Sequence record: OR896837.1
DNA from: Escherichia phage vB_Eco_mar004NP2
Length of the DNA: 64,000 nucleotides
Reading direction: 5' to 3' (one strand)
This document shows, in pieces, positions 1 through 64,000 of the stretch; positions within the stretch are counted from its first letter, which is position 1; each line of letters begins with the position of its first letter. The notes beneath the pieces are model-generated. The model saw only the letters and a list, made by a program, of their open reading frames with translations, ran no database searches and had not been told where the DNA came from. The position numbers were made by a program, and so were the translations under genes.

Positions 1-201
1 AAGGTAGATAAAGAACGTATCTATTTTATTATGGATTCTGGGGCGTATGGTTCCATTCTCCGTGGGGATATAGCTAAATTATGTTTAGTAAATACTTGGA
101 TGGACGAAGGGAAGATTGATCCTAGGGTGGGATTGTGCTTATCTGGGCCCGCCCTTTATATTGCTAGTGCAGAAATTGAAATGTTTGAGGAACAAGAATG
201 A
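1..201 (+). CDS. hypothetical protein, 3' fragment (gene starts upstream of window)
   Basis: Frame 1 is open from position 1 to TGA at 199-201; the stop overlaps the ATG of the next ORF (ATGA coupling). Confidence 0.4.
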   Translation, partial: KVDKERIYFIMDSGAYGSILRGDIAKLCLVNTWMDEGKIDPRVGLCLSGPALYIASAEIEMFEEQE

Positions 202-401
202 AGAACGTAAAACATCTTAAATATCGCTTAATTTACAACGGACGTATGGAAACAGAAGACCTGGCCCAGTTAGCTATTAATTCTAATGAGGTTACAGTGC
301 GTGCGCTGGCAATTGAAAAGTTGCGTGCTTCTTATGAAAATCGTGTTATGGAACTAGAGGAGAAACTTTATGGCATTCTCGAAGCCGATGCTACCAGATA
401 A
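198..401 (+). CDS. hypothetical protein (67 aa)
   Basis: ORF in track; ATG coupled to upstream stop; no recognisable motif. Confidence 0.4.
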   Translation: MKNVKHLKYRLIYNGRMETEDLAQLAINSNEVTVRALAIEKLRASYENRVMELEEKLYGILEADATR

Positions 402-591
402 GGGTTTAAATGCCGCTTTGGAAAACGCATTAATGCAGCATTGGGAAACTGGCTATAAGGATGGTGTTGAATCCTGCGCTAATATGCTAGAAGTTATTGC
501 TAATACCTTAATGGAGAAAGGCAATAAAGAATTAGCTGAGCTATTAGACAGTATTGGGCAAAACTTCAGAGAACAGGTGGAAAATGCGTAG
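370..591 (+). CDS. hypothetical protein (73 aa)
   Basis: ATG at 370 preceded by GAGGAG (357-362) with 7-nt spacing; overlaps neighbours. Confidence 0.45.
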   Translation: MAFSKPMLPDKGLNAALENALMQHWETGYKDGVESCANMLEVIANTLMEKGNKELAELLDSIGQNFREQVENA

Positions 592-1402
592 ATTAATTAT
601 TATTAGCGGTGCGGGTTTGAGTGTTGAAAGTGGTGTACGAGCTTTTCGTACTGATACTGCTAGTGGTAAAGCACTGTGGGATGATTATGATCTAGAAGAA
701 GTATGTAATATTCATGCCTTTCGTAGTAATTTTTACCATAAAACCCATATGTTTTACAACAAACGTCGTGAAGAGCTAAAAACTGTTGAACCCAATCTTG
801 CACATTTGCGTATTGGTGAATGGTATAAACAATATCCAGGTCAGGTAGTAAACTTGACTACCAACGTTGATGACCTTATTGAGCGTGCTGGCGTTCCACA
901 TAGTGACATTCTGCACATTCACGGATATTTAAAAGAGGTTATTGTAGCTGATAGCTACAATAGTAGCAATAAACGGATTATTGATGTAGGGTACAATTCT
1001 ATTGATCCAGATGATTATAAATGGGTTAAACCTAATGTAATCTTCTTTGGGGAGCATGCTCCAGCGTATGCAGAAATGTACAATATTTTTGATGGTATTA
1101 CCAGTCAAGATATGATCATTGTGGTTGGTTGCTCTAACCAAGTAATTAACTTCTACTGGGAATTATTTCCTGTTCTTAATTTGACTGCTGCGAAACTTAT
1201 GGTTGTTAACTACTATGATAGTGCCCTCGCAGCGGAACCGGGCTATCAAGGTATGACTCGTAGTGAGATGTACCAGCTGGAAGAACGTGGTATCCCTTAC
1301 TGGAGTAAAGGTGCGGTAGATGCTTTCAACGACCCTGATTTTATTGCTCGTGTAGAAGCCCATTTAGAGGGTAGACCTTATGTGTCGAGAAGCAAGAAAT
1401 AA
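584..1402 (+). CDS. Sir2 (sirtuin) family NAD-dependent enzyme, no zinc ribbon
   Basis: Translation contains sirtuin motifs GAGLSVESGVRAFR, TTNVDDL, ILHIHG (catalytic His), VIFFGE and VVGCSNQV; no CxxC pairs. Start placed at ATG 584 (track start 554 is TTG); ATG overlaps the upstream stop. Confidence 0.75.
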   Translation: MRRLIIISGAGLSVESGVRAFRTDTASGKALWDDYDLEEVCNIHAFRSNFYHKTHMFYNKRREELKTVEPNLAHLRIGEWYKQYPGQVVNLTTNVDDLIERAGVPHSDILHIHGYLKEVIVADSYNSSNKRIIDVGYNSIDPDDYKWVKPNVIFFGEHAPAYAEMYNIFDGITSQDMIIVVGCSNQVINFYWELFPVLNLTAAKLMVVNYYDSALAAEPGYQGMTRSEMYQLEERGIPYWSKGAVDAFNDPDFIARVEAHLEGRPYVSRSKK

Positions 1403-1494
1403 TGAATGGGATATTTTTATAGCTTAGTCTGGCACTTGGTGTTATATATATGTTGATACGGTTGAGTATGATACGTTCTTAGAAAGGAACAAAA

Positions 1495-2001
1495 ATGGAA
1501 ATAAGTAATACTCCAATTATTTTTCTAGACATTGATGGGGTGCTCAATTCGAGCATCTCCCATCATCATGCACCTGATAATGAAAAGATTTTCTTTGGAA
1601 GTGACTGGGTTTTCAAACCGCTTCTCAAGGCTTTTCAGGATTTTATTCGTCCTTCTCCGATAATGATTGTTGGAGTATCCTCATGGTTCTCTGTTAGGAA
1701 TGAGATGGAGAACGTTCAGATTATGACCGGATTAGGTCTTATCGATCGTTTTCTTGGTACAACTGATTTTACTGGGGGTGGGCTATCTAGAGGTAATTCT
1801 GTTCTCCGTTTCGTTGAAAAGCATAAGCTCAAACATTGGTGTGTGCTTGATGATGCTGGTGCTACGATGTATCAGTATCCAACGGTTATAGTCAACGGTA
1901 GGACTGGGATAAATCTTCAAGATTTAAAAGCTGTTAGCTATATGCTAGAATTTAGCCCAGATATTGAAATGTGTAAATCCTTACAACAATTTAAGGTGTA
2001 A
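1495..2001 (+). CDS. HAD-superfamily phosphatase-like protein
   Basis: N-terminal FLDIDGVLN matches HAD motif I (DxDG[VT]); later VLDDAG; RBS AAAGGA upstream. Confidence 0.5.
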   Translation: MEISNTPIIFLDIDGVLNSSISHHHAPDNEKIFFGSDWVFKPLLKAFQDFIRPSPIMIVGVSSWFSVRNEMENVQIMTGLGLIDRFLGTTDFTGGGLSRGNSVLRFVEKHKLKHWCVLDDAGATMYQYPTVIVNGRTGINLQDLKAVSYMLEFSPDIEMCKSLQQFKV

Positions 2002-2003
2002 AT

Positions 2004-2432
2004 ATGTTCAATAATGTATTCTCTAAAGAAGCTAACCCAATTTTGGTTAACTTTTGGCGTACTCTCCCAGCTAGCCTGTATAATGAGGCTATTAACTCTT
2101 TGAAAATATGGTGTGAGAATAACGAAATCTCCTTTGCTTTTAAGGATGATATTGATGAGGCCCCCTGTATTGGTTTAATTGTGCAGGTAGAGGATGGTCT
2201 TGAAGAGATTGTGGGCTGGAAAGAGTTAGACGAAATGGGCTTAGTTTTTGCGTTAAACTATAAGCTGTTTATGCCTGCTAAGCATCGCCTAGTTGTTAAC
2301 TATAAAACTAGTGAATCTCCTGGTTTTCAGGTTAATGAACGTTATGGTTGGTCTTACTCACCGGAAGAAGTGAATGAGGGGATTCAGAAACTTCGCCGTT
2401 TCGGGTATATGATCCCAGGTTTAACTGCTTAA
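2004..2432 (+). CDS. hypothetical protein, paralog 1 of tandem pair
   Basis: 142 aa; shares W-x-ELDEMGL-x-F-LN and C-terminal IPGL with the next ORF. Confidence 0.5.
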   Translation: MFNNVFSKEANPILVNFWRTLPASLYNEAINSLKIWCENNEISFAFKDDIDEAPCIGLIVQVEDGLEEIVGWKELDEMGLVFALNYKLFMPAKHRLVVNYKTSESPGFQVNERYGWSYSPEEVNEGIQKLRRFGYMIPGLTA

Positions 2433-2441
2433 GGAGGCAGA

Positions 2442-2834
2442 ATGGAACAAGTATATTGGCGTCAGATTGATCCTAGTTTGGTGAAGCGTGCTGAGAAGCT
2501 GCTACAACGTTGGTTGGGGGTAAAGCAAGCCTCCTTCACTTTTCCAGAGCAGCAAATAGATGATCCCTGCACTGGCGTTTTCCTGTCTGGATATGCCGGG
2601 GAATGGGAGATGGACTGGAATGAATTGTCCTCTATGGGTTTAATTGTTTCCCTAAATTTCTCTTTGTTCCATCCACGTGGTTTTGCCATATGTCGTGTGC
2701 CTGATGACGGTTGTTCGCCCCATCTTTTACAGGTGAAAGATGATATTTGGGAGTACACTCCAGATATTCTCAAAGAAGCTAAAGAACAATTAAACCGTGT
2801 TGGGATTTATGTTCCAGGCCTAAATGATGAATGA
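2442..2834 (+). CDS. hypothetical protein, paralog 2 of tandem pair
   Basis: 130 aa; RBS AGGAGG; same ...ELSSMGLIVSLNF...VPGL pattern as 2004..2432. Confidence 0.5.
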   Translation: MEQVYWRQIDPSLVKRAEKLLQRWLGVKQASFTFPEQQIDDPCTGVFLSGYAGEWEMDWNELSSMGLIVSLNFSLFHPRGFAICRVPDDGCSPHLLQVKDDIWEYTPDILKEAKEQLNRVGIYVPGLNDE

Positions 2835-2857
2835 TTTTTACTAGCTGAACTCTGATT

Positions 2858-2885
2858 ACCGAGTCATTTTGGCTCGGTTTTCTCT
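2858..2885 (+). terminator. rho-independent terminator
   Basis: Hairpin CCGAGTC-ATTTT-GGCTCGG followed by TTTTCTCT, just after the 2442..2834 stop. Confidence 0.5.
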
Positions 2886-2925
2886 GTACTCAAAGACACT
2901 GATAGCACCTTTGGGAAAAATTTAC

Positions 2926-2954
2926 TTGCACGGTGCTCAAAATCTTGATATAAT
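2926..2954 (+). promoter_or_regulatory. sigma70-like early promoter
   Basis: TTGCAC (2926-2931), 17-nt spacer, TATAAT (2949-2954). Confidence 0.5.
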
Positions 2955-3453
2955 ATTTATATTGAATTGAGAGACATTAGTAAAAATTGATTTTGCTAAT
3001 TTTTCTTGTTTACAATCCGCGATACGGAACAGTTAGGCTGCCCCATTAAGGGTTGTTTTAACTGTTACGTGTTAGTTTTTAAACAAATAGTTAATAGAAT
3101 ACTTAGCGATCTGCGTCCCGTAGGAACCCTGGTAAGGCCTCGAAGCAACCTAGATAGAGGTGGTTGTGAAGTGAGACGGGAGGAGTGAAAAACTCCGAGA
3201 CGTGATTCTGTAAGTTATATTGCATCTAGTATGAGCTAGTATATGAAGCATTAGGTGAGCAAATCTGGCTTAGCGGCCATCCTCAAGGATTTGTGCGGTA
3301 TAGCAAAGCAGCAGCGCAGCGTGAAAGTGGAAGTTGCCACCCCACTTCAGTATTTGCGATTAATTTGTTGAGAAATTGACAGTAACAGTTGTTCTATTCT
3401 TTCTGAATAGTCCTAAAGAAAACTTATTTCATTTCCAACACAGGAGTATTGTT

Positions 3454-6243
3454 GTGTTTTCAATCCTACAAGGTCATGCAGGATTTCATCGCGATTTAGC
3501 CACAGGCAATTGGCGAGAAGTTAAAGCAGAAGATTATCTTTTTGCTAAAAGATTTTCCTCAAAGCATCCTGAAGGTAAACCAGCTTCAATGCCCTTCAAG
3601 TTTGATGTAATTGACGAAGTTGATCCTCAAACCCTAGTAGAAATGCTTCCTCTTATGAGACGTTTAACGTCTGACCCTCATATCGTTGCGGTACGAGGTC
3701 GATGTCTTGCACCTAAAAATAATGTGCGGCGTAAGAATGGCAACTTTAATGTATCTAACCCAAGTCATATAATTGCAATGGATGTGGATGGTATTGTAGA
3801 TACAGGTGGTTGTAACAAGTTTGATCTTGTTGGCATGGCTCGACATATTATTAGAATGTTAAATAGTATTAGTGAGGATATGTTTCCTCTTGATGCAGGG
3901 TTTATCGCTCATGCATCGTCTTCGGCTGGGCTAAAACCAGGTATCCGAATGCACTTAATACTAGAATCTAATGTTAAAGTAACTCAGGGTCAAATCAAAT
4001 TCTTATTTACATCTATCAACGAAAGTAGTAGACAAAAGTATGGCTTTGATATTGCCGACTTAGCTTATTACTCTTCCGTACAGCTCCATTATTTTGCAGA
4101 TCCGTTATTTACCGATGGTATAGTAGATCCGTTTAAAGAGGAGGGTGCTTCACGTCTGGTATTTGTTAAGGGTTCTAAAGTAAATTTACCCAATAATCTG
4201 GTTGACTATGAAACAACTAGAGGTGAGTTTAAAGAAGAGTTCTACTCTTTACTAGACCAAATTAAGGGTAAAAAAGCTGCCTCTGATAAAGTAGAAGAAA
4301 CCATCAGCGAACTAGAAGAAGCTGAGGATGGAGTGTATCTACGTATTATTCCTAAACTCTATCACAGGGCTTTAGAGGATGGTGTTGATTTTGCATGGCT
4401 AGAAAAAGAAATCCGTCCAGCCTTATCAGAATATATTGCAACTAAAGATAATAGTCGTAATATTCAAGACTACTTTAATAATGGTCGTAAACAGGCTCTA
4501 AAAGCATTTGTTAATAATTCTAAACGTTATATACCGGATGTTTTAAAAGGTATTCCACTCAAAAAGCTAGAAACTAACTCTTTAGAGACTGATAACTTCT
4601 TGAAATTAAATACTGTGCCACCAGAAGGTTATATGACTTTTGTAAAAGCGAGTCTAGGTACAGGTAAAACTACAGCGGTTGTGCGTTGGTTAGATTCAGG
4701 AGTTATTAAAGGTAATTTCTTAGCAATTACCAATACTCGAGCACTGGTATCTTCCAATGCTAAGAAATTTAGTGCAGGACAATATGATAAGTCTGTAGAT
4801 ATGCTTAATTTTAAGCGTGGTGCTATTGACCGTATGTCCACAACTATTCACTCTTTGCATAAGTTCAAGAGTTTTATTGGTCAAATTGATGCAATCTTTA
4901 TCGATGAATGTGATGCAGTAATGAACGACCTATTATTCGCCCCGGTTGTTAAACAACGTCGTGAATGTATTCAGGTTCTTCGGGATATTCTTGCAACTGC
5001 AAAAATCATTATATTATCAGATGGTGATATTAGTGCAGAAACAATTGAAGCATATGGTTCTTTGATCGAGTTTGATAAACCGGTTGCATTTTATAATCAT
5101 CACCGTAAAATGCTGTCAAAAGCTCATGCTTATGAGTTTCCTGATGAATCCAGTATTTGGGTTGCACTTCAGACTTCTCTAGAGATGGGTGAGAAATCTA
5201 TTCTGGTATCTGATTGTGGCCCTGATGAGCTGAATGAGAAGGGTATGGCATTACGTCGTAATACGGGTGCGTTAGTTAAGGAAATCCACTCAAATTCTAC
5301 GTCTGATGTGGATATTAGACGTATTCTGGATTACACAACTAATGAGCTGATTGATCAACAAATTGATTGCTTATTATGTAGTCCATCCGTAACGAGTGGA
5401 GTTGACTTCAACTATTTTGATAACGTATTCGTTATTACTAGAACCAGTAACCAAGCGCCAAACATGCGTTTTCAAGCAATCAGGCGCGACCGTGGTGCTC
5501 AGAATATCTATTATTTTATTGATAAATCTACGAGTGGATTCTCTGCAGGTTCTGAACAATATAATATTGATGAGGGCTGGCTGGAGTTAGCACAGCAATT
5601 ATATGCACGTCGTAGAGAGCTGGAATCTAGAAATTATACTAGTACTTTACGTTATTACTTGCTTGATCAGGGTGCAACTATTGATATTTTCAGCGAAAGC
5701 TGGGGAACTATTGAAGGTGCAGGGAAAGAATATATGGAAGAGCGAATCAAAGCTATTCTACATTCAACTCCTGATTATTGTGCTCCACGTCATGCGGATG
5801 CGTATGAAGCTAAACTACTTCTTGTTCGCTATTATCATCTTGAGTCTATTAAAGATGTAACAGTTGAGCATGTTGAACAATATATCAAGGATAAACCTAA
5901 TGATCGAGCGGCATTCTTCCATAAAATGCACGAGATGTTTTGGGAAGATATTAAGAAGTGTTCAAACGTCACTATCAAACCATTCATAGAAGCTCTGAAA
6001 GGTAAGAAGAAGGACTTCTTCCTTAAAACAGGTCAGAGTGCTAACCCAAAATATGCTAGAATGTATCTTGGTATGATGGGTATTGGTAAGGATATGAACA
6101 CTGAAAATATTGTAGACTGGTACAGAACCTATTGTAAAATCGAGTGTATGCCAATTCCTTATAAGTTTATGACTGATGAGGAGAAACATATGCATGATGA
6201 AGCAATGGCAGAGCTAGGTGCTAGAAATGACAGTGAAGAATAA
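3454..6243 (+). CDS. replication helicase, UL9/origin-binding-protein-like SF2 helicase with a possible primase-like N-terminal domain
   Basis: Walker A ASLGTGKTT and Walker B IFIDECDAV in the translation; N-terminal AMDVDG acidic motif. Start placed at GTG 3454 with AGGAG 7 nt upstream (track start 3376 is TTG). Confidence 0.6.
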   Translation: MFSILQGHAGFHRDLATGNWREVKAEDYLFAKRFSSKHPEGKPASMPFKFDVIDEVDPQTLVEMLPLMRRLTSDPHIVAVRGRCLAPKNNVRRKNGNFNVSNPSHIIAMDVDGIVDTGGCNKFDLVGMARHIIRMLNSISEDMFPLDAGFIAHASSSAGLKPGIRMHLILESNVKVTQGQIKFLFTSINESSRQKYGFDIADLAYYSSVQLHYFADPLFTDGIVDPFKEEGASRLVFVKGSKVNLPNNLVDYETTRGEFKEEFYSLLDQIKGKKAASDKVEETISELEEAEDGVYLRIIPKLYHRALEDGVDFAWLEKEIRPALSEYIATKDNSRNIQDYFNNGRKQALKAFVNNSKRYIPDVLKGIPLKKLETNSLETDNFLKLNTVPPEGYMTFVKASLGTGKTTAVVRWLDSGVIKGNFLAITNTRALVSSNAKKFSAGQYDKSVDMLNFKRGAIDRMSTTIHSLHKFKSFIGQIDAIFIDECDAVMNDLLFAPVVKQRRECIQVLRDILATAKIIILSDGDISAETIEAYGSLIEFDKPVAFYNHHRKMLSKAHAYEFPDESSIWVALQTSLEMGEKSILVSDCGPDELNEKGMALRRNTGALVKEIHSNSTSDVDIRRILDYTTNELIDQQIDCLLCSPSVTSGVDFNYFDNVFVITRTSNQAPNMRFQAIRRDRGAQNIYYFIDKSTSGFSAGSEQYNIDEGWLELAQQLYARRRELESRNYTSTLRYYLLDQGATIDIFSESWGTIEGAGKEYMEERIKAILHSTPDYCAPRHADAYEAKLLLVRYYHLESIKDVTVEHVEQYIKDKPNDRAAFFHKMHEMFWEDIKKCSNVTIKPFIEALKGKKKDFFLKTGQSANPKYARMYLGMMGIGKDMNTENIVDWYRTYCKIECMPIPYKFMTDEEKHMHDEAMAELGARNDSEE

Positions 6244-6460
6244 AAAATGGGAAACAAGGAAGTTCCCAGTAAAAGAGCGTAAAGTTCCTGTTTACGATAC
6301 TTCGGAAAAGCTATGTAGGGTGGTTCCTGCTAGATTAGCTGGCATCCCTAACATATCCGAGTGGTTACTTAAACAACGGAAAACAAACGTGTCTCTTCGC
6401 ATCGGCTTTGAATTAGATAAAGTCTATGCTGAACTTGCTTCTTTGCTCAAGGAATCGTAA
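6227..6460 (+). CDS. hypothetical protein (77 aa)
   Basis: ATG 6227 overlapping the end of the helicase gene; basic small protein; weak RBS. Confidence 0.3.
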   Translation: MTVKNKKWETRKFPVKERKVPVYDTSEKLCRVVPARLAGIPNISEWLLKQRKTNVSLRIGFELDKVYAELASLLKES

Positions 6461-6468
6461 AAATTTAT

Positions 6469-6497
6469 TTGCATAGTGCAAAAAATTTCTGTATAAT
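6469..6497 (+). promoter_or_regulatory. sigma70-like early promoter
   Basis: TTGCAT-17 nt-TATAAT, followed by AT-rich CATAAATTTGAGAGAGGAG leader ending in the RBS. Confidence 0.55.
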
Positions 6498-6528
6498 AGA
6501 TTCATAAATTTGAGAGAGGAGTTTAAAT

Positions 6529-7233
6529 ATGGCTGGTTCTCGTAGAAAGAAACATATCCATGAAATCCCGGATGAAGTCTTTAAAAAGGTTATAGAGCAT
6601 CTGGAGAACGGTGGTACTAAGAAAGCAGCATGTGAAATGCTCGGCGTATCATCTAATCCAACTATGGAAAGAATGATTGAAGAATGGCAAGACCGCCAGA
6701 TTCAAGTTGCCGAAATGAAGAAAAAGAAACGTGGCACACTCATTGAAGGCATTGAGTTAGCTAACGTTATTGAGCAGTATTTATCTGGTGATTCTTTTGA
6801 AGAAATTGCCGATCGTAATTACCGCTCTGTAGCAATGGTTAAATCTGTTCTGGAACGATATGGTGCTCTACTTCGTTTGAACGATATTGTAGATCCATTG
6901 AATCCTCCAATTATTCCTGATGATGCTGTAGCAGAAGAATTTGCAGTTGGTGAGCTTGTTTGGGTTCCTGGATACCAGTGTATCGGTGAAATCAAAAAAG
7001 CAATGGATAATCCTGTTGGTTGTTACCGTGTATGGCTTCTATCGGAAGGCAAACAACAGAACGTCCATTATATGAATTACGAGTTGGCCTCTGTTAAGCA
7101 TCTAGAAAAGTTAGGGGTTGACGTAAAATCTCTAGGGTACAAGTGGACTCGTGAAGAAATTATTACGTTGATTAACGAAGCTGTTAAGGCCGCCCTGAAG
7201 CTTGATAAAGAAAAAGGAAAACGCCGTGAGTAA
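6529..7233 (+). CDS. putative DNA-binding (HTH) early protein
   Basis: N-terminal GGTKKAACEMLGVSSNPTMERM resembles a helix-turn-helix; strong RBS GAGAGGAG. Confidence 0.45.
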   Translation: MAGSRRKKHIHEIPDEVFKKVIEHLENGGTKKAACEMLGVSSNPTMERMIEEWQDRQIQVAEMKKKKRGTLIEGIELANVIEQYLSGDSFEEIADRNYRSVAMVKSVLERYGALLRLNDIVDPLNPPIIPDDAVAEEFAVGELVWVPGYQCIGEIKKAMDNPVGCYRVWLLSEGKQQNVHYMNYELASVKHLEKLGVDVKSLGYKWTREEIITLINEAVKAALKLDKEKGKRRE

Positions 7234-7489
7234 GCTAACAGATTTGCTTAAAGATGGAGATGTAAAATATCTCCAGCGGGATAGCTGGGGTAATTGGGAC
7301 GCTCGTACTTATTACTCTACTATTATAAAAGTAGATGTTGATAATAATGATATTGTCGAGTTTACCTGGTGGCTCAATGAAGGTGGGTATACCAAGTTCG
7401 ATATAAAAGACGCAACATGGAAAACCTCCTCCCTAACCCTAGAAGAAGCTCTGGCGGATGATTGGGAGATCGTTGAGCTAGATGTGTAG
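7226..7489 (+). CDS. hypothetical protein
   Basis: GTG 7226 with AAGGA 7 nt upstream, overlapping the previous stop (track start 7202 is TTG). Confidence 0.4.
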   Translation: MSKLTDLLKDGDVKYLQRDSWGNWDARTYYSTIIKVDVDNNDIVEFTWWLNEGGYTKFDIKDATWKTSSLTLEEALADDWEIVELDV

Positions 7490-7510
7490 CAATTACAGAA
7501 AAAATTTCAG

Positions 7511-7539
7511 TTGCTTAATCCTATAATTCTTGATATAAT
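7511..7539 (+). promoter_or_regulatory. sigma70-like early promoter
   Basis: TTGCTT-17 nt-TATAAT. Confidence 0.55.
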
Positions 7540-7596
7540 ATTCTCATAGTTTGAAAGAACTATTCTGTTTAATTATTAATTAAGGAAATATAAAAT

Positions 7597-8007
7597 ATGA
7601 CTACTCCAACTCAGTGGACTGATGAACTGTTCGAAAAAATGTCTTCCGAATACGTTGCTCGTATGGAGCAATTCCCAGAGGATGAACGTCCGGGTGTTAG
7701 CATGGAAATTGTTAGCGAAATTGCCCAGGAAAATGGTGTAACTCCGAACGGTTTTCGTATGAAGCTAACTAAAGCAGGTGTGTATATCAAGAAAGCTGCT
7801 GGCTCTGCTTCTAAATCTAGCGCATCTACTGGAGAAAAAGCTTCTGGTGGTTCTCGTACTTCCAAAGCCCAAGCTCATGCCGATCTTCGTTCAGCATTCT
7901 CTGATGCTGGCTTAGCACCAGATTTTCTGGATGATGCAATTATCGACAAACTGACCGGTAAAGCGGCTGCTCATCTGGCAGAAGCAATCCGAGCTATCAC
8001 TAAGTAA
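7597..8007 (+). CDS. hypothetical abundant early protein with one HeH-like module
   Basis: Codons biased to GCT/CGT/CTG/GAA; contains TPNGFRMKLTKAGVYIKKA, related to the repeats of ORF 10733..11500. Confidence 0.5.
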   Translation: MTTPTQWTDELFEKMSSEYVARMEQFPEDERPGVSMEIVSEIAQENGVTPNGFRMKLTKAGVYIKKAAGSASKSSASTGEKASGGSRTSKAQAHADLRSAFSDAGLAPDFLDDAIIDKLTGKAAAHLAEAIRAITK

Positions 8008-8043
8008 TTTCTAGATAAATCCACCAACAAAAGGAACACAGTT

Positions 8044-8337
8044 ATGACCAAAGCTGAAATTATCGCACAATGTGAAAAATTTGGTGAGTTTTATCTTCAT
8101 TACGAGAAACTTCGTCAGAAAGGAACCACGTACCTTCAGGGTACGATGGAATTTGATCCAGCCCAAGATAAATATCTGGCTGAGCGTATTAAACGTGAAC
8201 GTATTCGTAAAGCGAAAGATGATGAGATCCTTGTCTTCTCTCGTACTAATGATAGCTTCCGTTTTATTCCTGTCGAGAAAGTCCGTCGTGTGACTAGCCT
8301 CCAATCAGAGTTAGATCGTGCTTCTCCAGTAGGCTGA
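8044..8337 (+). CDS. hypothetical protein
   Basis: 97-aa ORF with RBS AAGGA; basic, lysine/arginine-rich. Confidence 0.45.
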   Translation: MTKAEIIAQCEKFGEFYLHYEKLRQKGTTYLQGTMEFDPAQDKYLAERIKRERIRKAKDDEILVFSRTNDSFRFIPVEKVRRVTSLQSELDRASPVG

Positions 8338-8350
8338 TAAGAAACCAATT

Positions 8351-8378
8351 AGCCCCTATATGGGGCTTTTTGTGTATT
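8351..8378 (+). terminator. rho-independent terminator
   Basis: AGCCCC-TATAT-GGGGCT followed by TTTTTGTGTATTT. Confidence 0.6.
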
Positions 8379-8390
8379 TGGGATATGTAA

Positions 8391-8699
8391 ATGAGCGAAC
8401 AGGTAAATCAAAACTATGAAGGACACGTTGATGACCAGTCCATCATACTCTGGGAGAAGGAGGGAGAACAAGTAAGATTAACAGTATCTGAATTTCGTGG
8501 GAATCTATACATGGGTATTCGTTACTGGCTTCTTGATATTAATGATGAATGGTTTCCAACGAAATCTGGCTTCTCTTTTCCTTACACCCTAGAAACAACA
8601 TCGCAGCTTTTCTATGCGTTTACACAGATTCTTAGCGAATCTGAGGTTTTACATGAAGTACAGAAACGAGCTGAAGAACTCAAAGCCAAGAATGCCTAG
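8391..8699 (+). CDS. PC4/p15-like ssDNA-binding protein (putative)
   Basis: Pattern RLTVSEFRGNLYMGIRYW...WFPTKSGFSFP resembles the PC4 coactivator fold signature (K..VS...F.G...IDIREYW...PTKKGISL). Confidence 0.4.
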   Translation: MSEQVNQNYEGHVDDQSIILWEKEGEQVRLTVSEFRGNLYMGIRYWLLDINDEWFPTKSGFSFPYTLETTSQLFYAFTQILSESEVLHEVQKRAEELKAKNA

Positions 8700-8718
8700 T
8701 TCTTGGCTTTTTCTTTAT
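8684..8718 (+). terminator. rho-independent terminator
   Basis: AGCCAAGAA-TGCCTAG-TTCTTGGCT followed by TTTTCTTTAT; the stop codon lies in the loop. Confidence 0.55.
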
Positions 8719-8726
8719 AAATGTAT

Positions 8727-8755
8727 TTGCTTTCAACTCAGTTTTGTTATATAAT
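8727..8755 (+). promoter_or_regulatory. sigma70-like early promoter
   Basis: TTGCTT-17 nt-TATAAT followed by TATAAATTAATGAGAG leader. Confidence 0.55.
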
Positions 8756-8786
8756 ATTTATATAAATTAATGAGAGATACAAATAA

Positions 8787-9758
8787 ATGACTAATGTAAA
8801 AGACTTTATTAAACGTTGCCAAGAAGCATATTACCAGGGAATGTCTTTAATCTCTGACGAAGAATATGATCGTCTGATTAAAAGATTTCCGTTAGAAGAA
8901 GAGATCGGGCCTAAGGGCGATATTCCACATCTGTATCGTATGTATTCTTTACAGAAAGTTTATTATAATCGTGGAGATAAACCTCCGTTTAACCCATTAG
9001 GTCAGGTAGAAACTGATAAGTTAGATGGTTGTGCGATTTCTCTGTTATATATTAATGGCGAATTTGTTCAAGCATTAACTCGTGGTAATGGCATTCTAGG
9101 GAATGATGTCACAAGCAACGTAAGATTGCTGAACATCCCTAAAAAGATTTCCCAAAAAGTACCTACTCAAATCACTGGTGAAGTTCTAATTACAAAAGAA
9201 GTAGAAAATAAACGTAACTTTGCCTCTGGTGCTATTAACCTCAAGGATAGAGATGATTTCGTACAACGTATCGGGGAAGGTGGTTTAATCTTCGTTGCAT
9301 ATGGTATCCAGTGTTCTGCTGAATCTGTAGGTATTACAGAAGCGTATTTAAAAGATATGCTTTGGCTGGAGAATGAGAACTTCTTAACAGTTGTTAATGT
9401 GCGTTCCTTCTTTAAATGGATTCCGACGGACGGTAAAGTTGTTCGTATCAATGACAATAACAAATTCTTCCGAGAAGGCTGGACTAATAAATTCCCTCGT
9501 GGAGCATTCGCTATTAAAGAGGATGAAGAAGGCGAAATTACAACTCTTACTAAAGTTGAATGGCAGGTAGGGGCTTCTGGTAAAGTAACTCCAGTTGGTT
9601 ATTTTGAACCGGTAATTATTGATGATGCTACAATTGTTAAAGCGACTCTTAATAACGTTGATTATATTAACTCTCTCGATCTAGAGATCGGTTGCCAGAT
9701 TCGAGTGATTCGTGCTGGTGGTGTAATCCCGTGTATAGTAGAGCGAGTATACGATTAA
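8787..9758 (+). CDS. NAD-dependent DNA ligase, N-terminal (adenylation/OB) subunit
   Basis: LigA-type adenylation motif ETDKLDGCAIS (KxDG lysine), RGNG and EGxV motifs; 323 aa; ends before the Zn-finger/HhH/BRCT part. Confidence 0.8.
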   Translation: MTNVKDFIKRCQEAYYQGMSLISDEEYDRLIKRFPLEEEIGPKGDIPHLYRMYSLQKVYYNRGDKPPFNPLGQVETDKLDGCAISLLYINGEFVQALTRGNGILGNDVTSNVRLLNIPKKISQKVPTQITGEVLITKEVENKRNFASGAINLKDRDDFVQRIGEGGLIFVAYGIQCSAESVGITEAYLKDMLWLENENFLTVVNVRSFFKWIPTDGKVVRINDNNKFFREGWTNKFPRGAFAIKEDEEGEITTLTKVEWQVGASGKVTPVGYFEPVIIDDATIVKATLNNVDYINSLDLEIGCQIRVIRAGGVIPCIVERVYD

Positions 9759-9901
9759 TACATAACCCTTTGCTACCCATCTACCATATCGGAATTATAA
9801 AGTGGTTATTGACATTTTCGCCGCTTAGGTATATACTATTATCATTCAGTTGAGGGATAGAAAGTTATGGCGAGGGTAAGCAAAGTTAGTTAAAATTGTA
9901 G

Positions 9902-9930
9902 TTGCTAAATGCTTAAATACTTGCTATAAT
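9902..9930 (+). promoter_or_regulatory. sigma70-like early promoter inside the ligase split
   Basis: TTGCTA-17 nt-TATAAT; a second candidate TTGACA-17-TATACT lies at 9813-9841. Confidence 0.5.
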
Positions 9931-9960
9931 ATTTATATAAATTGATAAGGAAGAAATTTG

Positions 9961-10740
9961 ATGAAAATCGAAATTCCAACACAATGTCCCTCTTGTGGTT
10001 CTAAGCTAGATCTTGTCAACGGACAATTATTCTGTCGGAATAAGTCCAACTGTCCAGCGCAATCAAGTAAGTTAATTGAGAACTTCTGTTCAAAAATGAA
10101 GTTAAAGGGCTTTGGCCCAAAAACTATTGAGAAGCTGGAGCTGACGAAGATTTCAGAACTATTTTACCTAACCGAAGAAGATTTGGTTAGAGCCGTGGGT
10201 AGCAAGGTTGCCGCTAAGTTAATTAGCGAATTAAATACTAAAGTTCGCGGAGACATTGACTTTGGTTCAGTTCTCGGTTCTTTAGGAATCCCTCTAATTG
10301 GAGAGGTTGCAGCAAAGAAATTATCCCAAAATTACACTAGCTTCCATGATGTGAAGGCTGACGGCAAGGCTGGAGAAAATTACAAAGCCTGGCTAAATTC
10401 CCCACAAGGCAAGGATGTTATCGAACTACCGTGGAAATTTTCAACTGGTATTAAGGGCACTAAAGCTGACGTCATCATTACAGATGAATTAGTTGCCCAG
10501 CCAAATGGAATCGCGGTATGTATTACCGGATCTTTGCAAGATTTTGCAAATCGAACGGATGCAACAAACTATTTAGAAGGTCTAGGGTATACGGTTAAGA
10601 AATCCGTTACTAAAGACGTCAAATACCTAATCTGTGAGGATGAATCAAAACGTTCTTCCTCATCTTATAAGAAAGCCGAAACGAATGGGATAGAAATCCT
10701 GTCGATTAAAGAACTATTGGAGAAAAATAATAATGTCTAA
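9961..10740 (+). CDS. NAD-dependent DNA ligase, C-terminal (Zn-finger/HhH/BRCT) subunit
   Basis: CPSCGSKL...FCRNKSNCPAQ four-Cys zinc finger, glycine-rich HhH-like segment (GFGPKT, GIPLIGE), BRCT-like C-terminus; ATG 9961 (track start 9958 is TTG). Confidence 0.75.
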   Translation: MKIEIPTQCPSCGSKLDLVNGQLFCRNKSNCPAQSSKLIENFCSKMKLKGFGPKTIEKLELTKISELFYLTEEDLVRAVGSKVAAKLISELNTKVRGDIDFGSVLGSLGIPLIGEVAAKKLSQNYTSFHDVKADGKAGENYKAWLNSPQGKDVIELPWKFSTGIKGTKADVIITDELVAQPNGIAVCITGSLQDFANRTDATNYLEGLGYTVKKSVTKDVKYLICEDESKRSSSSYKKAETNGIEILSIKELLEKNNNV

Positions 10741-11500
10741 ACTGAACTGGAACGTAGAAGGTGTAACCGAGTCTCTGAAAGCAAAAGCCACTGCTCTGGG
10801 TGTTGCTGTAATCTCTCAAGAACAAGTAGCTGCTATCGCTGCTGAACTGGCTGCTGAAACTGGCAAAGACGTTACCGCTCGCTCTGTTGGCTCTAAGCTG
10901 CGTAAAGAAGGTTTTGAAGTACAAAAAGCTAACGAAGTACAGAAATCCCCGTGGACTCCTGAGCAGGAAGCTGAACTGGTTGATTTCCTGAACGCTCATG
11001 CTGGTCAGTATACCTATGCTGAAATCGCTGCTGCTGTAGCTGGTGGTCAATTTGGTGCTAAGCAGGTACAGGGTAAGATCCTGAGTCTGGAAATGACCGC
11101 CTCTGTTAAACCAACTGAAAAAGCTGCTGCTGTTCGTTCCTTCACTCCTGATGAAGAAACCGATTTTGTTAATCAGGTTGTTGCTGGGGCTACTATTGAA
11201 GCTATCGCTGCTCACTTCGGTCGTAATATCAAGCAGATCCGTGGTAAAGCTCTGAGCCTGCTTCGTGAAGGTCGTATCGCTGCTATGCCGGTACAGGAAA
11301 CTTCAAGTGCTAAAACTCGTGAAGATCTGTTAGAAGGTCTGGATCTGGCTAACATGACTGTTGCTGAGATCGCTGAGAAAACTGGTAAATCTGAGCGCGG
11401 TGTTAAATCTATGCTGTCTCGTCGTGGTCTAGTTGCTAAGGACTATGATGGTGCTGCTAAGCGTGCTAAACTGGATGCAAAAGCTGCGGCTGCTGAATAA
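10733..11500 (+). CDS. hypothetical abundant protein with four tandem ~40-aa HeH/SAP-like repeats
   Basis: Four repeats of the type [TQ]x[AE]EIAxxxGxxxxxVxxKxLSLxxxG; strongly host-optimal codon usage. Confidence 0.5.
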   Translation: MSKLNWNVEGVTESLKAKATALGVAVISQEQVAAIAAELAAETGKDVTARSVGSKLRKEGFEVQKANEVQKSPWTPEQEAELVDFLNAHAGQYTYAEIAAAVAGGQFGAKQVQGKILSLEMTASVKPTEKAAAVRSFTPDEETDFVNQVVAGATIEAIAAHFGRNIKQIRGKALSLLREGRIAAMPVQETSSAKTREDLLEGLDLANMTVAEIAEKTGKSERGVKSMLSRRGLVAKDYDGAAKRAKLDAKAAAAE

Positions 11501-11517
11501 TCTGGTAAATTAAACCT

Positions 11518-11553
11518 AAGGGGAGGGGGCTATGCTCCTTCCCCTTTTTTGCA
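11518..11553 (+). terminator. rho-independent terminator
   Basis: AAGGGGAGGGGGC...CCTTCCCCTT hairpin followed by TTTTTTGCATTT. Confidence 0.6.
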
Positions 11554-11583
11554 TTTAGAAGGCACGAAAGCGTGCAAAGGAGA

Positions 11584-13056
11584 ATGACCTTGTTTAACGT
11601 GCAAGCTGTAGTGTTGAAGATGCTTCTTGCTTCTGAACAGAAGCAAATAGCATTGGAAACATTCTCAAAACTGCATAAAGATCATTTTAATGACGCTTTC
11701 TCCTCAATTTACCAAGCCGTCCAGAATTATTATAAAAAATATAACACAATGCCGTCCATTGACGCACTTATGCTTGAAGCTAATAGGAACGCCCGCCTTT
11801 CTCAAGCTCTAGTCGTCTTAGCTAACACTCAAATTCCAGAAGTGAGCATGGAACAGGCACTTGAAGTCCTAGAGGCCGAATATACACAAGATTTATTCCT
11901 AAAGCTTCTAGAAACAGATGTGCTTCAAGATTTAACAATGCTGGATCAGGGAGAAATTCTCAACCGAGTTGCCTCCCTTCACTTAAAATTAGAAGAGAAA
12001 GTAACGAATACTGGAAAAGTATTCAACGCAGATAACATGCGTATTTTCCAGAGAGAAGAAGATACCAAACTGAACTTAATCGCTCTTGGTATTTGTAATG
12101 AGTTCGACGCTCAAATTGGTTTAGCTCGCACAGAAACGTTACTGCTTGGTGGTTGGCGTGGTACTGGTAAATCCATTATCTGTTCAAACATACAGGTTCA
12201 GCAATATTTGAATGGAGATATTGCTCCATACTTCTCAATTGAGATGAAAGAACATGAAGTATTTAGACGTAATCTAGCCATGTTAGCTGGTGTATCAGCA
12301 TTAGCAATGCGTAATAATACTCTAGAAGGTGCAGCTCTGTTGAGATTGGCCAGAACTAGAGCTAGGATGTTCAACGGGGGTGAGGAGCTTTTCGATAACT
12401 TCGTTAAACAGTATACAATGGCTAAGATGAGTGATTTCTACGATATGGAGAGTAAGCTAATAGAAGGATATGAGCTACATACTCCTATGATTATTGTTTA
12501 TGACCCTGAGCTGTCCATTACAACAGTTGACGTAGAATTAAATAAATTAGTTGCTAGATACGGAGATAAAGTTACAGTAGCTTTACTGGACTATATTAAC
12601 CAAACCCGACTTCCAGACTCTAAAACCATTGATATGTATGACTGGAAAGAACAGATGGTTGTCAGCTCGTCTTTCAAATCTATCTGCCAGAAACATAACG
12701 TGGCTGGTGTAGCTCCTTACCAGATTGATCAAGATGGTAGAACACGTATGTCAAAGGGGATTCTTGATTCCGCAGACATGGCTGCTAATCTTAATGCTGC
12801 AAAAGCTGATAATGGTCAAGGTGCTATTATGTTTGACTTCGTTAAGACCCGTTCTTCTGATAGCGTGAAGTTTATGCCTAAAATGAACTGGGAAACCCTG
12901 CGGATGGATAACACTATCAACCTAGCAATGGAAGATATATCTCAAATGGAAGCTGAGTTCGTTATCCCTATTGAGAAGGATAAGCCGGCTCAATCTAAAC
13001 GTGCTAAGAAAGACAAAGCTGAAAATTCAACAGGTGAACAGGCCAGCGATATATGA
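11584..13056 (+). CDS. replicative DNA helicase (DnaB/RecA-fold, SF4-like)
   Basis: Walker A GGWRGTGKS and Walker B-like MIIVYD; sits directly upstream of and overlapping the primase gene; start uncertain (GTG 11572, ATG 11584 or TTG 11590). Confidence 0.65.
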   Translation: MTLFNVQAVVLKMLLASEQKQIALETFSKLHKDHFNDAFSSIYQAVQNYYKKYNTMPSIDALMLEANRNARLSQALVVLANTQIPEVSMEQALEVLEAEYTQDLFLKLLETDVLQDLTMLDQGEILNRVASLHLKLEEKVTNTGKVFNADNMRIFQREEDTKLNLIALGICNEFDAQIGLARTETLLLGGWRGTGKSIICSNIQVQQYLNGDIAPYFSIEMKEHEVFRRNLAMLAGVSALAMRNNTLEGAALLRLARTRARMFNGGEELFDNFVKQYTMAKMSDFYDMESKLIEGYELHTPMIIVYDPELSITTVDVELNKLVARYGDKVTVALLDYINQTRLPDSKTIDMYDWKEQMVVSSSFKSICQKHNVAGVAPYQIDQDGRTRMSKGILDSADMAANLNAAKADNGQGAIMFDFVKTRSSDSVKFMPKMNWETLRMDNTINLAMEDISQMEAEFVIPIEKDKPAQSKRAKKDKAENSTGEQASDI

Positions 13057-13943
13057 GTAGAATAACAGAACTACTTGATCTGAAAGGCATTGAGTATAAA
13101 GACACAGGTGGGGACATCCTCATCTGTTGTCTCAATCCAGATCATGACGATAAACATCCAAGTTTGCGTATTGATCCTGAAACAGGTATTATGCACTGCT
13201 TGAGTTGTGGCTTCGGTAAAGGTATACCGAGCATTTACCATTATTTTAATGAGACTCAGTACCGACAGTCTCCAAGACTATCGCAGGTACGTAAAAAGAT
13301 TTCAGAGATTAGGAATGGATCTACGAATCTTGCAATTCCTGAATCTGCTTACCTTTTCGAAGGTGATTTCCGAGGTATAAGTTCTAAGACCTTGAAGAAA
13401 TATTTTGCTTTCCAACACCAAGCAGATTGGGAGGGCAGAATTGTATTCCCAATCACAGATGCTGTTGGACGCAATATCCTATTTTTGGGTCGTTCTATAA
13501 ACAGTTCTGCCCCTCCTAAATACTTAGTAAAACCAAAACAAGTTTCACCACCGATTTTCCCTGTACGATATAATACTCCAGTTCTTATTCTAGTTGAAGG
13601 TATCTTTGATATGCTGAACCTAGAGGATAATGGTATAGACTATGCTTCTTGCTGCTTTGGTACACATCAGTTTACTTCGGATAACATTGCAGATAAGTTC
13701 AGTCCTTATATTATTGCTGGTGTAAAAGTTGTTGTTATCTTACTAGATAATGATGCTTCTGGTAATAAAACTGCACAAGCATTGGCTAAGCTAATTCGTA
13801 CAAAAACGCGTTTAACACCTGTAGTTGCTAACTTTCTCCTACCTGAAGGCAAAGATCCAGGTGATTTAAACAAAGATGAAATTGATATGTTAGCAAAACG
13901 TATTGAAATTTTAGTTGCTGAATCGCTTAAAGATTTGGTATAA
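13053..13943 (+). CDS. DNA primase (DnaG-like zinc finger plus TOPRIM)
   Basis: CCLNPDHDDKHPSL...HCLSCGFGKG zinc-binding motif; TOPRIM-like LVEGIFDM and LLDNDASG. Confidence 0.8.
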   Translation: MSRITELLDLKGIEYKDTGGDILICCLNPDHDDKHPSLRIDPETGIMHCLSCGFGKGIPSIYHYFNETQYRQSPRLSQVRKKISEIRNGSTNLAIPESAYLFEGDFRGISSKTLKKYFAFQHQADWEGRIVFPITDAVGRNILFLGRSINSSAPPKYLVKPKQVSPPIFPVRYNTPVLILVEGIFDMLNLEDNGIDYASCCFGTHQFTSDNIADKFSPYIIAGVKVVVILLDNDASGNKTAQALAKLIRTKTRLTPVVANFLLPEGKDPGDLNKDEIDMLAKRIEILVAESLKDLV

Positions 13944-13969
13944 TAGTCCTAAATAACTGAGGAGCTACT

Positions 13970-14299
13970 ATGGAATATGTATATATTTATGCGGATGTTC
14001 CAGTGTATGATAGTGTAACACACAAAGAGGTTAAACTAGAGCGGTTTACAACACTGGAGTCCCTTAATAAACGAAAGAATTTCCATTTATTTGGTGATCC
14101 TAAATTACCTGCATCTTATATTTACTTTAAAGTAAAAGATACAGGTCAAGAGGTATACCTAACATATGATTGGGCTGTTGTAGAAAATACTGAGCAATCT
14201 ATGAAAGCGCTAGATGCTTTTCTGCGTATAGATGAAGAATTTCGGGTACTAGAAAAGCAGCGCAATGAAATGCGTAAATTACTTCACACCTATAAATAG
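13970..14299 (+). CDS. hypothetical protein
   Basis: 109 aa; RBS GAGGAG; no recognisable motif. Confidence 0.45.
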   Translation: MEYVYIYADVPVYDSVTHKEVKLERFTTLESLNKRKNFHLFGDPKLPASYIYFKVKDTGQEVYLTYDWAVVENTEQSMKALDAFLRIDEEFRVLEKQRNEMRKLLHTYK

Positions 14300-14302
14300 T
14301 AT

Positions 14303-14331
14303 TTGCTATTATCCCAATATTTTGATATAAT
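14303..14331 (+). promoter_or_regulatory. sigma70-like early promoter
   Basis: TTGCTA-17 nt-TATAAT upstream of the DNA polymerase gene. Confidence 0.55.
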
Positions 14332-14392
14332 ATATTGGTAAGTTAGAGAAGAAACACTGAAGTTATACTTACTTACCAAGAGGAGATTAAAT

Positions 14393-16960
14393 TTGAAAAT
14401 CGCAGTAGTTGATAAAGCTCTAAATAACACTCGTTATGATAAACATTTCCAGCTATACGGCGAGGAAGTTGATGTATTCCATATGTGTAACGAGAAGTTA
14501 TCCGGTCGTTTGCTCAAAAAGCATATTACTATCGGGACTCCGGAAAACCCATTTGACCCGAATGATTATGATTTTGTTATACTGGTAGGTGCCGAGCCTT
14601 TCCTGTACTTTGCAGGTAAGAAAGGCATTGGTGACTATACTGGTAAACGTGTAGAGTATAATGGATATGCTAACTGGATTGCGAGTATCAGCCCCGCCCA
14701 GTTACACTTTAAGCCTGAAATGAAACCAGTTTTCGATGCAACAGTAGAGAATATCCACGATATTATCAATGGTCGTGAGAAGATTGCAAAAGCTGGTGAT
14801 TACCGTCCTATTACTGACCCTGACGAGGCGGAAGAATATATCAAGATGGTGTATAATATGGTTATCGGACCTGTCGCATTCGACTCCGAAACCTCAGCAC
14901 TATACTGTCGAGATGGTTATCTGCTTGGTGTTTCTATGTCTCACCAAGAGTATCAGGGTGTATATATCGATTCTGATTGTCTCACAGAGGTTGCAGTATA
15001 TTATCTCCAGAAAATTCTGGATAGTGAAAACCACACTATTGTTTTTCACAACTTGAAGTTTGATATGCACTTTTATAAGTACCATCTGGGACTTACTTTT
15101 GATAAAGCACATAAAGAACGCAGGCTCCATGATACCATGTTGCAGCATTATGTTCTAGATGAGCGTCGTGGTACTCATGGCTTGAAATCTCTAGCAATGA
15201 AGTATACCGATATGGGCGACTATGACTTTGAACTAGATAAGTTCAAGGAGGATTACTGCAAAGCACATAAAATCAAGAAAGAAGATTTCACCTATGATTT
15301 AATTCCGTTTGATATTATGTGGCCTTACGCTGCAAAAGATACCGATGCCACCATACGTTTGCACAACTTCTTCTTATCAAAAATTGAGAAGAATGAAAAA
15401 CTTTGCAGTCTGTATTATGATGTCCTAATGCCTGGTTGTGTATTTCTCCAGCGTGTTGAGGATCGTGGTGTACCTATTTCTATTGATCGTTTAAAAGAAG
15501 CTCAGTACCAGTTAACCCATAATCTGAATAAGGCTCGTGAGAAACTGTATACTTATCCAGAAGTCGTTCAGCTAGAAAAAGACCAGAACGAGGCGTTTAA
15601 CCCAAACTCTGTTAAGCAACTGCGTGTTCTTCTGTTTGATTATGTTGGCTTAACTCCAACAGGTAAATTGACGGATACTGGGGCAGACTCTACAGATGCA
15701 GAAGCTCTGAATGAACTGGCTACGCAGCATCCAATTGCTAAGACTCTACTAGAGATTCGTAAGCTGACTAAGCTGATCTCTACTTATGTTGAGAAGATTC
15801 TTCTGAGTATTGATGCAGATGGTTGCATTCGTACTGGTTTCCATGAACATATGACTACTTCTGGTCGTCTGAGTTCTTCTGGTAAACTGAACCTGCAACA
15901 GTTACCTCGTGATGAATCTATTATCAAGGGTTGTGTAGTAGCTCCTCCCGGGTATCGTGTAATTGCATGGGACTTAACAACTGCGGAAGTTTATTATGCT
16001 GCTGTTCTATCTGGTGATAGAAATATGCAACAAGTATTTATCAACATGAGAAATGAACCTGATAAATACCCTGACTTCCACTCTAACATCGCACACATGG
16101 TATTTAAACTCCAATGCGAGCCTCGTGATGTTAAAAAGTTATTCCCAGCTCTGCGTCAGGCTGCTAAAGCAATCACCTTTGGTATTCTGTATGGTTCTGG
16201 CCCGGCTAAAGTAGCTCATTCTGTTAACGAAGCTCTTCTGGAACAGGCTGCTAAGACAGGTGAACCGTTTGTAGAGTGTACTGTTGCGGATGCGAAGGAC
16301 TATATCGAAACTTACTTCGGTCAGTTCCCGCAGCTTAAGCGTTGGATTGATAAGTGTCACGACCAGATCAAGAATCATGGATTTATCTATAGTCACTTTG
16401 GTCGTAAACGTCGTCTGCATAATATCCATTCCGAAGACCGTGGTGTTCAGGGTGAAGAAATCCGTTCTGGATTTAACGCAATCATTCAGTCTGCTTCTTC
16501 CGACAGTCTCCTTTTAGGTGCTGTAGATGCAGATAATGAGATCATTTCTCTTGGCCTAGAACAAGAGATGAAGATTGTTATGCTAGTTCATGACTCCGTA
16601 GTTGCTATTGTTCGTGAAGACTTGATCGACCAATACAATGAAATCCTGATTCGTAATATTCAGAAAGACCGTGGTATTAGTATTCCTGGCTGTCCGATTG
16701 GTATTGATTCAGATTCTGAAGCAGGAGGTTCTCGTGACTATTCTTGTGGTAAGATGAAGAAACAGCACCCATCAATCGCTTGTATTGATGATGATGAATA
16801 TACTCGTTATGTCAAGGGTGTATTACTTGATGCAGAGTTCGAGTATAAGAAACTAGCTGCAATGGATAAAGAGCATCCAGATCATAGCAAGTACAAGGAT
16901 GATAAGTTTATTGCTATATGTAAAGATTTGGATAACGTGAGAAGGATTCTCGGTGCTTAA
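14393..16960 (+). CDS. DNA polymerase, family A with 3'-5' exonuclease domain
   Basis: 855 aa; exonuclease motifs (VAFDSETSAL, YAAKDTDAT) and Pol-I-type polymerase motifs (RQAAKAITFGILYGSG, VMLVHDS); TTG start with AGAGGAG RBS; 855 aa matches the T5 polymerase length as I recall it. Confidence 0.95.
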   Translation: MKIAVVDKALNNTRYDKHFQLYGEEVDVFHMCNEKLSGRLLKKHITIGTPENPFDPNDYDFVILVGAEPFLYFAGKKGIGDYTGKRVEYNGYANWIASISPAQLHFKPEMKPVFDATVENIHDIINGREKIAKAGDYRPITDPDEAEEYIKMVYNMVIGPVAFDSETSALYCRDGYLLGVSMSHQEYQGVYIDSDCLTEVAVYYLQKILDSENHTIVFHNLKFDMHFYKYHLGLTFDKAHKERRLHDTMLQHYVLDERRGTHGLKSLAMKYTDMGDYDFELDKFKEDYCKAHKIKKEDFTYDLIPFDIMWPYAAKDTDATIRLHNFFLSKIEKNEKLCSLYYDVLMPGCVFLQRVEDRGVPISIDRLKEAQYQLTHNLNKAREKLYTYPEVVQLEKDQNEAFNPNSVKQLRVLLFDYVGLTPTGKLTDTGADSTDAEALNELATQHPIAKTLLEIRKLTKLISTYVEKILLSIDADGCIRTGFHEHMTTSGRLSSSGKLNLQQLPRDESIIKGCVVAPPGYRVIAWDLTTAEVYYAAVLSGDRNMQQVFINMRNEPDKYPDFHSNIAHMVFKLQCEPRDVKKLFPALRQAAKAITFGILYGSGPAKVAHSVNEALLEQAAKTGEPFVECTVADAKDYIETYFGQFPQLKRWIDKCHDQIKNHGFIYSHFGRKRRLHNIHSEDRGVQGEEIRSGFNAIIQSASSDSLLLGAVDADNEIISLGLEQEMKIVMLVHDSVVAIVREDLIDQYNEILIRNIQKDRGISIPGCPIGIDSDSEAGGSRDYSCGKMKKQHPSIACIDDDEYTRYVKGVLLDAEFEYKKLAAMDKEHPDHSKYKDDKFIAICKDLDNVRRILGA

Positions 16961-17450
16961 TTTCAAATTGCCCGTATATGCTTTACGGGCGTTTGTATCA
17001 ATTGAGCAAGAAGGTGATTATTCCGTAATTACAACAAGATATAATAAATATGTGCTAGATAACAGGAAGTTGCCTGGCACGTTTTCTCAACGTAGACTTA
17101 TTCTATTTGAGAAACGGAAAGAATTACCATACAAGCTCTACCCTATTAGAGGTAGAATATCAATGTTGTCTCAATTAGTTGGGTCAAAGCGTAGCCAATT
17201 TATAGATTCTGATGGAAATCTTATTAACTGGAAGAAAACTACGTTCTATGATGTTGTCACCTCTAAAGTTTTGCATTCAGCTAGAATTTATAATGGAAAA
17301 TACCAATGCTATGTGGCTAAAGTTCCTTATCCATTTGTATTATCCTATGTTCCAGCTTATATAAGCTATATTCTGGTAAATAATAGCCCTGTTATTTATC
17401 AAGTCCATCAAGAGGAGCCTGAAATTCCTAGACTTAGAATAAAATTATGA
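16953..17450 (+). CDS. hypothetical protein (start uncertain)
   Basis: Frame open between polymerase and helicase genes; track start is GTG; first internal ATG is far downstream; ends in ATGA coupling with the next gene. Confidence 0.3.
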   Translation: MLNFKLPVYALRAFVSIEQEGDYSVITTRYNKYVLDNRKLPGTFSQRRLILFEKRKELPYKLYPIRGRISMLSQLVGSKRSQFIDSDGNLINWKKTTFYDVVTSKVLHSARIYNGKYQCYVAKVPYPFVLSYVPAYISYILVNNSPVIYQVHQEEPEIPRLRIKL

Positions 17451-18799
17451 AGGTTGTTATATCTAATAAAGCCTATTTCAAGCCCGATGATGAACTTTGG
17501 GATTATTGTAGTAAGCAAACCACTTATCACATTGAGACAATGACTAGTAAATACCCTATTATGTATAAGAATAGTGGTGTTGTTGCCAAAGAGATTAAGT
17601 GGATTCCTATTACGCGTCTGGACTTACTAGATGCTAAAGGAGTAAAATACGAATTAGTCGATAAACGCACATTAGCTCCGGTAGATATACCAAAACCTAA
17701 GTTCAAGCTGCGTGAAGAAGACCAGCTCCCAATATATGAAGAGTGTGATGATACCTGTATTATTAATGGTAAGCCTGGATTTGGCAAAACTATCCTAGCC
17801 CTTGCACTTGCGTATAAATTTGGCCAGAAAACTCTGGTAATTTGTACTAACACATCTATTCGTGAGATGTGGGCAGCAGAAGTTCGTAAATGGTTTGGAT
17901 TTGAGCCAGGTATTATAGGTTCTGGGAAATACAATATTGATCCACCAATTGTAGTCAGTAATATTCAAACAGTGAATAAACATGCGAATAATCTTTCTAA
18001 AGTATTCGGTACTGTTATAGTTGATGAAGTTCACCATTGTGTGGCTACAACTTTCATTAACTTCCTAGAAATATCATGTGCTCGCTATAAGATTGGGCTA
18101 TCTGGAACATTAAAACGTAAAGATGGTCTACAAGTTATGCTCAAAGATTTCTTTGGATATAAGATCTTTAGCCCACCGGTTAATAATACTGTTGCACCTA
18201 CAATCCACAGGTACTCCGTACCAGTTGAGTTGTCTGGAAACCAAAACGTACCGTGGGCATTACGTGCTAATGATGTGTATAATCATCCTGAATATCGAGA
18301 AACTATTATAAACCTAGCACATTTATATGTGAATATGGGACATAAAGTACTCATTGTAAGTGATAGAACAGAGTTAATCCAAACAGTACTAGAAGCTCTT
18401 GCACAACGTGGTGTTACAACATATGAAATTATAGGGTCAACTCACTTGGATGACCGATTAAAAATTCAGGAAGATATAGCAAAAGGTGGGCCTTGTGTAC
18501 TTGCAGCAGCTCAAAGTATCTTCTCTGAAGGTATTTCCCTTAATGAGCTGTCTTGTTTAATAATGGGAAGCCTCATTAATAATGAATCTCTCATTGAACA
18601 GCTTGCAGGACGTGTTCAACGTATTGTCGATGGTAAACTCGACCCTATTGTTGTAGATCTAATTATGAAAGGTGGCACTGGACTAAGGCAGGCTTCTGGA
18701 CGTATGGCAGTATATCATAACAATGGGTGGAAAACTATTACCATGACTCCTGAGAAAGCAGTTCAATTAGCTAAAATTGCATTTGGCAACAGCTCATAA
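17447..18799 (+). CDS. SF2 DNA helicase (D10-like)
   Basis: Walker A NGKPGFGKT, DExH box VIVDEVHH, SGTLKR motif. Confidence 0.8.
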   Translation: MKVVISNKAYFKPDDELWDYCSKQTTYHIETMTSKYPIMYKNSGVVAKEIKWIPITRLDLLDAKGVKYELVDKRTLAPVDIPKPKFKLREEDQLPIYEECDDTCIINGKPGFGKTILALALAYKFGQKTLVICTNTSIREMWAAEVRKWFGFEPGIIGSGKYNIDPPIVVSNIQTVNKHANNLSKVFGTVIVDEVHHCVATTFINFLEISCARYKIGLSGTLKRKDGLQVMLKDFFGYKIFSPPVNNTVAPTIHRYSVPVELSGNQNVPWALRANDVYNHPEYRETIINLAHLYVNMGHKVLIVSDRTELIQTVLEALAQRGVTTYEIIGSTHLDDRLKIQEDIAKGGPCVLAAAQSIFSEGISLNELSCLIMGSLINNESLIEQLAGRVQRIVDGKLDPIVVDLIMKGGTGLRQASGRMAVYHNNGWKTITMTPEKAVQLAKIAFGNSS

Positions 18800-18811
18800 A
18801 TGATGTATAAT
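18783..18811 (+). promoter_or_regulatory. sigma70-like promoter overlapping the helicase 3' end
   Basis: TTGGCA-17 nt-TATAAT followed by ATATACATAAATTTGAGAGAG. Confidence 0.45.
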
Positions 18812-18883
18812 AATATACATAAATTTGAGAGAGAAAGTTTCGGATTGATAAGAAAGTCCGAAGCAGAAAAATAAAAATTTTAG

Positions 18884-18913
18884 TTGCTAAATTCTCTCGA
18901 AATCTAGTATAAT
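18884..18913 (+). promoter_or_regulatory. sigma70-like early promoter
   Basis: TTGCTA-18 nt-TATAAT followed by ATATACATAAATTCGAGGAG. Confidence 0.5.
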
Positions 18914-19020
18914 ATATACATAAATTCGAGGAGAAAACAAAAATTAAATTCTTCGATTATGAAAAGCTATACTTACTAGCTAGAGGAAATTCCGACCTAA
19001 TTATTAAGTTATTCAAAAGA

Positions 19021-19305
19021 ATGCTCATAGAGCCTGATGCTCACCAATTATTGGTCGGTTCCTCATTCATTTTGAATGAGTCAACAATAGTTGATAATCC
19101 AAATAAATTGTCTAATAGACAACTGGCAGAATATCTAGGAATTTTAAGTCTACGAAATTATGCCGAATACAAGTTTACAAACGATCCTAGTTTGAACATA
19201 CAATATGTTCCAGTATGGATACCACGTTTAGTAATCGACACTAACCCACTAATCGCAATTAACAAATCGAAATTAATCTTTAAAGAGGAAATAAAATATG
19301 GCTAA
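19021..19305 (+). CDS. hypothetical protein (doubtful; may be untranslated leader)
   Basis: 94-aa ORF with no RBS; region carries perfect palindromes. Confidence 0.25.
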   Translation: MLIEPDAHQLLVGSSFILNESTIVDNPNKLSNRQLAEYLGILSLRNYAEYKFTNDPSLNIQYVPVWIPRLVIDTNPLIAINKSKLIFKEEIKYG

Positions 19306-20071
19306 GTCTTGGGGCGAAACTACTGGCGGTTCTAACGATAAAATCGAATTCCTGAAGTTCAACAACGGTATCACTCGTGTCCGTATCGTTTCTGGTGTTC
19401 TTCCACGTTATGTCTATTGGCTGACTAATAAAGAGGGTAACGTAGCTCCTTTTGAATGTCTCCGTTTTAACCGTGACAAAGAGAGCTTTGTTCGTGGTAA
19501 AGCTGATCCGGTTCATGAGATGGGCTTCTTCGAGAAAGAGCTGGATAAAGACGGTAATCGTGTTCCGCTGAAACCGAAGAAAAACTATATCGCTTTTGTT
19601 ATCGACCGTTCTGATAACAAACTGAAAGTAATGGAAGTCAAGGCTACTATTCTGAAAGGCATCCAGTCTATCATGAAGCAGTTGAATCTGGCAACTCCGT
19701 TTGATATTGATATTTCTATCGAGAAAAAAGGTAAAGGTTTCGATACTGAGTATGATGTACAGCAGATTGCTGCTATGCAGTTCCAGATTAAGCTGCAAGA
19801 TCCTAACAGTGCAGAATCTAAGCAATATGCTGCAGATGTAGATCTGATCGGTGAAGCTATGTGTGATGAAGATGGCGACATCATTAAGTTCGAAAAAGTT
19901 CCTTCTCTGGAACAAACCTATCCGGTTCCTACCTATGAAGAGCAGAAAGAAGCAATTCAAGCCTTCATGGAGGGTCGTGAGAATAAAGATGATGATGCCA
20001 AATCTGGTAATAGCAATGCAGGCTCCCAGAAAGGTATTGACACAGAAGCTGCAAGCGATCTGGACGACTAA
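19298..20071 (+). CDS. single-stranded DNA-binding protein-like
   Basis: Strong RBS AAAGAGGAA; highly optimal codon usage; acidic C-terminal tail ...EAASDLDD typical of SSBs. Confidence 0.55.
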   Translation: MAKSWGETTGGSNDKIEFLKFNNGITRVRIVSGVLPRYVYWLTNKEGNVAPFECLRFNRDKESFVRGKADPVHEMGFFEKELDKDGNRVPLKPKKNYIAFVIDRSDNKLKVMEVKATILKGIQSIMKQLNLATPFDIDISIEKKGKGFDTEYDVQQIAAMQFQIKLQDPNSAESKQYAADVDLIGEAMCDEDGDIIKFEKVPSLEQTYPVPTYEEQKEAIQAFMEGRENKDDDAKSGNSNAGSQKGIDTEAASDLDD

Positions 20072-20076
20072 TAAAT

Positions 20077-20104
20077 AGAGGGGCTTCGGCCCCTTTCTTT
20101 TTAA
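20077..20104 (+). terminator. rho-independent terminator
   Basis: AGGGGC-TTCG-GCCCCT followed by TTCTTTTT. Confidence 0.65.
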
Positions 20105-20107
20105 CTT

Positions 20108-21085
20108 ATGAGAATATTATTTAGTGCTGATCATCATATTAAGCTGGGCCAAGATAAGATACCCAAAGAATGGCAGAAGCGTCGCTTCCTGATGCTAGGA
20201 GAACGGTTAAATGATATATTCCATAATCATAACTGTGATTTGCATATTATTGGTGGTGATTTATTTGATCATTCCGACCCGTCGTCGGAAGAAGTAGAAC
20301 TTCTAGAAAAATTTATGTCTAGGCTAGATCATATAGGAATGGTATTTACAGGTAATCATGAATTAATAACTAAGACTATTTCATGCCTATATCATTATGC
20401 AGGAGTTATTAATAAAGTAACGAGTGGTAAGTGGGAAGTAATTACCAAACCATATCGTTCCCCTGAATTTGATATTGTTCCATATGACGAAATCCATAAA
20501 TCTAAGTGGAAACCTCCTGTATCAAAACTATGTTTCACGCATGTTCGTGGTGAAATCCCTCCACATGTAAAACCAGAAATTGATCTAACTAAGTACAACT
20601 GTTATGATACTGTAATTGCTGGCGATTTACATTCTTATACTAATAGCCAGACTATCGGATCTACTAGACTTCTCTACCCAGGATCTCCATTAACTACATC
20701 GTTCCATAGAGAACGCACAAAAGGTACAAATGGTTGCTTTATCATTGATACCGACACATTAAAAGTAGAATGGATTGAACTAGGTGATTTACCACAACTG
20801 ATTCGTAAAACAATCGGAGCAGGTGAAGAGATGGAACCTAGTGATTATGATCGTGTAGTCTATGAAGTTACTGGTGACGTTGTTCAATTAAAGTCTATTA
20901 AAGACTCTGATTTGTTAGATAAGAAGATTAACCATCGAGTTACTAAAGACGCTAAGTTAAATCTTGTTGATCTTGATATGTTAGGGGAACTTGAACTTTA
21001 CTTCCGTGAAGTCGAGAAGCTGTCTCAAGGCGACATTGATAGAATCTTGGCTAGAGCTGCGAAATATGTCAAAGATTACAATTAA
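20108..21085 (+). CDS. SbcD/Mre11-like nuclease subunit
   Basis: Calcineurin-like phosphoesterase motifs ADHH, GGDLFDH, TGNHE. Confidence 0.8.
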   Translation: MRILFSADHHIKLGQDKIPKEWQKRRFLMLGERLNDIFHNHNCDLHIIGGDLFDHSDPSSEEVELLEKFMSRLDHIGMVFTGNHELITKTISCLYHYAGVINKVTSGKWEVITKPYRSPEFDIVPYDEIHKSKWKPPVSKLCFTHVRGEIPPHVKPEIDLTKYNCYDTVIAGDLHSYTNSQTIGSTRLLYPGSPLTTSFHRERTKGTNGCFIIDTDTLKVEWIELGDLPQLIRKTIGAGEEMEPSDYDRVVYEVTGDVVQLKSIKDSDLLDKKINHRVTKDAKLNLVDLDMLGELELYFREVEKLSQGDIDRILARAAKYVKDYN

Positions 21086-22904
21086 GACACTAAAATTTAG
21101 TAACGTTATGTCTTACGGTAGGGACATCGTAATTCATTTCGATAAGAATCCAGTTACTCAGTTAATCGGAGGAAACGGTCTAGGGAAGTCCACTATTGCT
21201 ACTGTTATTGAGGAATTGTTTTATAGCAAGAACTCACGTGGTATCAAGAAGGACGCCCTATTCTCTTGGGGTTCTCCGAAGAAAGAGTATGATATGCATG
21301 CTTACTTCTCGAAAGATGAAGATGAGTATGAATTGCATAAAGTAGTTAAATCAACTGCTAAGGTTACACTGATTAAGAATGGAGAAGATATCAGTGGACA
21401 CACAGCAACTCAAACGTACAAGATGATTGAAGAGATTATGGGTGGTGACTTCCAAACATTCACTAAACTAATCTATCAATCTGTTGGTTCCAATCTAGAC
21501 TTCCTCAAAGCAACAGATGCAACACGTAAGGCTTTTCTTGTTAACTTGTTCAATCAAGAACAGTATAAAGAAATGTCAGAAACTATTAAGGCTGACCGTA
21601 AAGAAATAGCAAATACCTTAAATAATTTGCAGGGCCAAATGGCTGTAATTACAAAAATCCTTAATGGAAAGAATAACTTGGGAACCTTACAAGAACCAGT
21701 CGAAGTACCAGAATTTGATGAAGAACCATTAGCACAAGAACTTACAGAATCGAAAATTAAGGCGGCATTAGCCAAGTCTCAAGAGGCTAATATTACTAAA
21801 TTGCGTAATTTGGACAAAGCTGTACAAGTTGCCGAACAATCTTTCGAGCCTTTCAAAAATTTGCCTGCGCCCACCGACCAAAATGAAGAGATCTCGAGTG
21901 TTACGCGTGACCTAACGATTGTGACCTCACGTGCGGGCGAAGTCAAGAAACGTTATCAGAAGTTCAAGCAAGAGGCTTCAAATACTGAATGTCCTACTTG
22001 TGGTACTCACCTGGATACAACTGCTGCTCAAAAAGCAATGGATATGGCTAGAACAGAATATGATCCTCTGTTCAAAGAGAAGCAATCTCTTGAAACCAAG
22101 CTAGAACAGCTGAAGAAAGAACAACTTGAGTACACTACGTATATTAGAGCAAAGGATGCTTTGGATAAAGCAGTAGCAGCTAGAGACGAGTTCAAAAATT
22201 CAATGAGTGATGCTTCTTTTGAAGAACTCAATGTGCAAAACCTACAGGTGCAAATACGACAATTAGAACAGGAAATTGCTGATGGACGTTCTAAGGTTGC
22301 AATTGCCAAAGAGCATAATGCAAATGTTGAATTAGCCAATGCAAAATATAAAGCGAAACTAGAACAGATTGAGAAAGCTGAGGCAGAAATGTCTGAGATT
22401 ACTTCCAAACTGGATGAAGTATCAGAAGCTGTTGCTGATCTCGATATTCTGATCGCCGCATTGAAAAATCTGGTAGGGTATAAGCTAGAGCATAGTGTGA
22501 AAGTATTTGAAGAACTAATTAATAAATACCTTTCCATTATGACTGGTGGTAAGTTCGCACTTGGATTTGAACTTGATGAAACAAAATTACAAGTAGTAAT
22601 CTTCAATGATGGAAACCGTACCAGTATGGAGAACTGCTCTACTGGTCAGCAAAGTCGAATCAACCTAGCAACTCTGTTAGCTATTCGAATGCTACTAACA
22701 TCTATTAGTAAAGTTAATATTAATCTTCTATTCCTTGATGAAGTAATTAGCTTTATTGATACGAAAGGACTTGACACCCTTGTTGAATTATTAAATGAGG
22801 AAGAAAGTCTAAACTCTATCATTGTTTCTCATGGGCATACGCATCCATTGGCCCATAAGATTACTGTCAAAAAAGATGCAGAAGGATTTTCCTACTTAGA
22901 ATAA
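21066..22904 (+). CDS. SbcC/Rad50-like ATPase subunit
   Basis: Walker A GGNGLGKST, long coiled coil with CPTCG zinc hook, Walker B LLFLDEV; start taken at ATG 21066 (MSKITIK). Confidence 0.8.
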   Translation: MSKITIKTLKFSNVMSYGRDIVIHFDKNPVTQLIGGNGLGKSTIATVIEELFYSKNSRGIKKDALFSWGSPKKEYDMHAYFSKDEDEYELHKVVKSTAKVTLIKNGEDISGHTATQTYKMIEEIMGGDFQTFTKLIYQSVGSNLDFLKATDATRKAFLVNLFNQEQYKEMSETIKADRKEIANTLNNLQGQMAVITKILNGKNNLGTLQEPVEVPEFDEEPLAQELTESKIKAALAKSQEANITKLRNLDKAVQVAEQSFEPFKNLPAPTDQNEEISSVTRDLTIVTSRAGEVKKRYQKFKQEASNTECPTCGTHLDTTAAQKAMDMARTEYDPLFKEKQSLETKLEQLKKEQLEYTTYIRAKDALDKAVAARDEFKNSMSDASFEELNVQNLQVQIRQLEQEIADGRSKVAIAKEHNANVELANAKYKAKLEQIEKAEAEMSEITSKLDEVSEAVADLDILIAALKNLVGYKLEHSVKVFEELINKYLSIMTGGKFALGFELDETKLQVVIFNDGNRTSMENCSTGQQSRINLATLLAIRMLLTSISKVNINLLFLDEVISFIDTKGLDTLVELLNEEESLNSIIVSHGHTHPLAHKITVKKDAEGFSYLE

Positions 22905-22907
22905 AAC

Positions 22908-23390
22908 ATGGCTGTAGATAGTAGAGAGAAAGGTAAACGTGGTGAATATCAGGTAAGAGATATTCTACGCGAGCGTACAGGTCTTGAGTGGGAACGTGTT
23001 CCTGGCTCTGGTGCTTTTGGCCAGAGCCACGGACTGAAAGGTGACATCTACCTTCCACCACAAAGCGGACACATTAGTAAATACTGCTTCGAAGTTAAGT
23101 GGTATAAAGATGATAATATATCAAGTAATTTATTTAATGTCGGTGAATCCACTCTAGAGAAGTGGTGGCAGCAATGCTCACGTGAAGGTGAGCAGATGAA
23201 CTCCAAGTCTGCATTAATATTCAAAAAAGACAGAGGACAGTGGTTAATAGCTTTGGATAGCGCAGACCCGATGGTTGACAACTTAATGAGTCGTACCCAT
23301 ATGGTGTTAAATAAGAAAGACATGGAAATCGTAATTGGTTTATTTGAACCGTGGCTACATCATGCATCTGTTGAGGACTTAATTAAATAA
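22908..23390 (+). CDS. PD-(D/E)xK nuclease, putative Holliday-junction resolvase
   Basis: GDIYL...CFEVKW fits a D...E-x-K active-site arrangement; lies between SbcC-like and flap endonuclease genes. Confidence 0.45.
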   Translation: MAVDSREKGKRGEYQVRDILRERTGLEWERVPGSGAFGQSHGLKGDIYLPPQSGHISKYCFEVKWYKDDNISSNLFNVGESTLEKWWQQCSREGEQMNSKSALIFKKDRGQWLIALDSADPMVDNLMSRTHMVLNKKDMEIVIGLFEPWLHHASVEDLIK

Positions 23391-24265
23391 TGAGTAAATC
23401 CTGGGGAAAATTTATTGAAGAAGAGGAAGCTGAAATGGCTTCCCGTCGTAACCTAATGATTGTTGATGGAACTAACTTAGGCTTCCGCTTCAAACATAAC
23501 AATAGTAAAAAACCATTTGCCTCAAGTTATGTTTCCACTATTCAGTCTCTAGCAAAATCTTATTCTGCTAGAACTACAATAGTTTTAGGGGATAAAGGAA
23601 AGTCTGCATTCCGCCTAGAGCATCTTCCAGAGTATAAAGGGAATCGAGATGAGAAATACTCTCAGCGTACGGAAGAGGAAAAAGCGTTAGATGAGCAGTT
23701 TTTCGAGTATTTGAAAGATGCTTTCGAACTATGTGAAACTACATTCCCAACCTTCACTATTCGTGGTGTAGAAGCAGATGATATGGCAGCTTATATTGTT
23801 AAGCTGATTGGGCATCTATATGATCATGTTTGGCTAATTTCTACCGATGGTGACTGGGATACTTTATTAACTGATAAAGTTTCTCGCTTCTCTTTTACAA
23901 CACGTCGTGAATATCATCTTCGTGATATGTATGAGCACCATAATGTTGACGATGTAGAGCAGTTTATCTCTCTGAAAGCAATTATGGGTGATTTAGGGGA
24001 TAATATCCGTGGTGTTGAAGGTATTGGGGCAAAACGCGGGTATAATATTATTCGTGAATTTGGTAACGTTCTGGATATTATTGATCAGCTTCCACTACCT
24101 GGAAAACAGAAATATATACAGAATTTAAATGCTTCGGAAGAATTGCTTTATCGAAACCTAATTTTAGTTGATTTACCTACCTACTGTGTGGACGCTATTG
24201 CTGCTGTAGGTCAAGATGTATTAGATAAGTTTACAAAAGATATTTTGGAGATTGCAGAACAATGA
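23390..24265 (+). CDS. 5'-3' exonuclease / flap endonuclease (FEN family)
   Basis: 291 aa; N-terminal LMIVDGTNL, central GVEADDM and C-terminal H3TH-like GIGAKRG motifs; 291 aa matches the T5 D15 length as I recall it. Confidence 0.9.
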   Translation: MSKSWGKFIEEEEAEMASRRNLMIVDGTNLGFRFKHNNSKKPFASSYVSTIQSLAKSYSARTTIVLGDKGKSAFRLEHLPEYKGNRDEKYSQRTEEEKALDEQFFEYLKDAFELCETTFPTFTIRGVEADDMAAYIVKLIGHLYDHVWLISTDGDWDTLLTDKVSRFSFTTRREYHLRDMYEHHNVDDVEQFISLKAIMGDLGDNIRGVEGIGAKRGYNIIREFGNVLDIIDQLPLPGKQKYIQNLNASEELLYRNLILVDLPTYCVDAIAAVGQDVLDKFTKDILEIAEQ

Positions 24266-24708
24266 TTAAAATTAAATTAACTCATCCAGATTGTATGCCT
24301 AAGATTGGTTCCGAAGATGCCGCAGGTATGGATCTGCGAGCATTCTTTGGTACAAACCCTGCTGCAGATTTACGTGCTATTGCGCCAGGCAAATCCCTAA
24401 TGATTGACACCGGTGTCGCGGTAGAAATTCCGCGAGGTTGGTTCGGTTTGGTGGTTCCTCGTAGCTCTTTAGGTAAGCGCTATTTGATGATTGCAAACAC
24501 CGCAGGGGTGATCGACTCAGACTATCGTGGTACTATTAAGATGAACCTCTATAATTACGGTTCTGAAATGCAAACTCTGGAGAATTTCGAGAGACTTTGT
24601 CAGCTAGTGGTATTGCCACATTACTCAACTCATAATTTTGAAATCGTTGATGAGTTAGAAGAGACTGTACGTGGAGAAGGAGGATTTGGAAGTTCAGGAA
24701 GTAAGTAA
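24262..24708 (+). CDS. dut: dUTP diphosphatase
   Basis: dUTPase motifs AGMDL, PRSSLG, GVIDSDYRG and C-terminal RGEGGFGSSG. Confidence 0.9.
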   Translation: MIKIKLTHPDCMPKIGSEDAAGMDLRAFFGTNPAADLRAIAPGKSLMIDTGVAVEIPRGWFGLVVPRSSLGKRYLMIANTAGVIDSDYRGTIKMNLYNYGSEMQTLENFERLCQLVVLPHYSTHNFEIVDELEETVRGEGGFGSSGSK

Positions 24709-24732
24709 TCTACATATAAAATAAATAATAAA

Positions 24733-24770
24733 CCCCAGTGGATTTTGTCCACTGGGATTTTCTTTTATTG
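24733..24770. terminator. bidirectional rho-independent terminator between convergent early and late genes
   Basis: CCCAGTGGA-TTTTGT-CCACTGGG with T-runs on both sides. Confidence 0.7.
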
Positions 24771-25412
24771 TGATACTAATTGTACCTTTAATTGCTCAAG
24801 CTCTTTCTCTAGATCTTCAATCCGTTTAATAAGATCTTGCACAACATGCATAGTGTCAAGAAGCATTGGAGTTGTATCTAATTCCTTTTGCTCCTGCTCT
24901 ATTCCGTCATCATTATAAAATTTTCTAGTTTTTACATAAAGTGGTTCTATAGTCTCTACTTGCTGAGCAATAACCCCACGTCGGACACGAGATTTTTCAT
25001 CGTTATTATATACAAAGGATTGGAATTCTAATCCTTTTAATACCTCGATGGACTTAGTTGCGTCTATAGCCTTAATATCATGCTTTAAGCGAGAATCAGA
25101 TACAGCATTTAATTGCAAAGTATAGGTTGCTGAAGCACCTGGCCACCAAGAATAAAAATAAATACTATTATTATTCGGCTGAATTTTTAAACGCACACCA
25201 AATTTATTATCATCATCTCCCGCTACCTGCCAACAAGAATCTGCAAATGAGCCTAAGTCATTATGAATTAATCCAAAATGTGCAGATGTCTTATACCCTG
25301 CGGAAGAAGACTGGGAACCGCTCAATATACTATTAAAGTTAAATGTACTACCTATATTGACCTCGTTCTGAGAAAGAGTACCTTGTACCCAGCCAGTCTG
25401 AGACCACGCCAT
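24765..25412 (-). CDS. tail fibre distal segment with C-terminal intramolecular chaperone (S74-like) domain
   Basis: ...NAVSDSRLKHDIKAID... matches the autoproteolytic site and chaperone signature of phage fibres; the frame stays open 5' of the ATG up to 25463. Confidence 0.55.
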   Translation of the reverse strand: MAWSQTGWVQGTLSQNEVNIGSTFNFNSILSGSQSSSAGYKTSAHFGLIHNDLGSFADSCWQVAGDDDNKFGVRLKIQPNNNSIYFYSWWPGASATYTLQLNAVSDSRLKHDIKAIDATKSIEVLKGLEFQSFVYNNDEKSRVRRGVIAQQVETIEPLYVKTRKFYNDDGIEQEQKELDTTPMLLDTMHVVQDLIKRIEDLEKELEQLKVQLVSQ

Positions 25413-25431
25413 GCCAGTAACTAATCTAGCT

Positions 25432-26181
25432 TTAAAACGATCCGTTACAAAATCCCCATTTATCTACAAGCTGGGCGGAATTCGATTTACCGGTAGATTT
25501 ATTGTCTATTAGTAGTTCAGTAGAGTAGGTGCCACCAATAGTAGCTTTAGCTCGTAGTGTACTTACAGCCTCACTACTAGTACCTACTTTATACTCAGAT
25601 AGTACACTCCCGCCATAAACAGTAGTACCAGTATTAGGTTTGACAGCATCACCACTAATAACACTCCACGAAGTCTTTGCAGCCACGAACCCACCAGAAG
25701 CACGGATTACCCAGACACCTATAAAGCTGTTTGGAATAATAGTACCTTTTATTCCATAACGCCCATAAACAGGGTCCGCTAAGTTTGCATCAAAACTAAA
25801 TCCGTATTGGTTATCAGGATTAACTACGGCGAATGATTTAGATGCACCTCCAGGAGCGGCACCTAAGCCGTTTTCACCACCAATCGCCCCAATAAGACCA
25901 AATCTAGATGAATATCTATTAAGCGCTTCTTCATATGCACCAGCAATAGCGCCAGGAAAACTACCAGTAATATTGGGTGCTGCAGCTTCTGATATTGAAC
26001 CAGCTTGACCAGCATCCCCCCCCCCCCCACCGTCACCACGAGCGAATAACCCTTTGATTGAATTTAGTTGCACACCATTACGATCTGGGACGCGGAAAGT
26101 AGTGGTACCATCTCCCGTAGAATATTTCCCACGTTGTCCTACATCTGCTAACCAAACTGAATCATCTATAGCTCCAACCAT
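25432..26181 (-). CDS. tail fibre segment with phage tail-collar-like domain and glycine run
   Basis: DGQLLNRADWPELWAYA...GDGTTTFRVPDRNG is the tail-collar pattern; GGGGG is encoded by a G13 tract; the frame stays open 5' of the Met up to 26340. Confidence 0.5.
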   Translation of the reverse strand: MVGAIDDSVWLADVGQRGKYSTGDGTTTFRVPDRNGVQLNSIKGLFARGDGGGGGDAGQAGSISEAAAPNITGSFPGAIAGAYEEALNRYSSRFGLIGAIGGENGLGAAPGGASKSFAVVNPDNQYGFSFDANLADPVYGRYGIKGTIIPNSFIGVWVIRASGGFVAAKTSWSVISGDAVKPNTGTTVYGGSVLSEYKVGTSSEAVSTLRAKATIGGTYSTELLIDNKSTGKSNSAQLVDKWGFCNGSF

Positions 26182-26240
26182 TTGTGCATACGCCCAAAGT
26201 TCAGGCCAGTCAGCCCTGTTAAGAAGCTGCCCATCAGAAA

Positions 26241-26537
26241 CTACCTCATAAGGTTGAATATACGCACGGCTATCTCGAAGATGAAAATCCCCACCCCGTA
26301 GTTCATAACACCATTCATTGTGGGTCCTACTGTGCCAGTATTAAGTTTGTTCTCCACCCAACGCTTAGTTGCGGCATCATAGTCACTAACAGGATCTCCA
26401 GCAAGAGGGGTAGATCCAATAGGACGCACATTTAGCCATGCTGCACGGTCTGCTAAGTCACTCAGGTTATTATTTTTATTAAGTGACTCATTTTTAAGTT
26501 TTGTAATATCCGTAGGAATTACTGTTTTAGTTACCAT
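26241..26537 (-). CDS. tail fibre N-terminal segment
   Basis: ...DYDAATKRWVENKLNTGT... resembles fibre N-termini; the frame terminates 60 nt before the next fragment. Confidence 0.4.
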   Translation of the reverse strand: MVTKTVIPTDITKLKNESLNKNNNLSDLADRAAWLNVRPIGSTPLAGDPVSDYDAATKRWVENKLNTGTVGPTMNGVMNYGVGIFIFEIAVRIFNLMR

Positions 26538-26546
26538 TATAAAACC

Positions 26547-26825
26547 TTATGCCCATACTCTAAGAGGCTGTTCTAGCTGAACTATAAAAGGCTCGAAGGA
26601 TTCGTAAGTAAAGGATTCATCAAGAATCCTTACATTAATATAATACCCTTCATTACGGATGCATCTAGGTTCCTCATCACCTAGCGGAGAGATTTCAGTA
26701 TAAGTATATCCAATTTCGTCAAGCATTATTTGGTTTTGCAAATTTTCATTAGTATCCCACTCTATTTTTAAGAGAAAATCTTTATATGCTGATTTATCCG
26801 TGAATTTTAGGATTATATCTCTCAT
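26547..26825 (-). CDS. hypothetical protein in the tail fibre locus
   Basis: 92 aa; ATGA start/stop overlap with the upstream fibre gene. Confidence 0.35.
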   Translation of the reverse strand: MRDIILKFTDKSAYKDFLLKIEWDTNENLQNQIMLDEIGYTYTEISPLGDEEPRCIRNEGYYINVRILDESFTYESFEPFIVQLEQPLRVWA

Positions 26826-28879
26826 ACATACTCCTTCATTTGTCTATCAGTTAGTTCCTTATGCCAGATTCTAAAGTTTCTAACGTGCCCGAAAAGATGA
26901 CGTTCGCCCCTAGTTGTTTGTCCTCCAATCCTTATAGTAGCCGTTGATTGTATGTATCTCCATTCCGTTTTTGTTTCGCTTGATATTCTGGCATTACTTA
27001 CACAGCAAGTATTGTAATCACTCTTTACTCTCATTCCCATGATCATCTTTTTTAGTTTTGCATTCTCGTAAACCCTTCTGTTTGATTTACCTATATCGCA
27101 ATAAGGGAAACCATCATTATCGCCTTCGGCAGATCCGAAAGCAAGAATAATAGCCGCTTCGGTTTGATGACCTCTGGTATCAAAAACACGTGGCGCTGCA
27201 CTTGGCGTTATACTCCAGTTTTTATGAGCTTCCACAAGTACTGTAAACGGCAAATTGTAAAGGTTGTTTTTTATTGGTAATGTGACCATATCGCTTGCCC
27301 GTGTTACTGGAGTCTCTTCTGTAATAATAAACGATGAAGCGCACGCCCCGCCTTCAACTTGAGGGGTAGCTACCTGTAAGTACTCTCCACCAGAATAAGT
27401 GCCAGGTGAAACAGGTGGAGCAATTTGGATCTGAGAGCTAACCATATTATCAATAGCTTCAGATTGATATGTAACCTCGAAATAAATCCATCCATTAGAT
27501 TCTTTCTCCGCTCGGGCGGTTATTCTTGCAGCCCCTACTTCCGTTTTTCTAATGGACATATCTGTTATATTAAGATATGCATCTGCTAGATAAAAATATG
27601 CGGATCCGTCATATCTTTCAAATCTTATACGACATTGTATATTAGCACTATCGCTTTTTACACGACATGATGTTGTAACATACTTTTCAGTTCCGGTAAC
27701 ATCGACACCTCTTCCTCCTGAAATCGCAGCGATATTCATTGCCGTATTTGTCCCAATTTTTTCGTCCTTTATTTGAAACCGCCCATAAGTAAATCCAAAC
27801 TCATCAACACCACTTTCTGTTATAGTTACACTTGTTGTAGCTTCCCACTTAGATGGCGTAAGTGAGTTAAGATGATAGTTAGTTCTTTGCCCCTCAATGA
27901 GCAAACCATCCTTTTCAAATCTAGGTTCATTAATCCCCGCAACAGTTAATACACCTGATTTATTAATATATGTCGCAGTTGATGCACGTGTAAAGCTAAC
28001 AATCTTGTCACTGGGCAGTGTTATTTCCTCATCACCGACTGTTATTTTTTTTTTATAGTCTGGCGCAAAGCCGGTGATCATATCTAGAGAATCGTTAAAC
28101 GGTATCCATACATCTGGAAGAGGTTGAATGTCGGGGGTAGAATTAGCAGCAGCTTCTGATCTATCAGCCTCAGTTTTTGAACGATCGGCTTCAGTTTTAG
28201 CAGTATTAGCACTATTAGCAGCATTAGTAGCTTGTTTTCCTGCTTCAGTAGCAGAATTAGCAGCACTAGTTGCAGAATTAGCAGCTTGGTTTTTTAGCGT
28301 GGTAGTTTCTGTTATCGCGCTATTCTTAATGCCTTGTGTGTCTGTTTTTAACTGCGCAACATCTGCCTTTATAGCTGTTGTCTCTGTTACAGCACTGTTT
28401 TTAATGGCCTGAGTATCTGATTTTAGCTGCTCAACATCTGATTTTAAGCCTTGAATAGTAGTTACTGACTGACTAGCTGAAGTTGCGGAACTAGCTGCGT
28501 TATTCTCACTAGCTTTGGCTTTAGTCTCACTAGCTTTGGCTTTAGTCTCACTAGCTTTTGCATTAGTCTCGGATACTTTAGCAGCGGATGCAGATGTTGC
28601 AGCTTGTCTAGCGAATGTTTCTGCTTCATCCCTAAAACCTTTAGAATTGGCAGCAGACGCAGCAGCATTAGTCTCACTAATTTTAGCGTTAGTTTCGCTA
28701 ATTTTTGCAGCCGCAGCAGATTTAGCAGCAGCCTCTATAGAAGATACTAACTCATTAGCAGTAATAGAGCTAATAGAATTTCCAAGAGTTACTGTGTATC
28801 TAGGAAATTTACTAGCAGTAGCTTTAGTATCATCAATATTTAATATTTGTTGTACAATAATCTTAGTAGTTATTGCCAT
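26822..28879 (-). CDS. L-shaped tail fibre protein, proximal component
   Basis: 685 aa; Ala/Ser/Thr-rich repeats (SETNAKASETKAKASE), beta-rich C-terminal domain; position matches the T5 pb1 locus. Confidence 0.6.
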   Translation of the reverse strand: MAITTKIIVQQILNIDDTKATASKFPRYTVTLGNSISSITANELVSSIEAAAKSAAAAKISETNAKISETNAAASAANSKGFRDEAETFARQAATSASAAKVSETNAKASETKAKASETKAKASENNAASSATSASQSVTTIQGLKSDVEQLKSDTQAIKNSAVTETTAIKADVAQLKTDTQGIKNSAITETTTLKNQAANSATSAANSATEAGKQATNAANSANTAKTEADRSKTEADRSEAAANSTPDIQPLPDVWIPFNDSLDMITGFAPDYKKKITVGDEEITLPSDKIVSFTRASTATYINKSGVLTVAGINEPRFEKDGLLIEGQRTNYHLNSLTPSKWEATTSVTITESGVDEFGFTYGRFQIKDEKIGTNTAMNIAAISGGRGVDVTGTEKYVTTSCRVKSDSANIQCRIRFERYDGSAYFYLADAYLNITDMSIRKTEVGAARITARAEKESNGWIYFEVTYQSEAIDNMVSSQIQIAPPVSPGTYSGGEYLQVATPQVEGGACASSFIITEETPVTRASDMVTLPIKNNLYNLPFTVLVEAHKNWSITPSAAPRVFDTRGHQTEAAIILAFGSAEGDNDGFPYCDIGKSNRRVYENAKLKKMIMGMRVKSDYNTCCVSNARISSETKTEWRYIQSTATIRIGGQTTRGERHLFGHVRNFRIWHKELTDRQMKEYV

Positions 28880-29301
28880 TATCTAGTTACCCCATCACTG
28901 ATAAATACTTTACCCTCCATTATACGAAAAGAGCTAATAGCTGATCCTATGACATCTCGTGTCATAATTATATCATAGTATCCTGCAAAACGTTGGCGAG
29001 GGTTATACTTATCTCTCTCTTTGGTAGCTTTTTCACCAATATTATCTACCGCCTCTACAGGTAAACTTATAGCTATAGCACCTTGAGCAGCATCAATAAT
29101 TTTAGTAGTAAAAGATGCCAAAGTTTCCGCGTTCTCATCAAGCCCCGCCTTTATAGTACCCCTTAGGGAATACCCTGTTAAGTTAACAGGGGTATTTGTA
29201 GGTGGATAAGTACTATCATCAACATCTAAGAATTGCATCATTAGACCATAAGGTACTTTTTCATCTATTACTAAGTCTATAACTCTATTTTCAGTACTCA
29301 T
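28879..29301 (-). CDS. tail collar protein (p132-like)
   Basis: 140 aa, between the fibre and baseplate genes, matching T5 p132 by size and position. Confidence 0.45.
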
Positions 29302-29307
29302 TATTTA

Positions 29308-31380
29308 TTACCTTATATGGATATACCCACTATTTAGGTCTATCTTCATCTTGTAGTATGCCTCAGGGTTTACCGATAATGCAGCATTCTTATCATAAAT
29401 GATGTTAACACCGATCTGAGATAAGAAAGCATTTCCTGCTACAATTTTATCTGCCGTCACCGTCCCATTAACAATCATGTTTCCATGGAGAACCATTGCA
29501 GGGTTAACCCAACCAGACCCGTTCCATTGCCTTGTAAATGCTGATTGGGGGGCATTACTATTAAATTCAGTTAATACATCGTATTTAACTGGTGGAGAAC
29601 CGAAGTTACTTTGAAAGAAGGAATTAGCTTGTCCATCATCCCAACCACCTAAACCTGCTATACCTACAGAATACATCCCAGGACCACGTTGTCCATCATG
29701 CCCTATAGTACCTTCAGTACCACTCCACTGAACTACATCCGACCAGCTAGTACCCTCTAATAACCTATTAGTAACTGGATCAAGCGTACCTGTAGTGGTA
29801 TAGATATTTTGTGTCATATCTGTACGGTTAGGTGGAGTTTTTGACCAACCAGGAGGCGGATAATCTTGTTCTAGTGGTTTAGCAGGTAGAGATGTTGCTA
29901 ACTTATAAACAAATACTGTTTGCTTACCTTGCATACCAGTACCCAGATCTACATCGCCATTAGGAGTTCCAATAACTACTCCACTAGAAATACGTAGCAC
30001 ATCACCATCATAACGTATCCATTGTGTGGCGTTACCAATGTCTAGTTTAGCTTTGGCAGAAGTATTATCCATACCCATCCAAATACCGGAGTTATTATCA
30101 CCCCAAGATTTACCTTGAGTGTAAATTGCTGGATTATCCTTACCAGATAAGTTAGTCATGATAAAGTTCGCAGCATTAATATCTCTAGTAATTACTTTAC
30201 CATCAACGTTAACAACACGGTTTATAGGGTCAAAAGAAATAGGTGCTTTTCCTTCTTCATCTAGCAGACCAATGTTAATAGCACCAGTAGCTGCGTCGAT
30301 TAAGAATGTCTGTCTCCAGATTTCTCCATCTTTCATGCTGCCCTTAATAAAGGCATAGTTAACATCAATACCAGTCTCATTGACAAAGCTGTTGTCTAGA
30401 GGAGTATCTTCATTAAGTATAAACGTTACAGGAGCTGATTCTGCTATATCTTGCTTATTTGGTCCCCAGGCAATTGATGATACCTTAAAAGTATGCTCAA
30501 CTTTCCATGGGAATGATATAATCGTTGCGGCTCTGGCAGCACCAACGTTTATCTTTTGAGCTTTAGCCCAGCCAGTCTTAGAATATTCTTCAGAGTTTAT
30601 ATAAGTAACCAGAAATTCACGGACATTAGCACCAGCACCACGTTCCCAGTCCCACTCTATTCTAACATCATATCGTTCCTTACCGTCTGCGATTCGTGCA
30701 GCTTTAAAGTCAATGTTAGTAGGTGCAGTAGGTGGTACGAAATTATAAGCTACAGTGAAAACGCTAGGATATTCATAATAGCCAGATGAGTCAACTGTAA
30801 CACCATCTGGCATAGTAACTTGACCAGATATTCTGATCTTATAGTTGCCAACAGGAACACCACCAAATTTGATAGTAGGTCCCAGTGCTCCTATGTAATA
30901 TTTAACCCATTCACTATCTTCTGATGCAGTACTTTTTAATTCAATAGTGCAGTAACTAGCCTCACCAGCAGTCTCTACAACAACTATTGGAGCACCAACA
31001 CCAACGTCAACGGGTTCTGATTCAGATCTTGCTGCAGTAATTATTGGCTTTTCCTTTGTTCTAAAGTTAGTTTCATTAGAGAGGTTGATACCAATCTTAG
31101 CTTCTAGTAACTCTGAGTCAATAATTGAGTCATAGAAAGCCCCCTGAATCTCATAGGAGGTAGAGGGGGTTAAATTATTAATCATTACGAAGAAAGTATC
31201 TATACCGGTGTAATCACGTCTATCTATACTTTCTCCTATTTTTAACCAAAAAGATCTACCAATAACATCATAATCAGTATAAATGGAGTGCTGGACATAA
31301 GCCAAAGTATATCCAGTCATTATACTATTTAAGACCATTTTGGCTGGTGCATTATTTGAAATCATTAAATGGATGCCCAC
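29308..31380 (-). CDS. baseplate/central fibre protein (pb4-like)
   Basis: 690 aa beta-rich protein; by T5 gene order and size (pb4 about 688 aa as I recall). Confidence 0.5.
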   Translation of the reverse strand: MGIHLMISNNAPAKMVLNSIMTGYTLAYVQHSIYTDYDVIGRSFWLKIGESIDRRDYTGIDTFFVMINNLTPSTSYEIQGAFYDSIIDSELLEAKIGINLSNETNFRTKEKPIITAARSESEPVDVGVGAPIVVVETAGEASYCTIELKSTASEDSEWVKYYIGALGPTIKFGGVPVGNYKIRISGQVTMPDGVTVDSSGYYEYPSVFTVAYNFVPPTAPTNIDFKAARIADGKERYDVRIEWDWERGAGANVREFLVTYINSEEYSKTGWAKAQKINVGAARAATIISFPWKVEHTFKVSSIAWGPNKQDIAESAPVTFILNEDTPLDNSFVNETGIDVNYAFIKGSMKDGEIWRQTFLIDAATGAINIGLLDEEGKAPISFDPINRVVNVDGKVITRDINAANFIMTNLSGKDNPAIYTQGKSWGDNNSGIWMGMDNTSAKAKLDIGNATQWIRYDGDVLRISSGVVIGTPNGDVDLGTGMQGKQTVFVYKLATSLPAKPLEQDYPPPGWSKTPPNRTDMTQNIYTTTGTLDPVTNRLLEGTSWSDVVQWSGTEGTIGHDGQRGPGMYSVGIAGLGGWDDGQANSFFQSNFGSPPVKYDVLTEFNSNAPQSAFTRQWNGSGWVNPAMVLHGNMIVNGTVTADKIVAGNAFLSQIGVNIIYDKNAALSVNPEAYYKMKIDLNSGYIHIR

Positions 31381-34217
31381 TCCACAGACTGTTCTCCATC
31401 ATCCCCTTCAGCCCTAATACGAAAATACAATTTTCTATTTATACCTAGAGCACCGCTGTTCTGGAGAGCAAAGTCTGCCTTATTATATGTTAATAAATAG
31501 TCATAAGTATACTGATTTTCAATACGTACACTTCTTAACATCCTATTTTGCGAATCGTGTATTTCAAGTGTATAAAATATACTCTCTATTATATCTTCTT
31601 CAGGTATTTTATCCCAAGCTAGTTTTACATCTGGGCCAACAAACTCAGTTACATCTCCAGAAGCAGTATTAGTTACCATAAAATTAGATACTACACTAAG
31701 GTTTTTAGCAGAGTTAAGTTCTATAGACAGAGTCACCGGGGAACTTCTTCTACCATTAATATCTACTGCTCTTATCTCAAATATAGCCAGACCTGCTGGT
31801 TCCCCAATTATTTCTTGGATCATACGTTCGTTAGGATTGGTCTCTAACTGTTGTACTATGTAAGGTTCGGCATGGCCTGAGTGCACAATAGAGTAATAAA
31901 CTACATTATTGGTTAGACTCGGAAGCCAGGATAACTCACCATTTTTACCTATAGAACCAACTAAGCCATCAGGTGGCTTAGGAGTATACTTAAAATCTCT
32001 AGGAGGAAGAACGTTGTTACTAATATCTGGTATATCATTACCACTATTATCTATTTGATCAGAGTTGATGAATACATCTTTTCCATACTCCTGTAGAGTA
32101 ACATTTATCTTTCCTTCCCTAGAGTTTTCGACTTCATCTACTAAAAAGTACTTCTTATCCCATCCGTAACGGTCGTATGTAAATGCAATAGCATCATTAG
32201 GCTCAATACCAATGAATTGATATGGTAAAGAAAATGAGAGGGTTCTAGAATACCTAGATTTCTTAAGTTCTCTGTCTGCAAAACTTCTAGCAGTATAGTA
32301 GTTAGTTATATTTGCAAAAGATAATTGTAATTTTTTGTCTAGGTTCTTGTCCTGTTCCTTATACTTGGAGTTATAGAATGTAATGGAATTAGTTTTCCAG
32401 CTAAGGGCTGGATCTACGATAGATGCTTGAACTGAGTTGAATTTATTTCTACCAGTAGTATCTGATAGCTCCAAATCACCGTAAGTATCTAGAAAATTAA
32501 TCTCTAATGGAGTATTAGAGTATTTTTCTACAGTAATCCTGTACTGGCCAGATAAGTTGTTAATAGCCCCACCGTAGGACTCTAATAAACCTTGCACATT
32601 TTTAAATACTGATTCAGATGTATCCAGAATAGTATTCATTTGTACTATTTGTCTATTTTCTGCTAGTGGATCAGTCCACCCAACGTATCTCCAATATGGC
32701 TGCCAAGATACCTGATAGGATTCATCTATAATATCTAAAATAGCTGCTTCCTGTATTAATTGCTGAAGAGGGAACTGATCAATGGTAATATTAGCACCGT
32801 ATCTATCGGAGGTTAAGTAGTCAAGTGTTTGCCAAATACCATTTAAACTAGTACTATTAGCAGTTACTCTACCATCAGAATGATAGACTTTTACTTTTTT
32901 ACCTTGAATTTCAGCACTAACTTCAGGAATCTCAGTCCTATTTTCATTAATAGTGAAGCGCACCACTGCGTATGCAGTATCTAGTAGTTTATACCTAGCA
33001 TCCCAGTACTCCGGTCCATTGCCATTCATATTCTGAAGGTAGAACCCACGTTCTTTCGCTATGTCTACTAATACTTCAGAAGCCGTTTGATCAGCTTTTC
33101 CATGATAAGTCCAAATCCTTATATCACCATTACCATCATTATACTTATATTCCTGACCATGCACAGAAGGACTACTAGAAGATATTCCTGATGCTATTCT
33201 TTGCATGGTGTCTCCTGCTACTTTTTTAACACCGAAACAGGTTCTAGCAGAGCTATCATTAGAGTCCATACAAATCATAGGGTTATCCCCGAAGGAAAAG
33301 TCAAGAAAACCGTCTATCTCCCCTTCAGCAAAGGCGTATACTACATAAACTATATTAGGATTGTGTAGTTCCGTATCCGCAAAAATAGGTATTCCTGGTA
33401 TTTTCTGTACACCATAAACTACTGGTATATACTTAGCAGCAAGGTTAAAATCTATATCTACTTCTTTAGTAACAGTCTCATAATACTTTTTAAGACTATA
33501 GCTTCTAGATAGGCCAAATAGCTTTTTCTTAGACTTTAGCTTGTATCTCTCTTCCTGTACCTGATATTTTGCTAAAATAGAGATACTTTTATTAGCATGA
33601 AAGAACCCATAATCTTCTTGGTACTCAAGTCTTTTAGCCCCGTTAGATGGAACTAATTGCCCTGCTACAACCTCAAGCCCTCTATGAGAAGCATCATCAG
33701 TAAATCTACCGTTAACCCTATCAAAGTCATAGAATTGGTTAGAACAATTCCAAGTAATTGTGGAGGTTCCAACCCCAGAAGTACTAATGTTGTCCTTAAT
33801 ACCCCCACCGGTAATTCTCCCTCTAAAGTATAATAAAGGGCCATTTGTGTCTGGGTCTACAGGTAAAATAGAACCATCCTCTGTAATAATTGCTTGGTGG
33901 ATTGTTACTATTCTATCTAAAAAGGACACACCATTCTGCACTAATTTCAGTACTTCATCCTGCGCTGTACCCGTAATAGTAAAAGATAGACTGCCAATAG
34001 ATAAATCTCTATTTTGTTTATGTGTGCTAATGGACTTAACCTTACCGGCCTGGTACAAAATACCATTATATAGTACATCTCTAAAATAATCAGTTAAATA
34101 AATAAAAGCAGTACTAGTACCAGTAGAGCCAGGTAATTCTAGGGAAATTAGACTAGCAGTTTTTATTCTGCTATTATTTTTTAAGTAGTTTCTAGCACTA
34201 TCTAGTATTTTCTTCAT
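31365..34217 (-). CDS. baseplate hub protein (pb3-like)
   Basis: 950 aa; by T5 gene order and size (pb3 about 949 aa as I recall). Confidence 0.55.
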   Translation of the reverse strand: MKKILDSARNYLKNNSRIKTASLISLELPGSTGTSTAFIYLTDYFRDVLYNGILYQAGKVKSISTHKQNRDLSIGSLSFTITGTAQDEVLKLVQNGVSFLDRIVTIHQAIITEDGSILPVDPDTNGPLLYFRGRITGGGIKDNISTSGVGTSTITWNCSNQFYDFDRVNGRFTDDASHRGLEVVAGQLVPSNGAKRLEYQEDYGFFHANKSISILAKYQVQEERYKLKSKKKLFGLSRSYSLKKYYETVTKEVDIDFNLAAKYIPVVYGVQKIPGIPIFADTELHNPNIVYVVYAFAEGEIDGFLDFSFGDNPMICMDSNDSSARTCFGVKKVAGDTMQRIASGISSSSPSVHGQEYKYNDGNGDIRIWTYHGKADQTASEVLVDIAKERGFYLQNMNGNGPEYWDARYKLLDTAYAVVRFTINENRTEIPEVSAEIQGKKVKVYHSDGRVTANSTSLNGIWQTLDYLTSDRYGANITIDQFPLQQLIQEAAILDIIDESYQVSWQPYWRYVGWTDPLAENRQIVQMNTILDTSESVFKNVQGLLESYGGAINNLSGQYRITVEKYSNTPLEINFLDTYGDLELSDTTGRNKFNSVQASIVDPALSWKTNSITFYNSKYKEQDKNLDKKLQLSFANITNYYTARSFADRELKKSRYSRTLSFSLPYQFIGIEPNDAIAFTYDRYGWDKKYFLVDEVENSREGKINVTLQEYGKDVFINSDQIDNSGNDIPDISNNVLPPRDFKYTPKPPDGLVGSIGKNGELSWLPSLTNNVVYYSIVHSGHAEPYIVQQLETNPNERMIQEIIGEPAGLAIFEIRAVDINGRRSSPVTLSIELNSAKNLSVVSNFMVTNTASGDVTEFVGPDVKLAWDKIPEEDIIESIFYTLEIHDSQNRMLRSVRIENQYTYDYLLTYNKADFALQNSGALGINRKLYFRIRAEGDDGEQSVEWASI

Positions 34218-34828
34218 AAACTTTCCCGTAAATTTAATGAGATGCCGGAATATGTTCCGTTATTATTTAATGTAGATCCGAAAGCATCACCATTCATGAG
34301 TTTTGTTCTAAATAGTATTCCGTTAAACACTGGTTTCTCAGCCCCAGTAGTAGTTATAAATAAATCAGGGTATAAGTTTATAGACCACGTATTGCCTGAT
34401 TTATTGAATGATGTTATTTTATATACTTTTGGATGGTTAGATAGCTTAAATAGATCCCCTGGTTTTGGAATACCTGTGAGAAGTCCTTTTGTATCCATAG
34501 TTATATTAGAACTCTTCTGTCCAGCAGGTATATTTACTAGGCTAGTATTACCTCTAACTCTAAAAGCTTCGTATTGTGGTAATATAACATCTATATAACC
34601 ACCAGTACTTTTGTATTCTAGAATAAATGCATCTAGAACACTATATTCATCTGGAAATAATTCTGGATAAGAAATATTTATACCCCAGTATTGAGCAGAT
34701 ACCTTAACTTCGTTAACTTTACCATTTGGTAACTCATCACGAATTACTGGGTCATTATCAATCAGGTTAACACTTTCGAATCCTAAGCCTGAAAGTTCTG
34801 GATTCGTGTATGGGTCTGGTAATCTCAT
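34214..34828 (-). CDS. distal tail protein (pb9-like)
   Basis: 204 aa, immediately downstream of the tape measure gene. Confidence 0.55.
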   Translation of the reverse strand: MRLPDPYTNPELSGLGFESVNLIDNDPVIRDELPNGKVNEVKVSAQYWGINISYPELFPDEYSVLDAFILEYKSTGGYIDVILPQYEAFRVRGNTSLVNIPAGQKSSNITMDTKGLLTGIPKPGDLFKLSNHPKVYKITSFNKSGNTWSINLYPDLFITTTGAEKPVFNGILFRTKLMNGDAFGSTLNNNGTYSGISLNLRESL

Positions 34829-34899
34829 AGTTAATTTCTCCTCTTTAATAACAATATTATAATAGTATTAGAAAATTTTATCAAGAAATTTTTATTTTT

Positions 34900-34931
34900 C
34901 CATAAAGAAAAGGAGGACTTTGAGTCCTCCT
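34900..34931 (-). terminator. rho-independent terminator after the tape measure gene
   Basis: Minus strand GGAGGACT-CAAA-GTCCTCC followed by TTTTCTTTATGGAAAAATAAAAA. Confidence 0.55.
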
Positions 34932-34937
34932 CCAGTT

Positions 34938-37900
34938 TTAAGAATTTCCTAATGTTTTCAGACTAGTACCGTTCTCATTCAGAGCTAATTCCACTGCGTC
35001 TCTTAGAGCACTACTATTACTAGAAGCAAACTCTCTAAAACTTGCAGCATCCATAGCACTAATATTCAGGATGATAGGTCTTCCTGAAGTTGAGTTAGAT
35101 GAGGTTTTTAGCTCATCATTAGGCGTAGCTTTCATAGGAACCATAGGGGTAACTACTTCTGTACCATGCTCACCCATTTGATAGCTAACCCCAGGGTACA
35201 TATTACCACCTTCGGCACGCGGCACAAATGAATTAGCATTACCAATACCTTGATCACCACGTACATAAGATAGTTCTCCAGCATTAGCAGACATAGATAC
35301 ATCAATGTTCTTCTGACGCTCTCCAAGAGTTAAATAACTAGTGGTATCAGCTCCAGAATCTGCAATACTTGACATACTAGAGGCAGAGGATGCCTGCGCT
35401 AATGCCAGAGCACCTGCTAATCCTGCCGCTACCATCAGAGGGATAGAGAACGGGTATGGTACAGCTGTTGCTGCCTGCATAACTGCTACTGCAGTTTGGA
35501 TGATAATCCGCTTCTTAGCTGCATCTTGTTGAATCTTCAGCTTTTCAGCTTCTAGCTTCTTCAATTTAGCTTTAGATGCTTCTGATTTACCATCACGTTT
35601 CTGCTCCGCTGCGATAGCTGCATCAATAGCACTAACCTGTTGACTAGTACTATACTGAATCATAGAAGATACAGTTTGCATGCCAGAAGCAATCAAGGAG
35701 GTAGTATCTAGGGATCCCTGAGAGAACTGAATCATAGCGTTAGTTAAGTTACCCATACTTTGAGCCACAGCGGTTGCTTCAGAATTTAATTCAGATAGCT
35801 TAGAGATTGCTTGGTCATAAGAAGCCATTCTATTTTGCATATCAGCAAAATCTTTATCTTCTCCAGATAATCCCGTTGTAGGAGTGTACACAGCACCTAC
35901 AGAGGATCCTACCTGTTGTTGCATTTGAGCATTACGTTGCGCCGTTAAAGCAGACATTTGAGCCCTTGTCTTAGCTATTTCAGCATTCCAGCGCATTTGC
36001 TCGTTAGCATTACCTTTGGTAAGTTCCTTCATCTGAGTATAAAAATCTAACTGCATTTCCATTTTTTGCATTTCCCCTGCCAGAGGGAACATGGAAGTTA
36101 GAGTATTTTCAAAGGCTTCTTGCCTTTTACTGGTCATTTCAGCTTGCTGATCCTGACGGAATTTCCATATTTCACGTTCAATTTGAGCTTGAGAACGTCT
36201 AGACTGTTCAGCCTCTTTCTGTTTATCAGCCTGTTTTGTATACCATTCGTACTTCTCTTTTTCAATGGTCAATTCAAGATTTAACTGTGCTAGACGATAC
36301 TGAGTATCTGTCATAGTACGGTTATTTAAGAGAGCTATCTCACGATCTACGCCAAGAATTTTATCTGTGTAATCCTTGACCTTCTTCTGAGCTTCCATAC
36401 CCTGATTAGTAAGTTTAAGTTTCTCCAGCTGAATTTTTTCAATTTCTTTCTCAACAGCTTTATTTCCCTGGTTTGTTTGAAGAACACGGCGTAAAGCAGC
36501 TTCTTGCTCTTCTAACTGTTGGAGTTCTAAACGTCTACCAGCTTCCTGAGCCTTTTCCTTATCCTTAGTTTGATTATACACATCAGCTATTTTCTGTTGA
36601 ACTGCTAACTGATTTTTAGTTTCATTACCAGTTAGTTTAACATACTCAGATAGAGCCTGAGATGCAGTTTTCATTTCAGACAGGGTGTTATAACCCAGGT
36701 TAAGGTTTTTAACATATTCATCGGCACTCTTACCGGTACCTAAGGATAGAGATTCTATATTTTTTATAGCATCTGCCAAAGTAGCACTAGTTTTAGCAGC
36801 AGTATCTGTATTCTGAGCAACGTTCTGTATATCATTAGCTAAGTCACTAGCCGTTTTCTTAGTCTGATTGTACGCTTTCTGCTGCTCAGTTAGTCCTTTT
36901 AATACAGTAGAGTTAAAATCGTATACAGCATCAGGATCAGTAGTATCTCTCTGTAGATTAATTTGCTTCTGAAACTCTGGACTAGCCTTTGCAGCAGCGG
37001 CACCAGCAGCTTGATACGCTGATTTCCAAGCATTGAGATTCTCTGTAGAATCCTCTACTTCCTTACCAAGTCTAGTTACTTGTAGACCCATAGCTGCAGT
37101 TTCTGCTACAAATTGCTTATTGGCCTCCGAAGCACCTGCTGCTACAAGACCAACAGGAATACCTTCACCAACTTGACGTATAGCTAATTTTGTATAGAAA
37201 TCTGCTTGTTCCATTCGTTTATCAAACTCAGATTTTAGCTTATTACGCTTATCAAGAGATTCCTTATACATATCTAGAGCTTTATTATAGCCTTCTTCAG
37301 AAGCAGCTAAACTTAAAGCAACAGCACCAACGTTGGTAGGGTCTATCTGTCTATTAGTTTTTTCTTGGGCCCTAGCTGCTTCAGCAGATATAGAAGCCTG
37401 AGATGTATAAAATACTGTGTTGATAGCATCAATTACTGGCCCTAAATACTTAGCAGCAGCTTGTTGTATTTTTCTTAGTGCAGCATCTGCATTAGCAGCA
37501 AATTGCTCCCACGGAGTTGCACGTAGTACTTCATCTAGGTAGCCAAAACGCTTAGTAGATTCAGCAATTACCGCGTTAGCGTATGCTTGTTGCTTCTGGA
37601 AAGTGGTAAGACTATTAACATTATATGTTATACCTGTGTTTGCAGCATTTAACTGTTTAGCATAATCAGCGTATGCATCATTAAGACGGATGGTGACACC
37701 CAGCTCATCCAGAAGTTCGATTTCTTGTTTAGATACGCCCTTAATTACACGGTTAAGTGCATCAGTCATATCAATGCCAAGAACAGCAGCCGCACGACGA
37801 GCTACTAAACCAAATTTATTAAGTTGTTCGGCATCAAATCCATAAGCAGATGCTGAAGATGCCTGTCTCATTGCTTCCTCAAAAGAAATAGCATATCCAG

Positions 37901-38621
37901 CAGCTTCTTGTAGTGATCTAGCAAGGGTCTGAACAGGAGTACCTGTCTGAGTACCTACTATAACACCAAATTTTTCTAGACGATTTAGCTGATCACCTAG
38001 TTTAAGTTGTTCAAATGCTGATTGCAAAACGAAGATGTTGGAAGCAAGAGCTGCGTACATAATAGGTAGACTACCACCGATCTTAGCCATTGCCGCAAAA
38101 TCACGAGTTGCACCACGTGCTGAACCAGAAGTATTACCAATAGCTCTAGAAGCTCTACCAGCGGCACCAGCAGTATCATTAAAACCCCTAGCTGTGCCAC
38201 CTAATGCTCTATTAGTATCATATAATCTATCCTGGACTTTTTCTGTTGCAGCTGCAACATCATTACCTATTGTTTTAACAGATCTAGAAACTCCATCGAA
38301 TCCAATTTCTAGTTTATCTGTCACTTCAATAAGCTGGATAGCTAGGTAATCTAGTTTATCACCAATATCATTAATAGATTTGGTGATACCAGCCATACCC
38401 CTACTAGCTTGCATTTTAGTAAGACTTTTTGCTGCTCTGTCTGCTGCCCTCTCAATGGAATAAAGAGTTCTGGGCATTTTACCTAACTGCTCATTTGTCA
38501 GTTCGGAAGCAGCAGCAGCATTTTCCAACGCATCAGATACGTTTTCAATAGACTTTGCAGTACGAGTTGCTCCCTTCTGTTTAACGTCTATTAGTAATTC
38601 TCGTATTAGCTTATCAGTCAT
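34938..38621 (-). CDS. tail tape measure protein (pb2-like)
   Basis: 1227 aa, long Ala/Gln-rich coiled coil, hydrophobic segment near the C-terminus (VAAGLAGALALA). Confidence 0.85.
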   Translation of the reverse strand: MTDKLIRELLIDVKQKGATRTAKSIENVSDALENAAAASELTNEQLGKMPRTLYSIERAADRAAKSLTKMQASRGMAGITKSINDIGDKLDYLAIQLIEVTDKLEIGFDGVSRSVKTIGNDVAAATEKVQDRLYDTNRALGGTARGFNDTAGAAGRASRAIGNTSGSARGATRDFAAMAKIGGSLPIMYAALASNIFVLQSAFEQLKLGDQLNRLEKFGVIVGTQTGTPVQTLARSLQEAAGYAISFEEAMRQASSASAYGFDAEQLNKFGLVARRAAAVLGIDMTDALNRVIKGVSKQEIELLDELGVTIRLNDAYADYAKQLNAANTGITYNVNSLTTFQKQQAYANAVIAESTKRFGYLDEVLRATPWEQFAANADAALRKIQQAAAKYLGPVIDAINTVFYTSQASISAEAARAQEKTNRQIDPTNVGAVALSLAASEEGYNKALDMYKESLDKRNKLKSEFDKRMEQADFYTKLAIRQVGEGIPVGLVAAGASEANKQFVAETAAMGLQVTRLGKEVEDSTENLNAWKSAYQAAGAAAAKASPEFQKQINLQRDTTDPDAVYDFNSTVLKGLTEQQKAYNQTKKTASDLANDIQNVAQNTDTAAKTSATLADAIKNIESLSLGTGKSADEYVKNLNLGYNTLSEMKTASQALSEYVKLTGNETKNQLAVQQKIADVYNQTKDKEKAQEAGRRLELQQLEEQEAALRRVLQTNQGNKAVEKEIEKIQLEKLKLTNQGMEAQKKVKDYTDKILGVDREIALLNNRTMTDTQYRLAQLNLELTIEKEKYEWYTKQADKQKEAEQSRRSQAQIEREIWKFRQDQQAEMTSKRQEAFENTLTSMFPLAGEMQKMEMQLDFYTQMKELTKGNANEQMRWNAEIAKTRAQMSALTAQRNAQMQQQVGSSVGAVYTPTTGLSGEDKDFADMQNRMASYDQAISKLSELNSEATAVAQSMGNLTNAMIQFSQGSLDTTSLIASGMQTVSSMIQYSTSQQVSAIDAAIAAEQKRDGKSEASKAKLKKLEAEKLKIQQDAAKKRIIIQTAVAVMQAATAVPYPFSIPLMVAAGLAGALALAQASSASSMSSIADSGADTTSYLTLGERQKNIDVSMSANAGELSYVRGDQGIGNANSFVPRAEGGNMYPGVSYQMGEHGTEVVTPMVPMKATPNDELKTSSNSTSGRPIILNISAMDAASFREFASSNSSALRDAVELALNENGTSLKTLGNS

Positions 38622-38633
38622 GTTTTATTTTTC

Positions 38634-38669
38634 CCAATAAAAAAGGCTCTGGGCAAATCACCCAGAGCC
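38634..38669 (-). terminator. rho-independent terminator fused to a conserved motif upstream of the tape measure gene
   Basis: Minus strand GGCTCTGGG-TGATTTG-CCCAGAGCC then TTTTTTATTGGGAAAAATAAAAC-ATG. Confidence 0.6.
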
Positions 38670-38704
38670 AAGCCTCATCGTGGAACGCCCATTGGAGGAA
38701 ACTT

Positions 38705-39073
38705 TTACCGTGCACGAGATCTAGCATGTGGCTTAACGTTAGGAATCCTTCCGTTTTGCGGTTTATGCTTCTCAGCACGTTTACGTGCAGCATCTACAGC
38801 TTTAGCATCAAATATATTGATAATGTGTAGAACAAATTCTTTCTCTATAGGATCAGTAATCCCATAAATATCAAATAAAACACCTAGAGCAGCCTTATCT
38901 TTACCTATAAAGATAGGAAAGTCACCTGGTATGAAGCAGTCAATTAGACTGTTATAAATATTCATACTAGTAGCCACAATAGGTGGAAAGTCTTCAAGTT
39001 CAACAGGCATGGCCTTAGGATCAGGCTCTATACCCATTGATTCACAAAGTATTAAATATTGTTGTTTAGTCAT
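38705..39073 (-). CDS. tail assembly chaperone (putative)
   Basis: 122 aa, between the tail tube and tape measure genes (position of G/GT-type chaperones). Confidence 0.4.
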   Translation of the reverse strand: MTKQQYLILCESMGIEPDPKAMPVELEDFPPIVATSMNIYNSLIDCFIPGDFPIFIGKDKAALGVLFDIYGITDPIEKEFVLHIINIFDAKAVDAARKRAEKHKPQNGRIPNVKPHARSRAR

Positions 39074-39134
39074 TTTAGATGCTGAGCTTTTAATACACTT
39101 ATCTGCAAAATCAGCAACAGCATCTAGGAGTTCT

Positions 39135-39554
39135 TTACGCTTTTGGGCTACGAAAAGTGTCTAAGTGGAACACTGTCTGGTTGATCCAAGAATCAAACGC
39201 AGCAGAGTTCTGCATGAGCATTACAGCATTATCGCGGCTAAAAGGAACTTCAGTAGCAGGATCAGCATCTGTTTCAATCAGCATCAGTTTTTCAACGTCA
39301 CCTACAGTCAAACCGGTCCAACCTTTAATAGCTGCGTCAACGAAGGCTTCAATGAACTTATCATCATCCTGTACCTGAATCAAAGTACCATTAACCCATT
39401 CATCGCGTTTAGCAGAAGAAATAACACGTTTAGAGGTAGCACGAGACATATAGTTAAGTTCTAATTTAAAGTTCGGCATACCTGGGTAGGAAAGAGTAAT
39501 AGTACGAGTATCAAGAGTAATATCTTTTAAATTAATCATTTTTAATTTCTCCAA
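39135..39554 (-). CDS. tail assembly chaperone (putative)
   Basis: 139 aa, position as above. Confidence 0.4.
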   Translation of the reverse strand: MEKLKMINLKDITLDTRTITLSYPGMPNFKLELNYMSRATSKRVISSAKRDEWVNGTLIQVQDDDKFIEAFVDAAIKGWTGLTVGDVEKLMLIETDADPATEVPFSRDNAVMLMQNSAAFDSWINQTVFHLDTFRSPKA

Positions 39555-40434
39555 AGAAATCTATTCTCACTGGGTCTGAAGAAGCAGTAGGTATAATATC
39601 CCACTCAACTCTATACACATCTGAGAAATCTAGGCGTTTTGTAATACGTGCTGAAGGAAAATCTATAGAAATATTATTATTTCTTATATTTAAAGGTACA
39701 TCTGTCTCCGGTTCGATATTGTAAACCATATCTCCTGCAAAACGTTTTAAGTAATATAGAGAAATGGTTGCCGAAGCATTCATTTCAGTTACATAGGCTC
39801 TTTTATTATTATAAATTTTATTTATATCAAAAACACTCTTATCCTCTCTCCAAGAGCACTGCTGCTGGAAAGATAAAGAGGCAGAAATAAGACCGGGTAA
39901 GATGCTGCCATTAGTAGAAGCTATTACTGGGCTGTAAGACATTACTTCACCCTGTATAATAGAAGCTGCTTCTCTATAGGTAGATACTTCTGAGAATTTC
40001 CCAGACTCAATACCAACATTAAGAATTGGTATGTTCTTATCTAAAGAAAAATCTACCGTAGATACATAACAGTTTTCAAAATATACACAGTTATTATCTT
40101 TATTTACTATATAGATATTGAACATAATAGGTTCAATATTACTACTATATAGTGGGAGTAAGAAAGTATTACCTTTTCTATCAAAACCTAACCATTCAAA
40201 GAAGTTAGCTTCAGTAAGAGTATTACTGAAATTTACTGCTAGAGAGATAGAAGAGGGGGTTTGAGCATTTATAATAGAGTCTGCATAGTTAGTTCTATGA
40301 TGAACAGTCCTACGAAGAGTCTTGAATTCCTCGTAGGAAGTCTGTATATCATAGTTTGATAGGGCATCAAAATGAAATGCCCTACCATCATACTCAACTA
40401 TAACTTTTGACTCTCTCATTAGAGAGTAGTACAT
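39532..40434 (-). CDS. tail protein (p140-like)
   Basis: 300 aa, directly downstream of the tail tube gene as in T5. Confidence 0.4.
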   Translation of the reverse strand: MYYSLMRESKVIVEYDGRAFHFDALSNYDIQTSYEEFKTLRRTVHHRTNYADSIINAQTPSSISLAVNFSNTLTEANFFEWLGFDRKGNTFLLPLYSSNIEPIMFNIYIVNKDNNCVYFENCYVSTVDFSLDKNIPILNVGIESGKFSEVSTYREAASIIQGEVMSYSPVIASTNGSILPGLISASLSFQQQCSWREDKSVFDINKIYNNKRAYVTEMNASATISLYYLKRFAGDMVYNIEPETDVPLNIRNNNISIDFPSARITKRLDFSDVYRVEWDIIPTASSDPVRIDFFGEIKND

Positions 40435-40438
40435 TTAA

Positions 40439-41809
40439 TTAGCCACCAGAACCGTCTTTAGCTACAGCTTTCACAGTAACTTCTCCAGTCTTAGTAGTAT
40501 CCGCAGTTAATAGACCAGATTCTGGATCAATTGTAGCTGCATCACCGCTAGAAATAGACCAAGTTACAGCACTATTAGTAGCATCTGACGGAGTTACTTC
40601 AACAGACATCTGTAGAGTATTGCTATTCTCCACTGAAGTGACATTACCAGCTGATTTAACTGTGATTGATTCAACTAGTTTTGGTGGAGTTTTAGCGCCA
40701 TCTCCTGTAGCAATCAGATTAGCCACAGTGGTTTTAGTATACTTGTTAGAAAAACCAAGATAACCTTCATCACCAGTATCCAGATCTGTAGGGATAGCTT
40801 TAAACTCTACTGAAGTACCAAGTACATCAACAGTCTCAATATTAGGAATATTAACATGCGCCTGTTTAGCAACTAACACAGCTGCCGGACGTTCATCATC
40901 ATATTCACCACCAAGGATAAGTGCAACTTCAAACTTGTTAACTACCTTAAGAGTTTTAATTAGATCTTTATATAGCTCCATAGATCCTAGAGCTTTATCA
41001 TTAAGGTAAGCTGTCAGAGAACCAGTTAGTTCAAACGCACCAGTAAATGAACCGATCGGAATATTTACACGGGACATAATATTGGGGGTTAGGTACGTAA
41101 TATTGTTATTAATGGTGAAAGTACCTCCAGTAATAGGGATATCATATGCCTTATCAGAATCCATATCCTTAATTTTCAGGATAGTCAATTTGTTCTTGAT
41201 ATAAGAACTCTGAATAGTCATATAAGTTTCATCATCAACACCTACAGTATCAGGATCAAATGGTTGCTCATCCAAAGGAATAAGCTGGTTACCATTACCT
41301 GACCAAGTTACACGACCAATATCCTCAATATCAACGTTAACTTCTGCCTGGTTGATCTGGCAAGAGTCGATGTAACTCCATGCTTTGTCAGTCAGGATGT
41401 AGATATGCAGCATTGCCAGTTCGTGGTACGCGTTATCTTTAAAGTTAACCATAAAATTGGTTTCGTTATTATGTGCTCCTGTATCACCTTTTAGGTTAAG
41501 AGCTTTACCGCTAGAAATAGCATGCCATAACATATAGTCAGGGACAATCTGTTTGTTAGTAGTTTTATCTATATATGGCAGGATATAAGTAGAGAAACTC
41601 CACTCAGCCGCGTTTAAAGAGTCATTAAAACGTTTAGAACCACGAGTTGGACGCGGACCAGCTTCATTAACAGTAATATCTGTTAAGTTACTGTCCTGAC
41701 CCCAAGAAATATCATCCTGAACTAGAATCTCTTGCGTGTTGGTCTTATTATGACCAGTCTTAACCGTAGACACGAAGATTCGAGTATTACGTAATAGTTG
41801 TAAAGACAT
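40439..41809 (-). CDS. major tail tube protein (pb6-like) with C-terminal Ig-like domain
   Basis: 456 aa; C-terminal ITVKSAGNVTSV...VTWSISSGDAATIDPESGLLTA... resembles Big_2 Ig-like domains. Confidence 0.7.
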   Translation of the reverse strand: MSLQLLRNTRIFVSTVKTGHNKTNTQEILVQDDISWGQDSNLTDITVNEAGPRPTRGSKRFNDSLNAAEWSFSTYILPYIDKTTNKQIVPDYMLWHAISSGKALNLKGDTGAHNNETNFMVNFKDNAYHELAMLHIYILTDKAWSYIDSCQINQAEVNVDIEDIGRVTWSGNGNQLIPLDEQPFDPDTVGVDDETYMTIQSSYIKNKLTILKIKDMDSDKAYDIPITGGTFTINNNITYLTPNIMSRVNIPIGSFTGAFELTGSLTAYLNDKALGSMELYKDLIKTLKVVNKFEVALILGGEYDDERPAAVLVAKQAHVNIPNIETVDVLGTSVEFKAIPTDLDTGDEGYLGFSNKYTKTTVANLIATGDGAKTPPKLVESITVKSAGNVTSVENSNTLQMSVEVTPSDATNSAVTWSISSGDAATIDPESGLLTADTTKTGEVTVKAVAKDGSGG

Positions 41810-41835
41810 TTAATTATTTTCTCCTAATCTGTAAC

Positions 41836-42321
41836 TTATCTGCGAAGTGACCTACGTGGAGGCTGATACCTCACTGTTACATTTATTTCTGCTAAACCAT
41901 ATGGGGCCAGTAGACCCTCATCTGTACTAACTGATGTAATGATCATATCAGTTGCCTCACATGGGAAGGTCGATCCATTAGGTTTACTAACAGTATATTC
42001 TAAATTTCCACCTGTGTCAATAACGGTTTTTATATCCACTACGAGTTTTTCAAGTTGCTCTTGAATGTCTGTTTTCTCTTTATCATACACCAGGATTGGA
42101 AGTTCTAAAAACATCCACTGTTGGCCTGAAGGAAGATACTGCCCAGTTTCAGTTCCGATATGAACTGCCACATAAGGAAACTCTCGTATTTCCTCAAATT
42201 TATAAGTTTGACGAGAAACGTTTCCATATAGGTTATTAAAATATTCGTCAGGTTGAGAACCGTCCAACTGTTTAGATATACGGTCAACCAGAGCTTGTGC
42301 AATACTTGTTCTATGGTCCAT
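41836..42321 (-). CDS. tail terminator protein (p142-like)
   Basis: 161 aa, immediately upstream of the tail tube gene. Confidence 0.5.
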   Translation of the reverse strand: MDHRTSIAQALVDRISKQLDGSQPDEYFNNLYGNVSRQTYKFEEIREFPYVAVHIGTETGQYLPSGQQWMFLELPILVYDKEKTDIQEQLEKLVVDIKTVIDTGGNLEYTVSKPNGSTFPCEATDMIITSVSTDEGLLAPYGLAEINVTVRYQPPRRSLRR

Positions 42322-42324
42322 TTA

Positions 42325-43092
42325 TTAGGTTCCTTGATTAACCTTGATTTTATATCTAGAGTGAATCAGGTCTCTTGCAGCTTTTGCTATAGCCTCACCA
42401 ATAAGTTTTTGTGGATTTCTAGCGCCAGGATAAGGTCTTAGAGATAATCTTCTATACGTAGATACTGCAGGGTTGAATACAGAATATGGACGAGTCATAT
42501 AATTATATGTTACGTTCAATTCAGGAGAGCCTTTACTAGTCTCTGCATCTCTAAGTATAACATCCTTAATTTTCAGAGAATTTGCAAAGCGACCGGTTCT
42601 AAATTTTAATGGCGCTCCTGTCTTTTTCATATCCTTTATTAAGTACTCTTTAGCAACTATCTCTAATATAACCTTCATATTGCTATTTGATACAAAACGT
42701 CCGGAAGCACCTGTTATTGCACCTGAGTATCCATCCTCTACGTCTCTAGGATCCCCAAAGTTTACCTGTACTCTGCCTGTAGAACGTTTTTTACCTACAG
42801 CAGATTTTTTACCAGCGGTTGCTTGTATTAAATTCTCTAAAGCACCTAAATCTCCCGAAAGATCTAAACTAGAGGATACAGCTTTTAGTATAGAGGCTGT
42901 TCTAACATCAAGAAGATCTTGGGATACAGGCTTTGAAAACTTAAAAGATACTTGAGCAACAGTACCATCTCTGGTAGGATCTTTTAGCCCTGTTTCAACA
43001 GAGTATACAACAGTATTCTTATTATTTTCAGATCGTCCTGCAGTATCTAGCTGCTCTTTAATAATTTGTTTAGCTAGATCGGAAAGAGACAT
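42325..43092 (-). CDS. neck/tail completion protein (p143-like)
   Basis: 255 aa; position between head and tail modules. Confidence 0.4.
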   Translation of the reverse strand: MSLSDLAKQIIKEQLDTAGRSENNKNTVVYSVETGLKDPTRDGTVAQVSFKFSKPVSQDLLDVRTASILKAVSSSLDLSGDLGALENLIQATAGKKSAVGKKRSTGRVQVNFGDPRDVEDGYSGAITGASGRFVSNSNMKVILEIVAKEYLIKDMKKTGAPLKFRTGRFANSLKIKDVILRDAETSKGSPELNVTYNYMTRPYSVFNPAVSTYRRLSLRPYPGARNPQKLIGEAIAKAARDLIHSRYKIKVNQGT

Positions 43093-43604
43093 TATACTCT
43101 CCTATATACTTCAATAATAGTACGAATATGCTCTGGAATACCAGACTTAGTGCTATTGAAGGTTACTGTTTCACCACCAATTGTTTTAGCTTGGCGATAA
43201 TCTTGTTTGTGCCAATGATCTACTAACATACATGCTGCAAGTTTGAGATCTTCAGGTATTGGATTGAATCCACCTTGTGTATATGCTACATCCATATAAC
43301 CTTCTGGAGGATTAAATTTGAGAAGGATAATACCGTCAGAGTATAGCCTATACTGCTCTGGGTCAATCTCATTATCGTTAATCGTCACTTTAGTTACGGA
43401 GGTAGCAGATGGTGAGCTCAGAAAATATTTCCTACGTGTAGGTTTTGTATTGATTAACTGGTCTACCGCATCAGCGTCATCCATGCCTAGAAGGCTTGTG
43501 ATCAGCGCATTGGCAGCAGTAATCATCATTTCTACACCAGATTCTAATTCAGGTCGTTTTAAACCACCATATAATCTATAATCTTCGTCTGTGATGATTT
43601 GCAT
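43092..43604 (-). CDS. head completion/connector protein (p144-like)
   Basis: 170 aa; ATGA coupling to the downstream gene. Confidence 0.4.
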   Translation of the reverse strand: MQIITDEDYRLYGGLKRPELESGVEMMITAANALITSLLGMDDADAVDQLINTKPTRRKYFLSSPSATSVTKVTINDNEIDPEQYRLYSDGIILLKFNPPEGYMDVAYTQGGFNPIPEDLKLAACMLVDHWHKQDYRQAKTIGGETVTFNSTKSGIPEHIRTIIEVYRRV

Positions 43605-43613
43605 TTATTTTTC

Positions 43614-43642
43614 CCAATAAAAAAGGAGAGCCGAAGCTCTCC
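43614..43642 (-). terminator. rho-independent terminator after the major capsid gene
   Basis: Minus strand GGAGAGC-TTCG-GCTCTCC then TTTTTTATTGGGAAAAATAA-ATG. Confidence 0.65.
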
Positions 43643-43663
43643 TTATCGGCTGAAAAGCCTGTA

Positions 43664-45040
43664 TTAAGATGCAGCGTAAGCACCAGATACAACGCCGTTT
43701 TTGAAGTAACGTTGCAGGTTAACACGCTGAGTAACGTAGTACGCATCACGCTGTTTACCAGCTTGGCGCTCACGTTCAACAGTAACAGCACGCTGACGCG
43801 GCATTACGAAGTTATCTTTATAAACAATAACTGCGAACTCTTTACCTACTGCTTTATCTGGGAAGTATTCAGAAACTACAACCGGAAGACCATAGATACG
43901 ACCAACCTGACCTTGCAGTTTAACAGCATCGTTACCAACCTGTGCAACATCCTGCCATTCTTCGTCTTCCAGCAGATCGTAGTAAGCATCCATAGATACT
44001 ATCAGTACCAGTTTGCTCAGTTTCAGACCATGACGACCCAGTTTACGACGCAGTTTAGAGATAGTTTTAGCAGTTACCAGAACAGTACCATCAGCTTTAG
44101 CTTCAGTAGTAACTTTAGCTTTATCATCTTCAGCCAGTTTCAACAGACCTTTCGGCTTACCAGTACCATCACCAGTCATAAAAGCTTCTTCGATAGAAAC
44201 AGCATGTGCTTCAATCAGACGCTTACGCAGCAGCGGCAGCAGGGAGAAGATTGCATCTTCTTCAGTTTCATCAGTAATGAAGGACTTAGCAGCCAGTTTG
44301 TAGGTTTTAAAACTAATTTCAGTCAGAGTACCTTGAACTTCGTTACCAACAGTATCATCAGTACCGTAGGAACCAGCATCTACCCAAGTAGCTTTTCCAG
44401 CTTCAGGCTCAACCAGCATAGTAAGAATTTTGCTGGACATTGGCAGTTCATCGAACAGTGCACCAACTACTAACTCTTTCTGCAGGTCACGAAGGATACG
44501 GGTAGAGAAAATAGTTTCGTAGTTTTCACTGAAAACCTGTACAGAGGAAGAAGTATTAACAGCGTTAATGTGGGCTTTACCATGTTCAGTTTCAAATACG
44601 TCCTTCTCCATCATATAAGACAGGAGAACTAGTTTTTCAACTTCATCTTCAAAAGCTTCCTGAGTACCATACAGTGCTTTAGCTACGCTATCACCGACGA
44701 AGGAACGACCTTCACGAGCTGCTAGCAGAGATTTAATTTCATCCTGAAGACCAACAATGGTTTCCTGCTGCTTTTCTACAGTCTGTGCGAACAGTTCTGC
44801 GCTCTTCTTAGATTTTTCATCCAGAGACTTAACCAGTTCCAGAGCTTGTTCCAGTTTCTGACGATCTTCGCCAACTGCTTTAGAAACCAGGTCATTCATA
44901 CGAGCCAGTTCTTTTTCTTCCTGCTCTTTACGCATACGTTCAGCTTCCTGGGCTTTCTGAGCAGCGGTCAGACCTTCCAGAGATTTAGCCAGATCACCCA
45001 GACCAAGTTCTTCTTTCAGCTTATTAATATCAATAGTCAT
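43664..45040 (-). CDS. major capsid protein with N-terminal scaffolding-like domain (pb8-like)
   Basis: 458 aa; N-terminal coiled-coil region, HK97-fold-like C-terminus; optimal codon usage; 458 aa matches T5 pb8 as I recall it. Confidence 0.8.
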   Translation of the reverse strand: MTIDINKLKEELGLGDLAKSLEGLTAAQKAQEAERMRKEQEEKELARMNDLVSKAVGEDRQKLEQALELVKSLDEKSKKSAELFAQTVEKQQETIVGLQDEIKSLLAAREGRSFVGDSVAKALYGTQEAFEDEVEKLVLLSYMMEKDVFETEHGKAHINAVNTSSSVQVFSENYETIFSTRILRDLQKELVVGALFDELPMSSKILTMLVEPEAGKATWVDAGSYGTDDTVGNEVQGTLTEISFKTYKLAAKSFITDETEEDAIFSLLPLLRKRLIEAHAVSIEEAFMTGDGTGKPKGLLKLAEDDKAKVTTEAKADGTVLVTAKTISKLRRKLGRHGLKLSKLVLIVSMDAYYDLLEDEEWQDVAQVGNDAVKLQGQVGRIYGLPVVVSEYFPDKAVGKEFAVIVYKDNFVMPRQRAVTVERERQAGKQRDAYYVTQRVNLQRYFKNGVVSGAYAAS

Positions 45041-45057
45041 TTTTAAATAATTCTCCG

Positions 45058-45690
45058 TTATTCTTTAACGTAGCCTAAAGCTATCGCAAGTTTTTCTAGT
45101 TCAGAAAGATTACGTTCTTGAGCTGGGACAGCTTTAGAACTTATTGCAGTAAAAGATTTACGCCATTCAGTATAATCATGACCATTCATGCTCTTAGCGA
45201 GATTGAATGTTGAGTCCTGATTACAAGGTACAGAAACTACCGAAACTTCGTATAGTTCTAAATCTTTAATAATAAATATATCAGTAGCTTCATCCCACTC
45301 TGCATCTAGGCAGTGGAATCCGATACTAAAAGTTTTCAGTACACCGTTTTTAATTAGTGAAAAGATAGCCGGGTCAGAACTTTCATAGATCTCGCATTCG
45401 ATTTCGAGACCCATTTCAGTGGGGTTAAGATCAATACACTTACCGATTGGACGACGATGATCGTGTCCGAAAAGAATAATCGGGTTTTTCATGTAGTTAG
45501 TAAGTGCATTAGATGTTTTCCATGCAGAAGCAGGAATTACATCACCAGCGCGATCTTTACTAATTGTATTAGCGAATCCACGTATTTTTACAACACCCTC
45601 TTTGGATTCGCTATCAATAGATTTAATATAAGCATCTAAATGAACCGGTGCTGATTTTAACTTGTTATAGTCAATAGCAGCTTGTGTCAT
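45058..45690 (-). CDS. prohead protease (pb11-like)
   Basis: 210 aa between the capsid and decoration/portal genes; conserved His in ILFGHDHRRPIGK. Confidence 0.55.
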   Translation of the reverse strand: MTQAAIDYNKLKSAPVHLDAYIKSIDSESKEGVVKIRGFANTISKDRAGDVIPASAWKTSNALTNYMKNPIILFGHDHRRPIGKCIDLNPTEMGLEIECEIYESSDPAIFSLIKNGVLKTFSIGFHCLDAEWDEATDIFIIKDLELYEVSVVSVPCNQDSTFNLAKSMNGHDYTEWRKSFTAISSKAVPAQERNLSELEKLAIALGYVKE

Positions 45691-45693
45691 TTA

Positions 45694-46176
45694 TTAGCCT
45701 CCAGAAACAGTAGGATTAACTGTTACAGCACATGCAGTAGAATCCTTACTTACTTGCTTACTATCTGTTACAGTTACTTTATAAGAGCCGGCATCCTTAG
45801 CTGCTGTAGGCTTAGTATAGGTAGCTCCTGAAGCACCAGGAATAGGAGAACCATCTTTAGTCCATGCATAAGTATATGGACCAGTACCCCCAGTTGCAGT
45901 AACAGAAAGTGTTAATGCTGCTCCCTCTTCAACTGACATGCTCGCAATTAAATCTTTAGAAAGAGTTAATGGTGGAGCCGGAGGAATTGCTTTACCATAA
46001 GCCTCTACAAATTTCTTCCATACTTTACGATTAGTATGCGCAGATGAAAGCCCTAGTTCTCTACGCAGAAAAGCATAGCTAGGAACATATTTATGCGCAG
46101 CAACCGTAGCAAAGAAGATATGAGATTCTGGCAGTTTTTCACCAAAAATGGTCCTCAGACCACTATAATCAATCAT
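45694..46176 (-). CDS. capsid decoration protein with Ig-like domain (pb10-like)
   Basis: 160 aa; TLSVTATGGTGPYTYAWTKDGSPIPGASGATYTKP resembles an Ig-like domain. Confidence 0.5.
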   Translation of the reverse strand: MIDYSGLRTIFGEKLPESHIFFATVAAHKYVPSYAFLRRELGLSSAHTNRKVWKKFVEAYGKAIPPAPPLTLSKDLIASMSVEEGAALTLSVTATGGTGPYTYAWTKDGSPIPGASGATYTKPTAAKDAGSYKVTVTDSKQVSKDSTACAVTVNPTVSGG

Positions 46177-46178
46177 TC

Positions 46179-47390
46179 TTAATCTCCCTCGGTGGAACTC
46201 TTGGGTCTACCACCTTCTTGACCAGATACACCTGTTGCAGAACCAGCGACGTTAGCAGGAATACGGATCTTATTCATCTGCTCATCATCTAAAGGTTCAA
46301 GGTTCAGCTCTGAACGAGCTTCGTTACCGGTTATAATACCATTATTAACCAATGAGGTTAAATGTTTAGCCTCTGCTTCTTTATCTGGTGTTAATGCTGC
46401 GACTTCCTTAGTATTCGGAGTGATCTTATAACCAAAAAAGAAAGTAAGAGAACTAGTCAGTTTGCTCAGCATAGGAATGACAGTCATATAATAGAACAGT
46501 TCGATGTTTGGTCGAATGTTCGCATTATTACCCCCACCAAGCAACACTTGCGGAACACCAAAGGCTAGACAGATAGATTTATTAAATCCTTCAATGTCTT
46601 CCTTAAAGTCTAGATCTTTAAAGGAGGATATTTGGGAGTACGGTTTAGCTTTCATACCACCATCTAGAATCAGGACAGAAGACTGACCAGTACTAGGATT
46701 ATAATCGAGTTGTAATTCTTCTTGTTTACGCTCACGCAATTTCTTGTTCAGGATTTCATCCGTCTCAAGAATAAGACCAATCACGGTTCCGTTATCTAGG
46801 AATTTCTCTTTAAAGTTAAGCATCTTAGAACGCTTTTCAAGAGAATCAATAACAGTAGCAACACGAGATTGTCCAGAAATTTGAGAATTTGTGCCACACA
46901 CGTAACTGTTATCCTTTATGAAGATAATCTCATCTACGCGATAGTCTATCTGATTATTAAATGTAAATTTTTTGATAAACTTATTGGCATCTGCCTCGAC
47001 CTGCATAAGAGCAGCCGGGACATGGTAAAGCGATGTGCCATCCCAATAGATGTATGCACAACCTTCAAAAAGTAGGTCAGTGACTACAAGTCTACGGAAT
47101 GTGCTTATATCCATGAATGGATTAGGTCGTACATTTAAGAGAGTGTCTAGAGTCTTTGTTTTGACGCCATTAGCGTACGTAACAATATTATATTTATCTC
47201 CGACAGTATAAGAACACTCCGCCGCACTATCTATAACCATATTGGCAGTTCGATTGAGAATCTCAATCTTGCTATAGGCTTGTCCAGTGGTAAAAGGCTT
47301 ACGGTTAGTGCGATGACTAACTGGTTCCATGTCTCTTATAATACGTTGACCCGGATTTAGCTTTTCAGTAATCCAGCTTTTAAAACCCAT
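46179..47390 (-). CDS. portal protein (pb7-like)
   Basis: 403 aa, between terminase and protease/capsid genes. Confidence 0.7.
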   Translation of the reverse strand: MGFKSWITEKLNPGQRIIRDMEPVSHRTNRKPFTTGQAYSKIEILNRTANMVIDSAAECSYTVGDKYNIVTYANGVKTKTLDTLLNVRPNPFMDISTFRRLVVTDLLFEGCAYIYWDGTSLYHVPAALMQVEADANKFIKKFTFNNQIDYRVDEIIFIKDNSYVCGTNSQISGQSRVATVIDSLEKRSKMLNFKEKFLDNGTVIGLILETDEILNKKLRERKQEELQLDYNPSTGQSSVLILDGGMKAKPYSQISSFKDLDFKEDIEGFNKSICLAFGVPQVLLGGGNNANIRPNIELFYYMTVIPMLSKLTSSLTFFFGYKITPNTKEVAALTPDKEAEAKHLTSLVNNGIITGNEARSELNLEPLDDEQMNKIRIPANVAGSATGVSGQEGGRPKSSTEGD

Positions 47391-47842
47391 TATAAGAACC
47401 TTGCGAATCCTGATTTTGTTTCAGTCTTGACTTGTGTCTTTTCTTGAGGATTCTGTAATTTGTCTTTCTGCTTTTGAACCCACGCTTTTTGCTTATTAGC
47501 AGAAAATAAAGGAGGTTCTTTTGTGTAAACCTTATGTAATAATTGGTGATGGTGCTGGCACAATGTTACCACGTCCCTAACTAACTCATGCTCATATTTC
47601 TTGTAGAATGCTTCCCTATTTGAAAGGACGATATTCTCATCAGTGAAATCCAGCTGGAGTTCTTTAGCAAATTTTTTTATTAGCTGAGATATAGTATGAT
47701 AATGGTGAAGTTCTAGGTCTTCACTACTACCACATATAGCACAGCAACCATCCTTACTATACCTAGATTTTATACCATCCCTCATTATGGAAATGGCATC
47801 ACGTTTGTACTTAGTATTAGTGGCCATAATCCTCCAATCCAA
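47390..47842 (-). CDS. HNH endonuclease
   Basis: CAICGSSEDLELHHYH...LCQHHHQLLH is an HNH signature. Confidence 0.65.
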   Translation of the reverse strand: MDWRIMATNTKYKRDAISIMRDGIKSRYSKDGCCAICGSSEDLELHHYHTISQLIKKFAKELQLDFTDENIVLSNREAFYKKYEHELVRDVVTLCQHHHQLLHKVYTKEPPLFSANKQKAWVQKQKDKLQNPQEKTQVKTETKSGFARFL

Positions 47843-48491
47843 AGCTACTTAGAAAGATTACTATATCCTCAGGAGCAACATTAAAAAATTCCGTGCTTCC
47901 TGTAAAATTAGAAAACCCACAGTTTTTATTATAATATTCTCTGTGAACTTCCTTTTCTAAATCTAAAGCAGTCTCTCTATCTGGCAGATGATACATGGTG
48001 AACAAGTATAGGTCAGAAAATCCAGATTCTCTTTTAACTTCATTCAGCCGTTTCTCAGGGTATAAGCTTATGCCTACTTTAGTACCACTAGAGGAGGACA
48101 TGATATAGAGGAATCCGCCATTCTCCCACTTAAGAGAACAATAAGGACATCTCTTACCTTGAGTCAATCCATCTAAGGTAATTAAACAGTCATGCCCATT
48201 ATTGCAGCGTAGATGTAGTTTTGTTTTAGCATTAGTATAGCTGCTTAACAGAGTATACCCTATATTAGATATTCTGTTATTAACTTCATCTAACGATATT
48301 GTATTATTGGAGCAGTGTGGACAACCTCTCCCCATATGGAGTATAGAATGTGGTGTTGCTTCCCAAACATGTGCTCTCTGGCATTTAAATACTGTTTTTG
48401 TACGTTGGTTTACATACTCACCGACAATTTGGATTCCACGATCAGCTAATCTAATATTTATATCTTTTATTGTTAGCTTTTGTCGACCCAT
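47817..48491 (-). CDS. putative GIY-YIG-superfamily (T5orf172-like) endonuclease with two CPxC zinc ribbons
   Basis: CPHCS and CPYCS motifs; C-terminal GFLYIMSSSSGTKVGIS...R...E resembles a GIY-(x10)-YIG-like core. Confidence 0.4.
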   Translation of the reverse strand: MGRQKLTIKDINIRLADRGIQIVGEYVNQRTKTVFKCQRAHVWEATPHSILHMGRGCPHCSNNTISLDEVNNRISNIGYTLLSSYTNAKTKLHLRCNNGHDCLITLDGLTQGKRCPYCSLKWENGGFLYIMSSSSGTKVGISLYPEKRLNEVKRESGFSDLYLFTMYHLPDRETALDLEKEVHREYYNKNCGFSNFTGSTEFFNVAPEDIVIFLSSFGLEDYGH

Positions 48492-48662
48492 AGAATCTCC
48501 TACACCCCATGTAGAGCATTAATTTTTCTTGTTTACGTTCTATTATGGGAGAAGTTCTCCCGATCAATGAATATAGTATACATAATCGTATCGAATTTGT
48601 AAAGGGGATTTTAAAATGCAGGAATGGGATACCAACTGAGTAGTATCCCTTCCTATACTTAT

Positions 48663-49979
48663 TTATTTACCACGGGAAATAGAGTAAATTCCATAGCGCA
48701 GTGCATCACAAAGGTGAGAGTTAGCATCATGACGTGGTTTTTCACGTGATAATTTTTCTTCACCTTCTTGGAAATCCCATTTATAGTTCTGCAACGCATG
48801 GATTAATGAGGAACATGAAACATCTACAATAATCTTGCCTTGTTGGAATAGCGCTTGCAAGCATGCTAGGCCATCTAGGACAGATTTTTTAGCAGGGGCT
48901 GATGCAATTTCATGTTCATAAGCTAAGTCCTGGCGGAACTGAGCTGCCGCGGAGTCAACAAAAATACGATCAACTTTATAACGATCTATACAGTGCTGAA
49001 TGTAAGCAGCATGCTGAGCTGTAGTTTTCTCCGCCTGCTGATACTCTTCTAATACATAGTAAGTATCCGTATCGTAATGATACTTAATAGTAAGAACTGC
49101 TGTAGGATCACGATAACCAACGTCGATACCAAGCAACGTTTCGAATGCTTCATCATCTTTAAAGAAATGACGCATACCCTTAAGGTCTTTAACATGGTCA
49201 ATAGCATTGAAAGTATCAAAAATCTGACCTTCAAATACAGAGAAGTCAGCTTCATATTCCTGGCGGAAGTAGTTTTTACTAACCGTACGACGTGCTTCTT
49301 CTATATCATTCAGGTCAGCACGAGGGTTATCACGATATGTACCATGAATAGATACCCAGTTAGGCAACGTATCATCAAATCCGTAGGCGTAAAACTCTTT
49401 AAACCAGTTACCTCCACGAGGTGTGGAAATAAATAGAGCCTTAGAATTAGGTTTATCTAGAGTAGGACGCAGCTGAACCCTGAAGGCATCACCACCCACA
49501 TCGGAAATTGCCGCCTCGTCAAAGATGATAAAATCATATGAACGTCCAACCGCGGAGTCAGCCTGAGCAGCGGAAGCTAGTTTAAACAGAGAACCATTAG
49601 CTAACTCAATTTCCTTATCTTTAGCGTTCTCACGTTCAGTTTGTAGGCCATATTTTTTAATAAGACCACGAATCTGAGACCATCCGATGTTGGCCAGTGA
49701 ATAGTTAGGAGCAACTACTAACACCTTCACATTAGGTTCCAGCAATTTTAGGAACCCAAGAGTATATGCGATGAAGGATTTACCTACACGGCGTGATACA
49801 CACGCCGTTACAAAACGATGTCTAGGATCCTCTAGAGCATTAATAATCGCTATTTGAGGACCATTAGGTGTAATACCTTCTTGTGCTAGTATTCCCGAAA
49901 CAGGTAGACGAAAGAAACGTTTATCTATTCCGAAATCAATAACATCTACTGTATTAACGTAAGGTCTTGATACTTCCAT
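48663..49979 (-). CDS. terminase large subunit
   Basis: 438 aa; N-terminal ATPase P-loop-like VSRRVGKSF, C-terminal nuclease-like acidic residues (FVDSAAA). Confidence 0.8.
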   Translation of the reverse strand: MEVSRPYVNTVDVIDFGIDKRFFRLPVSGILAQEGITPNGPQIAIINALEDPRHRFVTACVSRRVGKSFIAYTLGFLKLLEPNVKVLVVAPNYSLANIGWSQIRGLIKKYGLQTERENAKDKEIELANGSLFKLASAAQADSAVGRSYDFIIFDEAAISDVGGDAFRVQLRPTLDKPNSKALFISTPRGGNWFKEFYAYGFDDTLPNWVSIHGTYRDNPRADLNDIEEARRTVSKNYFRQEYEADFSVFEGQIFDTFNAIDHVKDLKGMRHFFKDDEAFETLLGIDVGYRDPTAVLTIKYHYDTDTYYVLEEYQQAEKTTAQHAAYIQHCIDRYKVDRIFVDSAAAQFRQDLAYEHEIASAPAKKSVLDGLACLQALFQQGKIIVDVSCSSLIHALQNYKWDFQEGEEKLSREKPRHDANSHLCDALRYGIYSISRGK

Positions 49980-50461
49980 TACTTCTTACCTCCAGTAGCT
50001 AGGGAAGTAATTAAGTCCATGTAGTTTTGATCCCCAGCTCCAGCAATAATATTATTCTGGATGTTGGTCTGGTTAGCTGGAGTACGGGCTGCTGCCTTCA
50101 CTTTCTCCAGTTCTACCATCATTTTCATTTCTTCCATTTTCATTTTATGTGCTTTCCAGAGAATATCCATAATATCTTGGTCAGAACCCATGCCAGTTTC
50201 TTCTAGTTCCTCTAGTTTACGCTTGATAACTTCATCCAGAACACCAAATAAACGATCTCTGTTACGGAAACCACTCTCCATAAAAATATCATTTAAGTAG
50301 TTCTTAACTTCACTACGATTCATAATATCTCGAAAAGCAATTTCGGACATCCCAAGACTACGTGCGGCAGAAGGCACATCGCTGCCACACTGTAAATATG
50401 CTTCAATTACATCCATCCCTTCAGGGGACATAAGATCTGGTACTAATACATCATTTGCCAT
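49979..50461 (-). CDS. putative terminase small subunit / DNA-binding protein
   Basis: 160 aa, HTH-like N-terminus, directly upstream of and coupled to the large terminase gene. Confidence 0.4.
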
Positions 50462-50471
50462 ATTTCCTCCT

Positions 50472-52229
50472 TTAGGTAAGGCGTTGAACTGTTACTCTTA
50501 ATCTCGGTAGGAAAACTGCACTACCTAAACTTACGTGCATAACTACCCCTAACTCTACATTTCCATTCCCCAGATTTTTAGCAGTATATATAAAACTATT
50601 TCTACTTAGGGCATTGTTAGGTGTGTACCTAAAAGCAGATGTAGTATGAAAAGGTACTAAATACCCTACTGGTAATGTTAAAATCTGGTGGAATATTGCA
50701 TCTCCATTACTATAGCTATATGCTCTTCTTCCTTGCACTTGAAACACACCGTTATTCCATGTATTAGCAGGAACACCTGCACAGTTAAGGTTACCTGATA
50801 TAACTTCAGTGGTAAGAATTACTGTAGCATTGCCACCCGGTATACCTAGCCCAATAGTTGATAAACCAACGTATCTATCCCCTGTTCCCGGGTAGCTGGG
50901 AGTAATATCATCCCCCATGTAAGAGCTACCTACATTTCCACCAAAAAGTCGTAATGGAACTGCTGATGGTCCCCAAACAACCCCGTGTTCATTACCGATA
51001 GTATTATCCCTAGAGTTTACATACCATTGCTTACCCGCTCCGAATTTGTAAATGCTAATTTGGGATTTAGCTCCACCATAGTCTACAGGAGACCATAATC
51101 CTCCATTACTAGACCCTACAAGTTCACACCTTGCCGTGGTATCCCCAAAAACCCCGGTATACGCTGCGTTATTTCCTATATACTCCATATCAGGACGGTA
51201 ACCTAGGTTACCAAAAGCATTCTGATTTATAAATTTATACCCGGTATTAGGGAGACTTACCCCTTTAATTATGAAATTAGAAGGAGATATAAGAATATCA
51301 GAACCAGTAAAGGGGTTGCCTGAAATACTCATTCCACCATTAGAGTACCTTAAATTAAGAACATACCAAATAACCTTAGTAGGGGTTATATTATACCAAT
51401 CCTGTAGTATTGTAGAGTCACCCGACTGGTTAGCTAAATTAGTAGTAGATCCCCTACAAACAAATCTGTTCCCACCGTCGTGGTACATAGTATTTACATT
51501 ACCTGGGAGCCCTTGTCTAACCCCACCGTATCCACGTATATTAGAGTTGCAAACATAAAACCAATCATGCCCTCTATGTGCTGCTCCTAGAGGCGACATC
51601 CATCCAGGATCCCAATAGTACGGGTTATTCCCATCTACAGGTACTGTGCTACTATTAGTAGGAAAACCTAATTGTGCAAAGGCTTCTGCAACAGTAACAC
51701 CTACAGGAGCTCCCGCACCAGGCCTAACTATCCCATGGTAGGTACTATGTAACGTAGTACCACCTGTACCACTCCTAGAGATAGATTCTTCGTGCCATAT
51801 CGATGGGTTATAATTATAAGTTCCAGATGCTAGACTATTACCAAATGCAAATCCACTGGTTTGAGAAACACTAGCAAAAGATCTAAAGGGGTCTGCTTGA
51901 GTGGCAACTATAGTTTGACCAACTTTACTCTGAGTACCATTAAGAAAAGCTCTGTGAGTACCATTAATCTCAATAGCAGTTAGTATAACTCTACCAGGAT
52001 CATTAGATTTAATATTTACTATATCAGGAGGCATCTGACATACGAAAAACCCATTCCCGGCATCACCTAATCCTGCCTCATAAGTACCCTCAACTAGAAC
52101 AAATGGCATATCACTATGAAAAATACTATTATTACTTGGACTATAGTGACGATTAATGTCACCCCCAGATTCAGTATTTAAAGATAGTACGGTCTTACCA
52201 TCGCTATACTTTCCAGCGAAAAAACCCAT
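50472..52229 (-). CDS. receptor-binding tail protein (pb5/Oad-like)
   Basis: 585-aa Gly/Asn/Thr-rich beta protein, divergent from the lipoprotein gene as in T5 oad-llp. Confidence 0.5.
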
Positions 52230-52254
52230 ATAATCTCCTATTATAAAAATGTAT

Positions 52255-52283
52255 TTGCTTTCATCCCTCTATTTTGCTATAAT
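52255..52283 (+). promoter_or_regulatory. sigma70-like promoter for the lipoprotein gene
   Basis: TTGCTT-17 nt-TATAAT followed by AAATTCATAAATTAGAAATGGAGAG. Confidence 0.55.
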
Positions 52284-52314
52284 AAATTCATAAATTAGAA
52301 ATGGAGAGATAAAT

Positions 52315-52581
52315 ATGAAAAAGTTTGTAATTGCACTAGTTGCCACAGTTATATTATCTGGTTGTGTACCTGCTCCCAAACCATTTTGTACGGGATTTGT
52401 AAAATCTTTTGGTGGTGCGGGAGAAGAATATTACGGTCTCAAGGTTCAAAAAGTTCGTATTAAGGGAGATCGCTTTCCAGTAGTACAGCTCCGTACTAAA
52501 TTTGGGTGGTGGGATCTCAGTCAGTTTGACCTTAAATATGGTGATTGTAAATTTAAACTAGAGCAATCTAATTACCTGTAA
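52315..52581 (+). CDS. llp: lytic-conversion lipoprotein (Llp-like), predicted receptor blocker
   Basis: Signal peptide with lipobox: MKKFVIALVATVILSGC; 88 aa; divergent from the receptor-binding protein gene. Confidence 0.6.
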   Translation: MKKFVIALVATVILSGCVPAPKPFCTGFVKSFGGAGEEYYGLKVQKVRIKGDRFPVVQLRTKFGWWDLSQFDLKYGDCKFKLEQSNYL

Positions 52582-52748
52582 TTAGTATAAAACAAAAAGA
52601 CATCCAAGTAAACTAAATTTTTTATTTCTTGGATGGTATATTGGCAGAAACCACTATGTAAGAAAAGTAGAAGTCCTTCTAGGAGTCCACAAGCACGGTT
52701 GGTTATGCACATATTTTAAAATATCACATTTATGGGAGCACGAAAGAT

Positions 52749-52877
52749 ATGTCAAACAAAAGAAATAATAGACGCGGAGAGGTGTATGAGAGTTGGATAA
52801 ATAGTTTTGGGTTCGGAACTCTCCTATTCTTTATTTTCGTAGGTTTTTGGTTAGCAGCTATGGCGGGGTGGATTTAA
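52749..52877 (+). CDS. small membrane protein (42 aa)
   Basis: ORF below the track cutoff, translated by hand: MSNKRNNRRGEVYESWINSFGFGTLLFFIFVGFWLAAMAGWI; one predicted TM helix. Confidence 0.3.
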   Translation: MSNKRNNRRGEVYESWINSFGFGTLLFFIFVGFWLAAMAGWI

Positions 52878-52984
52878 TGGAATGGGTAATTATTGCACTA
52901 TTAGGGATTGTGATTATTGGGCAATGTATTTTAGATAATCACTTAGCTAGAATTGAAACTTTATTGCTGGAGAAACGTAAATGA
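52877..52984 (+). CDS. small membrane protein (35 aa)
   Basis: Hand-translated MEWVIIALLGIVIIGQCILDNHLARIETLLLEKRK; start overlaps the previous stop (TAATG). Confidence 0.3.
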   Translation: MEWVIIALLGIVIIGQCILDNHLARIETLLLEKRK

Positions 52985-53175
52985 TGGAAGTGGCAGCTAC
53001 ATTAATAGTAATATTAATCTGGGCAATTTTCATTGTTTCTTATACCGCGTATGTTCGCCTAAAAACTCTAGAGGCCCAGGTAAAGCAGCAACAATTTGCA
53101 CTAGAAAAATTAGTAGAGCTTCAACGCTGTGATAGTACCCGTATTCTGCAAATTGAGAGGGAATTAGATGTTTAG
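52981..53175 (+). CDS. small membrane protein (64 aa)
   Basis: N-terminal TM helix (AATLIVILIWAIFIVSY) then coiled-coil-like tail; ATGA overlap with the previous ORF. Confidence 0.4.
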   Translation: MMEVAATLIVILIWAIFIVSYTAYVRLKTLEAQVKQQQFALEKLVELQRCDSTRILQIERELDV

Positions 53176-53413
53176 TATTGTAATTGCTTTTATTATCGGG
53201 ATACTCGCGGGAGTTTTCGGGACGACTGCGGCAATCAATAAGCATCGTAAATATATTGCGGGAGTGACGCGGGAGATTGCGGAAAGGGAGCGGAAGTTTG
53301 ACGAGAAACGTGCGGAGTTTGAGCGGGAGTGGTCGGATGGATCTCGGGCGTCGCGGAAGAGATTCCGTGAGTTCAGACCAGAATACAGGTTTGATGACCC
53401 TTCTATGCGCTAA
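53168..53413 (+). CDS. small membrane protein (81 aa)
   Basis: N-terminal TM helix (IVIAFIIGILAGVFG), highly charged C-terminus; 3' end lies in the 76-bp tandem repeat. Confidence 0.4.
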   Translation: MFSIVIAFIIGILAGVFGTTAAINKHRKYIAGVTREIAERERKFDEKRAEFEREWSDGSRASRKRFREFRPEYRFDDPSMR

Positions 53414-53519
53414 TTTGACTTTTGCCAATTTCTTTGGATTACGTGAGTTCAGACCAGAATACAGGTTTGATGACCCTTCTATGCGCTAATTTGACTTTTG
53501 CCAATTTCTTTGGATTACG
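53368..53519. repeat. 76-bp tandem direct duplication (2 copies)
   Basis: GTGAGTTCAGACCAGAATACAGGTTTGATGACCCTTCTATGCGCTAATTTGACTTTTGCCAATTTCTTTGGATTAC occurs at 53368-53443 and again at 53444-53519. Confidence 0.9.
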
Positions 53520-53641
53520 TACGCGTGGGTGTGTCCAGTGGCCCCCCAGATGAGAATGAGTCTCATTACCGCCCGGTACTTAGCAGGCTAATAGTCACGG
53601 CATGGTATCATTACACACCGTGACTATTTCAACTTTAATTG

Positions 53642-54376
53642 TTAGGCAACTTTTAATTTCTCAATATATTGTTGAGGACTGCAACTATATTCTGCGCGTT
53701 CTTCCTCGGTCATACCTTCCCAGCATAATTTTAAACGGTCAGCTAGGAATTGATAATCATTATCATCGTCGAGAGATTCATCAATAAAGGTTTCACCTAT
53801 CAATGCCACGCCGATTGATAGAATATCATTAACGGCTTGTGCGTCCAGCGTTTTAAATCCGTATGACGCTGCCGCTGATAGCACGCCTTTATGATCATCA
53901 ATCATTGTAAAATCAGCGTTAGGATATAACTGTTTAAATAATTCAAAATAATAAGATTTATATACTGCGTCTTTGCTGTGGTATATTTCGCTAACCTTAT
54001 CAGCTTTAAAATATTTGTGTAGTGTATCGCGGGAAAATACGCGGATATTACTATTACCACGACCGCGCAACCCTTGTTTACGCAAGAAATAATAGTCCGA
54101 CTTACTCATCAGTCGAGCGGTGCAAATAATGTTTAAAGTATTTGCGTCATTCATGCACTGGCGCATATATTCAACCAATGGCAATAAAGTATCTTGCATT
54201 ATTAAATGGTGTTTACACGCTTCATTTTTATACTTATTTAAATCTAAATTGCCCTCGCTATCAAAGCAGGGTGCTATACGATGGAAAGAATTAATGATAG
54301 TGCCGTCTAAATCCCAAATCATGACGCGGGAAATATGCGGGAAGCTGCGGGAAAGATTCATGATAGCTTTATTCAT
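53642..54376 (-). CDS. dmp: HAD-family 5'-deoxyribonucleotidase (Dmp-like pre-early protein)
   Basis: HAD motif I IWDLDGTII; 244 aa; next to the A1-like gene. Confidence 0.65.
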   Translation of the reverse strand: MNKAIMNLSRSFPHISRVMIWDLDGTIINSFHRIAPCFDSEGNLDLNKYKNEACKHHLIMQDTLLPLVEYMRQCMNDANTLNIICTARLMSKSDYYFLRKQGLRGRGNSNIRVFSRDTLHKYFKADKVSEIYHSKDAVYKSYYFELFKQLYPNADFTMIDDHKGVLSAAASYGFKTLDAQAVNDILSIGVALIGETFIDESLDDDNDYQFLADRLKLCWEGMTEEERAEYSCSPQQYIEKLKVA

Positions 54377-54455
54377 TTGTTACGTTCTCCATTTAAGGGA
54401 TTAGATTAATTCAGCATTACCCGCTATTTATAAGCGGGTAATAATAAATTAACTA

Positions 54456-54848
54456 TTAAAGACCATAAGCCAACGCATCGGCGATAAAACTAACATCCTC
54501 ACCTGATACATGGGAACGAATCCCCGCACAAGTATATACTTTTGCAGAAATCAATTGATCATCAAGGCAAGCGGGGCAAGGCGCGACAACTGCAAAGGCT
54601 AGACCGGATTTTACTGCGTCGATGATAATCGTTTCTTGTTTCGCCGTGTCAACATAAACGCCTTTTGCTTTAATATGGCTAGTTAGTTTGCCTTGCATAT
54701 ATGCAAATGTTGTAACCTGCAAAGCGTCATTGAAATCTAGCAATTCATCAATAACGTGCCCCGCCTCGACGTGGTAACGCTCACCATTAGAATAAACCAG
54801 AACAATTGAGGATTGAGCGCGGTCAAATGGAATATTTTGCTTTTTCAT
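54456..54848 (-). CDS. hypothetical pre-early protein
   Basis: 130 aa; GC-richer codon usage than the late genes. Confidence 0.45.
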   Translation of the reverse strand: MKKQNIPFDRAQSSIVLVYSNGERYHVEAGHVIDELLDFNDALQVTTFAYMQGKLTSHIKAKGVYVDTAKQETIIIDAVKSGLAFAVVAPCPACLDDQLISAKVYTCAGIRSHVSGEDVSFIADALAYGL

Positions 54849-54886
54849 GTTTATAAAACTCCAATTAGTTTAATAATGGATTTAAT

Positions 54887-55144
54887 TTATTTGATAATAA
54901 TCTGCATCTGGTACGGTGTTAATTCACCGTTTACGGGTAAATTATTATCGCTTAGCCACTCATAAAAAGCACCATCATCGTCAAAGGGTACAATATCATT
55001 ATCACTATAATCGACCGTAATAATCCCATCAGTATTAGTTTTGGCGGCTAGAATAGGCCCGAAGCTGTAAACTTTATCGGATTCCATTTCATCCGGTGAA
55101 ATAAATGCTTTTTCGTCTAGCGTTTTGGGTAATGTAACTTTCAT
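54887..55144 (-). CDS. hypothetical protein
   Basis: 85-aa acidic protein. Confidence 0.4.
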   Translation of the reverse strand: MKVTLPKTLDEKAFISPDEMESDKVYSFGPILAAKTNTDGIITVDYSDNDIVPFDDDGAFYEWLSDNNLPVNGELTPYQMQIIIK

Positions 55145-55200
55145 TCTAATTTAGCTCCTGTAATAGCGGCTATATTTCAAGCCGCTAGGGGATTAATTAT

Positions 55201-56865
55201 TTACGCAAAGAATTTACCGTTTTTAAAGTCAATCAAAGTGCGCTGACCGTTTGCATAGGTAATTAAATGCGTTTGCGTCCAGCTTGACGCGCCAACGTTG
55301 TAACCCATGTCCAGACTACCAGCTACGCCAGCGGTATACACGCCGCCATAAATGCTGGCGGTGTGAGTGTGTCCGGTGTTTAATTTGCCCAATTTCTTAA
55401 ATTGTTTAGGATTGCCACGGCTGCCGTTAATGCCGTTGTGACCGTGTACGCCGCATTCAATGCCTACAATCTTGAAAGATTGGTCAGTAGTTAGAAAAAT
55501 GGCGTTAAACTCACAACCTGCAACCTTGCGCAGCGCATAATCTAGCACGTTGAAAGTATCGTCTTTTTCTGCAATAGCTCCATAAATCGCGGCATTTAGG
55601 CGGTGATATAGTTCCGCGTTTGCTGGATCGTCTTTAATGTTAGCATTACGATCATCAAGCCAACGGGATAGCGCCAAATCGTGATTAGATTCAACAATGA
55701 TTGTTTGCGAGAAATCACGTTCCATTGATTCCAGCACGCGCCCCGTATCGATAAGATCATCTAATACCTTATCACGTCCGGCGGCGTATTGTTTTGCTAG
55801 GAATACACCGGATGCGCGGTTGTGATGGTTGCGTGATGTAAAATCATGCACGTCATGGATAAACTGATATTTAGGCTTGAGAATATCAAGCAAGCTATTT
55901 TCGCCAGCCCATGACGCAACGGCACAATCATCATCTAGTTTTTCTGCGTGAATATCGCCGTATTGCAAGCCTAAAACATGCCCCGATGTCTCATAGCATC
56001 CGGCAGGAGTAGCGCACACATTCAGATCATAAAATACCCCGCTTTCGTCCATCGTTTCGAGCTGGCGTACAAAAAATTCCCCGTCCTCGTCGAACTCGAC
56101 AATTAGCGCACCGAAGTTATGCAGCGCCTCGGCCTTTTGTCCTGCTTTCTGCTGAATGTAGTTTTTGAGCGTTGCCGTTCCGGTTGAGTACATACGGCGC
56201 ACTACTTCACCTTTTAAAGCTGGCACGCTTTCAGCGGTAATTTTAGCGTGACCAATTGCCAGACCTTCCAGATTAAGCGCCGTTGCAGTTTCAGCGAATC
56301 CAGAAAGCGGATAATCTGCGGTTGGCAAAACGTTAATTTCAGCCATGAAAGCAAAACGGCGGTTATTTAAAAACACGTTTTTATTGCAGATATATTTGTC
56401 AAATGCGGAATCATATTTTATTCCTTCTGCACCCTCGCCATTTTGAAAACCGTTTTTGTTATAAATAAACTTGCTAACCAGCAAATCAGCGCCGATATAT
56501 TTAGCAAATTGCTCCAATGAGGCTAAAAAGTTTTTATGCGGGAAAGTATTATTCTGAATCGACGTAATAATAAAGCGTTTACCCTGCTTTACTTCCCATT
56601 GCTCAACCGTGCTAGAAACAATCCCCGCCGCTTCTGGACGCTCATCGTTTTTAATGGCTTTTGCTACTTTCGCCGCTTTCGGTTTAGCTGGTTTATTTGC
56701 TTCCAACCAGTCGCAGATAGCGGTCGAGTGTTTTGTTGTATCGTAGACCGCTTTTGATATATCGTCGCAGACCTCCAGTTTAGTAGCGCGCAGACGTTTA
56801 CCATAGAAATTAAAGTCAGCGGCCATTTTCAGGATAACGGTTTGTTTTTCTGTGGAAATAATCAT
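55201..56865 (-). CDS. A1: A1-like pre-early metallophosphatase/nuclease
   Basis: 554 aa with calcineurin-like motifs (GDIHAE, ESNHD, GVHGHNG, GHTHT); size close to T5 A1 (about 556 aa as I recall). Confidence 0.65.
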   Translation of the reverse strand: MIISTEKQTVILKMAADFNFYGKRLRATKLEVCDDISKAVYDTTKHSTAICDWLEANKPAKPKAAKVAKAIKNDERPEAAGIVSSTVEQWEVKQGKRFIITSIQNNTFPHKNFLASLEQFAKYIGADLLVSKFIYNKNGFQNGEGAEGIKYDSAFDKYICNKNVFLNNRRFAFMAEINVLPTADYPLSGFAETATALNLEGLAIGHAKITAESVPALKGEVVRRMYSTGTATLKNYIQQKAGQKAEALHNFGALIVEFDEDGEFFVRQLETMDESGVFYDLNVCATPAGCYETSGHVLGLQYGDIHAEKLDDDCAVASWAGENSLLDILKPKYQFIHDVHDFTSRNHHNRASGVFLAKQYAAGRDKVLDDLIDTGRVLESMERDFSQTIIVESNHDLALSRWLDDRNANIKDDPANAELYHRLNAAIYGAIAEKDDTFNVLDYALRKVAGCEFNAIFLTTDQSFKIVGIECGVHGHNGINGSRGNPKQFKKLGKLNTGHTHTASIYGGVYTAGVAGSLDMGYNVGASSWTQTHLITYANGQRTLIDFKNGKFFA

Positions 56866-56962
56866 ATTAATAAAACTCCATTAAAGGGATTAAAAAACGT
56901 TTGTTATTGGCAAATATTGCCAAATATAACGCCTTGAATAATAGGCGTTATAATTTGCAACA

Positions 56963-57160
56963 TTAATTTAAAGGCATAAGGCTAGAACTAACACCACAAG
57001 CAATGGCGGCAATAAAACAAATCAGACCTAAACGCTTTGCCAATTTAGACTTACGTTTAAAATAATATGAGTCTAAATCATTTTGAAAATAAGCGAATAA
57101 TAACGAGGCCGCCATAATAAATAAGCCTAGAATTAACGATTCAGTGGGGTAAAAGATCAT
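56963..57160 (-). CDS. small membrane protein
   Basis: 65 aa with two hydrophobic helices. Confidence 0.4.
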   Translation of the reverse strand: MIFYPTESLILGLFIMAASLLFAYFQNDLDSYYFKRKSKLAKRLGLICFIAAIACGVSSSLMPLN

Positions 57161-57216
57161 TTTAAAACTCCAGTCAAAGAGAAATTATAGTGGGGAATAT
57201 TCCCCGCTAATTAAAT

Positions 57217-57624
57217 TTATTCACCTGCGGCCTGTTTTACTTCATCGGCAACGCCTAACAGTTGCGCTACGGCGTCCAGCGTTTCAAGTTTTGCACTTTC
57301 CAGACTTGCCAGACCGTCGGCGTCTTTAATAATGCCGGAATCAATAGCATGTTTAGCGATAACGCGTACATAGTGAGCTTTGCGGATTGAGCTACCGCCG
57401 CCAACTTTGCGAGGCTTATCGCTTTTCTGATACGCTTTTGCGCTGGTCAATTTTGATCGAACAGACACGGGAGAAGACGCGCCCACTGCTTTTGCAATCT
57501 CTTTTAAACCGTCGCTATTTGCGAAATCTAAACCGTTTTCATTAATTAACTGCTGGTACATAGAAACAGCTTTTTGAGTGTTTTCTTCATTCCAAGCAAA
57601 TTTTGCGGTTTTAACGTTAGTCAT
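57217..57624 (-). CDS. hypothetical pre-early protein (candidate A2-like by size and position, unverified)
   Basis: 135 aa, immediately upstream of the A1-like gene. Confidence 0.4.
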   Translation of the reverse strand: MTNVKTAKFAWNEENTQKAVSMYQQLINENGLDFANSDGLKEIAKAVGASSPVSVRSKLTSAKAYQKSDKPRKVGGGSSIRKAHYVRVIAKHAIDSGIIKDADGLASLESAKLETLDAVAQLLGVADEVKQAAGE

Positions 57625-57720
57625 GGTAAAAACTCCTATTAGTTTAATTTAAGGGATAAGATTAACATAATGTTAATCGTTATATCCCCCGAACTACTGG
57701 GGGATATAAAAGTAACACTA

Positions 57721-57972
57721 TTACGCTACAGCTTCCCATTTTTCGTTACGCTGTACAACCTTTACAACGTCGCCGGATTTAACGCGAACGCTAAAAACGG
57801 TTTTGCCGTTGTTACTACGTTCATTTTCAGCGTATACCGCGTCGATTGTATCAAACGGCATAAGCGCCGCACCTTTAATACGTTCGGCTTTTCCGGTTAG
57901 TTCATCCGTTTTAGTAACGAAAGGAATAAAAACGGATTGACCAATTTTAGGCGCGGTAATAACGTTTTGCAT
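57721..57972 (-). CDS. hypothetical protein
   Basis: 83-aa ORF with an RBS. Confidence 0.4.
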   Translation of the reverse strand: MQNVITAPKIGQSVFIPFVTKTDELTGKAERIKGAALMPFDTIDAVYAENERSNNGKTVFSVRVKSGDVVKVVQRNEKWEAVA

Positions 57973-58202
57973 AGTATAAACTCCAAGTTATTTAGGGGAT
58001 TGTTCCGCATTACCTGCTAGAAAGTAGCAGGTAATAAGCAACAATCCGCTCACCGCTATAATCAATTTAAGGAACTCCACGCAGGCTGCTATATCCCAGT
58101 TAGGGGGCAGGATGATTTATGGGGAATCACCTAACCGTCAAATTGTATCAAGTTATCGCTCTCATCGAACTGGGTACATCTTAAAGCCTATCGGCTAGGG
58201 TG

Positions 58203-58406
58203 TCAAACTGTTTTTTGCAGTTTTTTATGATTTTCTTTCAGGTCGATCATAATATTACGCCAGATCATTTCTAAACCCTGCTGGCGGCCTTTCTTGTACT
58301 GAGCAAATCGGTATTTTACGGATTGCTGGGCTATTGTCAACAATTTTTTAGTAGTACCATCTAATTTTTTAGCTGGTTTACCAGTGATCAATAAAGTTTG
58401 TTTCAT
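58203..58406 (-). CDS. hypothetical small basic protein
   Basis: 67 aa, Lys-rich. Confidence 0.35.
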   Translation of the reverse strand: MKQTLLITGKPAKKLDGTTKKLLTIAQQSVKYRFAQYKKGRQQGLEMIWRNIMIDLKENHKKLQKTV

Positions 58407-58863
58407 ATCTGCGATTCCTTATAATATAAGTTTACCGCCGATAGACTTTAAGATGTACCCAATTTTTAAAGAGCGCGGCGGTAAACTTCCCGCCGTGTAG
58501 TTCGTCATTGCCGCCCTACGAGATAAATAATAGCAAATAGTAAAAATGGCGCAACCTTATTTTTGTAAAGAAACGTAAAGACAAAATGCCACCGGACACC
58601 GTGCGGCGACCTGGGCGCGGCGCACTAAAATTAAAGGAAACGGGCGCGCGAATACCATAAAACCCAGCAGGTTGGCAAGTAATTTTTTCATTTATATTTG
58701 CCTTGCCCTACTTGACAAAAACTAAAAAGCTCGTGGTAGCGATAAACGAGGGTAGGCAATGCAATGGCATGGCTAAAAACTTCATCGCGTTATAGGGCGT
58801 TTTAGGCGCATTCTAGCCTTGTTGATAACTTATCCCCAAAAGCAAAAATGAAATTTTCCTAGT

Positions 58864-58895
58864 TATCCACTTGACTTTTATTTTCCAGTGGATAA
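58864..58895. promoter_or_regulatory. inverted pair of DnaA-box-like sites
   Basis: TTATCCACT (58864-58872) and AGTGGATAA (58887-58895) form a palindrome around TTGACTTTTATTTTCC. Confidence 0.4.
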
Positions 58896-59156
58896 CTACT
58901 TATTTTATGAAATAAATTAATTGACTTTTATTTGTTAGTATGCATCGGAAAGATAGCAGACTAATAGTTGCTAGGATGATAATCATGCTGGTGGATTGTA
59001 ATAGCCGGAACTGTTAGCAGACTATTAATCACGGAAAATCTCATTAGCCAACTAACTATTTCATGATATATAATATACTTATAAATTAATGAGAAATAAT
59101 AATTATAAGAAATCGTAACCGATAGAAATAATAACTATAAGAAACTATCGTCCTAA

Positions 59157-59286
59157 GTGAGAACCACTATCGTTTAAGTTATCCACAAGTTTATTAACAG
59201 CACAAAATGATTTGACACGATAGGCGACGATATAAGGACTTATCCACAGACTTATCCACATGTTATCCTACTGTATAAATATACAG
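59157..59286. repeat. left inverted repeat with three DnaA boxes
   Basis: TTATCCACA at 59179, 59240 and 59252; ends in palindrome CTGTATAAATATACAG; about 80% reverse-complement match to 62758-62884. Confidence 0.7.
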
Positions 59287-59552
59287 GGTAAAAAGGTAGT
59301 GTTAACAACTGCAATCAATTTTAGGCGGCCTAAAACGCTTTCTAACGAGCTAAATGCGGTGGGGTAATATTAAAGTGAAGCCTTCACCCGTCGCCCTGGT
59401 GGCTTCACCGTGTTTTGCTCTTTACTGTACCGCTGCGCGGTTAGCATAAAACTAGGCGCTAGGCAAGGAAAATAAAAAGGTAAAATAATATTTGCCTATG
59501 CTAGAAAATTGCCTTTATCATTCACTCACCGATTAACGAGGGAGGCCAACAA

Positions 59553-60314
59553 ATGAGGCTATATAAACCAGGTAACGCAACCGTCTTAAAAGGTGCGCTG
59601 CGTAACCTGCTGGACGGTAGCAGAACAACCAGCATTAAACATTTTATTAACAAGGCTGAAACTATTCACCAAAACTTTTTTGGTGATTTCGATGCCTATG
59701 ATATGAATAGTTTTCTACCGTTATATAAACAAGGGGCAACGCTTGTTTTATATAATCAAGATTATCAATTGCTCACTAGTCGAGGGCCGGATACTGATTT
59801 CATAATCGTAAAAGGTAGCACAGTAAAAGCCTATGATACTGGGGCAGGCTTAGAAGTTTTTTCAATAGAAAATTATGAAGCCAACCCCAATGATCTTTAT
59901 GATATTGAAAATTTTCTTGATTCATTTTGGCGTTATTTATCAGTTGGCTGGAATCGGTCGGATTGTGACGGGTATCGTTTCGCGGCTGTAATGGCCTTTG
60001 ATGATAACGGTAATTTTTTGTTACCGTCGGAAGTGTACCCTTATGTATATGAGGGGGATATTGAAAGCGCGGGCTTTTCTTTCTGGAAGGAGGAAGATCA
60101 GCCTATTGACAACACGGAAAAACATGCTGTAAATTCTAACACTCAAAGCGTTAACACTCAAACTACTGAAAACAAAGGAAATAATACCATGACCAAGATC
60201 GCTAATATCGTTGCCGCTAATAAATCCGCTGTTGTAAATGCTGCAAAACTGGAAGCTGGCAAAATTGCATTGACTCAAATCACGAAAGTAGCGGCTAAAA
60301 ACCGCCGTTTATGA
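59553..60314 (+). CDS. hypothetical pre-early protein
   Basis: 253 aa; RBS GAGGGAGG. Confidence 0.5.
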   Translation: MRLYKPGNATVLKGALRNLLDGSRTTSIKHFINKAETIHQNFFGDFDAYDMNSFLPLYKQGATLVLYNQDYQLLTSRGPDTDFIIVKGSTVKAYDTGAGLEVFSIENYEANPNDLYDIENFLDSFWRYLSVGWNRSDCDGYRFAAVMAFDDNGNFLLPSEVYPYVYEGDIESAGFSFWKEEDQPIDNTEKHAVNSNTQSVNTQTTENKGNNTMTKIANIVAANKSAVVNAAKLEAGKIALTQITKVAAKNRRL

Positions 60315-60544
60315 TTAAAGGTTATATTGATACGCCGATTGGTCGGGTAGTTATTGCTAACCTGCTGAGCGTAGCGGTTGACCAGTACGCCCCGAATAAC
60401 CAGAAAGCGAAAGCGGTAGCAGGCGCAGCTATGGAAGCGGCAATGCTAGAAATGGTGCAAAGTTTTAACATCGCTGAAATGATTGATGAAATGGTGAAAG
60501 GTATCGATATTTCTACTTTTACCACTAGCACCGAAAGCGAGTAA
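60311..60544 (+). CDS. hypothetical protein
   Basis: 77 aa; ATGA coupling. Confidence 0.45.
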   Translation: MIKGYIDTPIGRVVIANLLSVAVDQYAPNNQKAKAVAGAAMEAAMLEMVQSFNIAEMIDEMVKGIDISTFTTSTESE

Positions 60545-60609
60545 TAATATTTAGTGGGGATTGTTTCCCCGCTTTACTATTCCCTTATTAATTAATAGGA
60601 GGCTAATAA

Positions 60610-61104
60610 ATGGCTGAGGAAAAATATGGGTTTTCGCTAGGGGAAGTGAGCAAGGCTAAACATGATATGATCATTTTGGTCGATTGTCATACTGGCTATT
60701 GCGGTGAAGGGAATACTGAGGAATATTTTGTTCCTGCTGGTACGGATCTCGACGCTTTCGCTCATGAAATGGCTGTTGATAATGCTTCTCGTTTTGGTAG
60801 CGATGGCTATGAAGATGAGGAAACGGGCGAATGGTATGAGAATGATAATGTATATGCAAGCCTTTATCATTATCAATTAAGTAAATCCGGCACATATGTA
60901 AACGGCGGCGATCCTATTAATTCCGTCATGAAATTAATTATTAAATATGGTGGCGCTGAAATAATCGGAAATAAAGCGGTAATATACGCAAACCGACTAA
61001 AACAGCTTGTTTATATCCCTGATAGTACCCGATGGGATGAATACGCTGTTTTGCATGACGAATTGAAACGATGTTTCAATATTGAAACATTACAAGTAGT
61101 TTAA
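60610..61104 (+). CDS. hypothetical protein
   Basis: 164 aa; RBS AGGAGG. Confidence 0.5.
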   Translation: MAEEKYGFSLGEVSKAKHDMIILVDCHTGYCGEGNTEEYFVPAGTDLDAFAHEMAVDNASRFGSDGYEDEETGEWYENDNVYASLYHYQLSKSGTYVNGGDPINSVMKLIIKYGGAEIIGNKAVIYANRLKQLVYIPDSTRWDEYAVLHDELKRCFNIETLQVV

Positions 61105-61210
61105 TGTAAAGTTTTGTAAAGGTCGCCATAATTGGTGGCCTTTTTTGTTATAATGCCTTTACACCGTTTAAGGACGGTTGAAAATTTTCCCAAAAATTTG
61201 GAGGCTTAAA

Positions 61211-61441
61211 ATGGTTGCTTATTCTTCTGCTAGTCATCTGTTTACCGCGCAAGGCTGGGTATCTAATCATGCTGTCATCTATGAAATGGTGCAGGAGTTC
61301 GGTATTGTTAAAACCTATAATACCATTCAGGAACTATATAACGCCGATAAAATCGATCAGCAAACGGCTGGCTTTTTGCTGGATACCCTGAAGGCGGAAC
61401 ATTGCACCAAAAAACAAGCTGCAAAAATTGTTTTAATGTAA
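61211..61441 (+). CDS. hypothetical protein
   Basis: 76 aa from ATG 61211 with GGAGG RBS (track start 61178 is TTG). Confidence 0.4.
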   Translation: MVAYSSASHLFTAQGWVSNHAVIYEMVQEFGIVKTYNTIQELYNADKIDQQTAGFLLDTLKAEHCTKKQAAKIVLM

Positions 61442-61491
61442 TTAATAACGGGGGATATAATATCCCCCGATAACTAGGAGGATATCACAAA

Positions 61492-61641
61492 TGGTTATTT
61501 TTCGAGCTATTCTAGCAGGTATCTTGGGCGCTATTTTATCACTTTTTGCAATAGCTTTCGGCGTTCACGCGGTTATTATTGGTGCGGGTATCGCTGTATT
61601 TTCTTATCTGCTGGGCTGCATGACTAGTAAAGGAGAATAAA
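61492..61641 (+). CDS. small membrane protein (49 aa)
   Basis: Hand-translated MVIFRAILAGILGAILSLFAIAFGVHAVIIGAGIAVFSYLLGCMTSKGE; RBS AGGAGG. Confidence 0.35.
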
Positions 61642-61642
61642 A

Positions 61643-61855
61643 ATGATTCGTAACGTTTCCCTTGCACGTTCAAAAGGCTTTAAGCTGGTGGACGTTAACA
61701 CGTTCGAGCGGGAAGATTGTAAAATTGAATATGTAGCGCGAAATAAAAACGTCTTCCGTGTTACCGAGAAAAAATTCGATAAACGGGGCAACGTGATAGC
61801 TGAAACAGTTAAACATTTTGCCACCTTTTACGCTGCGTTTCGGGGAGTGCTATAA
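61643..61855 (+). CDS. hypothetical protein
   Basis: 70 aa; RBS AAAGGAGA. Confidence 0.4.
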   Translation: MIRNVSLARSKGFKLVDVNTFEREDCKIEYVARNKNVFRVTEKKFDKRGNVIAETVKHFATFYAAFRGVL

Positions 61856-61856
61856 A

Positions 61857-62201
61857 ATGGTAATTTATGAAGGCAATCGTTTTGTTGCTAATTGCCGTCC
61901 GGCATTACTAGCAAACTACTTAAATCAGCTTTCCCCAGCTTATAAGGGCGTTATTAATATTTATGAAGGCAAGGCGCATTATAAAATCAATGCGGTCGTT
62001 GCCCGTGAACTAGCGTTTCAATTTTTGACCTTTGCATCTTGCGACGTTCAGGTCATGGGTGAGGCGTTAATTGCAGAAAATGAAGATGATTTTATTAATA
62101 TTTTTCGCAAGATATGCACCGAGCGCCTGATAATGAAAGGCGCGTATATTCAATCCACTGCGGATAGTATTGAAACAGCGTTTCGAAAGGTGGCGCAATG
62201 A
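61857..62201 (+). CDS. hypothetical protein
   Basis: ATG 61857 directly after the previous stop (track start 61818 is further upstream). Confidence 0.4.
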   Translation: MVIYEGNRFVANCRPALLANYLNQLSPAYKGVINIYEGKAHYKINAVVARELAFQFLTFASCDVQVMGEALIAENEDDFINIFRKICTERLIMKGAYIQSTADSIETAFRKVAQ

Positions 62202-62301
62202 GATTATATATTTTCGCGGGTAATGTTGAGGCTGCAAATGATTCCGCTGGTGGCGATAACGTTCGCCACTATTGGCAAAAATATATTTACTAGGGGTTAT
62301 T

Positions 62302-62496
62302 ATGAACAATAAAATTGTTGTAACCAAAATCAGTACAATGGTTGATGTTTTTTACGTGCCCGATACGCCGGAGAATCGGCAAGCGGTCGAGCGTGGCGAA
62401 TATGATAGCGTTATTTATGATGCCGATGGTTATTATCAGCATTTGGTGGATTCCTACGGGGAGGAGGAAAAGATCACGCATCGACTACCAGACTAA
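62302..62496 (+). CDS. hypothetical protein
   Basis: 64 aa from ATG 62302 (MNNKIVV...). Confidence 0.3.
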   Translation: MNNKIVVTKISTMVDVFYVPDTPENRQAVERGEYDSVIYDADGYYQHLVDSYGEEEKITHRLPD

Positions 62497-62757
62497 TAAT
62501 AACGGGGCGCAACTACCAGGGAGTGCCCCCAATTCTCAAATGAGAGTGATTCTCATTTAACCGCGCCCGCGATGGTTAGCCTGCTAATGATTAAGGTGTT
62601 ACATGTCGCCTTGTGTGATCGTTAGCAAGCTAACTAATTTTTAAGCCTCCTCCAATTTTGCCCTTGTTTTAGTATCCCCATCAAAATTAAACGCGTTAGA
62701 ATGCGATTCAGGACGTTTTAGGCCTATATTAGAATTATTCACTACATAGGAATATTG

Positions 62758-62884
62758 TATATTTATACAGTAGGATAAGCTGTGGATAAGTCTGTTAATA
62801 ACGCCTCAAAATGGCTAGGATTCTGTCAAATCAAATCGTGCTGTTAATAAGTCTGTGGATAACTTAAATAACAGTGTTTCTCAC
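62758..62884. repeat. right inverted repeat with DnaA boxes
   Basis: TGTGGATAA at 62781 and 62854; reverse complement aligns with 59157-59286. Confidence 0.7.
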
Positions 62885-63060
62885 TTCCATTCTTAAATGA
62901 GAATCATTATCATTCGCATTCCACTGTCTAACCGATAATCATTTCCTTTCTTAAATGAGAATCATTTCACTTTTTGAATAGTTCTCATTTCACTTCTTAA
63001 ATGAGAATCATTATCATTCGCATTCCACTTCTTAAATGATAATGATTCTCATTCAAAGTC
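62885..63060. repeat. array of TCTTAAATGAGAATCATT-type repeats
   Basis: At least four direct or inverted copies of AAATGAGAATCATT / AATGATTCTCATT; related palindromes at 53547-53568 and 62537-62560. Confidence 0.7.
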
Positions 63061-63078
63061 GCAGGGCAATTGCCCTGC
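63061..63078. repeat. perfect 18-bp palindrome
   Basis: GCAGGGCAATTGCCCTGC. Confidence 0.9.
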
Positions 63079-63084
63079 GCTTTT

Positions 63085-63685
63085 GTGCAAATCCGACATA
63101 TGCCACCATGGATTACGCGCGGGCGTGTATGTGCGAATCCGACAATTTTTGGTAGTGTGCAAATCCGACCCCAAAAATTTTTATAGTGTGCAAATCCGAC
63201 AATGAATTTTCCCAAAAACTCCAGCAATCACGAACTGCGTTCGAATCCTGTGGGATATGTGCAAATCCGACACGGTTTTTCTAGGATTAAGATGTGCGAA
63301 TCCGACAAGATTTTTGTGACTTCGATTGGAGGGTGTGTGATTGTATAGGTTTGAGGAGAAGATGAGAGAGCGAGAGAAAATAAGGGGAGAAACTGGAGGA
63401 GCAGCATGGGTGGCGTGCAACGCCTGATTTGCTGCGTTTTTGGGAAGAGTTGAGAAGATTTGGGTTAATTTGAGATTAGTGGAGATAAAGTAAAATTTTA
63501 TTTGCTAAAGGTGGCAAAATAGCTTGACAAGTGAAAATTTTTTGTGACCCTAAAAACTCAGGCAATCATGGGCCTTCGGCCCGAAATAATGCTGCCATTT
63601 TCAGGAGATTATGTATTCATGAAAACTTAGGCGTTTGTGCAAATCCGACCATAAATTTCTAGAAACACAATGTGCAAATCCGACA
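63085..63685. repeat. dispersed array of GTGC(A/G)AATCCGAC(A/C) 14-mers
   Basis: Eight copies, at 63085, 63131, 63157, 63188, 63259, 63294, 63637 and 63672, all in the same orientation, irregular spacing, no ORF. Confidence 0.85.
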
Positions 63686-64000
63686 GTAATTTCTGGAAAT
63701 GTGTTTTCAAAAAATGTCTCCTAGAAATAACCGCCCTCCCTATAACCGCCCTGTATTAAACCGGCCTAGGATATGTAACGTTGGAGAGAAACTGCCCTAG
63801 AGTGTAAGAGTTTTCCTAGAAACTTAGGAGTCTAGAAGAAAGTGTTGTGCCATCCTAGCAGATGAGCGGCAACAGGTGTATCATCTTGAATGTAAATTAT
63901 ATGGTCAAAAAGTTTTACTTTTATTTTAAATATAAGATCCCCCAGGGTTCTCATATAGAGCTTTGCCCCCGCCAGAAGGTCTCGTGATGTTTCTAGTAAT

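Follow-up and report, generated by a model that had tools for sequence, protein, structure and literature searches.

Four coupled genes for small membrane proteins beside the right terminal repeat of a BF23-type T5-like phage, and their possible role

Which task is fulfilled by four very small, overlapping genes that are squeezed between a lipoprotein gene and the pre-early gene block of a T5-like phage? The preliminary description of this locus, which lies in a stretch of 64,000 nucleotides of Escherichia phage vB_Eco_mar004NP2 (record OR896837.1; hereafter the window), had proposed a pre-early module for injection, superinfection exclusion or membrane targeting rather than classical lysis genes. 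The window belongs to a T5-like phage of the genus Tequintavirus with a receptor module of the BF23 type, and the cassette is almost certainly the T5.159-T5.162 operon of such a phage. The products of ORF1 to ORF4 match the whole profiles of PHROG 8596 (E=2e-30), 6369 (E=2e-25), 5851 (E=2e-34) and 6447 (E=3e-47), respectively, all of them families of unknown function. They are 84-94% identical to the T5 proteins (88% for ORF1 and T5.159), which are annotated in the T5 reference genome (NC_005859) with the remark "contains single transmembrane domain". Gene order, lengths of 42, 35, 64 and 81 aa, overlaps and the slot on the far right of the unique genome region, with llp on one side and the right terminal repeat on the other, are alike in both phages. 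They differ in the pb5/llp module, which is of the FhuA type in T5, and in a 76-bp tandem duplication 3' of ORF4, which is additional in the studied phage (Table 1). The cassette ORFs are genuine, strongly conserved genes that had already been annotated in T5 as hypothetical; finding them here is a re-discovery.

Table 1. Features of the cassette region, with positions in the window.
Feature	Position	Strand	Basis and remarks
llp, BF23-type receptor-blocking lipoprotein	52315..52581	+	88 aa; PHROG 1119 Cor/Llp E=7e-24; lipobox LPAM_1; annotated in relatives
Spacer hairpin between llp and ORF1, CATCCAAG..19 nt..CTTGGATG	52601..52635		sequence and fold
ORF1, T5.159 orthologue	52749..52877	+	42 aa; basic N-tail K4 R5 R8 R9; C-terminal TM helix, residues 20-42
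ORF2, T5.160 orthologue	52877..52984	+	35 aa; N-terminal TM helix, then short amphipathic tail
ORF3, T5.161 orthologue	52981..53175	+	64 aa; N-terminal TM helix, then heptad-patterned helix
ORF4, T5.162 orthologue	53168..53413	+	81 aa; N-terminal TM helix, highly charged helix
Perfect 76-bp tandem duplication, 2.1 copies	53361..53520		last 16 ORF4 codons and 3' flank
Left boundary of the terminal repeat (inferred)	about 53532		homologous to T5 genome base 1; alignment
Hairpin AGTCACGG..CCGTGACT between convergent cassette and dmp	53593..53625		sequence and fold; then ATTTCAACTTTAATT on the plus strand
dmp (5'-deoxynucleotidase)	53642..54376	-	pre-early, first such gene in the terminal repeat; converges with the cassette

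The sizes of the four reading frames and their overlapping stop and start codons had been described exactly: ORF1 and ORF2 share 1 nt (TAATG), ORF2 and ORF3 share 4 nt (ATGA), and ORF3 and ORF4 share 8 nt (ATGTTTAG). Shine-Dalgarno sites (GGAG/GAGG-like) lie 5-9 nt 5' of every start. The length of ORF2 is counted from its ATG; a TTG 30 nt upstream would extend it to 45 aa. Each protein contains one strongly hydrophobic segment of 19 residues (Kyte-Doolittle mean 2.1-2.6), well beyond what chance would give and in agreement with the single transmembrane (TM) helix claimed before, and the general picture of small membrane-targeted proteins from a translationally coupled cassette is supported. 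Charges flanking the segments favour an N-out/C-in topology for ORF4 and N-in for ORF1, and are ambiguous for ORF2 and ORF3. The AF2 model of ORF4 predicts a single helix over residues 2-69 (pLDDT 72); the juxtamembrane motif AINKHRxY of this protein is invariant, and its C-terminal tail (residues 68-81) is variable. The GC-rich codon usage that was said to distinguish the cassette from the late genes applies to ORF4 alone (GC 0.50, GC3 0.52), but not to ORF1-3 with GC contents of 0.39, 0.32 and 0.38, compared to 0.39 in the window and 0.40 in pb5. An antisense ORF of 132 aa (53030-53428) was rejected as coding, because its codon position 1 coincides with the class of columns that varies most in ORF4.

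Purifying selection acts on each of the four frames in alignments of 16-26 distinct sequences per frame, from up to 29 related loci, with pN/pS values of 0.16 (ORF1), 0.18 (ORF2), 0.33 (ORF3) and 0.29 (ORF4), for comparison 0.22 for llp and 0.09 for dmp, and the most variable columns at codon position 3. ORF1 is present in 447 phage records, ORF4 in 443 and ORF3 in 314, compared to about 441 records with dmp at an identity of at least 80%. ORF1 and ORF4 occur in roughly every genome of the Markadamsvirinae and ORF3 in about 70%; the latter, absent from about 30%, is a dispensable member of the cassette. ORF2 was found in 29 of 29 loci, one form being divergent. The order of pb5 (minus strand), llp and the four ORFs (plus strand), and the terminal repeat with dmp (minus strand) is shared by T5, chee24, SPLA5b, Baret, Bas33, Stitch and 23 IMG/VR loci. 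All four-gene loci have the same overlaps, and natural three-gene variants without ORF3 re-create the adjacency. Bas33 carries an extra ORF of 51 aa that is a paralogue of ORF2 (E=2.6e-6); a relatedness of ORF2 and ORF3 was not demonstrable in a pairwise comparison of 13 sequences. For ORF4, a HMMER profile search of 1.84 billion representative proteins revealed no relative outside the T5-like family, and when 5.8 billion proteins were searched by k-mer/phmmer, members of this family were the only ones returned. It should be mentioned that ORF1 is frequently missing from annotations, and that the product names given to some cassette ORFs are implausible, among them 'tail assembly protein' and 'tail fiber protein'.

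The placement of the cassette after the lipoprotein gene and before dmp/A1 had been given correctly; its relation to the terminal repeat is the decisive detail. Base 1 of T5, whose bases 1-11 read TGTCCACTGCC, aligns to about position 53532 of the window, and the cassette ends about 119 nt to the left of this boundary. In T5 the right terminal repeat starts at 111532, 42 nt past the stop codon of T5.162, and the annotations of chee24 and Stitch likewise place the cassette just left of the right repeat. It lies wholly in the unique region and is therefore never within the first-step-transfer DNA, the leftmost 8% or so of the genome. The 76-bp duplication is specific to the studied genome and leaves the ORF4 product unchanged; we also considered it as a common feature of the repeat boundary and discarded this idea, since all 17 related records retrieved with this tail have the unit as a single copy, flanked by an 8-bp microhomology, GATT(C/A)CGT. 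The hairpin in the llp-ORF1 spacer is conserved among loci with BF23-type llp and represents at most a weak attenuator on the plus strand, because a T-run follows on the minus strand only. The hairpin between the convergent cassette and dmp is a possible terminator of the cassette transcript.

Expression data exist for the related phage Bas33 (published RNA-seq, PMC13250531, Dataset S1), including a daunorubicin condition that restricts transcription to the 17 pre-early genes. The orthologues of the cassette region (bas33_0187-0191) received 0-1 reads each with daunorubicin and were transcribed at 20 min of normal infection, and dmp (bas33_0185) stayed high with daunorubicin (log2FC +0.67). 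Transcription of the cassette depends on second-step DNA transfer; with expression only after this step, its members are therefore early or late genes, not pre-early ones. Transcript levels of llp and the cassette were similar in Bas33, with TPM values per gene of 219/127 for llp, 162/137 for the extra ORF and 462/408 for the ORF3 orthologue, and of 525/444 for the HNH gene downstream. The counts were erratic by gene, ranging from about 1-2 reads for the genes of 129 and 108 nt to 51-104 for the ORF4 orthologue, and the near-zero counts of the shortest genes may reflect the way in which reads are assigned when very short genes overlap. The only promoter-like sequences of the sigma-70 type were weak: in the window, TTGACC-16-TAAATT within the 3' end of llp, and in T5, TTTACA-17-TAGAGT ahead of T5.159; the total number of such sites equals the shuffled expectation in the window and is about 2 sd above it in the T5 stretch. 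RNA-seq for T5 itself is reportedly contained in the DRT4 paper. No intrinsic terminator was detected on the plus strand of the interval between llp and the cassette, and llp is probably its co-transcription partner.

The cassette is independent of the receptor module. It has been kept across swapped pb5/llp modules: pb5 of T5 is only 31% identical, llp of T5 gave no match, and homology to T5 restarts about 45 nt upstream of ORF1. Any target of the cassette proteins should therefore be receptor-independent. A lipobox was not found in ORF1-4, and the Pfam match to a lipoprotein attachment site is confined to llp. Lacking this signal and conserved across non-homologous llp/pb5 modules, the four proteins fall outside the Cor/Llp group.

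Searches for remote homologues gave little beyond architecture. In Pfam and NCBIfam all four proteins stayed below the curated cut-offs, PADLOC returned no match for them, and a sequence search of the PDB gave no meaningful match. ORF4 scored 21.9 bits against LapA_dom (PF06305; gathering threshold 28, E=1.6e-4), with only the TM helix and the juxtamembrane part covered, and further sub-threshold matches to FtsL_COG5462 (E=0.03) and a ZapG-like family (E=0.25); ORF3 matched PspB over its full length, also sub-threshold (E=0.19). Together with hits to Rz-like spanins, MS2 lysis protein and a Beclin coiled coil, these were judged as compositional similarity of a TM segment plus coil. A literature search by gene name and topic found no paper on T5.159-T5.162.

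As to the function, we tentatively propose that the cassette encodes an accessory complex of the inner membrane that is expressed together with llp and keeps out superinfecting phages whatever their receptor; this is a possibility that we favour without considering it probable. The four proteins would be anchored in the inner membrane of the host, probably as one small hetero-oligomer, because coupled translation gives a fixed stoichiometry. Cassette and Llp would then represent two layers of 'lytic conversion', in which Llp plugs a specific outer-membrane receptor and the cassette may interfere with DNA entry at the inner membrane by blocking or destabilising this step, i.e. the tape-measure/pb2-mediated passage. 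Since this step is common to all T5-like phages, relatives with any receptor would be excluded. Obviously, the adjacency to llp counts for little in a mosaic phage genome, and neither homology (Pfam, NCBIfam, PADLOC, PDB, PHROGs) nor an experiment in the literature searched ties any of ORF1-4 to exclusion.

Other explanations have to be weighed against this proposal. A pre-early module for injection or host takeover, expressed from first-step-transfer DNA, was suggested by the proximity to dmp/A1 in the linear sequence and by nothing else. We regard it as extremely improbable, because the terminal repeat does not include the cassette in T5, chee24 or Stitch nor, by homology, in the window, the strand of the cassette is opposite to that of the pre-early genes, and its Bas33 orthologues have no more than 0-1 reads when only pre-early genes are transcribed. 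Moreover, it adjoins the right copy of the repeat, which enters the cell last according to the published two-step transfer model. The pre-early assignment has accordingly been given up, and the location outside the first-step-transfer DNA together with the RNA-seq data makes a role in injection unlikely. Just as hard to believe is the assumption that the ORFs are incidental and that the region acts as cis-acting DNA at the junction of unique region and terminal repeat, for example in terminase recognition or repeat regeneration. The distance of 42-119 nt between cassette end and repeat boundary, and the 76-bp duplication that abuts this boundary in the studied genome, would fit such a role. 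However, codon-position-specific variation and pN/pS values of 0.16-0.33 show selection on the proteins, start/stop geometry and Shine-Dalgarno sites are conserved, and the sequence nearest to the boundary, the tail of ORF4, is the least conserved stretch of the cassette, and in some phages HNH insertions have taken its place.

Two further explanations place the proteins in the membrane as well. They could be accessories of lysis timing, i.e. antiholin-like or holin-modulating proteins or membrane-perturbing peptides that adjust the triggering of the T5 holin, since holin/antiholin systems typically include small proteins with one TM helix and a charged tail, and ORF3 weakly matches an Rz-like spanin family (PHROG 739, E=0.16) and the MS2 lysis protein (Pfam, E=0.086). 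In ORF3, as in spanins of the Rz/Rz1 kind, the N-terminal TM helix leads into a heptad-patterned helix, in the style of a miniature i-spanin. However, these matches are non-significant, ORF3 has 64 aa compared to a profile of 122 positions, its absence from about 30% of relatives speaks against such a role, and ORF1-4 are without an embedded or adjacent lipobox lipoprotein partner; the best spanin match stays far from assigning any of them to the two-component spanins. Furthermore, the lysis cluster of T5 is complete with endolysin T5.040, holin T5.041 and spanins T5.044/T5.045, and lies about 90 kb away from the cassette; holin and endolysin, at 19.9-21.0 kb, are not linked to the cassette at 110.8-111.5 kb. 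The earlier statement that these are not classical lysis genes therefore stands, and we consider a function in lysis timing quite improbable. Alternatively, each bitopic protein could bind a host inner-membrane complex and thereby tune host physiology or disarm defence in the replicative phase, and would in this resemble SPO1 gp56, the small membrane protein Gp11 of PhiNM1 and T4 Ac. Candidate targets would be FtsL/FtsB-type coiled coils of the divisome, Psp envelope-stress components, LPS-assembly or FtsH adaptors, transporters or membrane-bound abortive-infection effectors. The architecture of a TM helix plus charged or heptad helix, the resemblance of ORF4 to LapA_dom, FtsL and ZapG-like proteins and of ORF3 to PspB, and the conservation independent of the receptor module, which fits a host-wide target, are consistent with such modulators, and PMC11237401 describes a small phage membrane protein that blocks division of Staphylococcus aureus. 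On the other hand, all these family matches remain under curated thresholds, as is typical of compositional similarity, and T5 already encodes the pre-early division inhibitor Hdi, as cited in PMC13250531. Hence, we see host modulation as rather unlikely.

In T5, a classical model phage, the four genes are still without a functional annotation, though two of them occur in essentially all sequenced relatives. Placing the cassette in the unique region removes the tempting pre-early hypothesis and narrows the focus to membrane-level functions in the replicative phase. If receptor-independent exclusion or a membrane-modulating complex is confirmed, the picture of 'lytic conversion' by T5 would be completed, and this would be relevant for the design of cocktails of T5-like phages, given the mutual exclusion between related phages.

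Among known systems, Llp of T5 and BF23 is likewise a small protein of the envelope that the infected cell produces, encoded adjacent to the cassette on the same strand and probably on one transcript. It differs by its lipobox, its targeting to the outer membrane and its co-variation with the receptor-binding protein, whereas ORF1-4 are bitopic TM proteins without such co-variation. In terms of mechanism, the proposal follows the analogy of T4 Imm, HK97 gp15 and P22 SieA, small phage inner-membrane proteins that are proposed to stop the passage of DNA after adsorption, whatever the receptor occupancy. To these the cassette showed no similarity in the Pfam and PHROG scans; they are single proteins, mostly with at least two TM helices, whereas the cassette comprises four coupled single-pass proteins. 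In the same genomic slot, where genes diverge from that of the receptor-binding protein and converge with dmp, Providencia phage PSTCR5 has gp047-gp051 for proteins of 29, 30, 46, 44 and 31 aa, and Klebsiella Sugarlandvirus has LOCUS150/151 for proteins of 74 and 153 aa with TM plus coiled coil; as in the cassette, the products have one TM helix. The PSTCR5 genes overlap or closely abut as in the cassette, but their number and sizes differ. In the comparison of 13 sequences, T5 proteins showed no significant similarity to those of the Providencia and Klebsiella phages (best pairwise E=0.02), and Vibrio and Aeromonas relatives had no comparable cassette. It is conceivable, if improbable, that the slot between receptor-binding protein gene and right repeat is a conserved 'micro-membrane-protein' locus of the Demerecviridae, filled by T5.159-162 in the Markadamsvirinae and by non-homologous analogues in Priunavirus and Sugarlandvirus, whose products would form a hetero-oligomeric inner-membrane complex for receptor-independent exclusion or for closing the DNA-entry channel after second-step transfer. 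If true, this would be a new multi-subunit exclusion system made of proteins of 30-80 aa.

The ORFs between llp and dmp were found at the positions and with the lengths reported in the preliminary description, which proved accurate in all but one respect. Translational coupling is evident from the stop/start overlaps TAATG, ATGA and ATGTTTAG and from a Shine-Dalgarno sequence at every start, and each protein has, as had been predicted, one TM helix (a single hydrophobic 19-mer, mean Kyte-Doolittle 2.1-2.6). The alleged GC-richness holds for ORF4 (GC 0.50, GC3 0.52), but not for ORF1-3 (GC 0.39, 0.32 and 0.38), which resemble the window average of 0.39. ORF1 combines a basic N-terminal tail with a C-terminal anchor, while in ORF2-4 the anchor comes right at the N terminus and precedes a helix that is amphipathic, heptad-patterned or highly charged. 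In the AlphaFold2 model of ORF4 (mean pLDDT 72), residues 2-69 form one helix and the tail is disordered; the C-terminal tail (residues 68-81) varies by lineage (REFRPEYRFDDPSMR, MSESGDKPVDRRSS, AKVSDEE).

The cassette is already known as an entity, since the T5 annotation and the PHROG catalogue both include its genes. The T5 orthologues T5.159, T5.160, T5.161 and T5.162 (88, 94, 84 and 88% identity to ORF1-4) are each annotated 'contains single transmembrane domain', and each ORF has a PHROG family to itself; three of these families are listed under 'unknown function', and the fourth is named just 'membrane protein'. SPLA5b and Baret also have all four CDSs annotated. ORF1 often lacks annotation in GenBank records. 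Implausible product names ('tail assembly protein', 'tail fiber protein', 'H-N-H endonuclease') occur among OSYSP, SE11, phiP4, ESCO30, GEC_vB_N7, PS3-1 and SP-3 and look like annotation-transfer errors. Searches of ORF1-4 against Pfam, NCBIfam, PADLOC and PDB gave nothing above curated thresholds; the sub-threshold matches (LapA_dom, FtsL, ZapG, PspB, Rz-like spanin, MS2 lysis) all combine a TM helix with a coiled coil and are regarded as architectural. For ORF4, a k-mer/phmmer search of 5.8 billion proteins found no relatives outside the T5-like family, and the five clusters obtained when 1.84 billion representatives were searched with a full HMMER profile were all T5-like.

ORF1-ORF4 are genes. 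With 16-26 distinct sequences per gene, taken from up to 29 related loci, pN/pS was 0.16, 0.18, 0.33 and 0.29 for ORF1-4, compared to 0.22 for llp and 0.09 for dmp, and codon position 3 was the most variable in every gene. The 132-aa antisense ORF overlapping ORF3/ORF4 was not supported as coding, since the most variable column class falls on its codon position 1; it is probably kept open by the GAR/CGN/AAR-rich codons of ORF4 and is also open in the IMG/VR locus L007. The region matched 349 phage records, nearly all T5-like phages of Escherichia and Salmonella, and is 99.9% identical to Salmonella phage SPLA5b, PMBT29 and Escherichia phage mar004NP2, barring one 76-bp indel. By tblastn, ORF1 was found in 447 and ORF4 in 443 phage records, numbers that match the about 441 records with dmp at >=80% identity; hence, both are essentially universal in Tequintavirus and Epseptimavirus. 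ORF3, with 314 records about 30% fewer than ORF1 or ORF4 (~445), is present in about 70%. The four-gene arrangement is conserved in T5-like relatives, with the same overlap geometry in all four-gene loci compared.

Natural variants exist as well. Three-gene variants without ORF3 (ORF1-ORF2'-ORF4) were seen in the IMG/VR loci L007, L008, L010, L018, L023, L024 and L026; their genes still abut, the ORF2' stop adjoins the ORF4 start, and the ORF2' TM helix has diverged. Bas33/HildyBeyeler (L006 1355-1510) and NBSal005 (L017) have an extra single-TM ORF of 51 aa between ORF1 and ORF2, which is paralogous to ORF2 but longer (pairwise E=2.6e-6); the cassette thus grows by tandem duplication. Epseptimaviruses possess additional ORFs flanking the cassette. 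Furthermore, several relatives carry an HNH homing endonuclease gene as an insertion that separates ORF4 from the terminal repeat: Bas33 (L006 2089-2628, bas33_0186), GEC_vB_N7, VEc33, JLBYU43, NBSal003 and MET_P1_179_112.

The T5.162 stop lies 42 nt before the start of the right terminal repeat, which begins at position 111532 of T5 and has dmp as its first gene. The repeat annotations of chee24 and Stitch, the latter derived from raw sequencing data by the PAUSE method, show the same relation. Together with the window position aligned to T5 base 1 (TGTCCACTGCC), these annotations indicate that the cassette is unique-region DNA abutting the right repeat copy. Under the two-step transfer model from the literature, the first-step-transfer segment never includes it and, given its location at the right genome end, it should be one of the last parts to enter the cell. 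A 76-bp stretch comprising the final 16 codons of ORF4 plus 3' flanking DNA is perfectly duplicated in tandem (two 78-nt copies, 0 mismatches); on its right, the duplication stops 12 nt short of the terminal-repeat boundary inferred at ~53532. Each of the 17 fetched related records with this tail has one copy of the unit, flanked by the 8-bp microhomology GATT(C/A)CGT; the duplication reflects either slippage in the very recent past or an error of assembly.

The cassette proteins are 84-94% identical between T5 and the window, but pb5 only 31%, and a match between the two llp genes was not detectable; homology begins again some 45 nt before ORF1. As the cassette is maintained beside a different pb5/llp pair, its function is independent of the receptor used. 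The window llp is of the BF23/BtuB type, a PHROG 1119 member with a lipobox, and the ORF1 start region, compared by reading, matches the BF23 llp reverse primer (PMC4728585) save two bases. Since the hairpin 3' of llp has its T-run only on the minus strand, it would terminate leftward (antisense) transcription from the dmp side, not llp transcripts.

Features around the cassette, with Bas33 orthologues and their TPM in two untreated replicates (Dataset S1 of PMC13250531; the library may not be strand-specific)
Feature	Window position	Strand	Remark	Bas33 gene	TPM
pb5/receptor-binding protein	50472-52229	-
llp	52315-52581	+		bas33_0192	219 / 127
Hairpin	52601-52635		3' of llp, conserved; T-run TCTTTTTGTTTT on minus strand only
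Cassette	52749-53413	+	between llp and dmp
ORF1	52749-52877	+	42 aa	bas33_0191	0.8 / 1.0
Extra ORF				bas33_0190	162 / 137
ORF2	52877-52984	+	35 aa	bas33_0189	0.5 / 1.2
ORF3	52981-53175	+	64 aa	bas33_0188	462 / 408
Antisense ORF	53030-53428	-
ORF4	53168-53413	+	81 aa	bas33_0187	22 / 13
76-bp duplication	53361-53520
HNH endonuclease				bas33_0186	525 / 444
Partner of T5 base 1	~53532
dmp	53642-54376	-		bas33_0185
A1	55201-56865	-

RNA-seq of Tequintavirus Bas33 at 20 min is available with and without daunorubicin, which restricts transcription to 17 pre-early genes (PMC13250531). Under daunorubicin, llp and the cassette genes had 0-1 reads each and the HNH gene 2 per replicate, while dmp was unchanged (log2FC +0.67). 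Therefore, transcription of the cassette genes does take place in Bas33 but has to await second-step transfer. For the two shortest genes, the near-zero TPM values in alternation with higher ones look like an artefact of read-pair assignment across overlapping genes of 108-129 nt. Transcript levels are similar to llp, and no intrinsic terminator was detected for plus-strand transcription from llp into ORF1; this fits a joint transcript with llp, but there are weak promoter-like sites. Published evidence for early llp expression is cited in PMC4319617.

Regarding function, the preliminary assignment to a pre-early module is refuted by the location outside the terminal repeat and by the 0-1 reads under pre-early-only transcription, and we regard it as highly improbable. 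Its other suggestion, membrane targeting and not lysis, is supported by the hydrophobic helix in each ORF and by the T5 lysis genes annotated away from the cassette (endolysin T5.040, holin T5.041, spanins T5.044/045); a role of the four proteins as lysis-timing accessories is rather unlikely. They might instead modulate host inner-membrane complexes or defences, a possible but doubtful role. That the region, at its junction position, serves mainly as cis-acting DNA is hardly credible given four ORFs that are genes.

We tentatively propose superinfection exclusion. The four proteins would insert into the inner membrane and, because their translation is coupled, probably assemble as one hetero-oligomer; together with Llp, the cassette might form a second, receptor-independent exclusion layer at the DNA-entry step common to T5-like phages. 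Arguments for this proposal are that the cassette adjoins llp and is probably co-transcribed with it, does not depend on the receptor module and is retained almost universally in natural isolates, and that positional analogues adjoin receptor-binding protein genes.

Such analogues were sought in the equivalent slot beside the 3' end of dmp in four genera beyond Markadamsvirinae, and two of them, both Demerecviridae genera, appear to have one, placed like the cassette between dmp and the gene of the receptor-binding protein. Providencia phage PSTCR5 (L032 4322-4870) has five ORFs there that overlap or closely abut (29, 30, 46, 44 and 31 aa), with one hydrophobic helix each, and the Klebsiella Sugarlandvirus K30lambda2.2 (L031 3842-4531) encodes two TM and coiled-coil proteins, 74 and 153 aa long. 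Nothing comparable was seen in this slot in Vibrio phage D411 or Aeromonas phage AhSzq-1. Neither the Providencia nor the Klebsiella set has significant similarity to the T5 proteins, and the shared position is suggestive but does not prove a shared function. As an exclusion system, the cassette would act by analogy with T4 Imm, HK97 gp15 or P22 SieA; superinfection exclusion, also suggested in the preliminary description, is a reasonable guess.

Follow-up and report, generated by a model that had tools for sequence, protein, structure and literature searches.

Two identical stretches of DNA that lie head to tail over the 3' end of a small gene, close to the end of a phage genome, raise the question of whether such a duplication is a real genetic event, recent or maintained by selection, or a product of the assembly. 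We addressed this question in a contiguous stretch of 64,000 nt, hereafter referred to as the window, which is part of a Tequintavirus (T5-like, Demerecviridae) genome. With a probability of roughly 0.6, our answer is that the duplication is a real, recent and selectively neutral microhomology-mediated event in one T5-like lineage. The features on which the argument turns are collected in Table 1.

Table 1. Coordinates in the window of the duplication, the neighbouring genes and the predicted terminal repeat (DTR)
Feature	Position	Strand	Basis or remark
Receptor-binding protein	50472-52229	minus	gene order as in T5
Llp/Cor-like lipoprotein	52315-52581		gene order as in T5
81-aa single-pass membrane protein gene, T5.162 / BF23_00175 homologue	53168..53413	+	phrog_6447 and synteny
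Mechanical 70-aa ORF, not a gene	53277..53489	+	TTG start, +1 frame inside the real gene, runs into copy 2
CGT microhomology, left breakpoint	53366..53368	.	codon 67, Arg
Copy 1	53368..53443	+	codons 68-81 and stop (53368-53413), then first 30 nt of spacer (53414-53443)
Partial extra block copy, 37 nt, without the last 12 nt	53407..53443	+	made by the duplication
Copy 2	53444..53519	+	identical to copy 1; non-coding gene-tail fragment, no in-frame gene upstream
Complete pre-terminus block, GCGCTAA...TTTGGATTACGTACGCGTGGGTG, allele B	53483..53531	+	non-coding, directly upstream of the physical left end
12-nt remainder TACGCGTGGGTG	53520..53531	+	between duplication end and DTR start
Predicted single collapsed DTR copy, ~10.0 kb	53532..63550	+	homology to T5 and BF23; carries dmp, A1 and the injection-stop repeat region
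dmp	53642-54376	minus	inside predicted DTR
A1	55201-56865	minus	inside predicted DTR

Structure of the duplication

Self-comparison of the window revealed that 53368-53443 and 53444-53519 are identical throughout, so that the two 76-bp head-to-tail units described in the initial annotation are exact; for 76 adjacent identical bases, chance is negligible. TRF called the duplication with a period of 76, 2.1 copies and a score of 313, and reported it as the sole long-period near-exact repeat in the 64 kb, while no third copy of the unit was found on either strand of the window. Identity at period 76 spans 79 positions, 53366-53444 (79 = 76 + 3), and a CGT triplet is present at all three unit edges (53366-53368, 53442-53444 and 53518-53520). 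The junction of copy 1 and copy 2 reads TTTGGATTACGTGAGTTCAGACC. Each unit comprises the last 46 nt of the 81-aa gene, its TAA included, and 30 of the 42 nt of the spacer that precedes the DTR, and deletion of one copy restores the layout that is standard in the family, namely gene stop, 42-nt spacer and DTR start. Features of a microhomology-mediated tandem duplication are seen in the sequence of this locus: the copies are direct and head to tail with no intervening sequence, and a short shared sequence is present at both ancestral breakpoints, where the relatives read ...GATTC CGT GAGTT... and ...GATTA CGT ACGCG..., 76 nt apart.

The gene that overlaps the duplication is intact. Its product of 81 aa, which ends in ...EFRPEYRFDDPSMR, matches phrog_6447 ('membrane protein') with an E value of 2.6e-47 over profile positions 1-81 of 81, and the gene is syntenic with T5.162, behind which the right terminal repeat of T5 follows without a further gene in between. 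It had been proposed that copy 1 encodes the C-terminus of this ORF and that copy 2 re-creates the same peptide in another frame. Both statements hold: copy 1 corresponds to codons 68-81 and the stop codon, and because it holds this stop codon, the 81-aa protein is unchanged, whereas ORF 53277..53489 (70 aa) shares its last 15 residues with ORF 53168..53413 because 76 = 1 mod 3. ORF 53277..53489 is a mechanical by-product. As a second gene it was rejected, for it matched none of the PHROG families and is embedded, out of frame, in the real gene; moreover, it cannot exist in any relative, since the relatives have no copy 2. An ORF of 43 aa that spans the junction (53422..53553) was rejected as a gene as well, having no family match, and neither ORF was found on record.

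Genomic setting and the terminal-repeat boundary

The records closest to the window are Salmonella phage SPLA5b, PMBT29, Escherichia phage vB_Eco_mar004NP2 and Baret, with 99.6-99.9% identity locally, and SPLA5b remains 99.4-99.8% identical to the window across the greater part of 50 kb, apart from a single patch of 94%. Around the repeat, the genes follow each other as they do in T5 where the unique region ends on the right, with the Llp/Cor-like lipoprotein gene followed by small membrane-protein genes, the 81-aa gene being the last of them. The same succession is seen in T5 and BF23, i.e., oad, llp, four small membrane-protein genes, DTR start, dmp and A1.

The position of the boundary was obtained by homology. 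T5 (AY543070) starts with TGTCCACTGCC..., and its position 1 aligns to window position 53532; the T5 right repeat (AY543070 position 111532) begins 41 nt past the T5.162 stop codon. In BF23, the repeat start was mapped from reads with PhageTerm (PMC10644984). It corresponds to position 104801 of OR083247, reads TGCTCACTGCC, lies 41 nt past the stop codon and again aligns to 53532, where the window carries the homologous base (tgtccagtggcc; the boundary nucleotide is homologous, TGTCCA / TGCTCA). The annotated repeat edge of SIA3lw falls on 53533, the last base of the records VEc33, SP15 and JLBYU43 corresponds to 53531, and AKFV33 likewise ends at or within 2 nt of the boundary. At the right edge, the end of the T5 LTR corresponds to 63550, and full-length relatives end at ~63520-63546. 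Going by this homology, the DTR starts at 53532, 12 nt past the duplication, which agrees with the initial annotation in that the terminal-repeat boundary had been expected close to the repeat. From the DTR packaging strategy, the terminase is predicted to cut concatemers 12 nt from the right edge of the duplication. Once one copy is removed, the spacer of the window (42 nt) matches that of T5 and BF23 (41 nt each).

The window runs 450 nt beyond the DTR into left-unique sequence and thus contains one DTR copy between right-unique and left-unique DNA. This arrangement identifies the source record as an assembly that was closed into a circle, with the two repeats collapsed into one.

The start of the terminal repeat varies among deposited T5-like records. 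T5, BF23 (PhageTerm), SIA3lw, VEc33, SP15 and JLBYU43 share the equivalent of 53532, and discordant starts are found in Kenya-K16 (equivalent of 53552, +20 nt) and in chee24-type records (53626, +94 nt, just before the dmp stop). We also noticed an inconsistency of annotation, as dmp (5'-deoxyribonucleotidase, PF26880 Phage_T5_dNMPase) is labelled 'polynucleotide kinase' in SPLA5b and Baret.

The patch of lower identity to SPLA5b lies elsewhere in the window, at 36181-40453, where identity is 94% compared with 99.4-99.8% elsewhere. The genes in it are those of the baseplate-tube protein and the tail chaperones, together with the portion of the tape measure gene that encodes the N-terminus, and exact matches to its 300-aa and 1227-aa products were not found in a collection of 15 billion proteins. 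The low identity together with the missing exact protein matches suggests a recombinant tail module that is private to the lineage.

A conserved block upstream of the terminus

Every T5-like sequence that we examined carries a non-coding block of ~49 nt before the left end, whatever the upstream gene tail or insert may be. The block has the form GCGCTAA...TTTTGCCAA(A)TTTC...GATTAC...GGTG and occurs as two alleles, …CATAAGATTACACATGGAGGTG and …TTTGGATTACGTACGCGTGGGTG. The second of these, allele B, is common to the window, SPLA5b, OSYSP, SE11 and the 3' flank of the HNH cassette in other phages. The window thus differs from T5 and BF23 in having allele B (…TTTGGATTACGTACGCGTGGGTG) instead of allele A (…CATAAGATTACACATGAAGGTG), in addition to the extra 76 nt. 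The block is a candidate region for packaging, that is, for recognition or cleavage by the terminase. The duplication gave rise to a second, partial copy of it (Table 1), and the full block beside the DTR start is preserved because copy 2 then meets the untouched last 12 nt. The literature searched yielded no description of this pre-terminus block, and neither the duplication nor a defined terminase site of T5 was found in it.

The left breakpoint of the duplication coincides with a point at which related phages diverge. In 7 of 23 related loci (L017-L020, L022, L023 and L025), BLAST homology ends at 53367/53368, i.e., at codon 67 (CGT), the protein-level match covering query residues 1-67, and it resumes past this break at the conserved block or further on. 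Across phages, the interval 53366-53483 is a mosaic, recombination-prone hotspot: some carry other C-terminal tails here, some an additional small ORF, and HNH homing-endonuclease genes are found in NR01, SSP1, LVR16A, ECOP18 and MET_P1_179_112. In Salmonella phage MET_P1_179_112 (OQ383622.1), the small gene is intact and is separated from the DTR by an HNH gene that bears the annotation 'P-TflX'; this HNH gene is flanked by two non-identical block copies (92% over 36 nt; L083 1247-1886) and lies a few nt from the predicted terminase cut. As in the window, the same block of ~45 nt thus occurs as two direct copies shortly ahead of the DTR, which makes for at least one natural instance of its direct repetition. 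The two cases differ in that the copies of MET_P1_179_112 are non-identical, stand apart by an endonuclease gene of ~540 nt and do not include the gene tail, whereas those of the window are identical and abut. No endonuclease gene is present between the repeated blocks of the window, and HNH genes occupy this site only in relatives.

The block was also compared with the nick sites of T5, for which the major-nick consensus is R/GCGCRGG (PMC3517423). At the GCGC of the unit, the minus-strand TTA/GCGCATA matches this consensus only in part. The homologue of the T5 major nick has its GCGC at 63077-63080 (T5 9748/9749, minus strand), followed 29 nt later by GGATTACGCGCGGGCGTGT, which resembles the allele-B terminus motif GGATTACGTACGCGTGGGTGTGT, itself located 25 nt after a GCGC. 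The motif GGATTACG..CGTGGG.GTGT recurs near the homologue of the T5 7.9% nick (63110-63128), and the pattern GCGCN{20,35}GRATTAC matches only the block and the nick-homologue sites in the 64 kb (expected 0.48). A link between block and nick site was nonetheless not established, for a window-wide local-alignment scan gave equal or better scores by chance.

The surroundings of this nick homologue contain repeats of the injection-stop (iss) type near the right end of the DTR (62900-63330), namely tandem arrays of 23 nt and 35 nt at 62937-63054, which are followed by a palindrome rich in GC, GCAGGGCAATTGCCCTGC (63061-63078), and then by about seven boxes that resemble GTGCAAATCCGAC (63085-63310). 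This region fits the one described for T5 (bioRxiv 10.1101/866236).

Distribution among related phages

Comparison with related phages, which had been named at the outset as a check on the duplication, gave a uniform result in that all relatives examined have a single copy. One copy is present in SPLA5b, SIA3lw, chee24 and K16, in 23 IMG/VR loci, and in T5 and BF23. The same was observed for contigs that encode the identical 81-aa protein: all ten independent Logan/ENA/NCBI contigs of this kind (10/10), which are locally 99.2-99.9% identical to the window, carry one copy, and the distance from stop codon to dmp is 152-153 nt in these contigs compared with 229 nt in the window. The junction was not found as one contiguous piece in any of the 171 phage records matching a junction-centred query (0/171), and a 29-mer across it had no counterpart in IMG/VR or in the contigs of GTDB genomes and JGI metagenomes; neither the genomes nor the plasmids of E. 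coli yielded a match. Look-ups with a window-specific 40-mer or the exact protein did not retrieve a second assembly of the same isolate. Recurrent duplication at the same site was not seen in 23 + 40 T5-like loci, apart from the 127-bp cases discussed below and the block repeat that flanks the HNH gene. The duplication is private to the genome of the window among the relatives examined.

These results bear on the age of the duplication, for which the initial annotation had offered a recent event or active maintenance as the two explanations of identical copies. The first is supported, as relatives with 99.4-99.9% identity are without the duplication. If the duplication is real, the event is younger than a divergence of a few tenths of a percent, because the close relatives are single-copy, and recency is better supported by this absence than by the two 76-nt copies being identical. 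Active maintenance gains no support from the comparison, the duplication being missing in all relatives examined.

Origin of the duplication

We propose that illegitimate recombination or replication slippage took place between the two CGT triplets lying 76 nt apart. Such an event would have copied the end of the T5.162-like gene (14 codons and the stop) along with 30 nt of spacer, and would have left the 81-aa protein as it was. Packaging should be unaffected as well, with the full block kept beside the start of the terminal repeat. The predicted terminase cut, 12 nt away, and the insertion spot for HNH genes suggest that the duplication may have originated in error-prone double-strand-break repair. 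As the predicted terminase site and the HNH hotspot are both adjacent, break repair and polymerase slippage are equally plausible origins. By our calculation, a total extension of at least 3 nt would occur by chance in ~5% of cases, which favours a real event with microhomology at the breakpoint.

The duplication resembles the spontaneous microhomology-flanked tandem duplications of phages and bacteria in its exact head-to-tail copies, its 3-bp breakpoint repeat and its length of tens of bases, as well as in its absence from sister lineages and in the lack of damage to any gene. It is unlike them in lying 12 nt from a predicted terminase site and at an HNH hotspot. The 76 bp damage no gene and no complete block, and the event was probably neutral.

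The most serious alternative is an artefact of assembly or finishing, in which 76 identical bases at the ends of a circular contig, or a 76-nt overlap of contigs at the point where coverage changes from unique DNA to the DTR, were left untrimmed when the sequence was rotated or concatenated, so that the phage itself would have no duplication. The record is of the kind in which this can happen, for in a circularised assembly with a single DTR copy between right-unique and left-unique DNA, untrimmed overlaps at that place become internal tandem duplications. The site of the duplication is at this very coverage step, the copies are exactly identical, and the junction occurs in no relative and in no other collection searched. 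The default k values of SPAdes go up to 127, and 76 equals k-1 for k = 77, an overlap that some de Bruijn assemblers leave. In ~40 related loci of 10-20 kb, we found no other exact tandem duplication of at least 30 nt that was not k-sized. Exact duplications of 127 bp (x2.0) are present in two T5-like genomes, SIA3lw (PP094244.1) and a 118,118-bp IMG/VR genome, where they occupy different sites that lie 1.25-1.5 kb into the DTR. Like the duplication in the window, these are exact two-copy tandem repeats in circularised or rearranged T5-like assemblies, near the left boundary of the DTR.

The 127-bp duplications themselves look like untrimmed circular-contig overlaps in deposited T5-like genomes. 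They are located at 3924-4177 of the SIA3lw locus (L002; ~8398-8651 of the record) and, in IMGVR_UViG_2974619995, at L009 3804-4057, L070 8344-8597 and L071 9077-9330; the equivalents in the window are ~54781-54885 and ~55045-55171. In the latter genome, the duplication has been copied into both terminal repeats.

The differences between these cases and the duplication in the window weigh against an artefact. The period in the window is 76 and not 55, 77, 99 or 127, hence no standard k, whereas the overlap in the SPAdes comparators equals k exactly, and the window has 3 nt of flanking microhomology where the 127-bp comparators have none. The SIA3lw duplication falls among annotated small genes unlike those of related phages, with a CDS of 50 aa in place of one of 85 aa. 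No gene is disrupted in the window, an outcome that we estimate for only ~1 in 5 random positions. An artefact would also have to place its left breakpoint, by coincidence, on a mosaic junction that recurs across the family. There are no further signs of poor finishing either, as comparison of the assembly with SPLA5b shows only in-frame 3-nt indels or intergenic homopolymer indels. We thus regard an artefact as rather unlikely, though a serious contender, and the duplication as probably present in virion DNA.

Given a real event, one may speculate further that the duplication is the repair scar of the programmed cut at the left end, or of a homing-endonuclease cut there, and that the 49-nt block is the recognition or cleavage signal of a T5-like terminase. 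We consider this combined proposal improbable.

A selected function of the duplication appears less credible still. In this scenario, the extra partial block or the second ORF would alter packaging-site recognition, transcript 3' ends or protein output. The duplicated segment does hold 37 nt of a conserved non-coding block by the genome end, and the block is naturally duplicated around the HNH insert in MET_P1_179_112. Against this, the duplication is present in one genome among hundreds of relatives, including those that are 99.4-99.9% identical, the extra block copy is truncated by 12 nt on the side that faces the cut, and the second ORF has no family match and lies in the real gene out of frame. 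As for cis signals, no promoter-like or terminator-like site was detected within 53366-53520, and the DNA fold of 53340-53660 (321 nt; z = -2.2) is dominated by a dmp-side hairpin at ~53586-53628, inside the DTR, and is otherwise unremarkable.

Equally remote is the insertion of a homing endonuclease followed by its imprecise loss, instead of simple slippage: although HNH genes fill exactly this interval in NR01, SSP1, LVR16A, ECOP18 and MET_P1_179_112, and the HNH cassette bears a second block copy of allele B like that of the window, the join in the window is clean and head to tail with no endonuclease-derived sequence between the copies, these are identical compared with 92% over 36 nt for the blocks flanking the MET_P1_179_112 insert, and the repeat takes in 46 nt of gene tail that is not part of the cassette flank.

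Implications

The duplication in itself matters little, being apparently neutral or else an assembly error, and no protein is changed by it; the site in the record needs to be checked at the level of reads before it is used as a reference. If the repair-scar proposal were true, the isolate would be a natural mutant with one complete and one truncated signal, and as such would be useful for mapping the needs of the terminase. For the T5-like phages at large, the duplication points to a few dozen conserved non-coding bases upstream of the T5-type left terminus, in a hotspot of HNH gene insertion, which are the obvious candidate for the packaging cleavage signal.

Follow-up and report, generated by a model that had tools for sequence, protein, structure and literature searches.

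A T5-like pre-early locus predicted to encode orthologues of the T5 A1 protein and of the deoxynucleoside-5'-monophosphatase Dmp

The E. coli chromosome is destroyed within minutes of T5 infection. The locus analyzed here raises the question of whether its two enzyme genes, a HAD-type phosphatase gene and a metallophosphatase gene, correspond to the T5 genes dmp and A1, and which of the two products would attack the DNA. The locus (positions 53642–56865) lies in a window of 64,000 nucleotides, the whole stretch of DNA that was analyzed, from Escherichia phage vB_Eco_mar004NP2 (OR896837.1). In T5, A1 is essential; both host DNA degradation and second-step DNA transfer depend on it, the latter on A2 as well (bioRxiv 10.64898/2026.04.02.716235; bioRxiv 10.1101/866236; PMC13250531). 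T5 Dmp is a 5'-dNMP phosphatase that is non-essential but raises virulence (bioRxiv 10.64898/2026.04.02.716235; PMC13250531). The T5 functions named in a first-pass annotation of the window, dNMP dephosphorylation by Dmp and host DNA degradation and second-step transfer by A1, agreed with the literature (bioRxiv 10.64898/2026.04.02.716235; bioRxiv 10.1101/866236). The best explanation of the locus as a whole, to which we assign a probability of roughly 0.8, is a T5-like pre-early operon in which A1 is a metal-dependent DNase and Dmp then hydrolyzes the dNMPs that A1 releases.

Position and gene content of the locus

The 8 kb around the locus matched 483 phage records in all, with 99.8% identity to Salmonella phage SPLA5b, Salmonella phage PMBT29, and Escherichia phage vB_Eco_mar004NP2, and the source phage is assigned by sequence to Tequintavirus (Demerecviridae). 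The nearest records labeled 53642–54376 as "deoxynucleoside-5'-monophosphatase" (in some, "polynucleotide kinase") and 55201–56865 as "DNA transfer protein A1." For direct comparison, the T5 reference NC_005859 was used. The T5 left end ("TGTCCA...") aligned at window position ~53532, about 110 bp past the dmp stop codon. At the other side, T5 9317–10717 aligned to window 62661–64000, which places the end of the T5 long terminal repeat (10219) near 63560, with the window continuing into early genes. To the left of the repeat, homologues of T5.159–162, llp, the receptor-binding protein, and terminase were found in the arrangement of the T5 right-repeat junction. By these alignments the repeat spans ~53532–63560, in an assembly that has merged the two ~10-kb terminal repeats into one copy. 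A1 and dmp lie within this repeat, which is the first-step-transfer DNA.

The locus comprised four ORFs, all on the minus strand, of 244, 130, 85, and 554 aa. Both enzyme ORFs named in the first-pass annotation were present at their coordinates; the strand had been left unstated there. The features of the pre-early region were as follows:

53532–63560 (approximate), no strand: long terminal repeat, single collapsed copy, by homology to T5
53642–54376, minus: dmp, deoxynucleoside-5'-monophosphatase of the HAD superfamily, 244 aa, 93% to T5 Dmp
54456–54848, minus: T5.002 homologue, 130 aa, 94% to T5.002; phrog_4576
54887–55144, minus: 85-aa ORF in the T5.003 slot; phrog_8297
55201–56865, minus: A1, 554 aa in four regions, 95% to T5 A1; phrog_1745
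56963–57160, minus: T5.005 homologue, small membrane protein, 98% to T5.005; phrog_4820
57217–57624, minus: A2, DNA-binding, partner of A1 in second-step transfer, 98% to T5 A2; phrog_1725
57721–57972, minus: T5.007 homologue (DUF7177), PF23801 (E value, 3e-42), 90% to T5.007
58203–58406, minus: hdi (T5.008) homologue, host division inhibitor, overlapping the pre-early promoters, 97% to T5.008; PF24188

The locus thus also spans two small ORFs unrelated to the enzymes (54456–54848 and 54887–55144). The first gave no match in a Pfam scan, and the second was not homologous to T5.003, which had no tblastn match. The Rfam scan of 52–64 kb returned no RNA family, and the NCBIfam scan no model for any pre-early protein. 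The sequence also showed an apparent frameshift in gene 011 at about 60297–60303 and an apparent 76-bp duplication at 53361–53512.

The gene order, hdi-007-A2-005-A1-x-002-dmp, was as in T5. The best minus-strand sigma-70 matches, TTGACA-16-TAAAAT (58340–58313) and TTGACA-17-TAAGAT (58206–58178), lay in or beside the hdi homologue and corresponded to P-H22 and P-D/E20, which are experimentally characterized T5 promoters (bioRxiv 10.64898/2026.04.02.716235). These positions are consistent with a leftward hdi-007-A2-005-A1-x-002-dmp transcription unit.

Both genes are familiar from T5, where they have names and are being actively studied, and the window adds no variant feature to A1 or dmp. The role of A1 as a chromosome DNase, the sparing of unmodified T5 DNA, and the restart of injection by A1 and A2 can be addressed equally well or better in T5. 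The added value of the present analysis lies in a domain map of A1, a statement of the fold and ligand basis of its assignment, and a warning about labels: "DNA transfer protein" describes a phenotype and "polynucleotide kinase" is a mis-transferred name, and neither gives the likely chemistry.

The Dmp orthologue

The predicted Dmp shared 93% identity with T5 Dmp (T5.001) over 244 aa, with equal length. As in T5, dmp opens the terminal repeat, with ~110 bp separating it from the predicted end, and no substantive difference between the two proteins was seen. The identities of Dmp and A1 to their T5 counterparts (93 and 95%), their matching position and order in the terminal repeat, and the labels in the nearest records show that both proteins are orthologues. 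The "Dmp-like" and "A1-like" calls of the first-pass annotation can accordingly be sharpened: 53642–54376 is assigned as the T5 dmp orthologue, beyond mere similarity.

The DxDGT motif reported earlier was recovered by direct pattern matching as D22-L-D-G-T26; D.DGT occurred in 0.27% of composition-preserving shuffles of Dmp. All four HAD catalytic motifs (DxDx[TV], [ST], K, and DD) were present, and D22, D24, T26, T86, K140, D160, and D161 were invariant in 27 homologues down to 41% identity. Motifs and fold together confirmed Dmp as a HAD enzyme with a Rossmannoid HAD fold. It is laid out as a HAD domain in which ~55 helical residues are inserted after motif I and before motif II, and it ends in an acidic helical tail that is poorly predicted. 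General searches were less sensitive. The Pfam HAD_2 model stayed below its cutoff of 23.8 with 14.2 bits (E value, 0.048) and covered only the motif I region; a PDB search with the single Dmp sequence gave noise only, and a PDB profile search with the Dmp family gave only sub-threshold HAD motif-I matches. In precomputed annotations, homologues of Dmp are assigned the family-specific PF26880.

The closest solved folds to Dmp were the 3'-phosphatase domains of Pnkp1 and T4 Pnkp, which accounts for the name "polynucleotide kinase" given to Dmp by PHROG 415 and several GenBank records. Both the fold and the labels could be taken to mean that the ORF encodes an enzyme of nucleic-acid ends, a polynucleotide 3'-phosphatase or kinase, and not a phosphatase of mononucleotides; we consider this reading very improbable. 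Identity to the 3'-phosphatase domain of T4 polynucleotide kinase-phosphatase is only 18–20%, and Dmp differs from that enzyme in lacking the kinase domain and in adding the ~55-residue insert and the acidic helical C-terminal tail. A polynucleotide kinase as such was rejected, the 244 aa holding no kinase domain and no P-loop GxxxxGK[ST].

The A1 orthologue and its metallophosphoesterase domain

A1 showed 95% identity to T5 A1 (T5.004) over 556 aa, across the full length, and the phrog_1745 profile matched residues 9–553 (E value, 3e-244); 55201–56865 is assigned as the T5 A1 orthologue. T5 A1 (PHROG 1745) occupies the same slot, between the T5.003 slot and T5.005/A2, and apart from a 2-aa indel the length is the same. 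The two proteins differ by 27 substitutions, none at a conserved motif position, and no substantive difference was found.

Direct pattern matching located G303-D-I-H306, N394-H-D396, G475-H-N-G478, and G498-H-T-H501, so all four motifs of the first-pass annotation (GD-x-H, NHD, GHNG, and GHTH) are present. Single short patterns of this kind are common, each occurring in 4–12% of shuffles, but when A1 was shuffled 200,000 times with its composition preserved, GD.H, NH[DE], and GH.H appeared in canonical order only 7 times. This frequency and that of D.DGT in Dmp indicate that the motifs of both proteins exceed chance.

To assess conservation, the window protein was aligned by MAFFT with 120 homologues, the most distant at about 41% identity. 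All 121 sequences kept G303, D304, H306, D338, D341, N346, H347, and H348, as well as S393, N394, H395, D396, H474, H499, and H501. The His of GHNG (H476), in contrast, was present in 114 of the 121, whereas H474, two residues upstream, was invariant, making H474 the better candidate for motif IV; in this respect the earlier motif assignment needs correction. The five ordered metal-binding motifs are GD304xH306, HD338, SN394H395D396, H474, and GH499xH501, with motifs II and III variant in their first residue (HD for GD and SNHD for GNHD) and with D341 and N346-H347-H348 as additional invariant residues. A beta-strand is predicted directly before each invariant ligand, the arrangement known from canonical metallophosphoesterases (MPEs).

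The AlphaFold2 model of A1 (mean pLDDT 87.6; pTM 0.79) comprised a three-helix region (~1–60), a low-confidence Lys/Ala-rich linker (~60–88), a beta-rich region (~90–295), and a C-terminal alpha/beta region (~295–554). The modeled fold, a double beta-sandwich, and the invariant ligands confirmed the predicted region ~295–554 as a calcineurin-fold MPE. The assignment made in the first-pass annotation is upheld on these two grounds, fold and invariant ligands, and comes without detectable sequence homology. The profile searches proposed there for the metallophosphatase fold did not bear it out, as the Pfam and PDB profile searches returned no valid match: Pfam Metallophos (PF00149/PF12850) matched neither the window A1 nor any of 30 homologues at E ≤ 1, a phmmer search of PDB sequences with the single A1 gave noise only, and hmmsearch of the PDB with the A1 family was empty except for one spurious short match to a dehydroquinase. 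Foldseek with A1 returned nothing at E ≤ 0.001.

Among 30 distant A1 homologues, seven had N-terminal Pfam helix-turn-helix (HTH) matches (HTH_23, HTH_38, HTH_7, and CENP-B_N; best E value, about 3e-6), and hhalign related the T5-type A1 N-terminus to these HTH-bearing N-termini with a probability of 97.9–99.4%. On the strength of this homology, residues 1–60 most likely form a divergent HTH domain; in line with such a domain, A1 has been reported to associate with DNA and RNA polymerase (bioRxiv 10.64898/2026.04.02.716235; bioRxiv 10.1101/866236). The middle domain was kept in all non-T5 homologues, the alignments of which start at about residue 75–95. Its invariant residues were T101, Q104, N105, T107, Y135, N136, P181, P186, T228, G229, T232, N235, Y236, and H249, with the motifs TSxQNNT, YNxxGFQN, PxxxxP, and TGxxTxxNY.

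Relatives, distribution, and likely function of A1

An SbcD-type nuclease of the phage's own is encoded at 20108–21085 (PF00149; E value, 8e-9) and adjoins an SbcC-like ATPase, the pair spanning 20108–22904. With this canonical SbcD-SbcC pair elsewhere in the window, A1 as the Mre11 equivalent of the phage was rejected. When the A1 family was compared with the SbcD-like protein by hhalign, the probability was 0.3% for that protein alone and 0.1% for a 27-sequence SbcD profile. This lack of profile similarity and the lack of a Metallophos match place A1 outside the Mre11/SbcD family, as a very divergent branch of the superfamily. The first-pass annotation had suggested aligning the metal ligands with those of characterized A1 or Mre11 proteins: among A1 homologues they were retained in 121 of 121 sequences, whereas an alignment to Mre11-type residues was unobtainable from sequence at such hhalign values (0.1–0.3%). 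Mre11/SbcD proteins also have a C-terminal capping domain and a Rad50/SbcC partner, and A1 has neither, its neighbors being A2 and small ORFs. The same absence of detectable sequence-profile similarity to A1 applies to archaeal PolD DP1, a 3'-5' proofreading exonuclease. Compared with both PolD DP1 and Mre11/SbcD, A1 has HD rather than GD in motif II and SNHD rather than GNHD in motif III, and it adds the HTH-like N-terminus and a conserved ~200-aa domain.

A tblastn search of 50,697 phage records matched A1 in 1134, Dmp in 908, and A2 in 892. Dmp and A2 were confined to phages of Enterobacterales, Vibrio, Aeromonas, and Proteus, that is, Demerecviridae-type hosts, and the order A2-A1-x-Dmp was kept at 35–46% identity, including in distant Vibrio phages. 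A1 alone reached phages of Flavobacterium, Caulobacter, Rhizobium, Cellulophaga, Sphingobium, and Brevundimonas. Rhizobium phage RHph_I38 (Autographiviridae) carries its A1 homologue between a DnaB-like helicase gene and those for ligase and DNA polymerase I, and Autographiviridae Rhizobium phages with an A1 homologue have no A2 or Dmp. In Flavobacterium phage elemoA, the homologue ends an early/metabolic block. Two-step injection is not known for these phages. The occurrence of A1 homologues in such phages makes catalytic action on DNA the more likely conserved core function of A1, rather than "DNA transfer."

Possibly, though we regard this as unlikely, A1 is a distinct phage-specific branch of MPE nucleases whose nearest structural relative is the PolD DP1/polymerase B-subunit lineage, and unrelated phages, namely the Autographiviridae of Rhizobium and the Flavobacterium and Caulobacter phages, recruited the family as a replication-module nuclease. 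A1 would then consist of a divergent HTH, a basic linker, a strictly conserved ~200-aa beta-rich domain, and an active MPE domain, and the middle domain might bind DNA or A2, give processivity, or discriminate host from T5 DNA.

A1 expressed alone in E. coli suffices to eliminate chromosomal DNA (bioRxiv 10.64898/2026.04.02.716235). No nuclease activity of purified A1 has been reported, and the activation of a host nuclease by A1 is kept as an option (bioRxiv 10.64898/2026.04.02.716235). A1 might be an MPE-fold scaffold, or a regulator, through which a host nuclease is switched on or redirected, with DNA transfer and RNA polymerase binding as its primary roles. We judge this quite improbable: non-catalytic MPE proteins have lost their metal ligands, while those of A1 are invariant down to about 41% identity, and such strict conservation speaks against a merely structural role of the kind that the MPE fold has in Vps29 or the polymerase B subunits. 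The sufficiency of A1 for chromosome loss also tells against a regulator, as does the location of its homologues amid the replication genes of phages not known to use two-step injection. Lambda phosphatase and calcineurin act on phosphoproteins, and the MPE domain of A1 could in principle act on a phosphoester other than DNA (a phosphoprotein or a (cyclic) nucleotide signal), with DNA loss being indirect; we give this very little credence. The complete set of active-site ligands, the sufficiency in vivo, and the homologues among replication genes argue for A1 being the DNase itself. Weighing against it are the absence of a profile match to any characterized MPE, the empty Foldseek search, and the need for unmodified T5 DNA to escape such an enzyme.

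In the preferred reading, a metal-dependent A1 DNase followed by Dmp, leftward transcription would start from the strong sigma-70 promoters in or near hdi, cross A2 and A1, and finish with dmp, the outermost gene of the repeat. The C-terminal domain of A1 is predicted to be an intact two-metal calcineurin-fold phosphoesterase, which would cut the host chromosome into 5'-dNMPs. Dmp, as a small HAD aspartyl-phosphatase, would then convert these A1-made dNMPs to deoxynucleosides and phosphate, which would leave the cell without being reused. In T5, the products of DNA breakdown are indeed excreted and not reused, and A2 forms a dimer that binds DNA and associates with A1 (bioRxiv 10.64898/2026.04.02.716235; bioRxiv 10.1101/866236; PMC13250531).

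The two further enzymes that the first-pass annotation had placed at the start of the window were also recovered: a Sir2-like protein at 554–1402 (PF02146; E value, 3e-25) and a second HAD protein at 1495–2001 (PF18143; E value, 7e-20).

Terminal repeat compared with the T5 LTR

The predicted terminal repeat (approximately 53532-63560) differs from the T5 LTR in its gene content. The HNH endonuclease hegG is absent, most of T5.016 is deleted, the T5.003 slot is taken by an unrelated 85-aa ORF (54887-55144, phrog_8297), and an additional 164-aa ORF (60610-61104, phrog_6741), which had no match in a Pfam search, lies between the homologues of T5.011 and T5.012. T5.011 is a toxic pre-early gene, and its homologue in the window (DUF7566; 59553-60544) is broken into a 253-aa ORF and a 77-aa ORF by a frameshift near 60297-60303. 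This split is attributable to a net loss of one base in an A-run region, which reads GCGGCT-AAAAACCGCCG in the window and GCGGCTAAAAAAGCGCCG in mar004NP2 and T5 alike. Either the gene is truly inactivated or the frameshift is a sequencing error in a homopolymer.

A tandem duplication of 76 bp, in two copies with 99% identity, was located at 53361-53512. The T5.162-like ORF has its 3' end within the duplication, which stops approximately 20 bp outside the predicted repeat boundary. Comparison with mar004NP2 and T5 demonstrated that neither carries the duplication, which accounts for the spans of 7925 versus 8001 bases in the megablast matches. The duplication could have arisen by genuine slippage between GATTNCGT microhomologies, or it could have been introduced by the assembly at the repeat junction.

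Perfect DnaA boxes (TTATCCACA) occur five times in the 64-kb window, all inside the terminal repeat and confined to its two non-coding repeat regions; one-mismatch boxes were also identified:

58820-58895, four one-mismatch DnaA boxes
59179-59260, + strand, three perfect DnaA boxes
62781-62862, - strand, two perfect DnaA boxes

This placement agrees with the DnaA-box clusters described around the injection stop signal (Davison).

Replication genes and window-start genes

The window also encodes a canonical SbcD/Mre11-type nuclease and an SbcC/Rad50-like ATPase, which are the homologues of T5 D13/D12. The phage therefore has two metallophosphoesterase-fold proteins, this nuclease and A1, with unrelated sequences. 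A primase and helicases are also encoded near the pair, as are a DNA polymerase and a flap endonuclease:

14393-16960, DNA polymerase A
20108-22904, SbcD/Mre11-type nuclease (325 aa, PF00149) and SbcC/Rad50-like ATPase (637 aa)
23390-24265, flap endonuclease

The first-pass annotation had placed a Sir2-like enzyme and a HAD protein at the start of the window, and both were confirmed by domain matches, followed by a tandem pair:

554-1402, Sir2-family protein (PF02146; E value, 3e-25)
1495-2001, HAD_SAK_2 protein (PF18143)
2004-2432 and 2442-2834, two tandem DUF7415 proteins

A1 homologues outside Demerecviridae

Homologues of A1 were found in phages outside Demerecviridae, with approximately 32-39% identity across residues ~75-554:

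3959-5476 in Rhizobium phage RHph_I38
3770-5359 in Flavobacterium phage elemoA_1-9B

Neither A2 nor Dmp was detectable in the non-Demerecviridae phages carrying A1 homologues. In RHph_I38, a member of Autographiviridae, the A1 homologue lies between the gene for a DnaB-like helicase and those for ligase and Pol I. Phage elemoA_1-9B encodes a separate "calcineurin-like phosphoesterase" close to its A1 homologue.

Follow-up and report, generated by a model that had tools for sequence, protein, structure and literature searches.

The 1,146-bp interval at positions 58407-59552 of Escherichia phage vB_Eco_mar004NP2 is the central untranslated repeat region of a T5-like phage, located in the terminal repeat, which forms the first-step-transfer DNA (positions refer to the window, i.e., the whole 64-kb stretch of DNA analysed). 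Its ortholog in T5 is made up of Repeat Regions 1 and 2 (RR1 and RR2), a feature already known from GenBank AY587007 and Davison 2020 (bioRxiv 10.1101/866236). Its most widely conserved part is a 131-bp module carrying DnaA boxes, for which we propose an accessory role in the entry or transcription of phage DNA. Taken together, the identity of the region, the promoters assigned around and within it, and this role of the DnaA-box module form an explanation to which we give a probability of about 0.85. The initial annotation of these 1.1 kb, as a divergent control region with repeats, DnaA boxes and promoter-like elements, was confirmed as an observation, and its interpretation was supported in part.

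Identity and genomic context of the interval

The phage is T5-like (Demerecviridae). The interval shares 99.9% identity with Salmonella phage SPLA5b and ~92% with positions 4404-5898 of the BF23 left terminal repeat (LTR), and it matches ~450-540 phage records, nearly all of them from T5-like phages (Demerecviridae). The left terminal repeats of BF23 and T5 align collinearly with the region (window position 53623 corresponds to position 104 in both), and the interval lies ~4.9-6.0 kb from the left end, inside the terminal repeat. The neighbours on its left, homologs of dmp, A1, A2, T5.007 and T5.008, are all oriented leftward. The nearest is hdi/ORF009, where the 67-aa hdi product differs from T5.008 at 2 of 67 residues, and on the right the interval is flanked by gene 011, which is read rightward from an ATG at 59553. 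The interval parts a leftward hdi-A2-A1-dmp unit from a rightward gene-011 unit; annotated neighbours and collinearity with the T5 and BF23 LTRs agree with its earlier description as lying between divergent pre-early units.

In T5, RR1 and RR2 are split by an insert carrying the homing endonuclease gene hegG, and T5 positions 5420-6018 stand in place of window positions 58926-59013. RR1 and RR2 are contiguous in vB_Eco_mar004NP2 because this insert is missing. According to Davison 2020, the two T5 regions formed a single region before the HNH insertion, with RR1 comprising IRA, IRA' and IRB, and RR2 comprising IRC-spacer-IRD (131 bp) and IRB'. In AY587007, the inverted repeats annotated at the homologous T5 positions follow the same order: A, A', B, C, D, B'. 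The interval and T5 RR1/RR2 thus have in common their position, their flanking genes, the order of the named repeats, a 131-bp module with an inverted partner in the injection stop signal (iss), and pairs of boxes spaced by 3 bp. They differ in that vB_Eco_mar004NP2 has AT-rich 16-nt repeats, a palindrome at 58860-58898 and a pair of boxes at 58820-58838, none of which is present in T5 (Table 1).

Open reading frames within the interval are limited to short frames of 30-44 aa, consistent with the initial annotation, which had found no convincing ORF in these 1.1 kb. The 44-aa frame at 58557-58691 (- strand) is a weak gene candidate. Only its first ~19 codons (a hydrophobic N-terminus) are conserved, its length and frame shift among relatives, and T5 has AGG in place of the ATG. 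An Rfam scan of the whole 64-kb window found no RNA family. We also rejected the interval as the injection stop signal itself. The iss is located at the boundary of the first-step-transfer DNA (~8% of the genome), and the interval lies away from this boundary; the T5 iss, at 9140-10149, corresponds to window positions ~62490-63500.

Table 1. Features in and around the repeat region of vB_Eco_mar004NP2 (window coordinates).
Feature	Position	Strand	Description
PD/E20 candidate	58206->58178	-	TTGACA-17-TAAGAT; hdi 3' end, at the T5-annotated PD/E20 position
hdi (T5.008 homolog, host division inhibitor)	58203-58406	-	67 aa; left border of the interval
PH22	58340->58313	-	TTGACA-16-TAAAAT; inside hdi, left of the interval
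13-bp-stem inverted repeat	58428-58488		Also within a 29-aa ORF009-like frame
Candidate leftward ORF009/hdi promoter	58527-58554	-	TTGCGC (58554->58549), 16-nt spacer, TATTAT (58532->58527)
IRB	58781-58807	+	Partner IRB' at 59328-59354; 27 nt, 78%; annotated in T5 AY587007
Back-to-back variant DnaA boxes	58820-58838		TTATCAACA (-), TTATCCCCA (+); in the window, BF23 and saus47N
DnaA-box palindrome	58860-58898		Two TTATCCACT boxes around TTGACTTTTATTTTCC
N25-class promoter-like site	59045-59087	+	TAGCCA, 18-nt spacer, TATAAT, 6 nt, ATAAATT
AT-rich tandem repeat	59092-59144	+	16-nt unit, 3.3 copies; 18% GC trough
IRC-spacer-IRD module	59155-59285	+	131 bp; main feature of the interval; T5 IRC/IRD in AY587007
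GC-rich hairpin and T-rich tract	59375-59425	+	Terminator-like, weak; between the N25-class site and P11
P11-position promoter	59492-59521	+	TTGCCT-18-TATCAT; directly upstream of gene 011
Inverted partner IRD'-spacer-IRC'	62756-62886	-	iss region, right end of the terminal repeat

DnaA boxes and the conserved 131-bp module

DnaA boxes are strongly enriched in the interval and are conserved across the family. Allowing at most one mismatch, the interval holds seven boxes; its dinucleotide shuffles give 0.25 (never more than 3 in 1000 shuffles), and the remainder of the window has 0.38 per 1146 bp (Poisson P ~2e-7). The perfect box, TTATCCACA, occurs five times in 64 kb, and all five copies lie within 59179-62862. 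A high density of host-factor-like sites had been suggested initially; this stands for DnaA (7 versus 0.25-0.38) but not for IHF, as a search of the interval for the IHF consensus WATCAANNNNTTR found no site. Moreover, the density is not unusual for a lytic phage, as had been proposed, but is instead a conserved trait of the T5-like family.

Three perfect boxes (59179, 59240 and 59252) are located in the IRC-spacer-IRD module, where boxes are arranged in pairs with a 3-bp spacing. One pair reads TTATCCACA-AGT-TTATTAACA (59179-59199, with boxes starting at 59179 and 59191), and the other reads TTATCCACA-GAC-TTATCCACA (59240-59260, starting at 59240 and 59252). They are followed by TTATCCTAC and then by the palindrome CTGTATAAATATACAG. 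A repeat search paired the module with its partner at 62756-62886 over 131 nt (79% complementary, 3470 nt apart). Equivalent features are described for T5 by Davison 2020, where the injection stop region contains IRC-spacer-IRD in inverted form, as IRD'-spacer-IRC', and where DnaA and DnaA* boxes are paired 3 bp apart. The same study notes that DnaA sites were reported for the T5 iss in 1987 and extends them to the present region. The interval and the T5 iss (Repeat Region 3) accordingly share the 131-bp DnaA-box module, in inverted form. They differ in that the iss is at the boundary between first- and second-step-transfer DNA, whereas the interval is 3.5 kb further left and its T5 equivalent is dispensable. 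The boxes at 59179, 59240 and 59252 were absent from the initial annotation, as were the 131-bp inverted repeat, IRB/IRB' and the AT-rich 16-nt tandem repeat.

Within the interval, BLAST matches to IRC-spacer-IRD reach furthest and include phages of Serratia and Vibrio. Two oppositely oriented box clusters, 2.8-4.4 kb apart and beside the A1/A2 genes, occur in each of Serratia phage Kamaji, Klebsiella phage AmPh_EK80 and Vibrio phage PG07. An alignment of 11 phages showed that most of the variation in the boxes falls at position 5, the N of the consensus: here box 1 has all four bases, with a single further change elsewhere, whereas box 3 is changed at positions 3 and 5 only, and box 4 at positions 5 and 6. 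The consensus quoted by Davison 2020, TTWTNCACA, is degenerate at positions 3 and 5. For this small sample (11 phages), the variation appears to fit what selection for DnaA binding would predict. Judging from sequence, the boxes of the interval are best accounted for as genuine DnaA sites.

Promoters around and within the interval

Three pre-early promoters have been characterised in T5, one of them upstream of gene 011; PH22 and PD/E20 are strong and leftward, and serve A2/A1/dmp. Primer extension identified P11 and PH22 as pre-early in T5 (Klimuk et al., PMC7472727). The T5 annotation of P11 (6411-6489) occupies the same aligned position as the promoter directly upstream of gene 011 in the window. 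The initial annotation had proposed that the interval is the pre-early promoter hub, and this is upheld for rightward transcription, with the P11 position and an N25-class site inside the interval, but not for leftward transcription. Because PH22 and PD/E20 lie to its left, the interval is not the hub for the leftward operon.

The N25-class site corresponds closely to a promoter-like element that had been placed at 59066-59090 and consists of an exact TATAAT (59069-59074) and an exact ATAAATT (59081-59087). The predicted start is the A at 59081, which would give a leader of ~470 nt to gene 011. The window has six exact copies of TATAAT-N6-ATAAATT, each on the + strand, versus 0.71 expected (~8-fold enriched). 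One of the six is the N25 homolog at 6461-6527, with an initial transcribed sequence, ATAAATTTGAGAGAGGAGTT, that matches that of N25. A search of the T5 LTR for the N25 promoter found none, and the window homolog likewise lies outside the repeat. The site at 59069 is near-invariant across Tequintavirus and Epseptimavirus, and is unannotated in three T5 records and in BF23. It has the same TATAAT-N6-ATAAATT core as the strong sigma-70 promoters of the T5 N25 type, and its initial transcribed sequence resembles theirs (AATGAGA, as at window positions 8750 and 6492). Nonetheless, it differs from them in having no SD-ATG within 15 nt and a long (~470-nt) leader, and it is promoter-like by sequence. 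Its -35 element is also poor (TAGCCA at 18 nt), compared with TTGCWW at 17 nt in the other five sites.

A transcript from the N25-class site is predicted to cross the AT-rich repeat, then the DnaA-box module, and then the terminator-like hairpin at 59375-59425. The copy number of the AT-rich 16-nt repeat differs between phages. The hairpin is predicted to fold at -14.3 kcal/mol, with a z of only -1.5, and is conserved in Tequintavirus but not in Epseptimavirus relatives. A literature search for transcription start-site datasets covering T5 pre-early DNA found none.

A further candidate promoter (TTGCGC-16-TATTAT) probably drives ORF009/hdi leftward. In the 11 phages, both of its hexamers and an upstream A/T-rich block are near-invariant and the spacer varies; it scores below the threshold of the consensus promoter scan and is not annotated anywhere. 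Other -35-like hexamers (TTGACT/TTGACA) at 58871, 58921, 58712 and in the IRC-IRD spacer were discarded, as they have no usable -10 at 16-19 nt.

Proposed function of the DnaA-box module and alternative explanations

We propose that rightward transcription probably also starts at the N25-class site (~59081) and runs through the AT-rich repeats and the DnaA-box module, the paired boxes of which would be bound by host DnaA. The two inverted modules lie on either side of the gene 011-017 operon and would most likely assemble into an accessory complex of DnaA and DNA. Such a complex may help to hold or pause the incoming DNA, as proposed by Davison 2020, or may modulate transcription through the module. 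In the former proposal, DnaA at the membrane would bind the two modules and stop DNA from entering; Davison 2020 also draws attention to an unexplained minor first-step band of ~5.8 kb, observed by Rhoades, which falls near IRC. We infer both DnaA binding and its consequence here. The DnaA-box modules are the leading candidate for host involvement in the two-step DNA injection of T5, which has been without a mechanism for decades.

A published T5 deletion mutant bears on how much the phage depends on the module. The mutant, lacking hegG-017, is viable and forms small plaques. Its junction primers map to NC_005859 positions 5393 and 9161 (window ~58900-62505), and the deletion removes the equivalents of the N25-class site, IRC-IRD, P11 and genes 011-017. 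The function of the module is hence not essential in the laboratory, since T5 without the present copy is viable with small plaques. The mutant phage keeps the iss copy of the module, and its viability indicates that the DnaA module is either accessory or redundant with that retained copy.

A possible, though less favoured, alternative is that the module is a transcriptional device, in which DnaA bound 100-180 nt downstream of the N25-class start would block or attenuate, or else stimulate, the rightward leader, and so tune genes 011-017 to the DnaA status of the host. In E. coli, DnaA boxes within the transcribed parts of genes act as a roadblock, and DnaA stimulates lambda pR. The boxes in the interval share one orientation and lie directly downstream of the conserved promoter-like site, and beyond them come a weak terminator-like hairpin and P11, a second promoter; such a layout would be expected for an upstream transcript that is usually stopped. 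Tolerance of module loss would also fit a tuning role. However, the inverted iss copy has no TATAAT-N6-ATAAATT site facing it, and the module is kept in Serratia phage Kamaji, where no exact TATAAT-N6-ATAAATT was found. It is unlikely that the inverted repeats and palindromes are instead sites for the pre-early protein A2, or for an A1/A2 complex, that shut off pre-early transcription, with the likeness to DnaA boxes being incidental. A1 dampens pre-early promoters, A2 binds DNA, and IRA/IRA' places copies of the PD/E20 candidate's -10/start region on either side of hdi, all of which would suit such a role. Nonetheless, no A2 site is known, substitutions in the boxes track the degeneracy of the DnaA consensus, and perfect 9-mers are kept in phages of Escherichia, Salmonella, Serratia, Klebsiella and Vibrio. 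Because the 9-mers and the DnaA-type degeneracy are kept across these hosts, a conserved host protein is a more likely ligand than fast-evolving phage proteins.

Resemblance to oriC, remarked on by Davison 2020, raises the question of whether the AT-rich repeats and DnaA boxes give the terminal repeat an origin, or an unwinding element, that depends on DnaA. A repeat block of 18% GC and a cluster of four to five DnaA boxes in the same orientation are indeed separated by 35 nt. As in bacterial DnaA-box clusters (oriC, datA and DARS), several high-affinity TTATCCACA boxes occur within ~100 bp beside AT-rich DNA. Unlike those clusters, the interval belongs to the first-injected DNA of a virulent phage. 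It has no GATC site in 1146 bp (versus 2.9 per kb in the window), and searches of the interval for the 13-mer DUE consensus and the IHF consensus found none. Moreover, T5 lacks the AT-rich repeats, their copy number is variable among phages, and T5 remains viable when the region is deleted. Davison 2020 also cites T5 origins near the genome centre and the absence of replication genes during first-step transfer. We therefore regard an origin as very improbable. Only slightly less doubtful is a more elaborate version of our own proposal, in which a pre-early non-coding leader of ~330 nt would run from the N25-class site through the AT-rich repeats and the DnaA module to end at 59375-59425, its transcription timing second-step transfer. 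If this were true, the passage of RNA polymerase would compete with DnaA occupancy, and pre-early transcription and A1 shut-off would be coupled to the assembly or release of a DnaA-DNA complex that bridges the present module and the inverted copy at the injection-stop site.

The module of vB_Eco_mar004NP2 is a canonical T5-type module and not a new kind of element. Our analysis makes small additions to what was known, namely box variation shaped like the DnaA consensus, the two-module layout in Serratia, Klebsiella and Vibrio relatives, and a conserved, unannotated N25-class promoter-like site facing the module.

Lineage-specific DnaA boxes and other inverted repeats

The DnaA-box palindrome reported in the initial annotation was recovered, with TTATCCACT at 58863-58871 (+) and 58887-58895 (-), each one mismatch from TTATCCACA. 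Its arms (58860-58874 and 58884-58898) are 93% complementary (fold z -6.8). The left box is present in 8 of the 11 phages, and the right box in only three (the window, BF23 and saus47N); T5, SelmaRatti and DT57C have neither. The back-to-back boxes at 58820-58838, present in the window, BF23 and saus47N, are also absent from T5, SelmaRatti and DT57C, and are degenerate in the rest of the 11 phages. Their absence from these three phages means that neither the palindrome nor the 58820-58838 boxes can serve the family as a whole.

The 13-bp inverted repeat noted previously, AAGTTTACCGCCG (58428-58440) and CGGCGGTAAACTT (58476-58488), is exact. Its predicted fold is -24.6 kcal/mol (z -3.9) on the - strand and -25.8 kcal/mol (z -5.3) on the + strand, and 0 of 200 shuffles folded equally well. 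The 35-nt loop of this stem coincides almost fully with IRA' (58437-58475), which repeats, in inverted form, the PD/E20 candidate's -10/start region (IRA, 58157-58195). The repeat search identified IRA and IRA' as a 39-nt pair (82%) placed either side of hdi. The inner core of the 13-bp-stem repeat, GCCGATAGRCTTTAAGATGTWCCC, is nearly invariant in the 11 phages, and the outer stem is broken in Epseptimavirus relatives. The IRB/IRB' pair, in turn, brackets the promoter, repeat and DnaA-box core of the interval.

DnaA-box clusters and the injection-stop-like region

In the distant Demerecviridae compared, two DnaA-box clusters lie in opposite orientations with one pre-early operon between them. 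With the clusters of Vibrio phage PG07 and Serratia phage Kamaji, the two-cluster arrangement reaches past the phages compared in the literature consulted. A repeat search of the window gave the contents of the injection-stop-like region, which are listed with the other features in the table.

Coordinates of features in the window and in related phages
Feature	Genome	Position	Strand	Detail
Small frame	Window	58557-58691	-	First ~19 codons hydrophobic, MKKLLAxxxxxxxFARxF
Stem substitution C->T	T5/BF23	58476 (window numbering)
Stem substitution A->G	DT57C	58434 (window numbering)
DnaA-box clusters	Vibrio phage PG07	2160-2223; 4972-5118
DnaA-box clusters	Serratia phage Kamaji	5086-5106; 9483-9564
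N25-class site, N25 homolog	Window	6461-6527	+
N25-class sites	Window	8750; 9925; 18908; 52278	+
Injection-stop-like region	Window	62490-63700		Contents from repeat search
Inverted 131-bp DnaA module	Window	62756-62886		Inside injection-stop-like region
TTAAATGAGAATCATT-type repeats	Window	62524-63056		n = 4-5, inside injection-stop-like region
GTGCAAATCCGAC	Window	63079-63693		n = 7 copies, inside injection-stop-like region

Promoters, repeats and composition

Elsewhere in the window, N25-class promoter sites (TTGCWW-17-TATAAT-N6-ATAAATT) occur five times, always on the + strand, and four of these five further sites are followed by a Shine-Dalgarno-ATG pair at most ~13 nt downstream. GATC (Dam) sites are absent from the 1,146-bp interval 58407-59552 (0 sites), compared with 2.9 per kb across the whole window. 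The interval also carries two TAGCAGACTAWTA direct repeats separated by 61 nt (58954-59027), between which sits the highly conserved block GCTAGGATGATAATCAYGCTGGTGGATTGTAAC; in T5, the hegG homing-endonuclease cassette takes the place of most of this block.

Among Tequintavirus relatives, the 13-bp stem of the inverted repeat shows two substitutions (58434 and 58476). Taken as RNA of the + strand, the stem retains G-U pairing with either change, but on the - strand they produce A-C mismatches. With just two events, this is no more than a hint.

Coding potential within and beside the spacer

The ~19 N-terminal codons of the small leftward frame are kept in nine phages, with changes that exchange one hydrophobic residue for another, and the remainder varies in frame and length between phages (19-72 aa). 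T5 has AGG, not ATG, at the start codon. This frame may represent a short membrane peptide gene.

On the rightward side, the homolog of gene 011, which is dispensable and toxic in T5, is made up of two ORFs of 253 aa and 77 aa (59553-60544). The break results from a 1-nt deletion within an A-run at ~60296, relative to BF23 and PMBT29, in both of which the homolog is one 330-aa ORF; sequencing error, slippage and a genuine frameshift are all possible causes.
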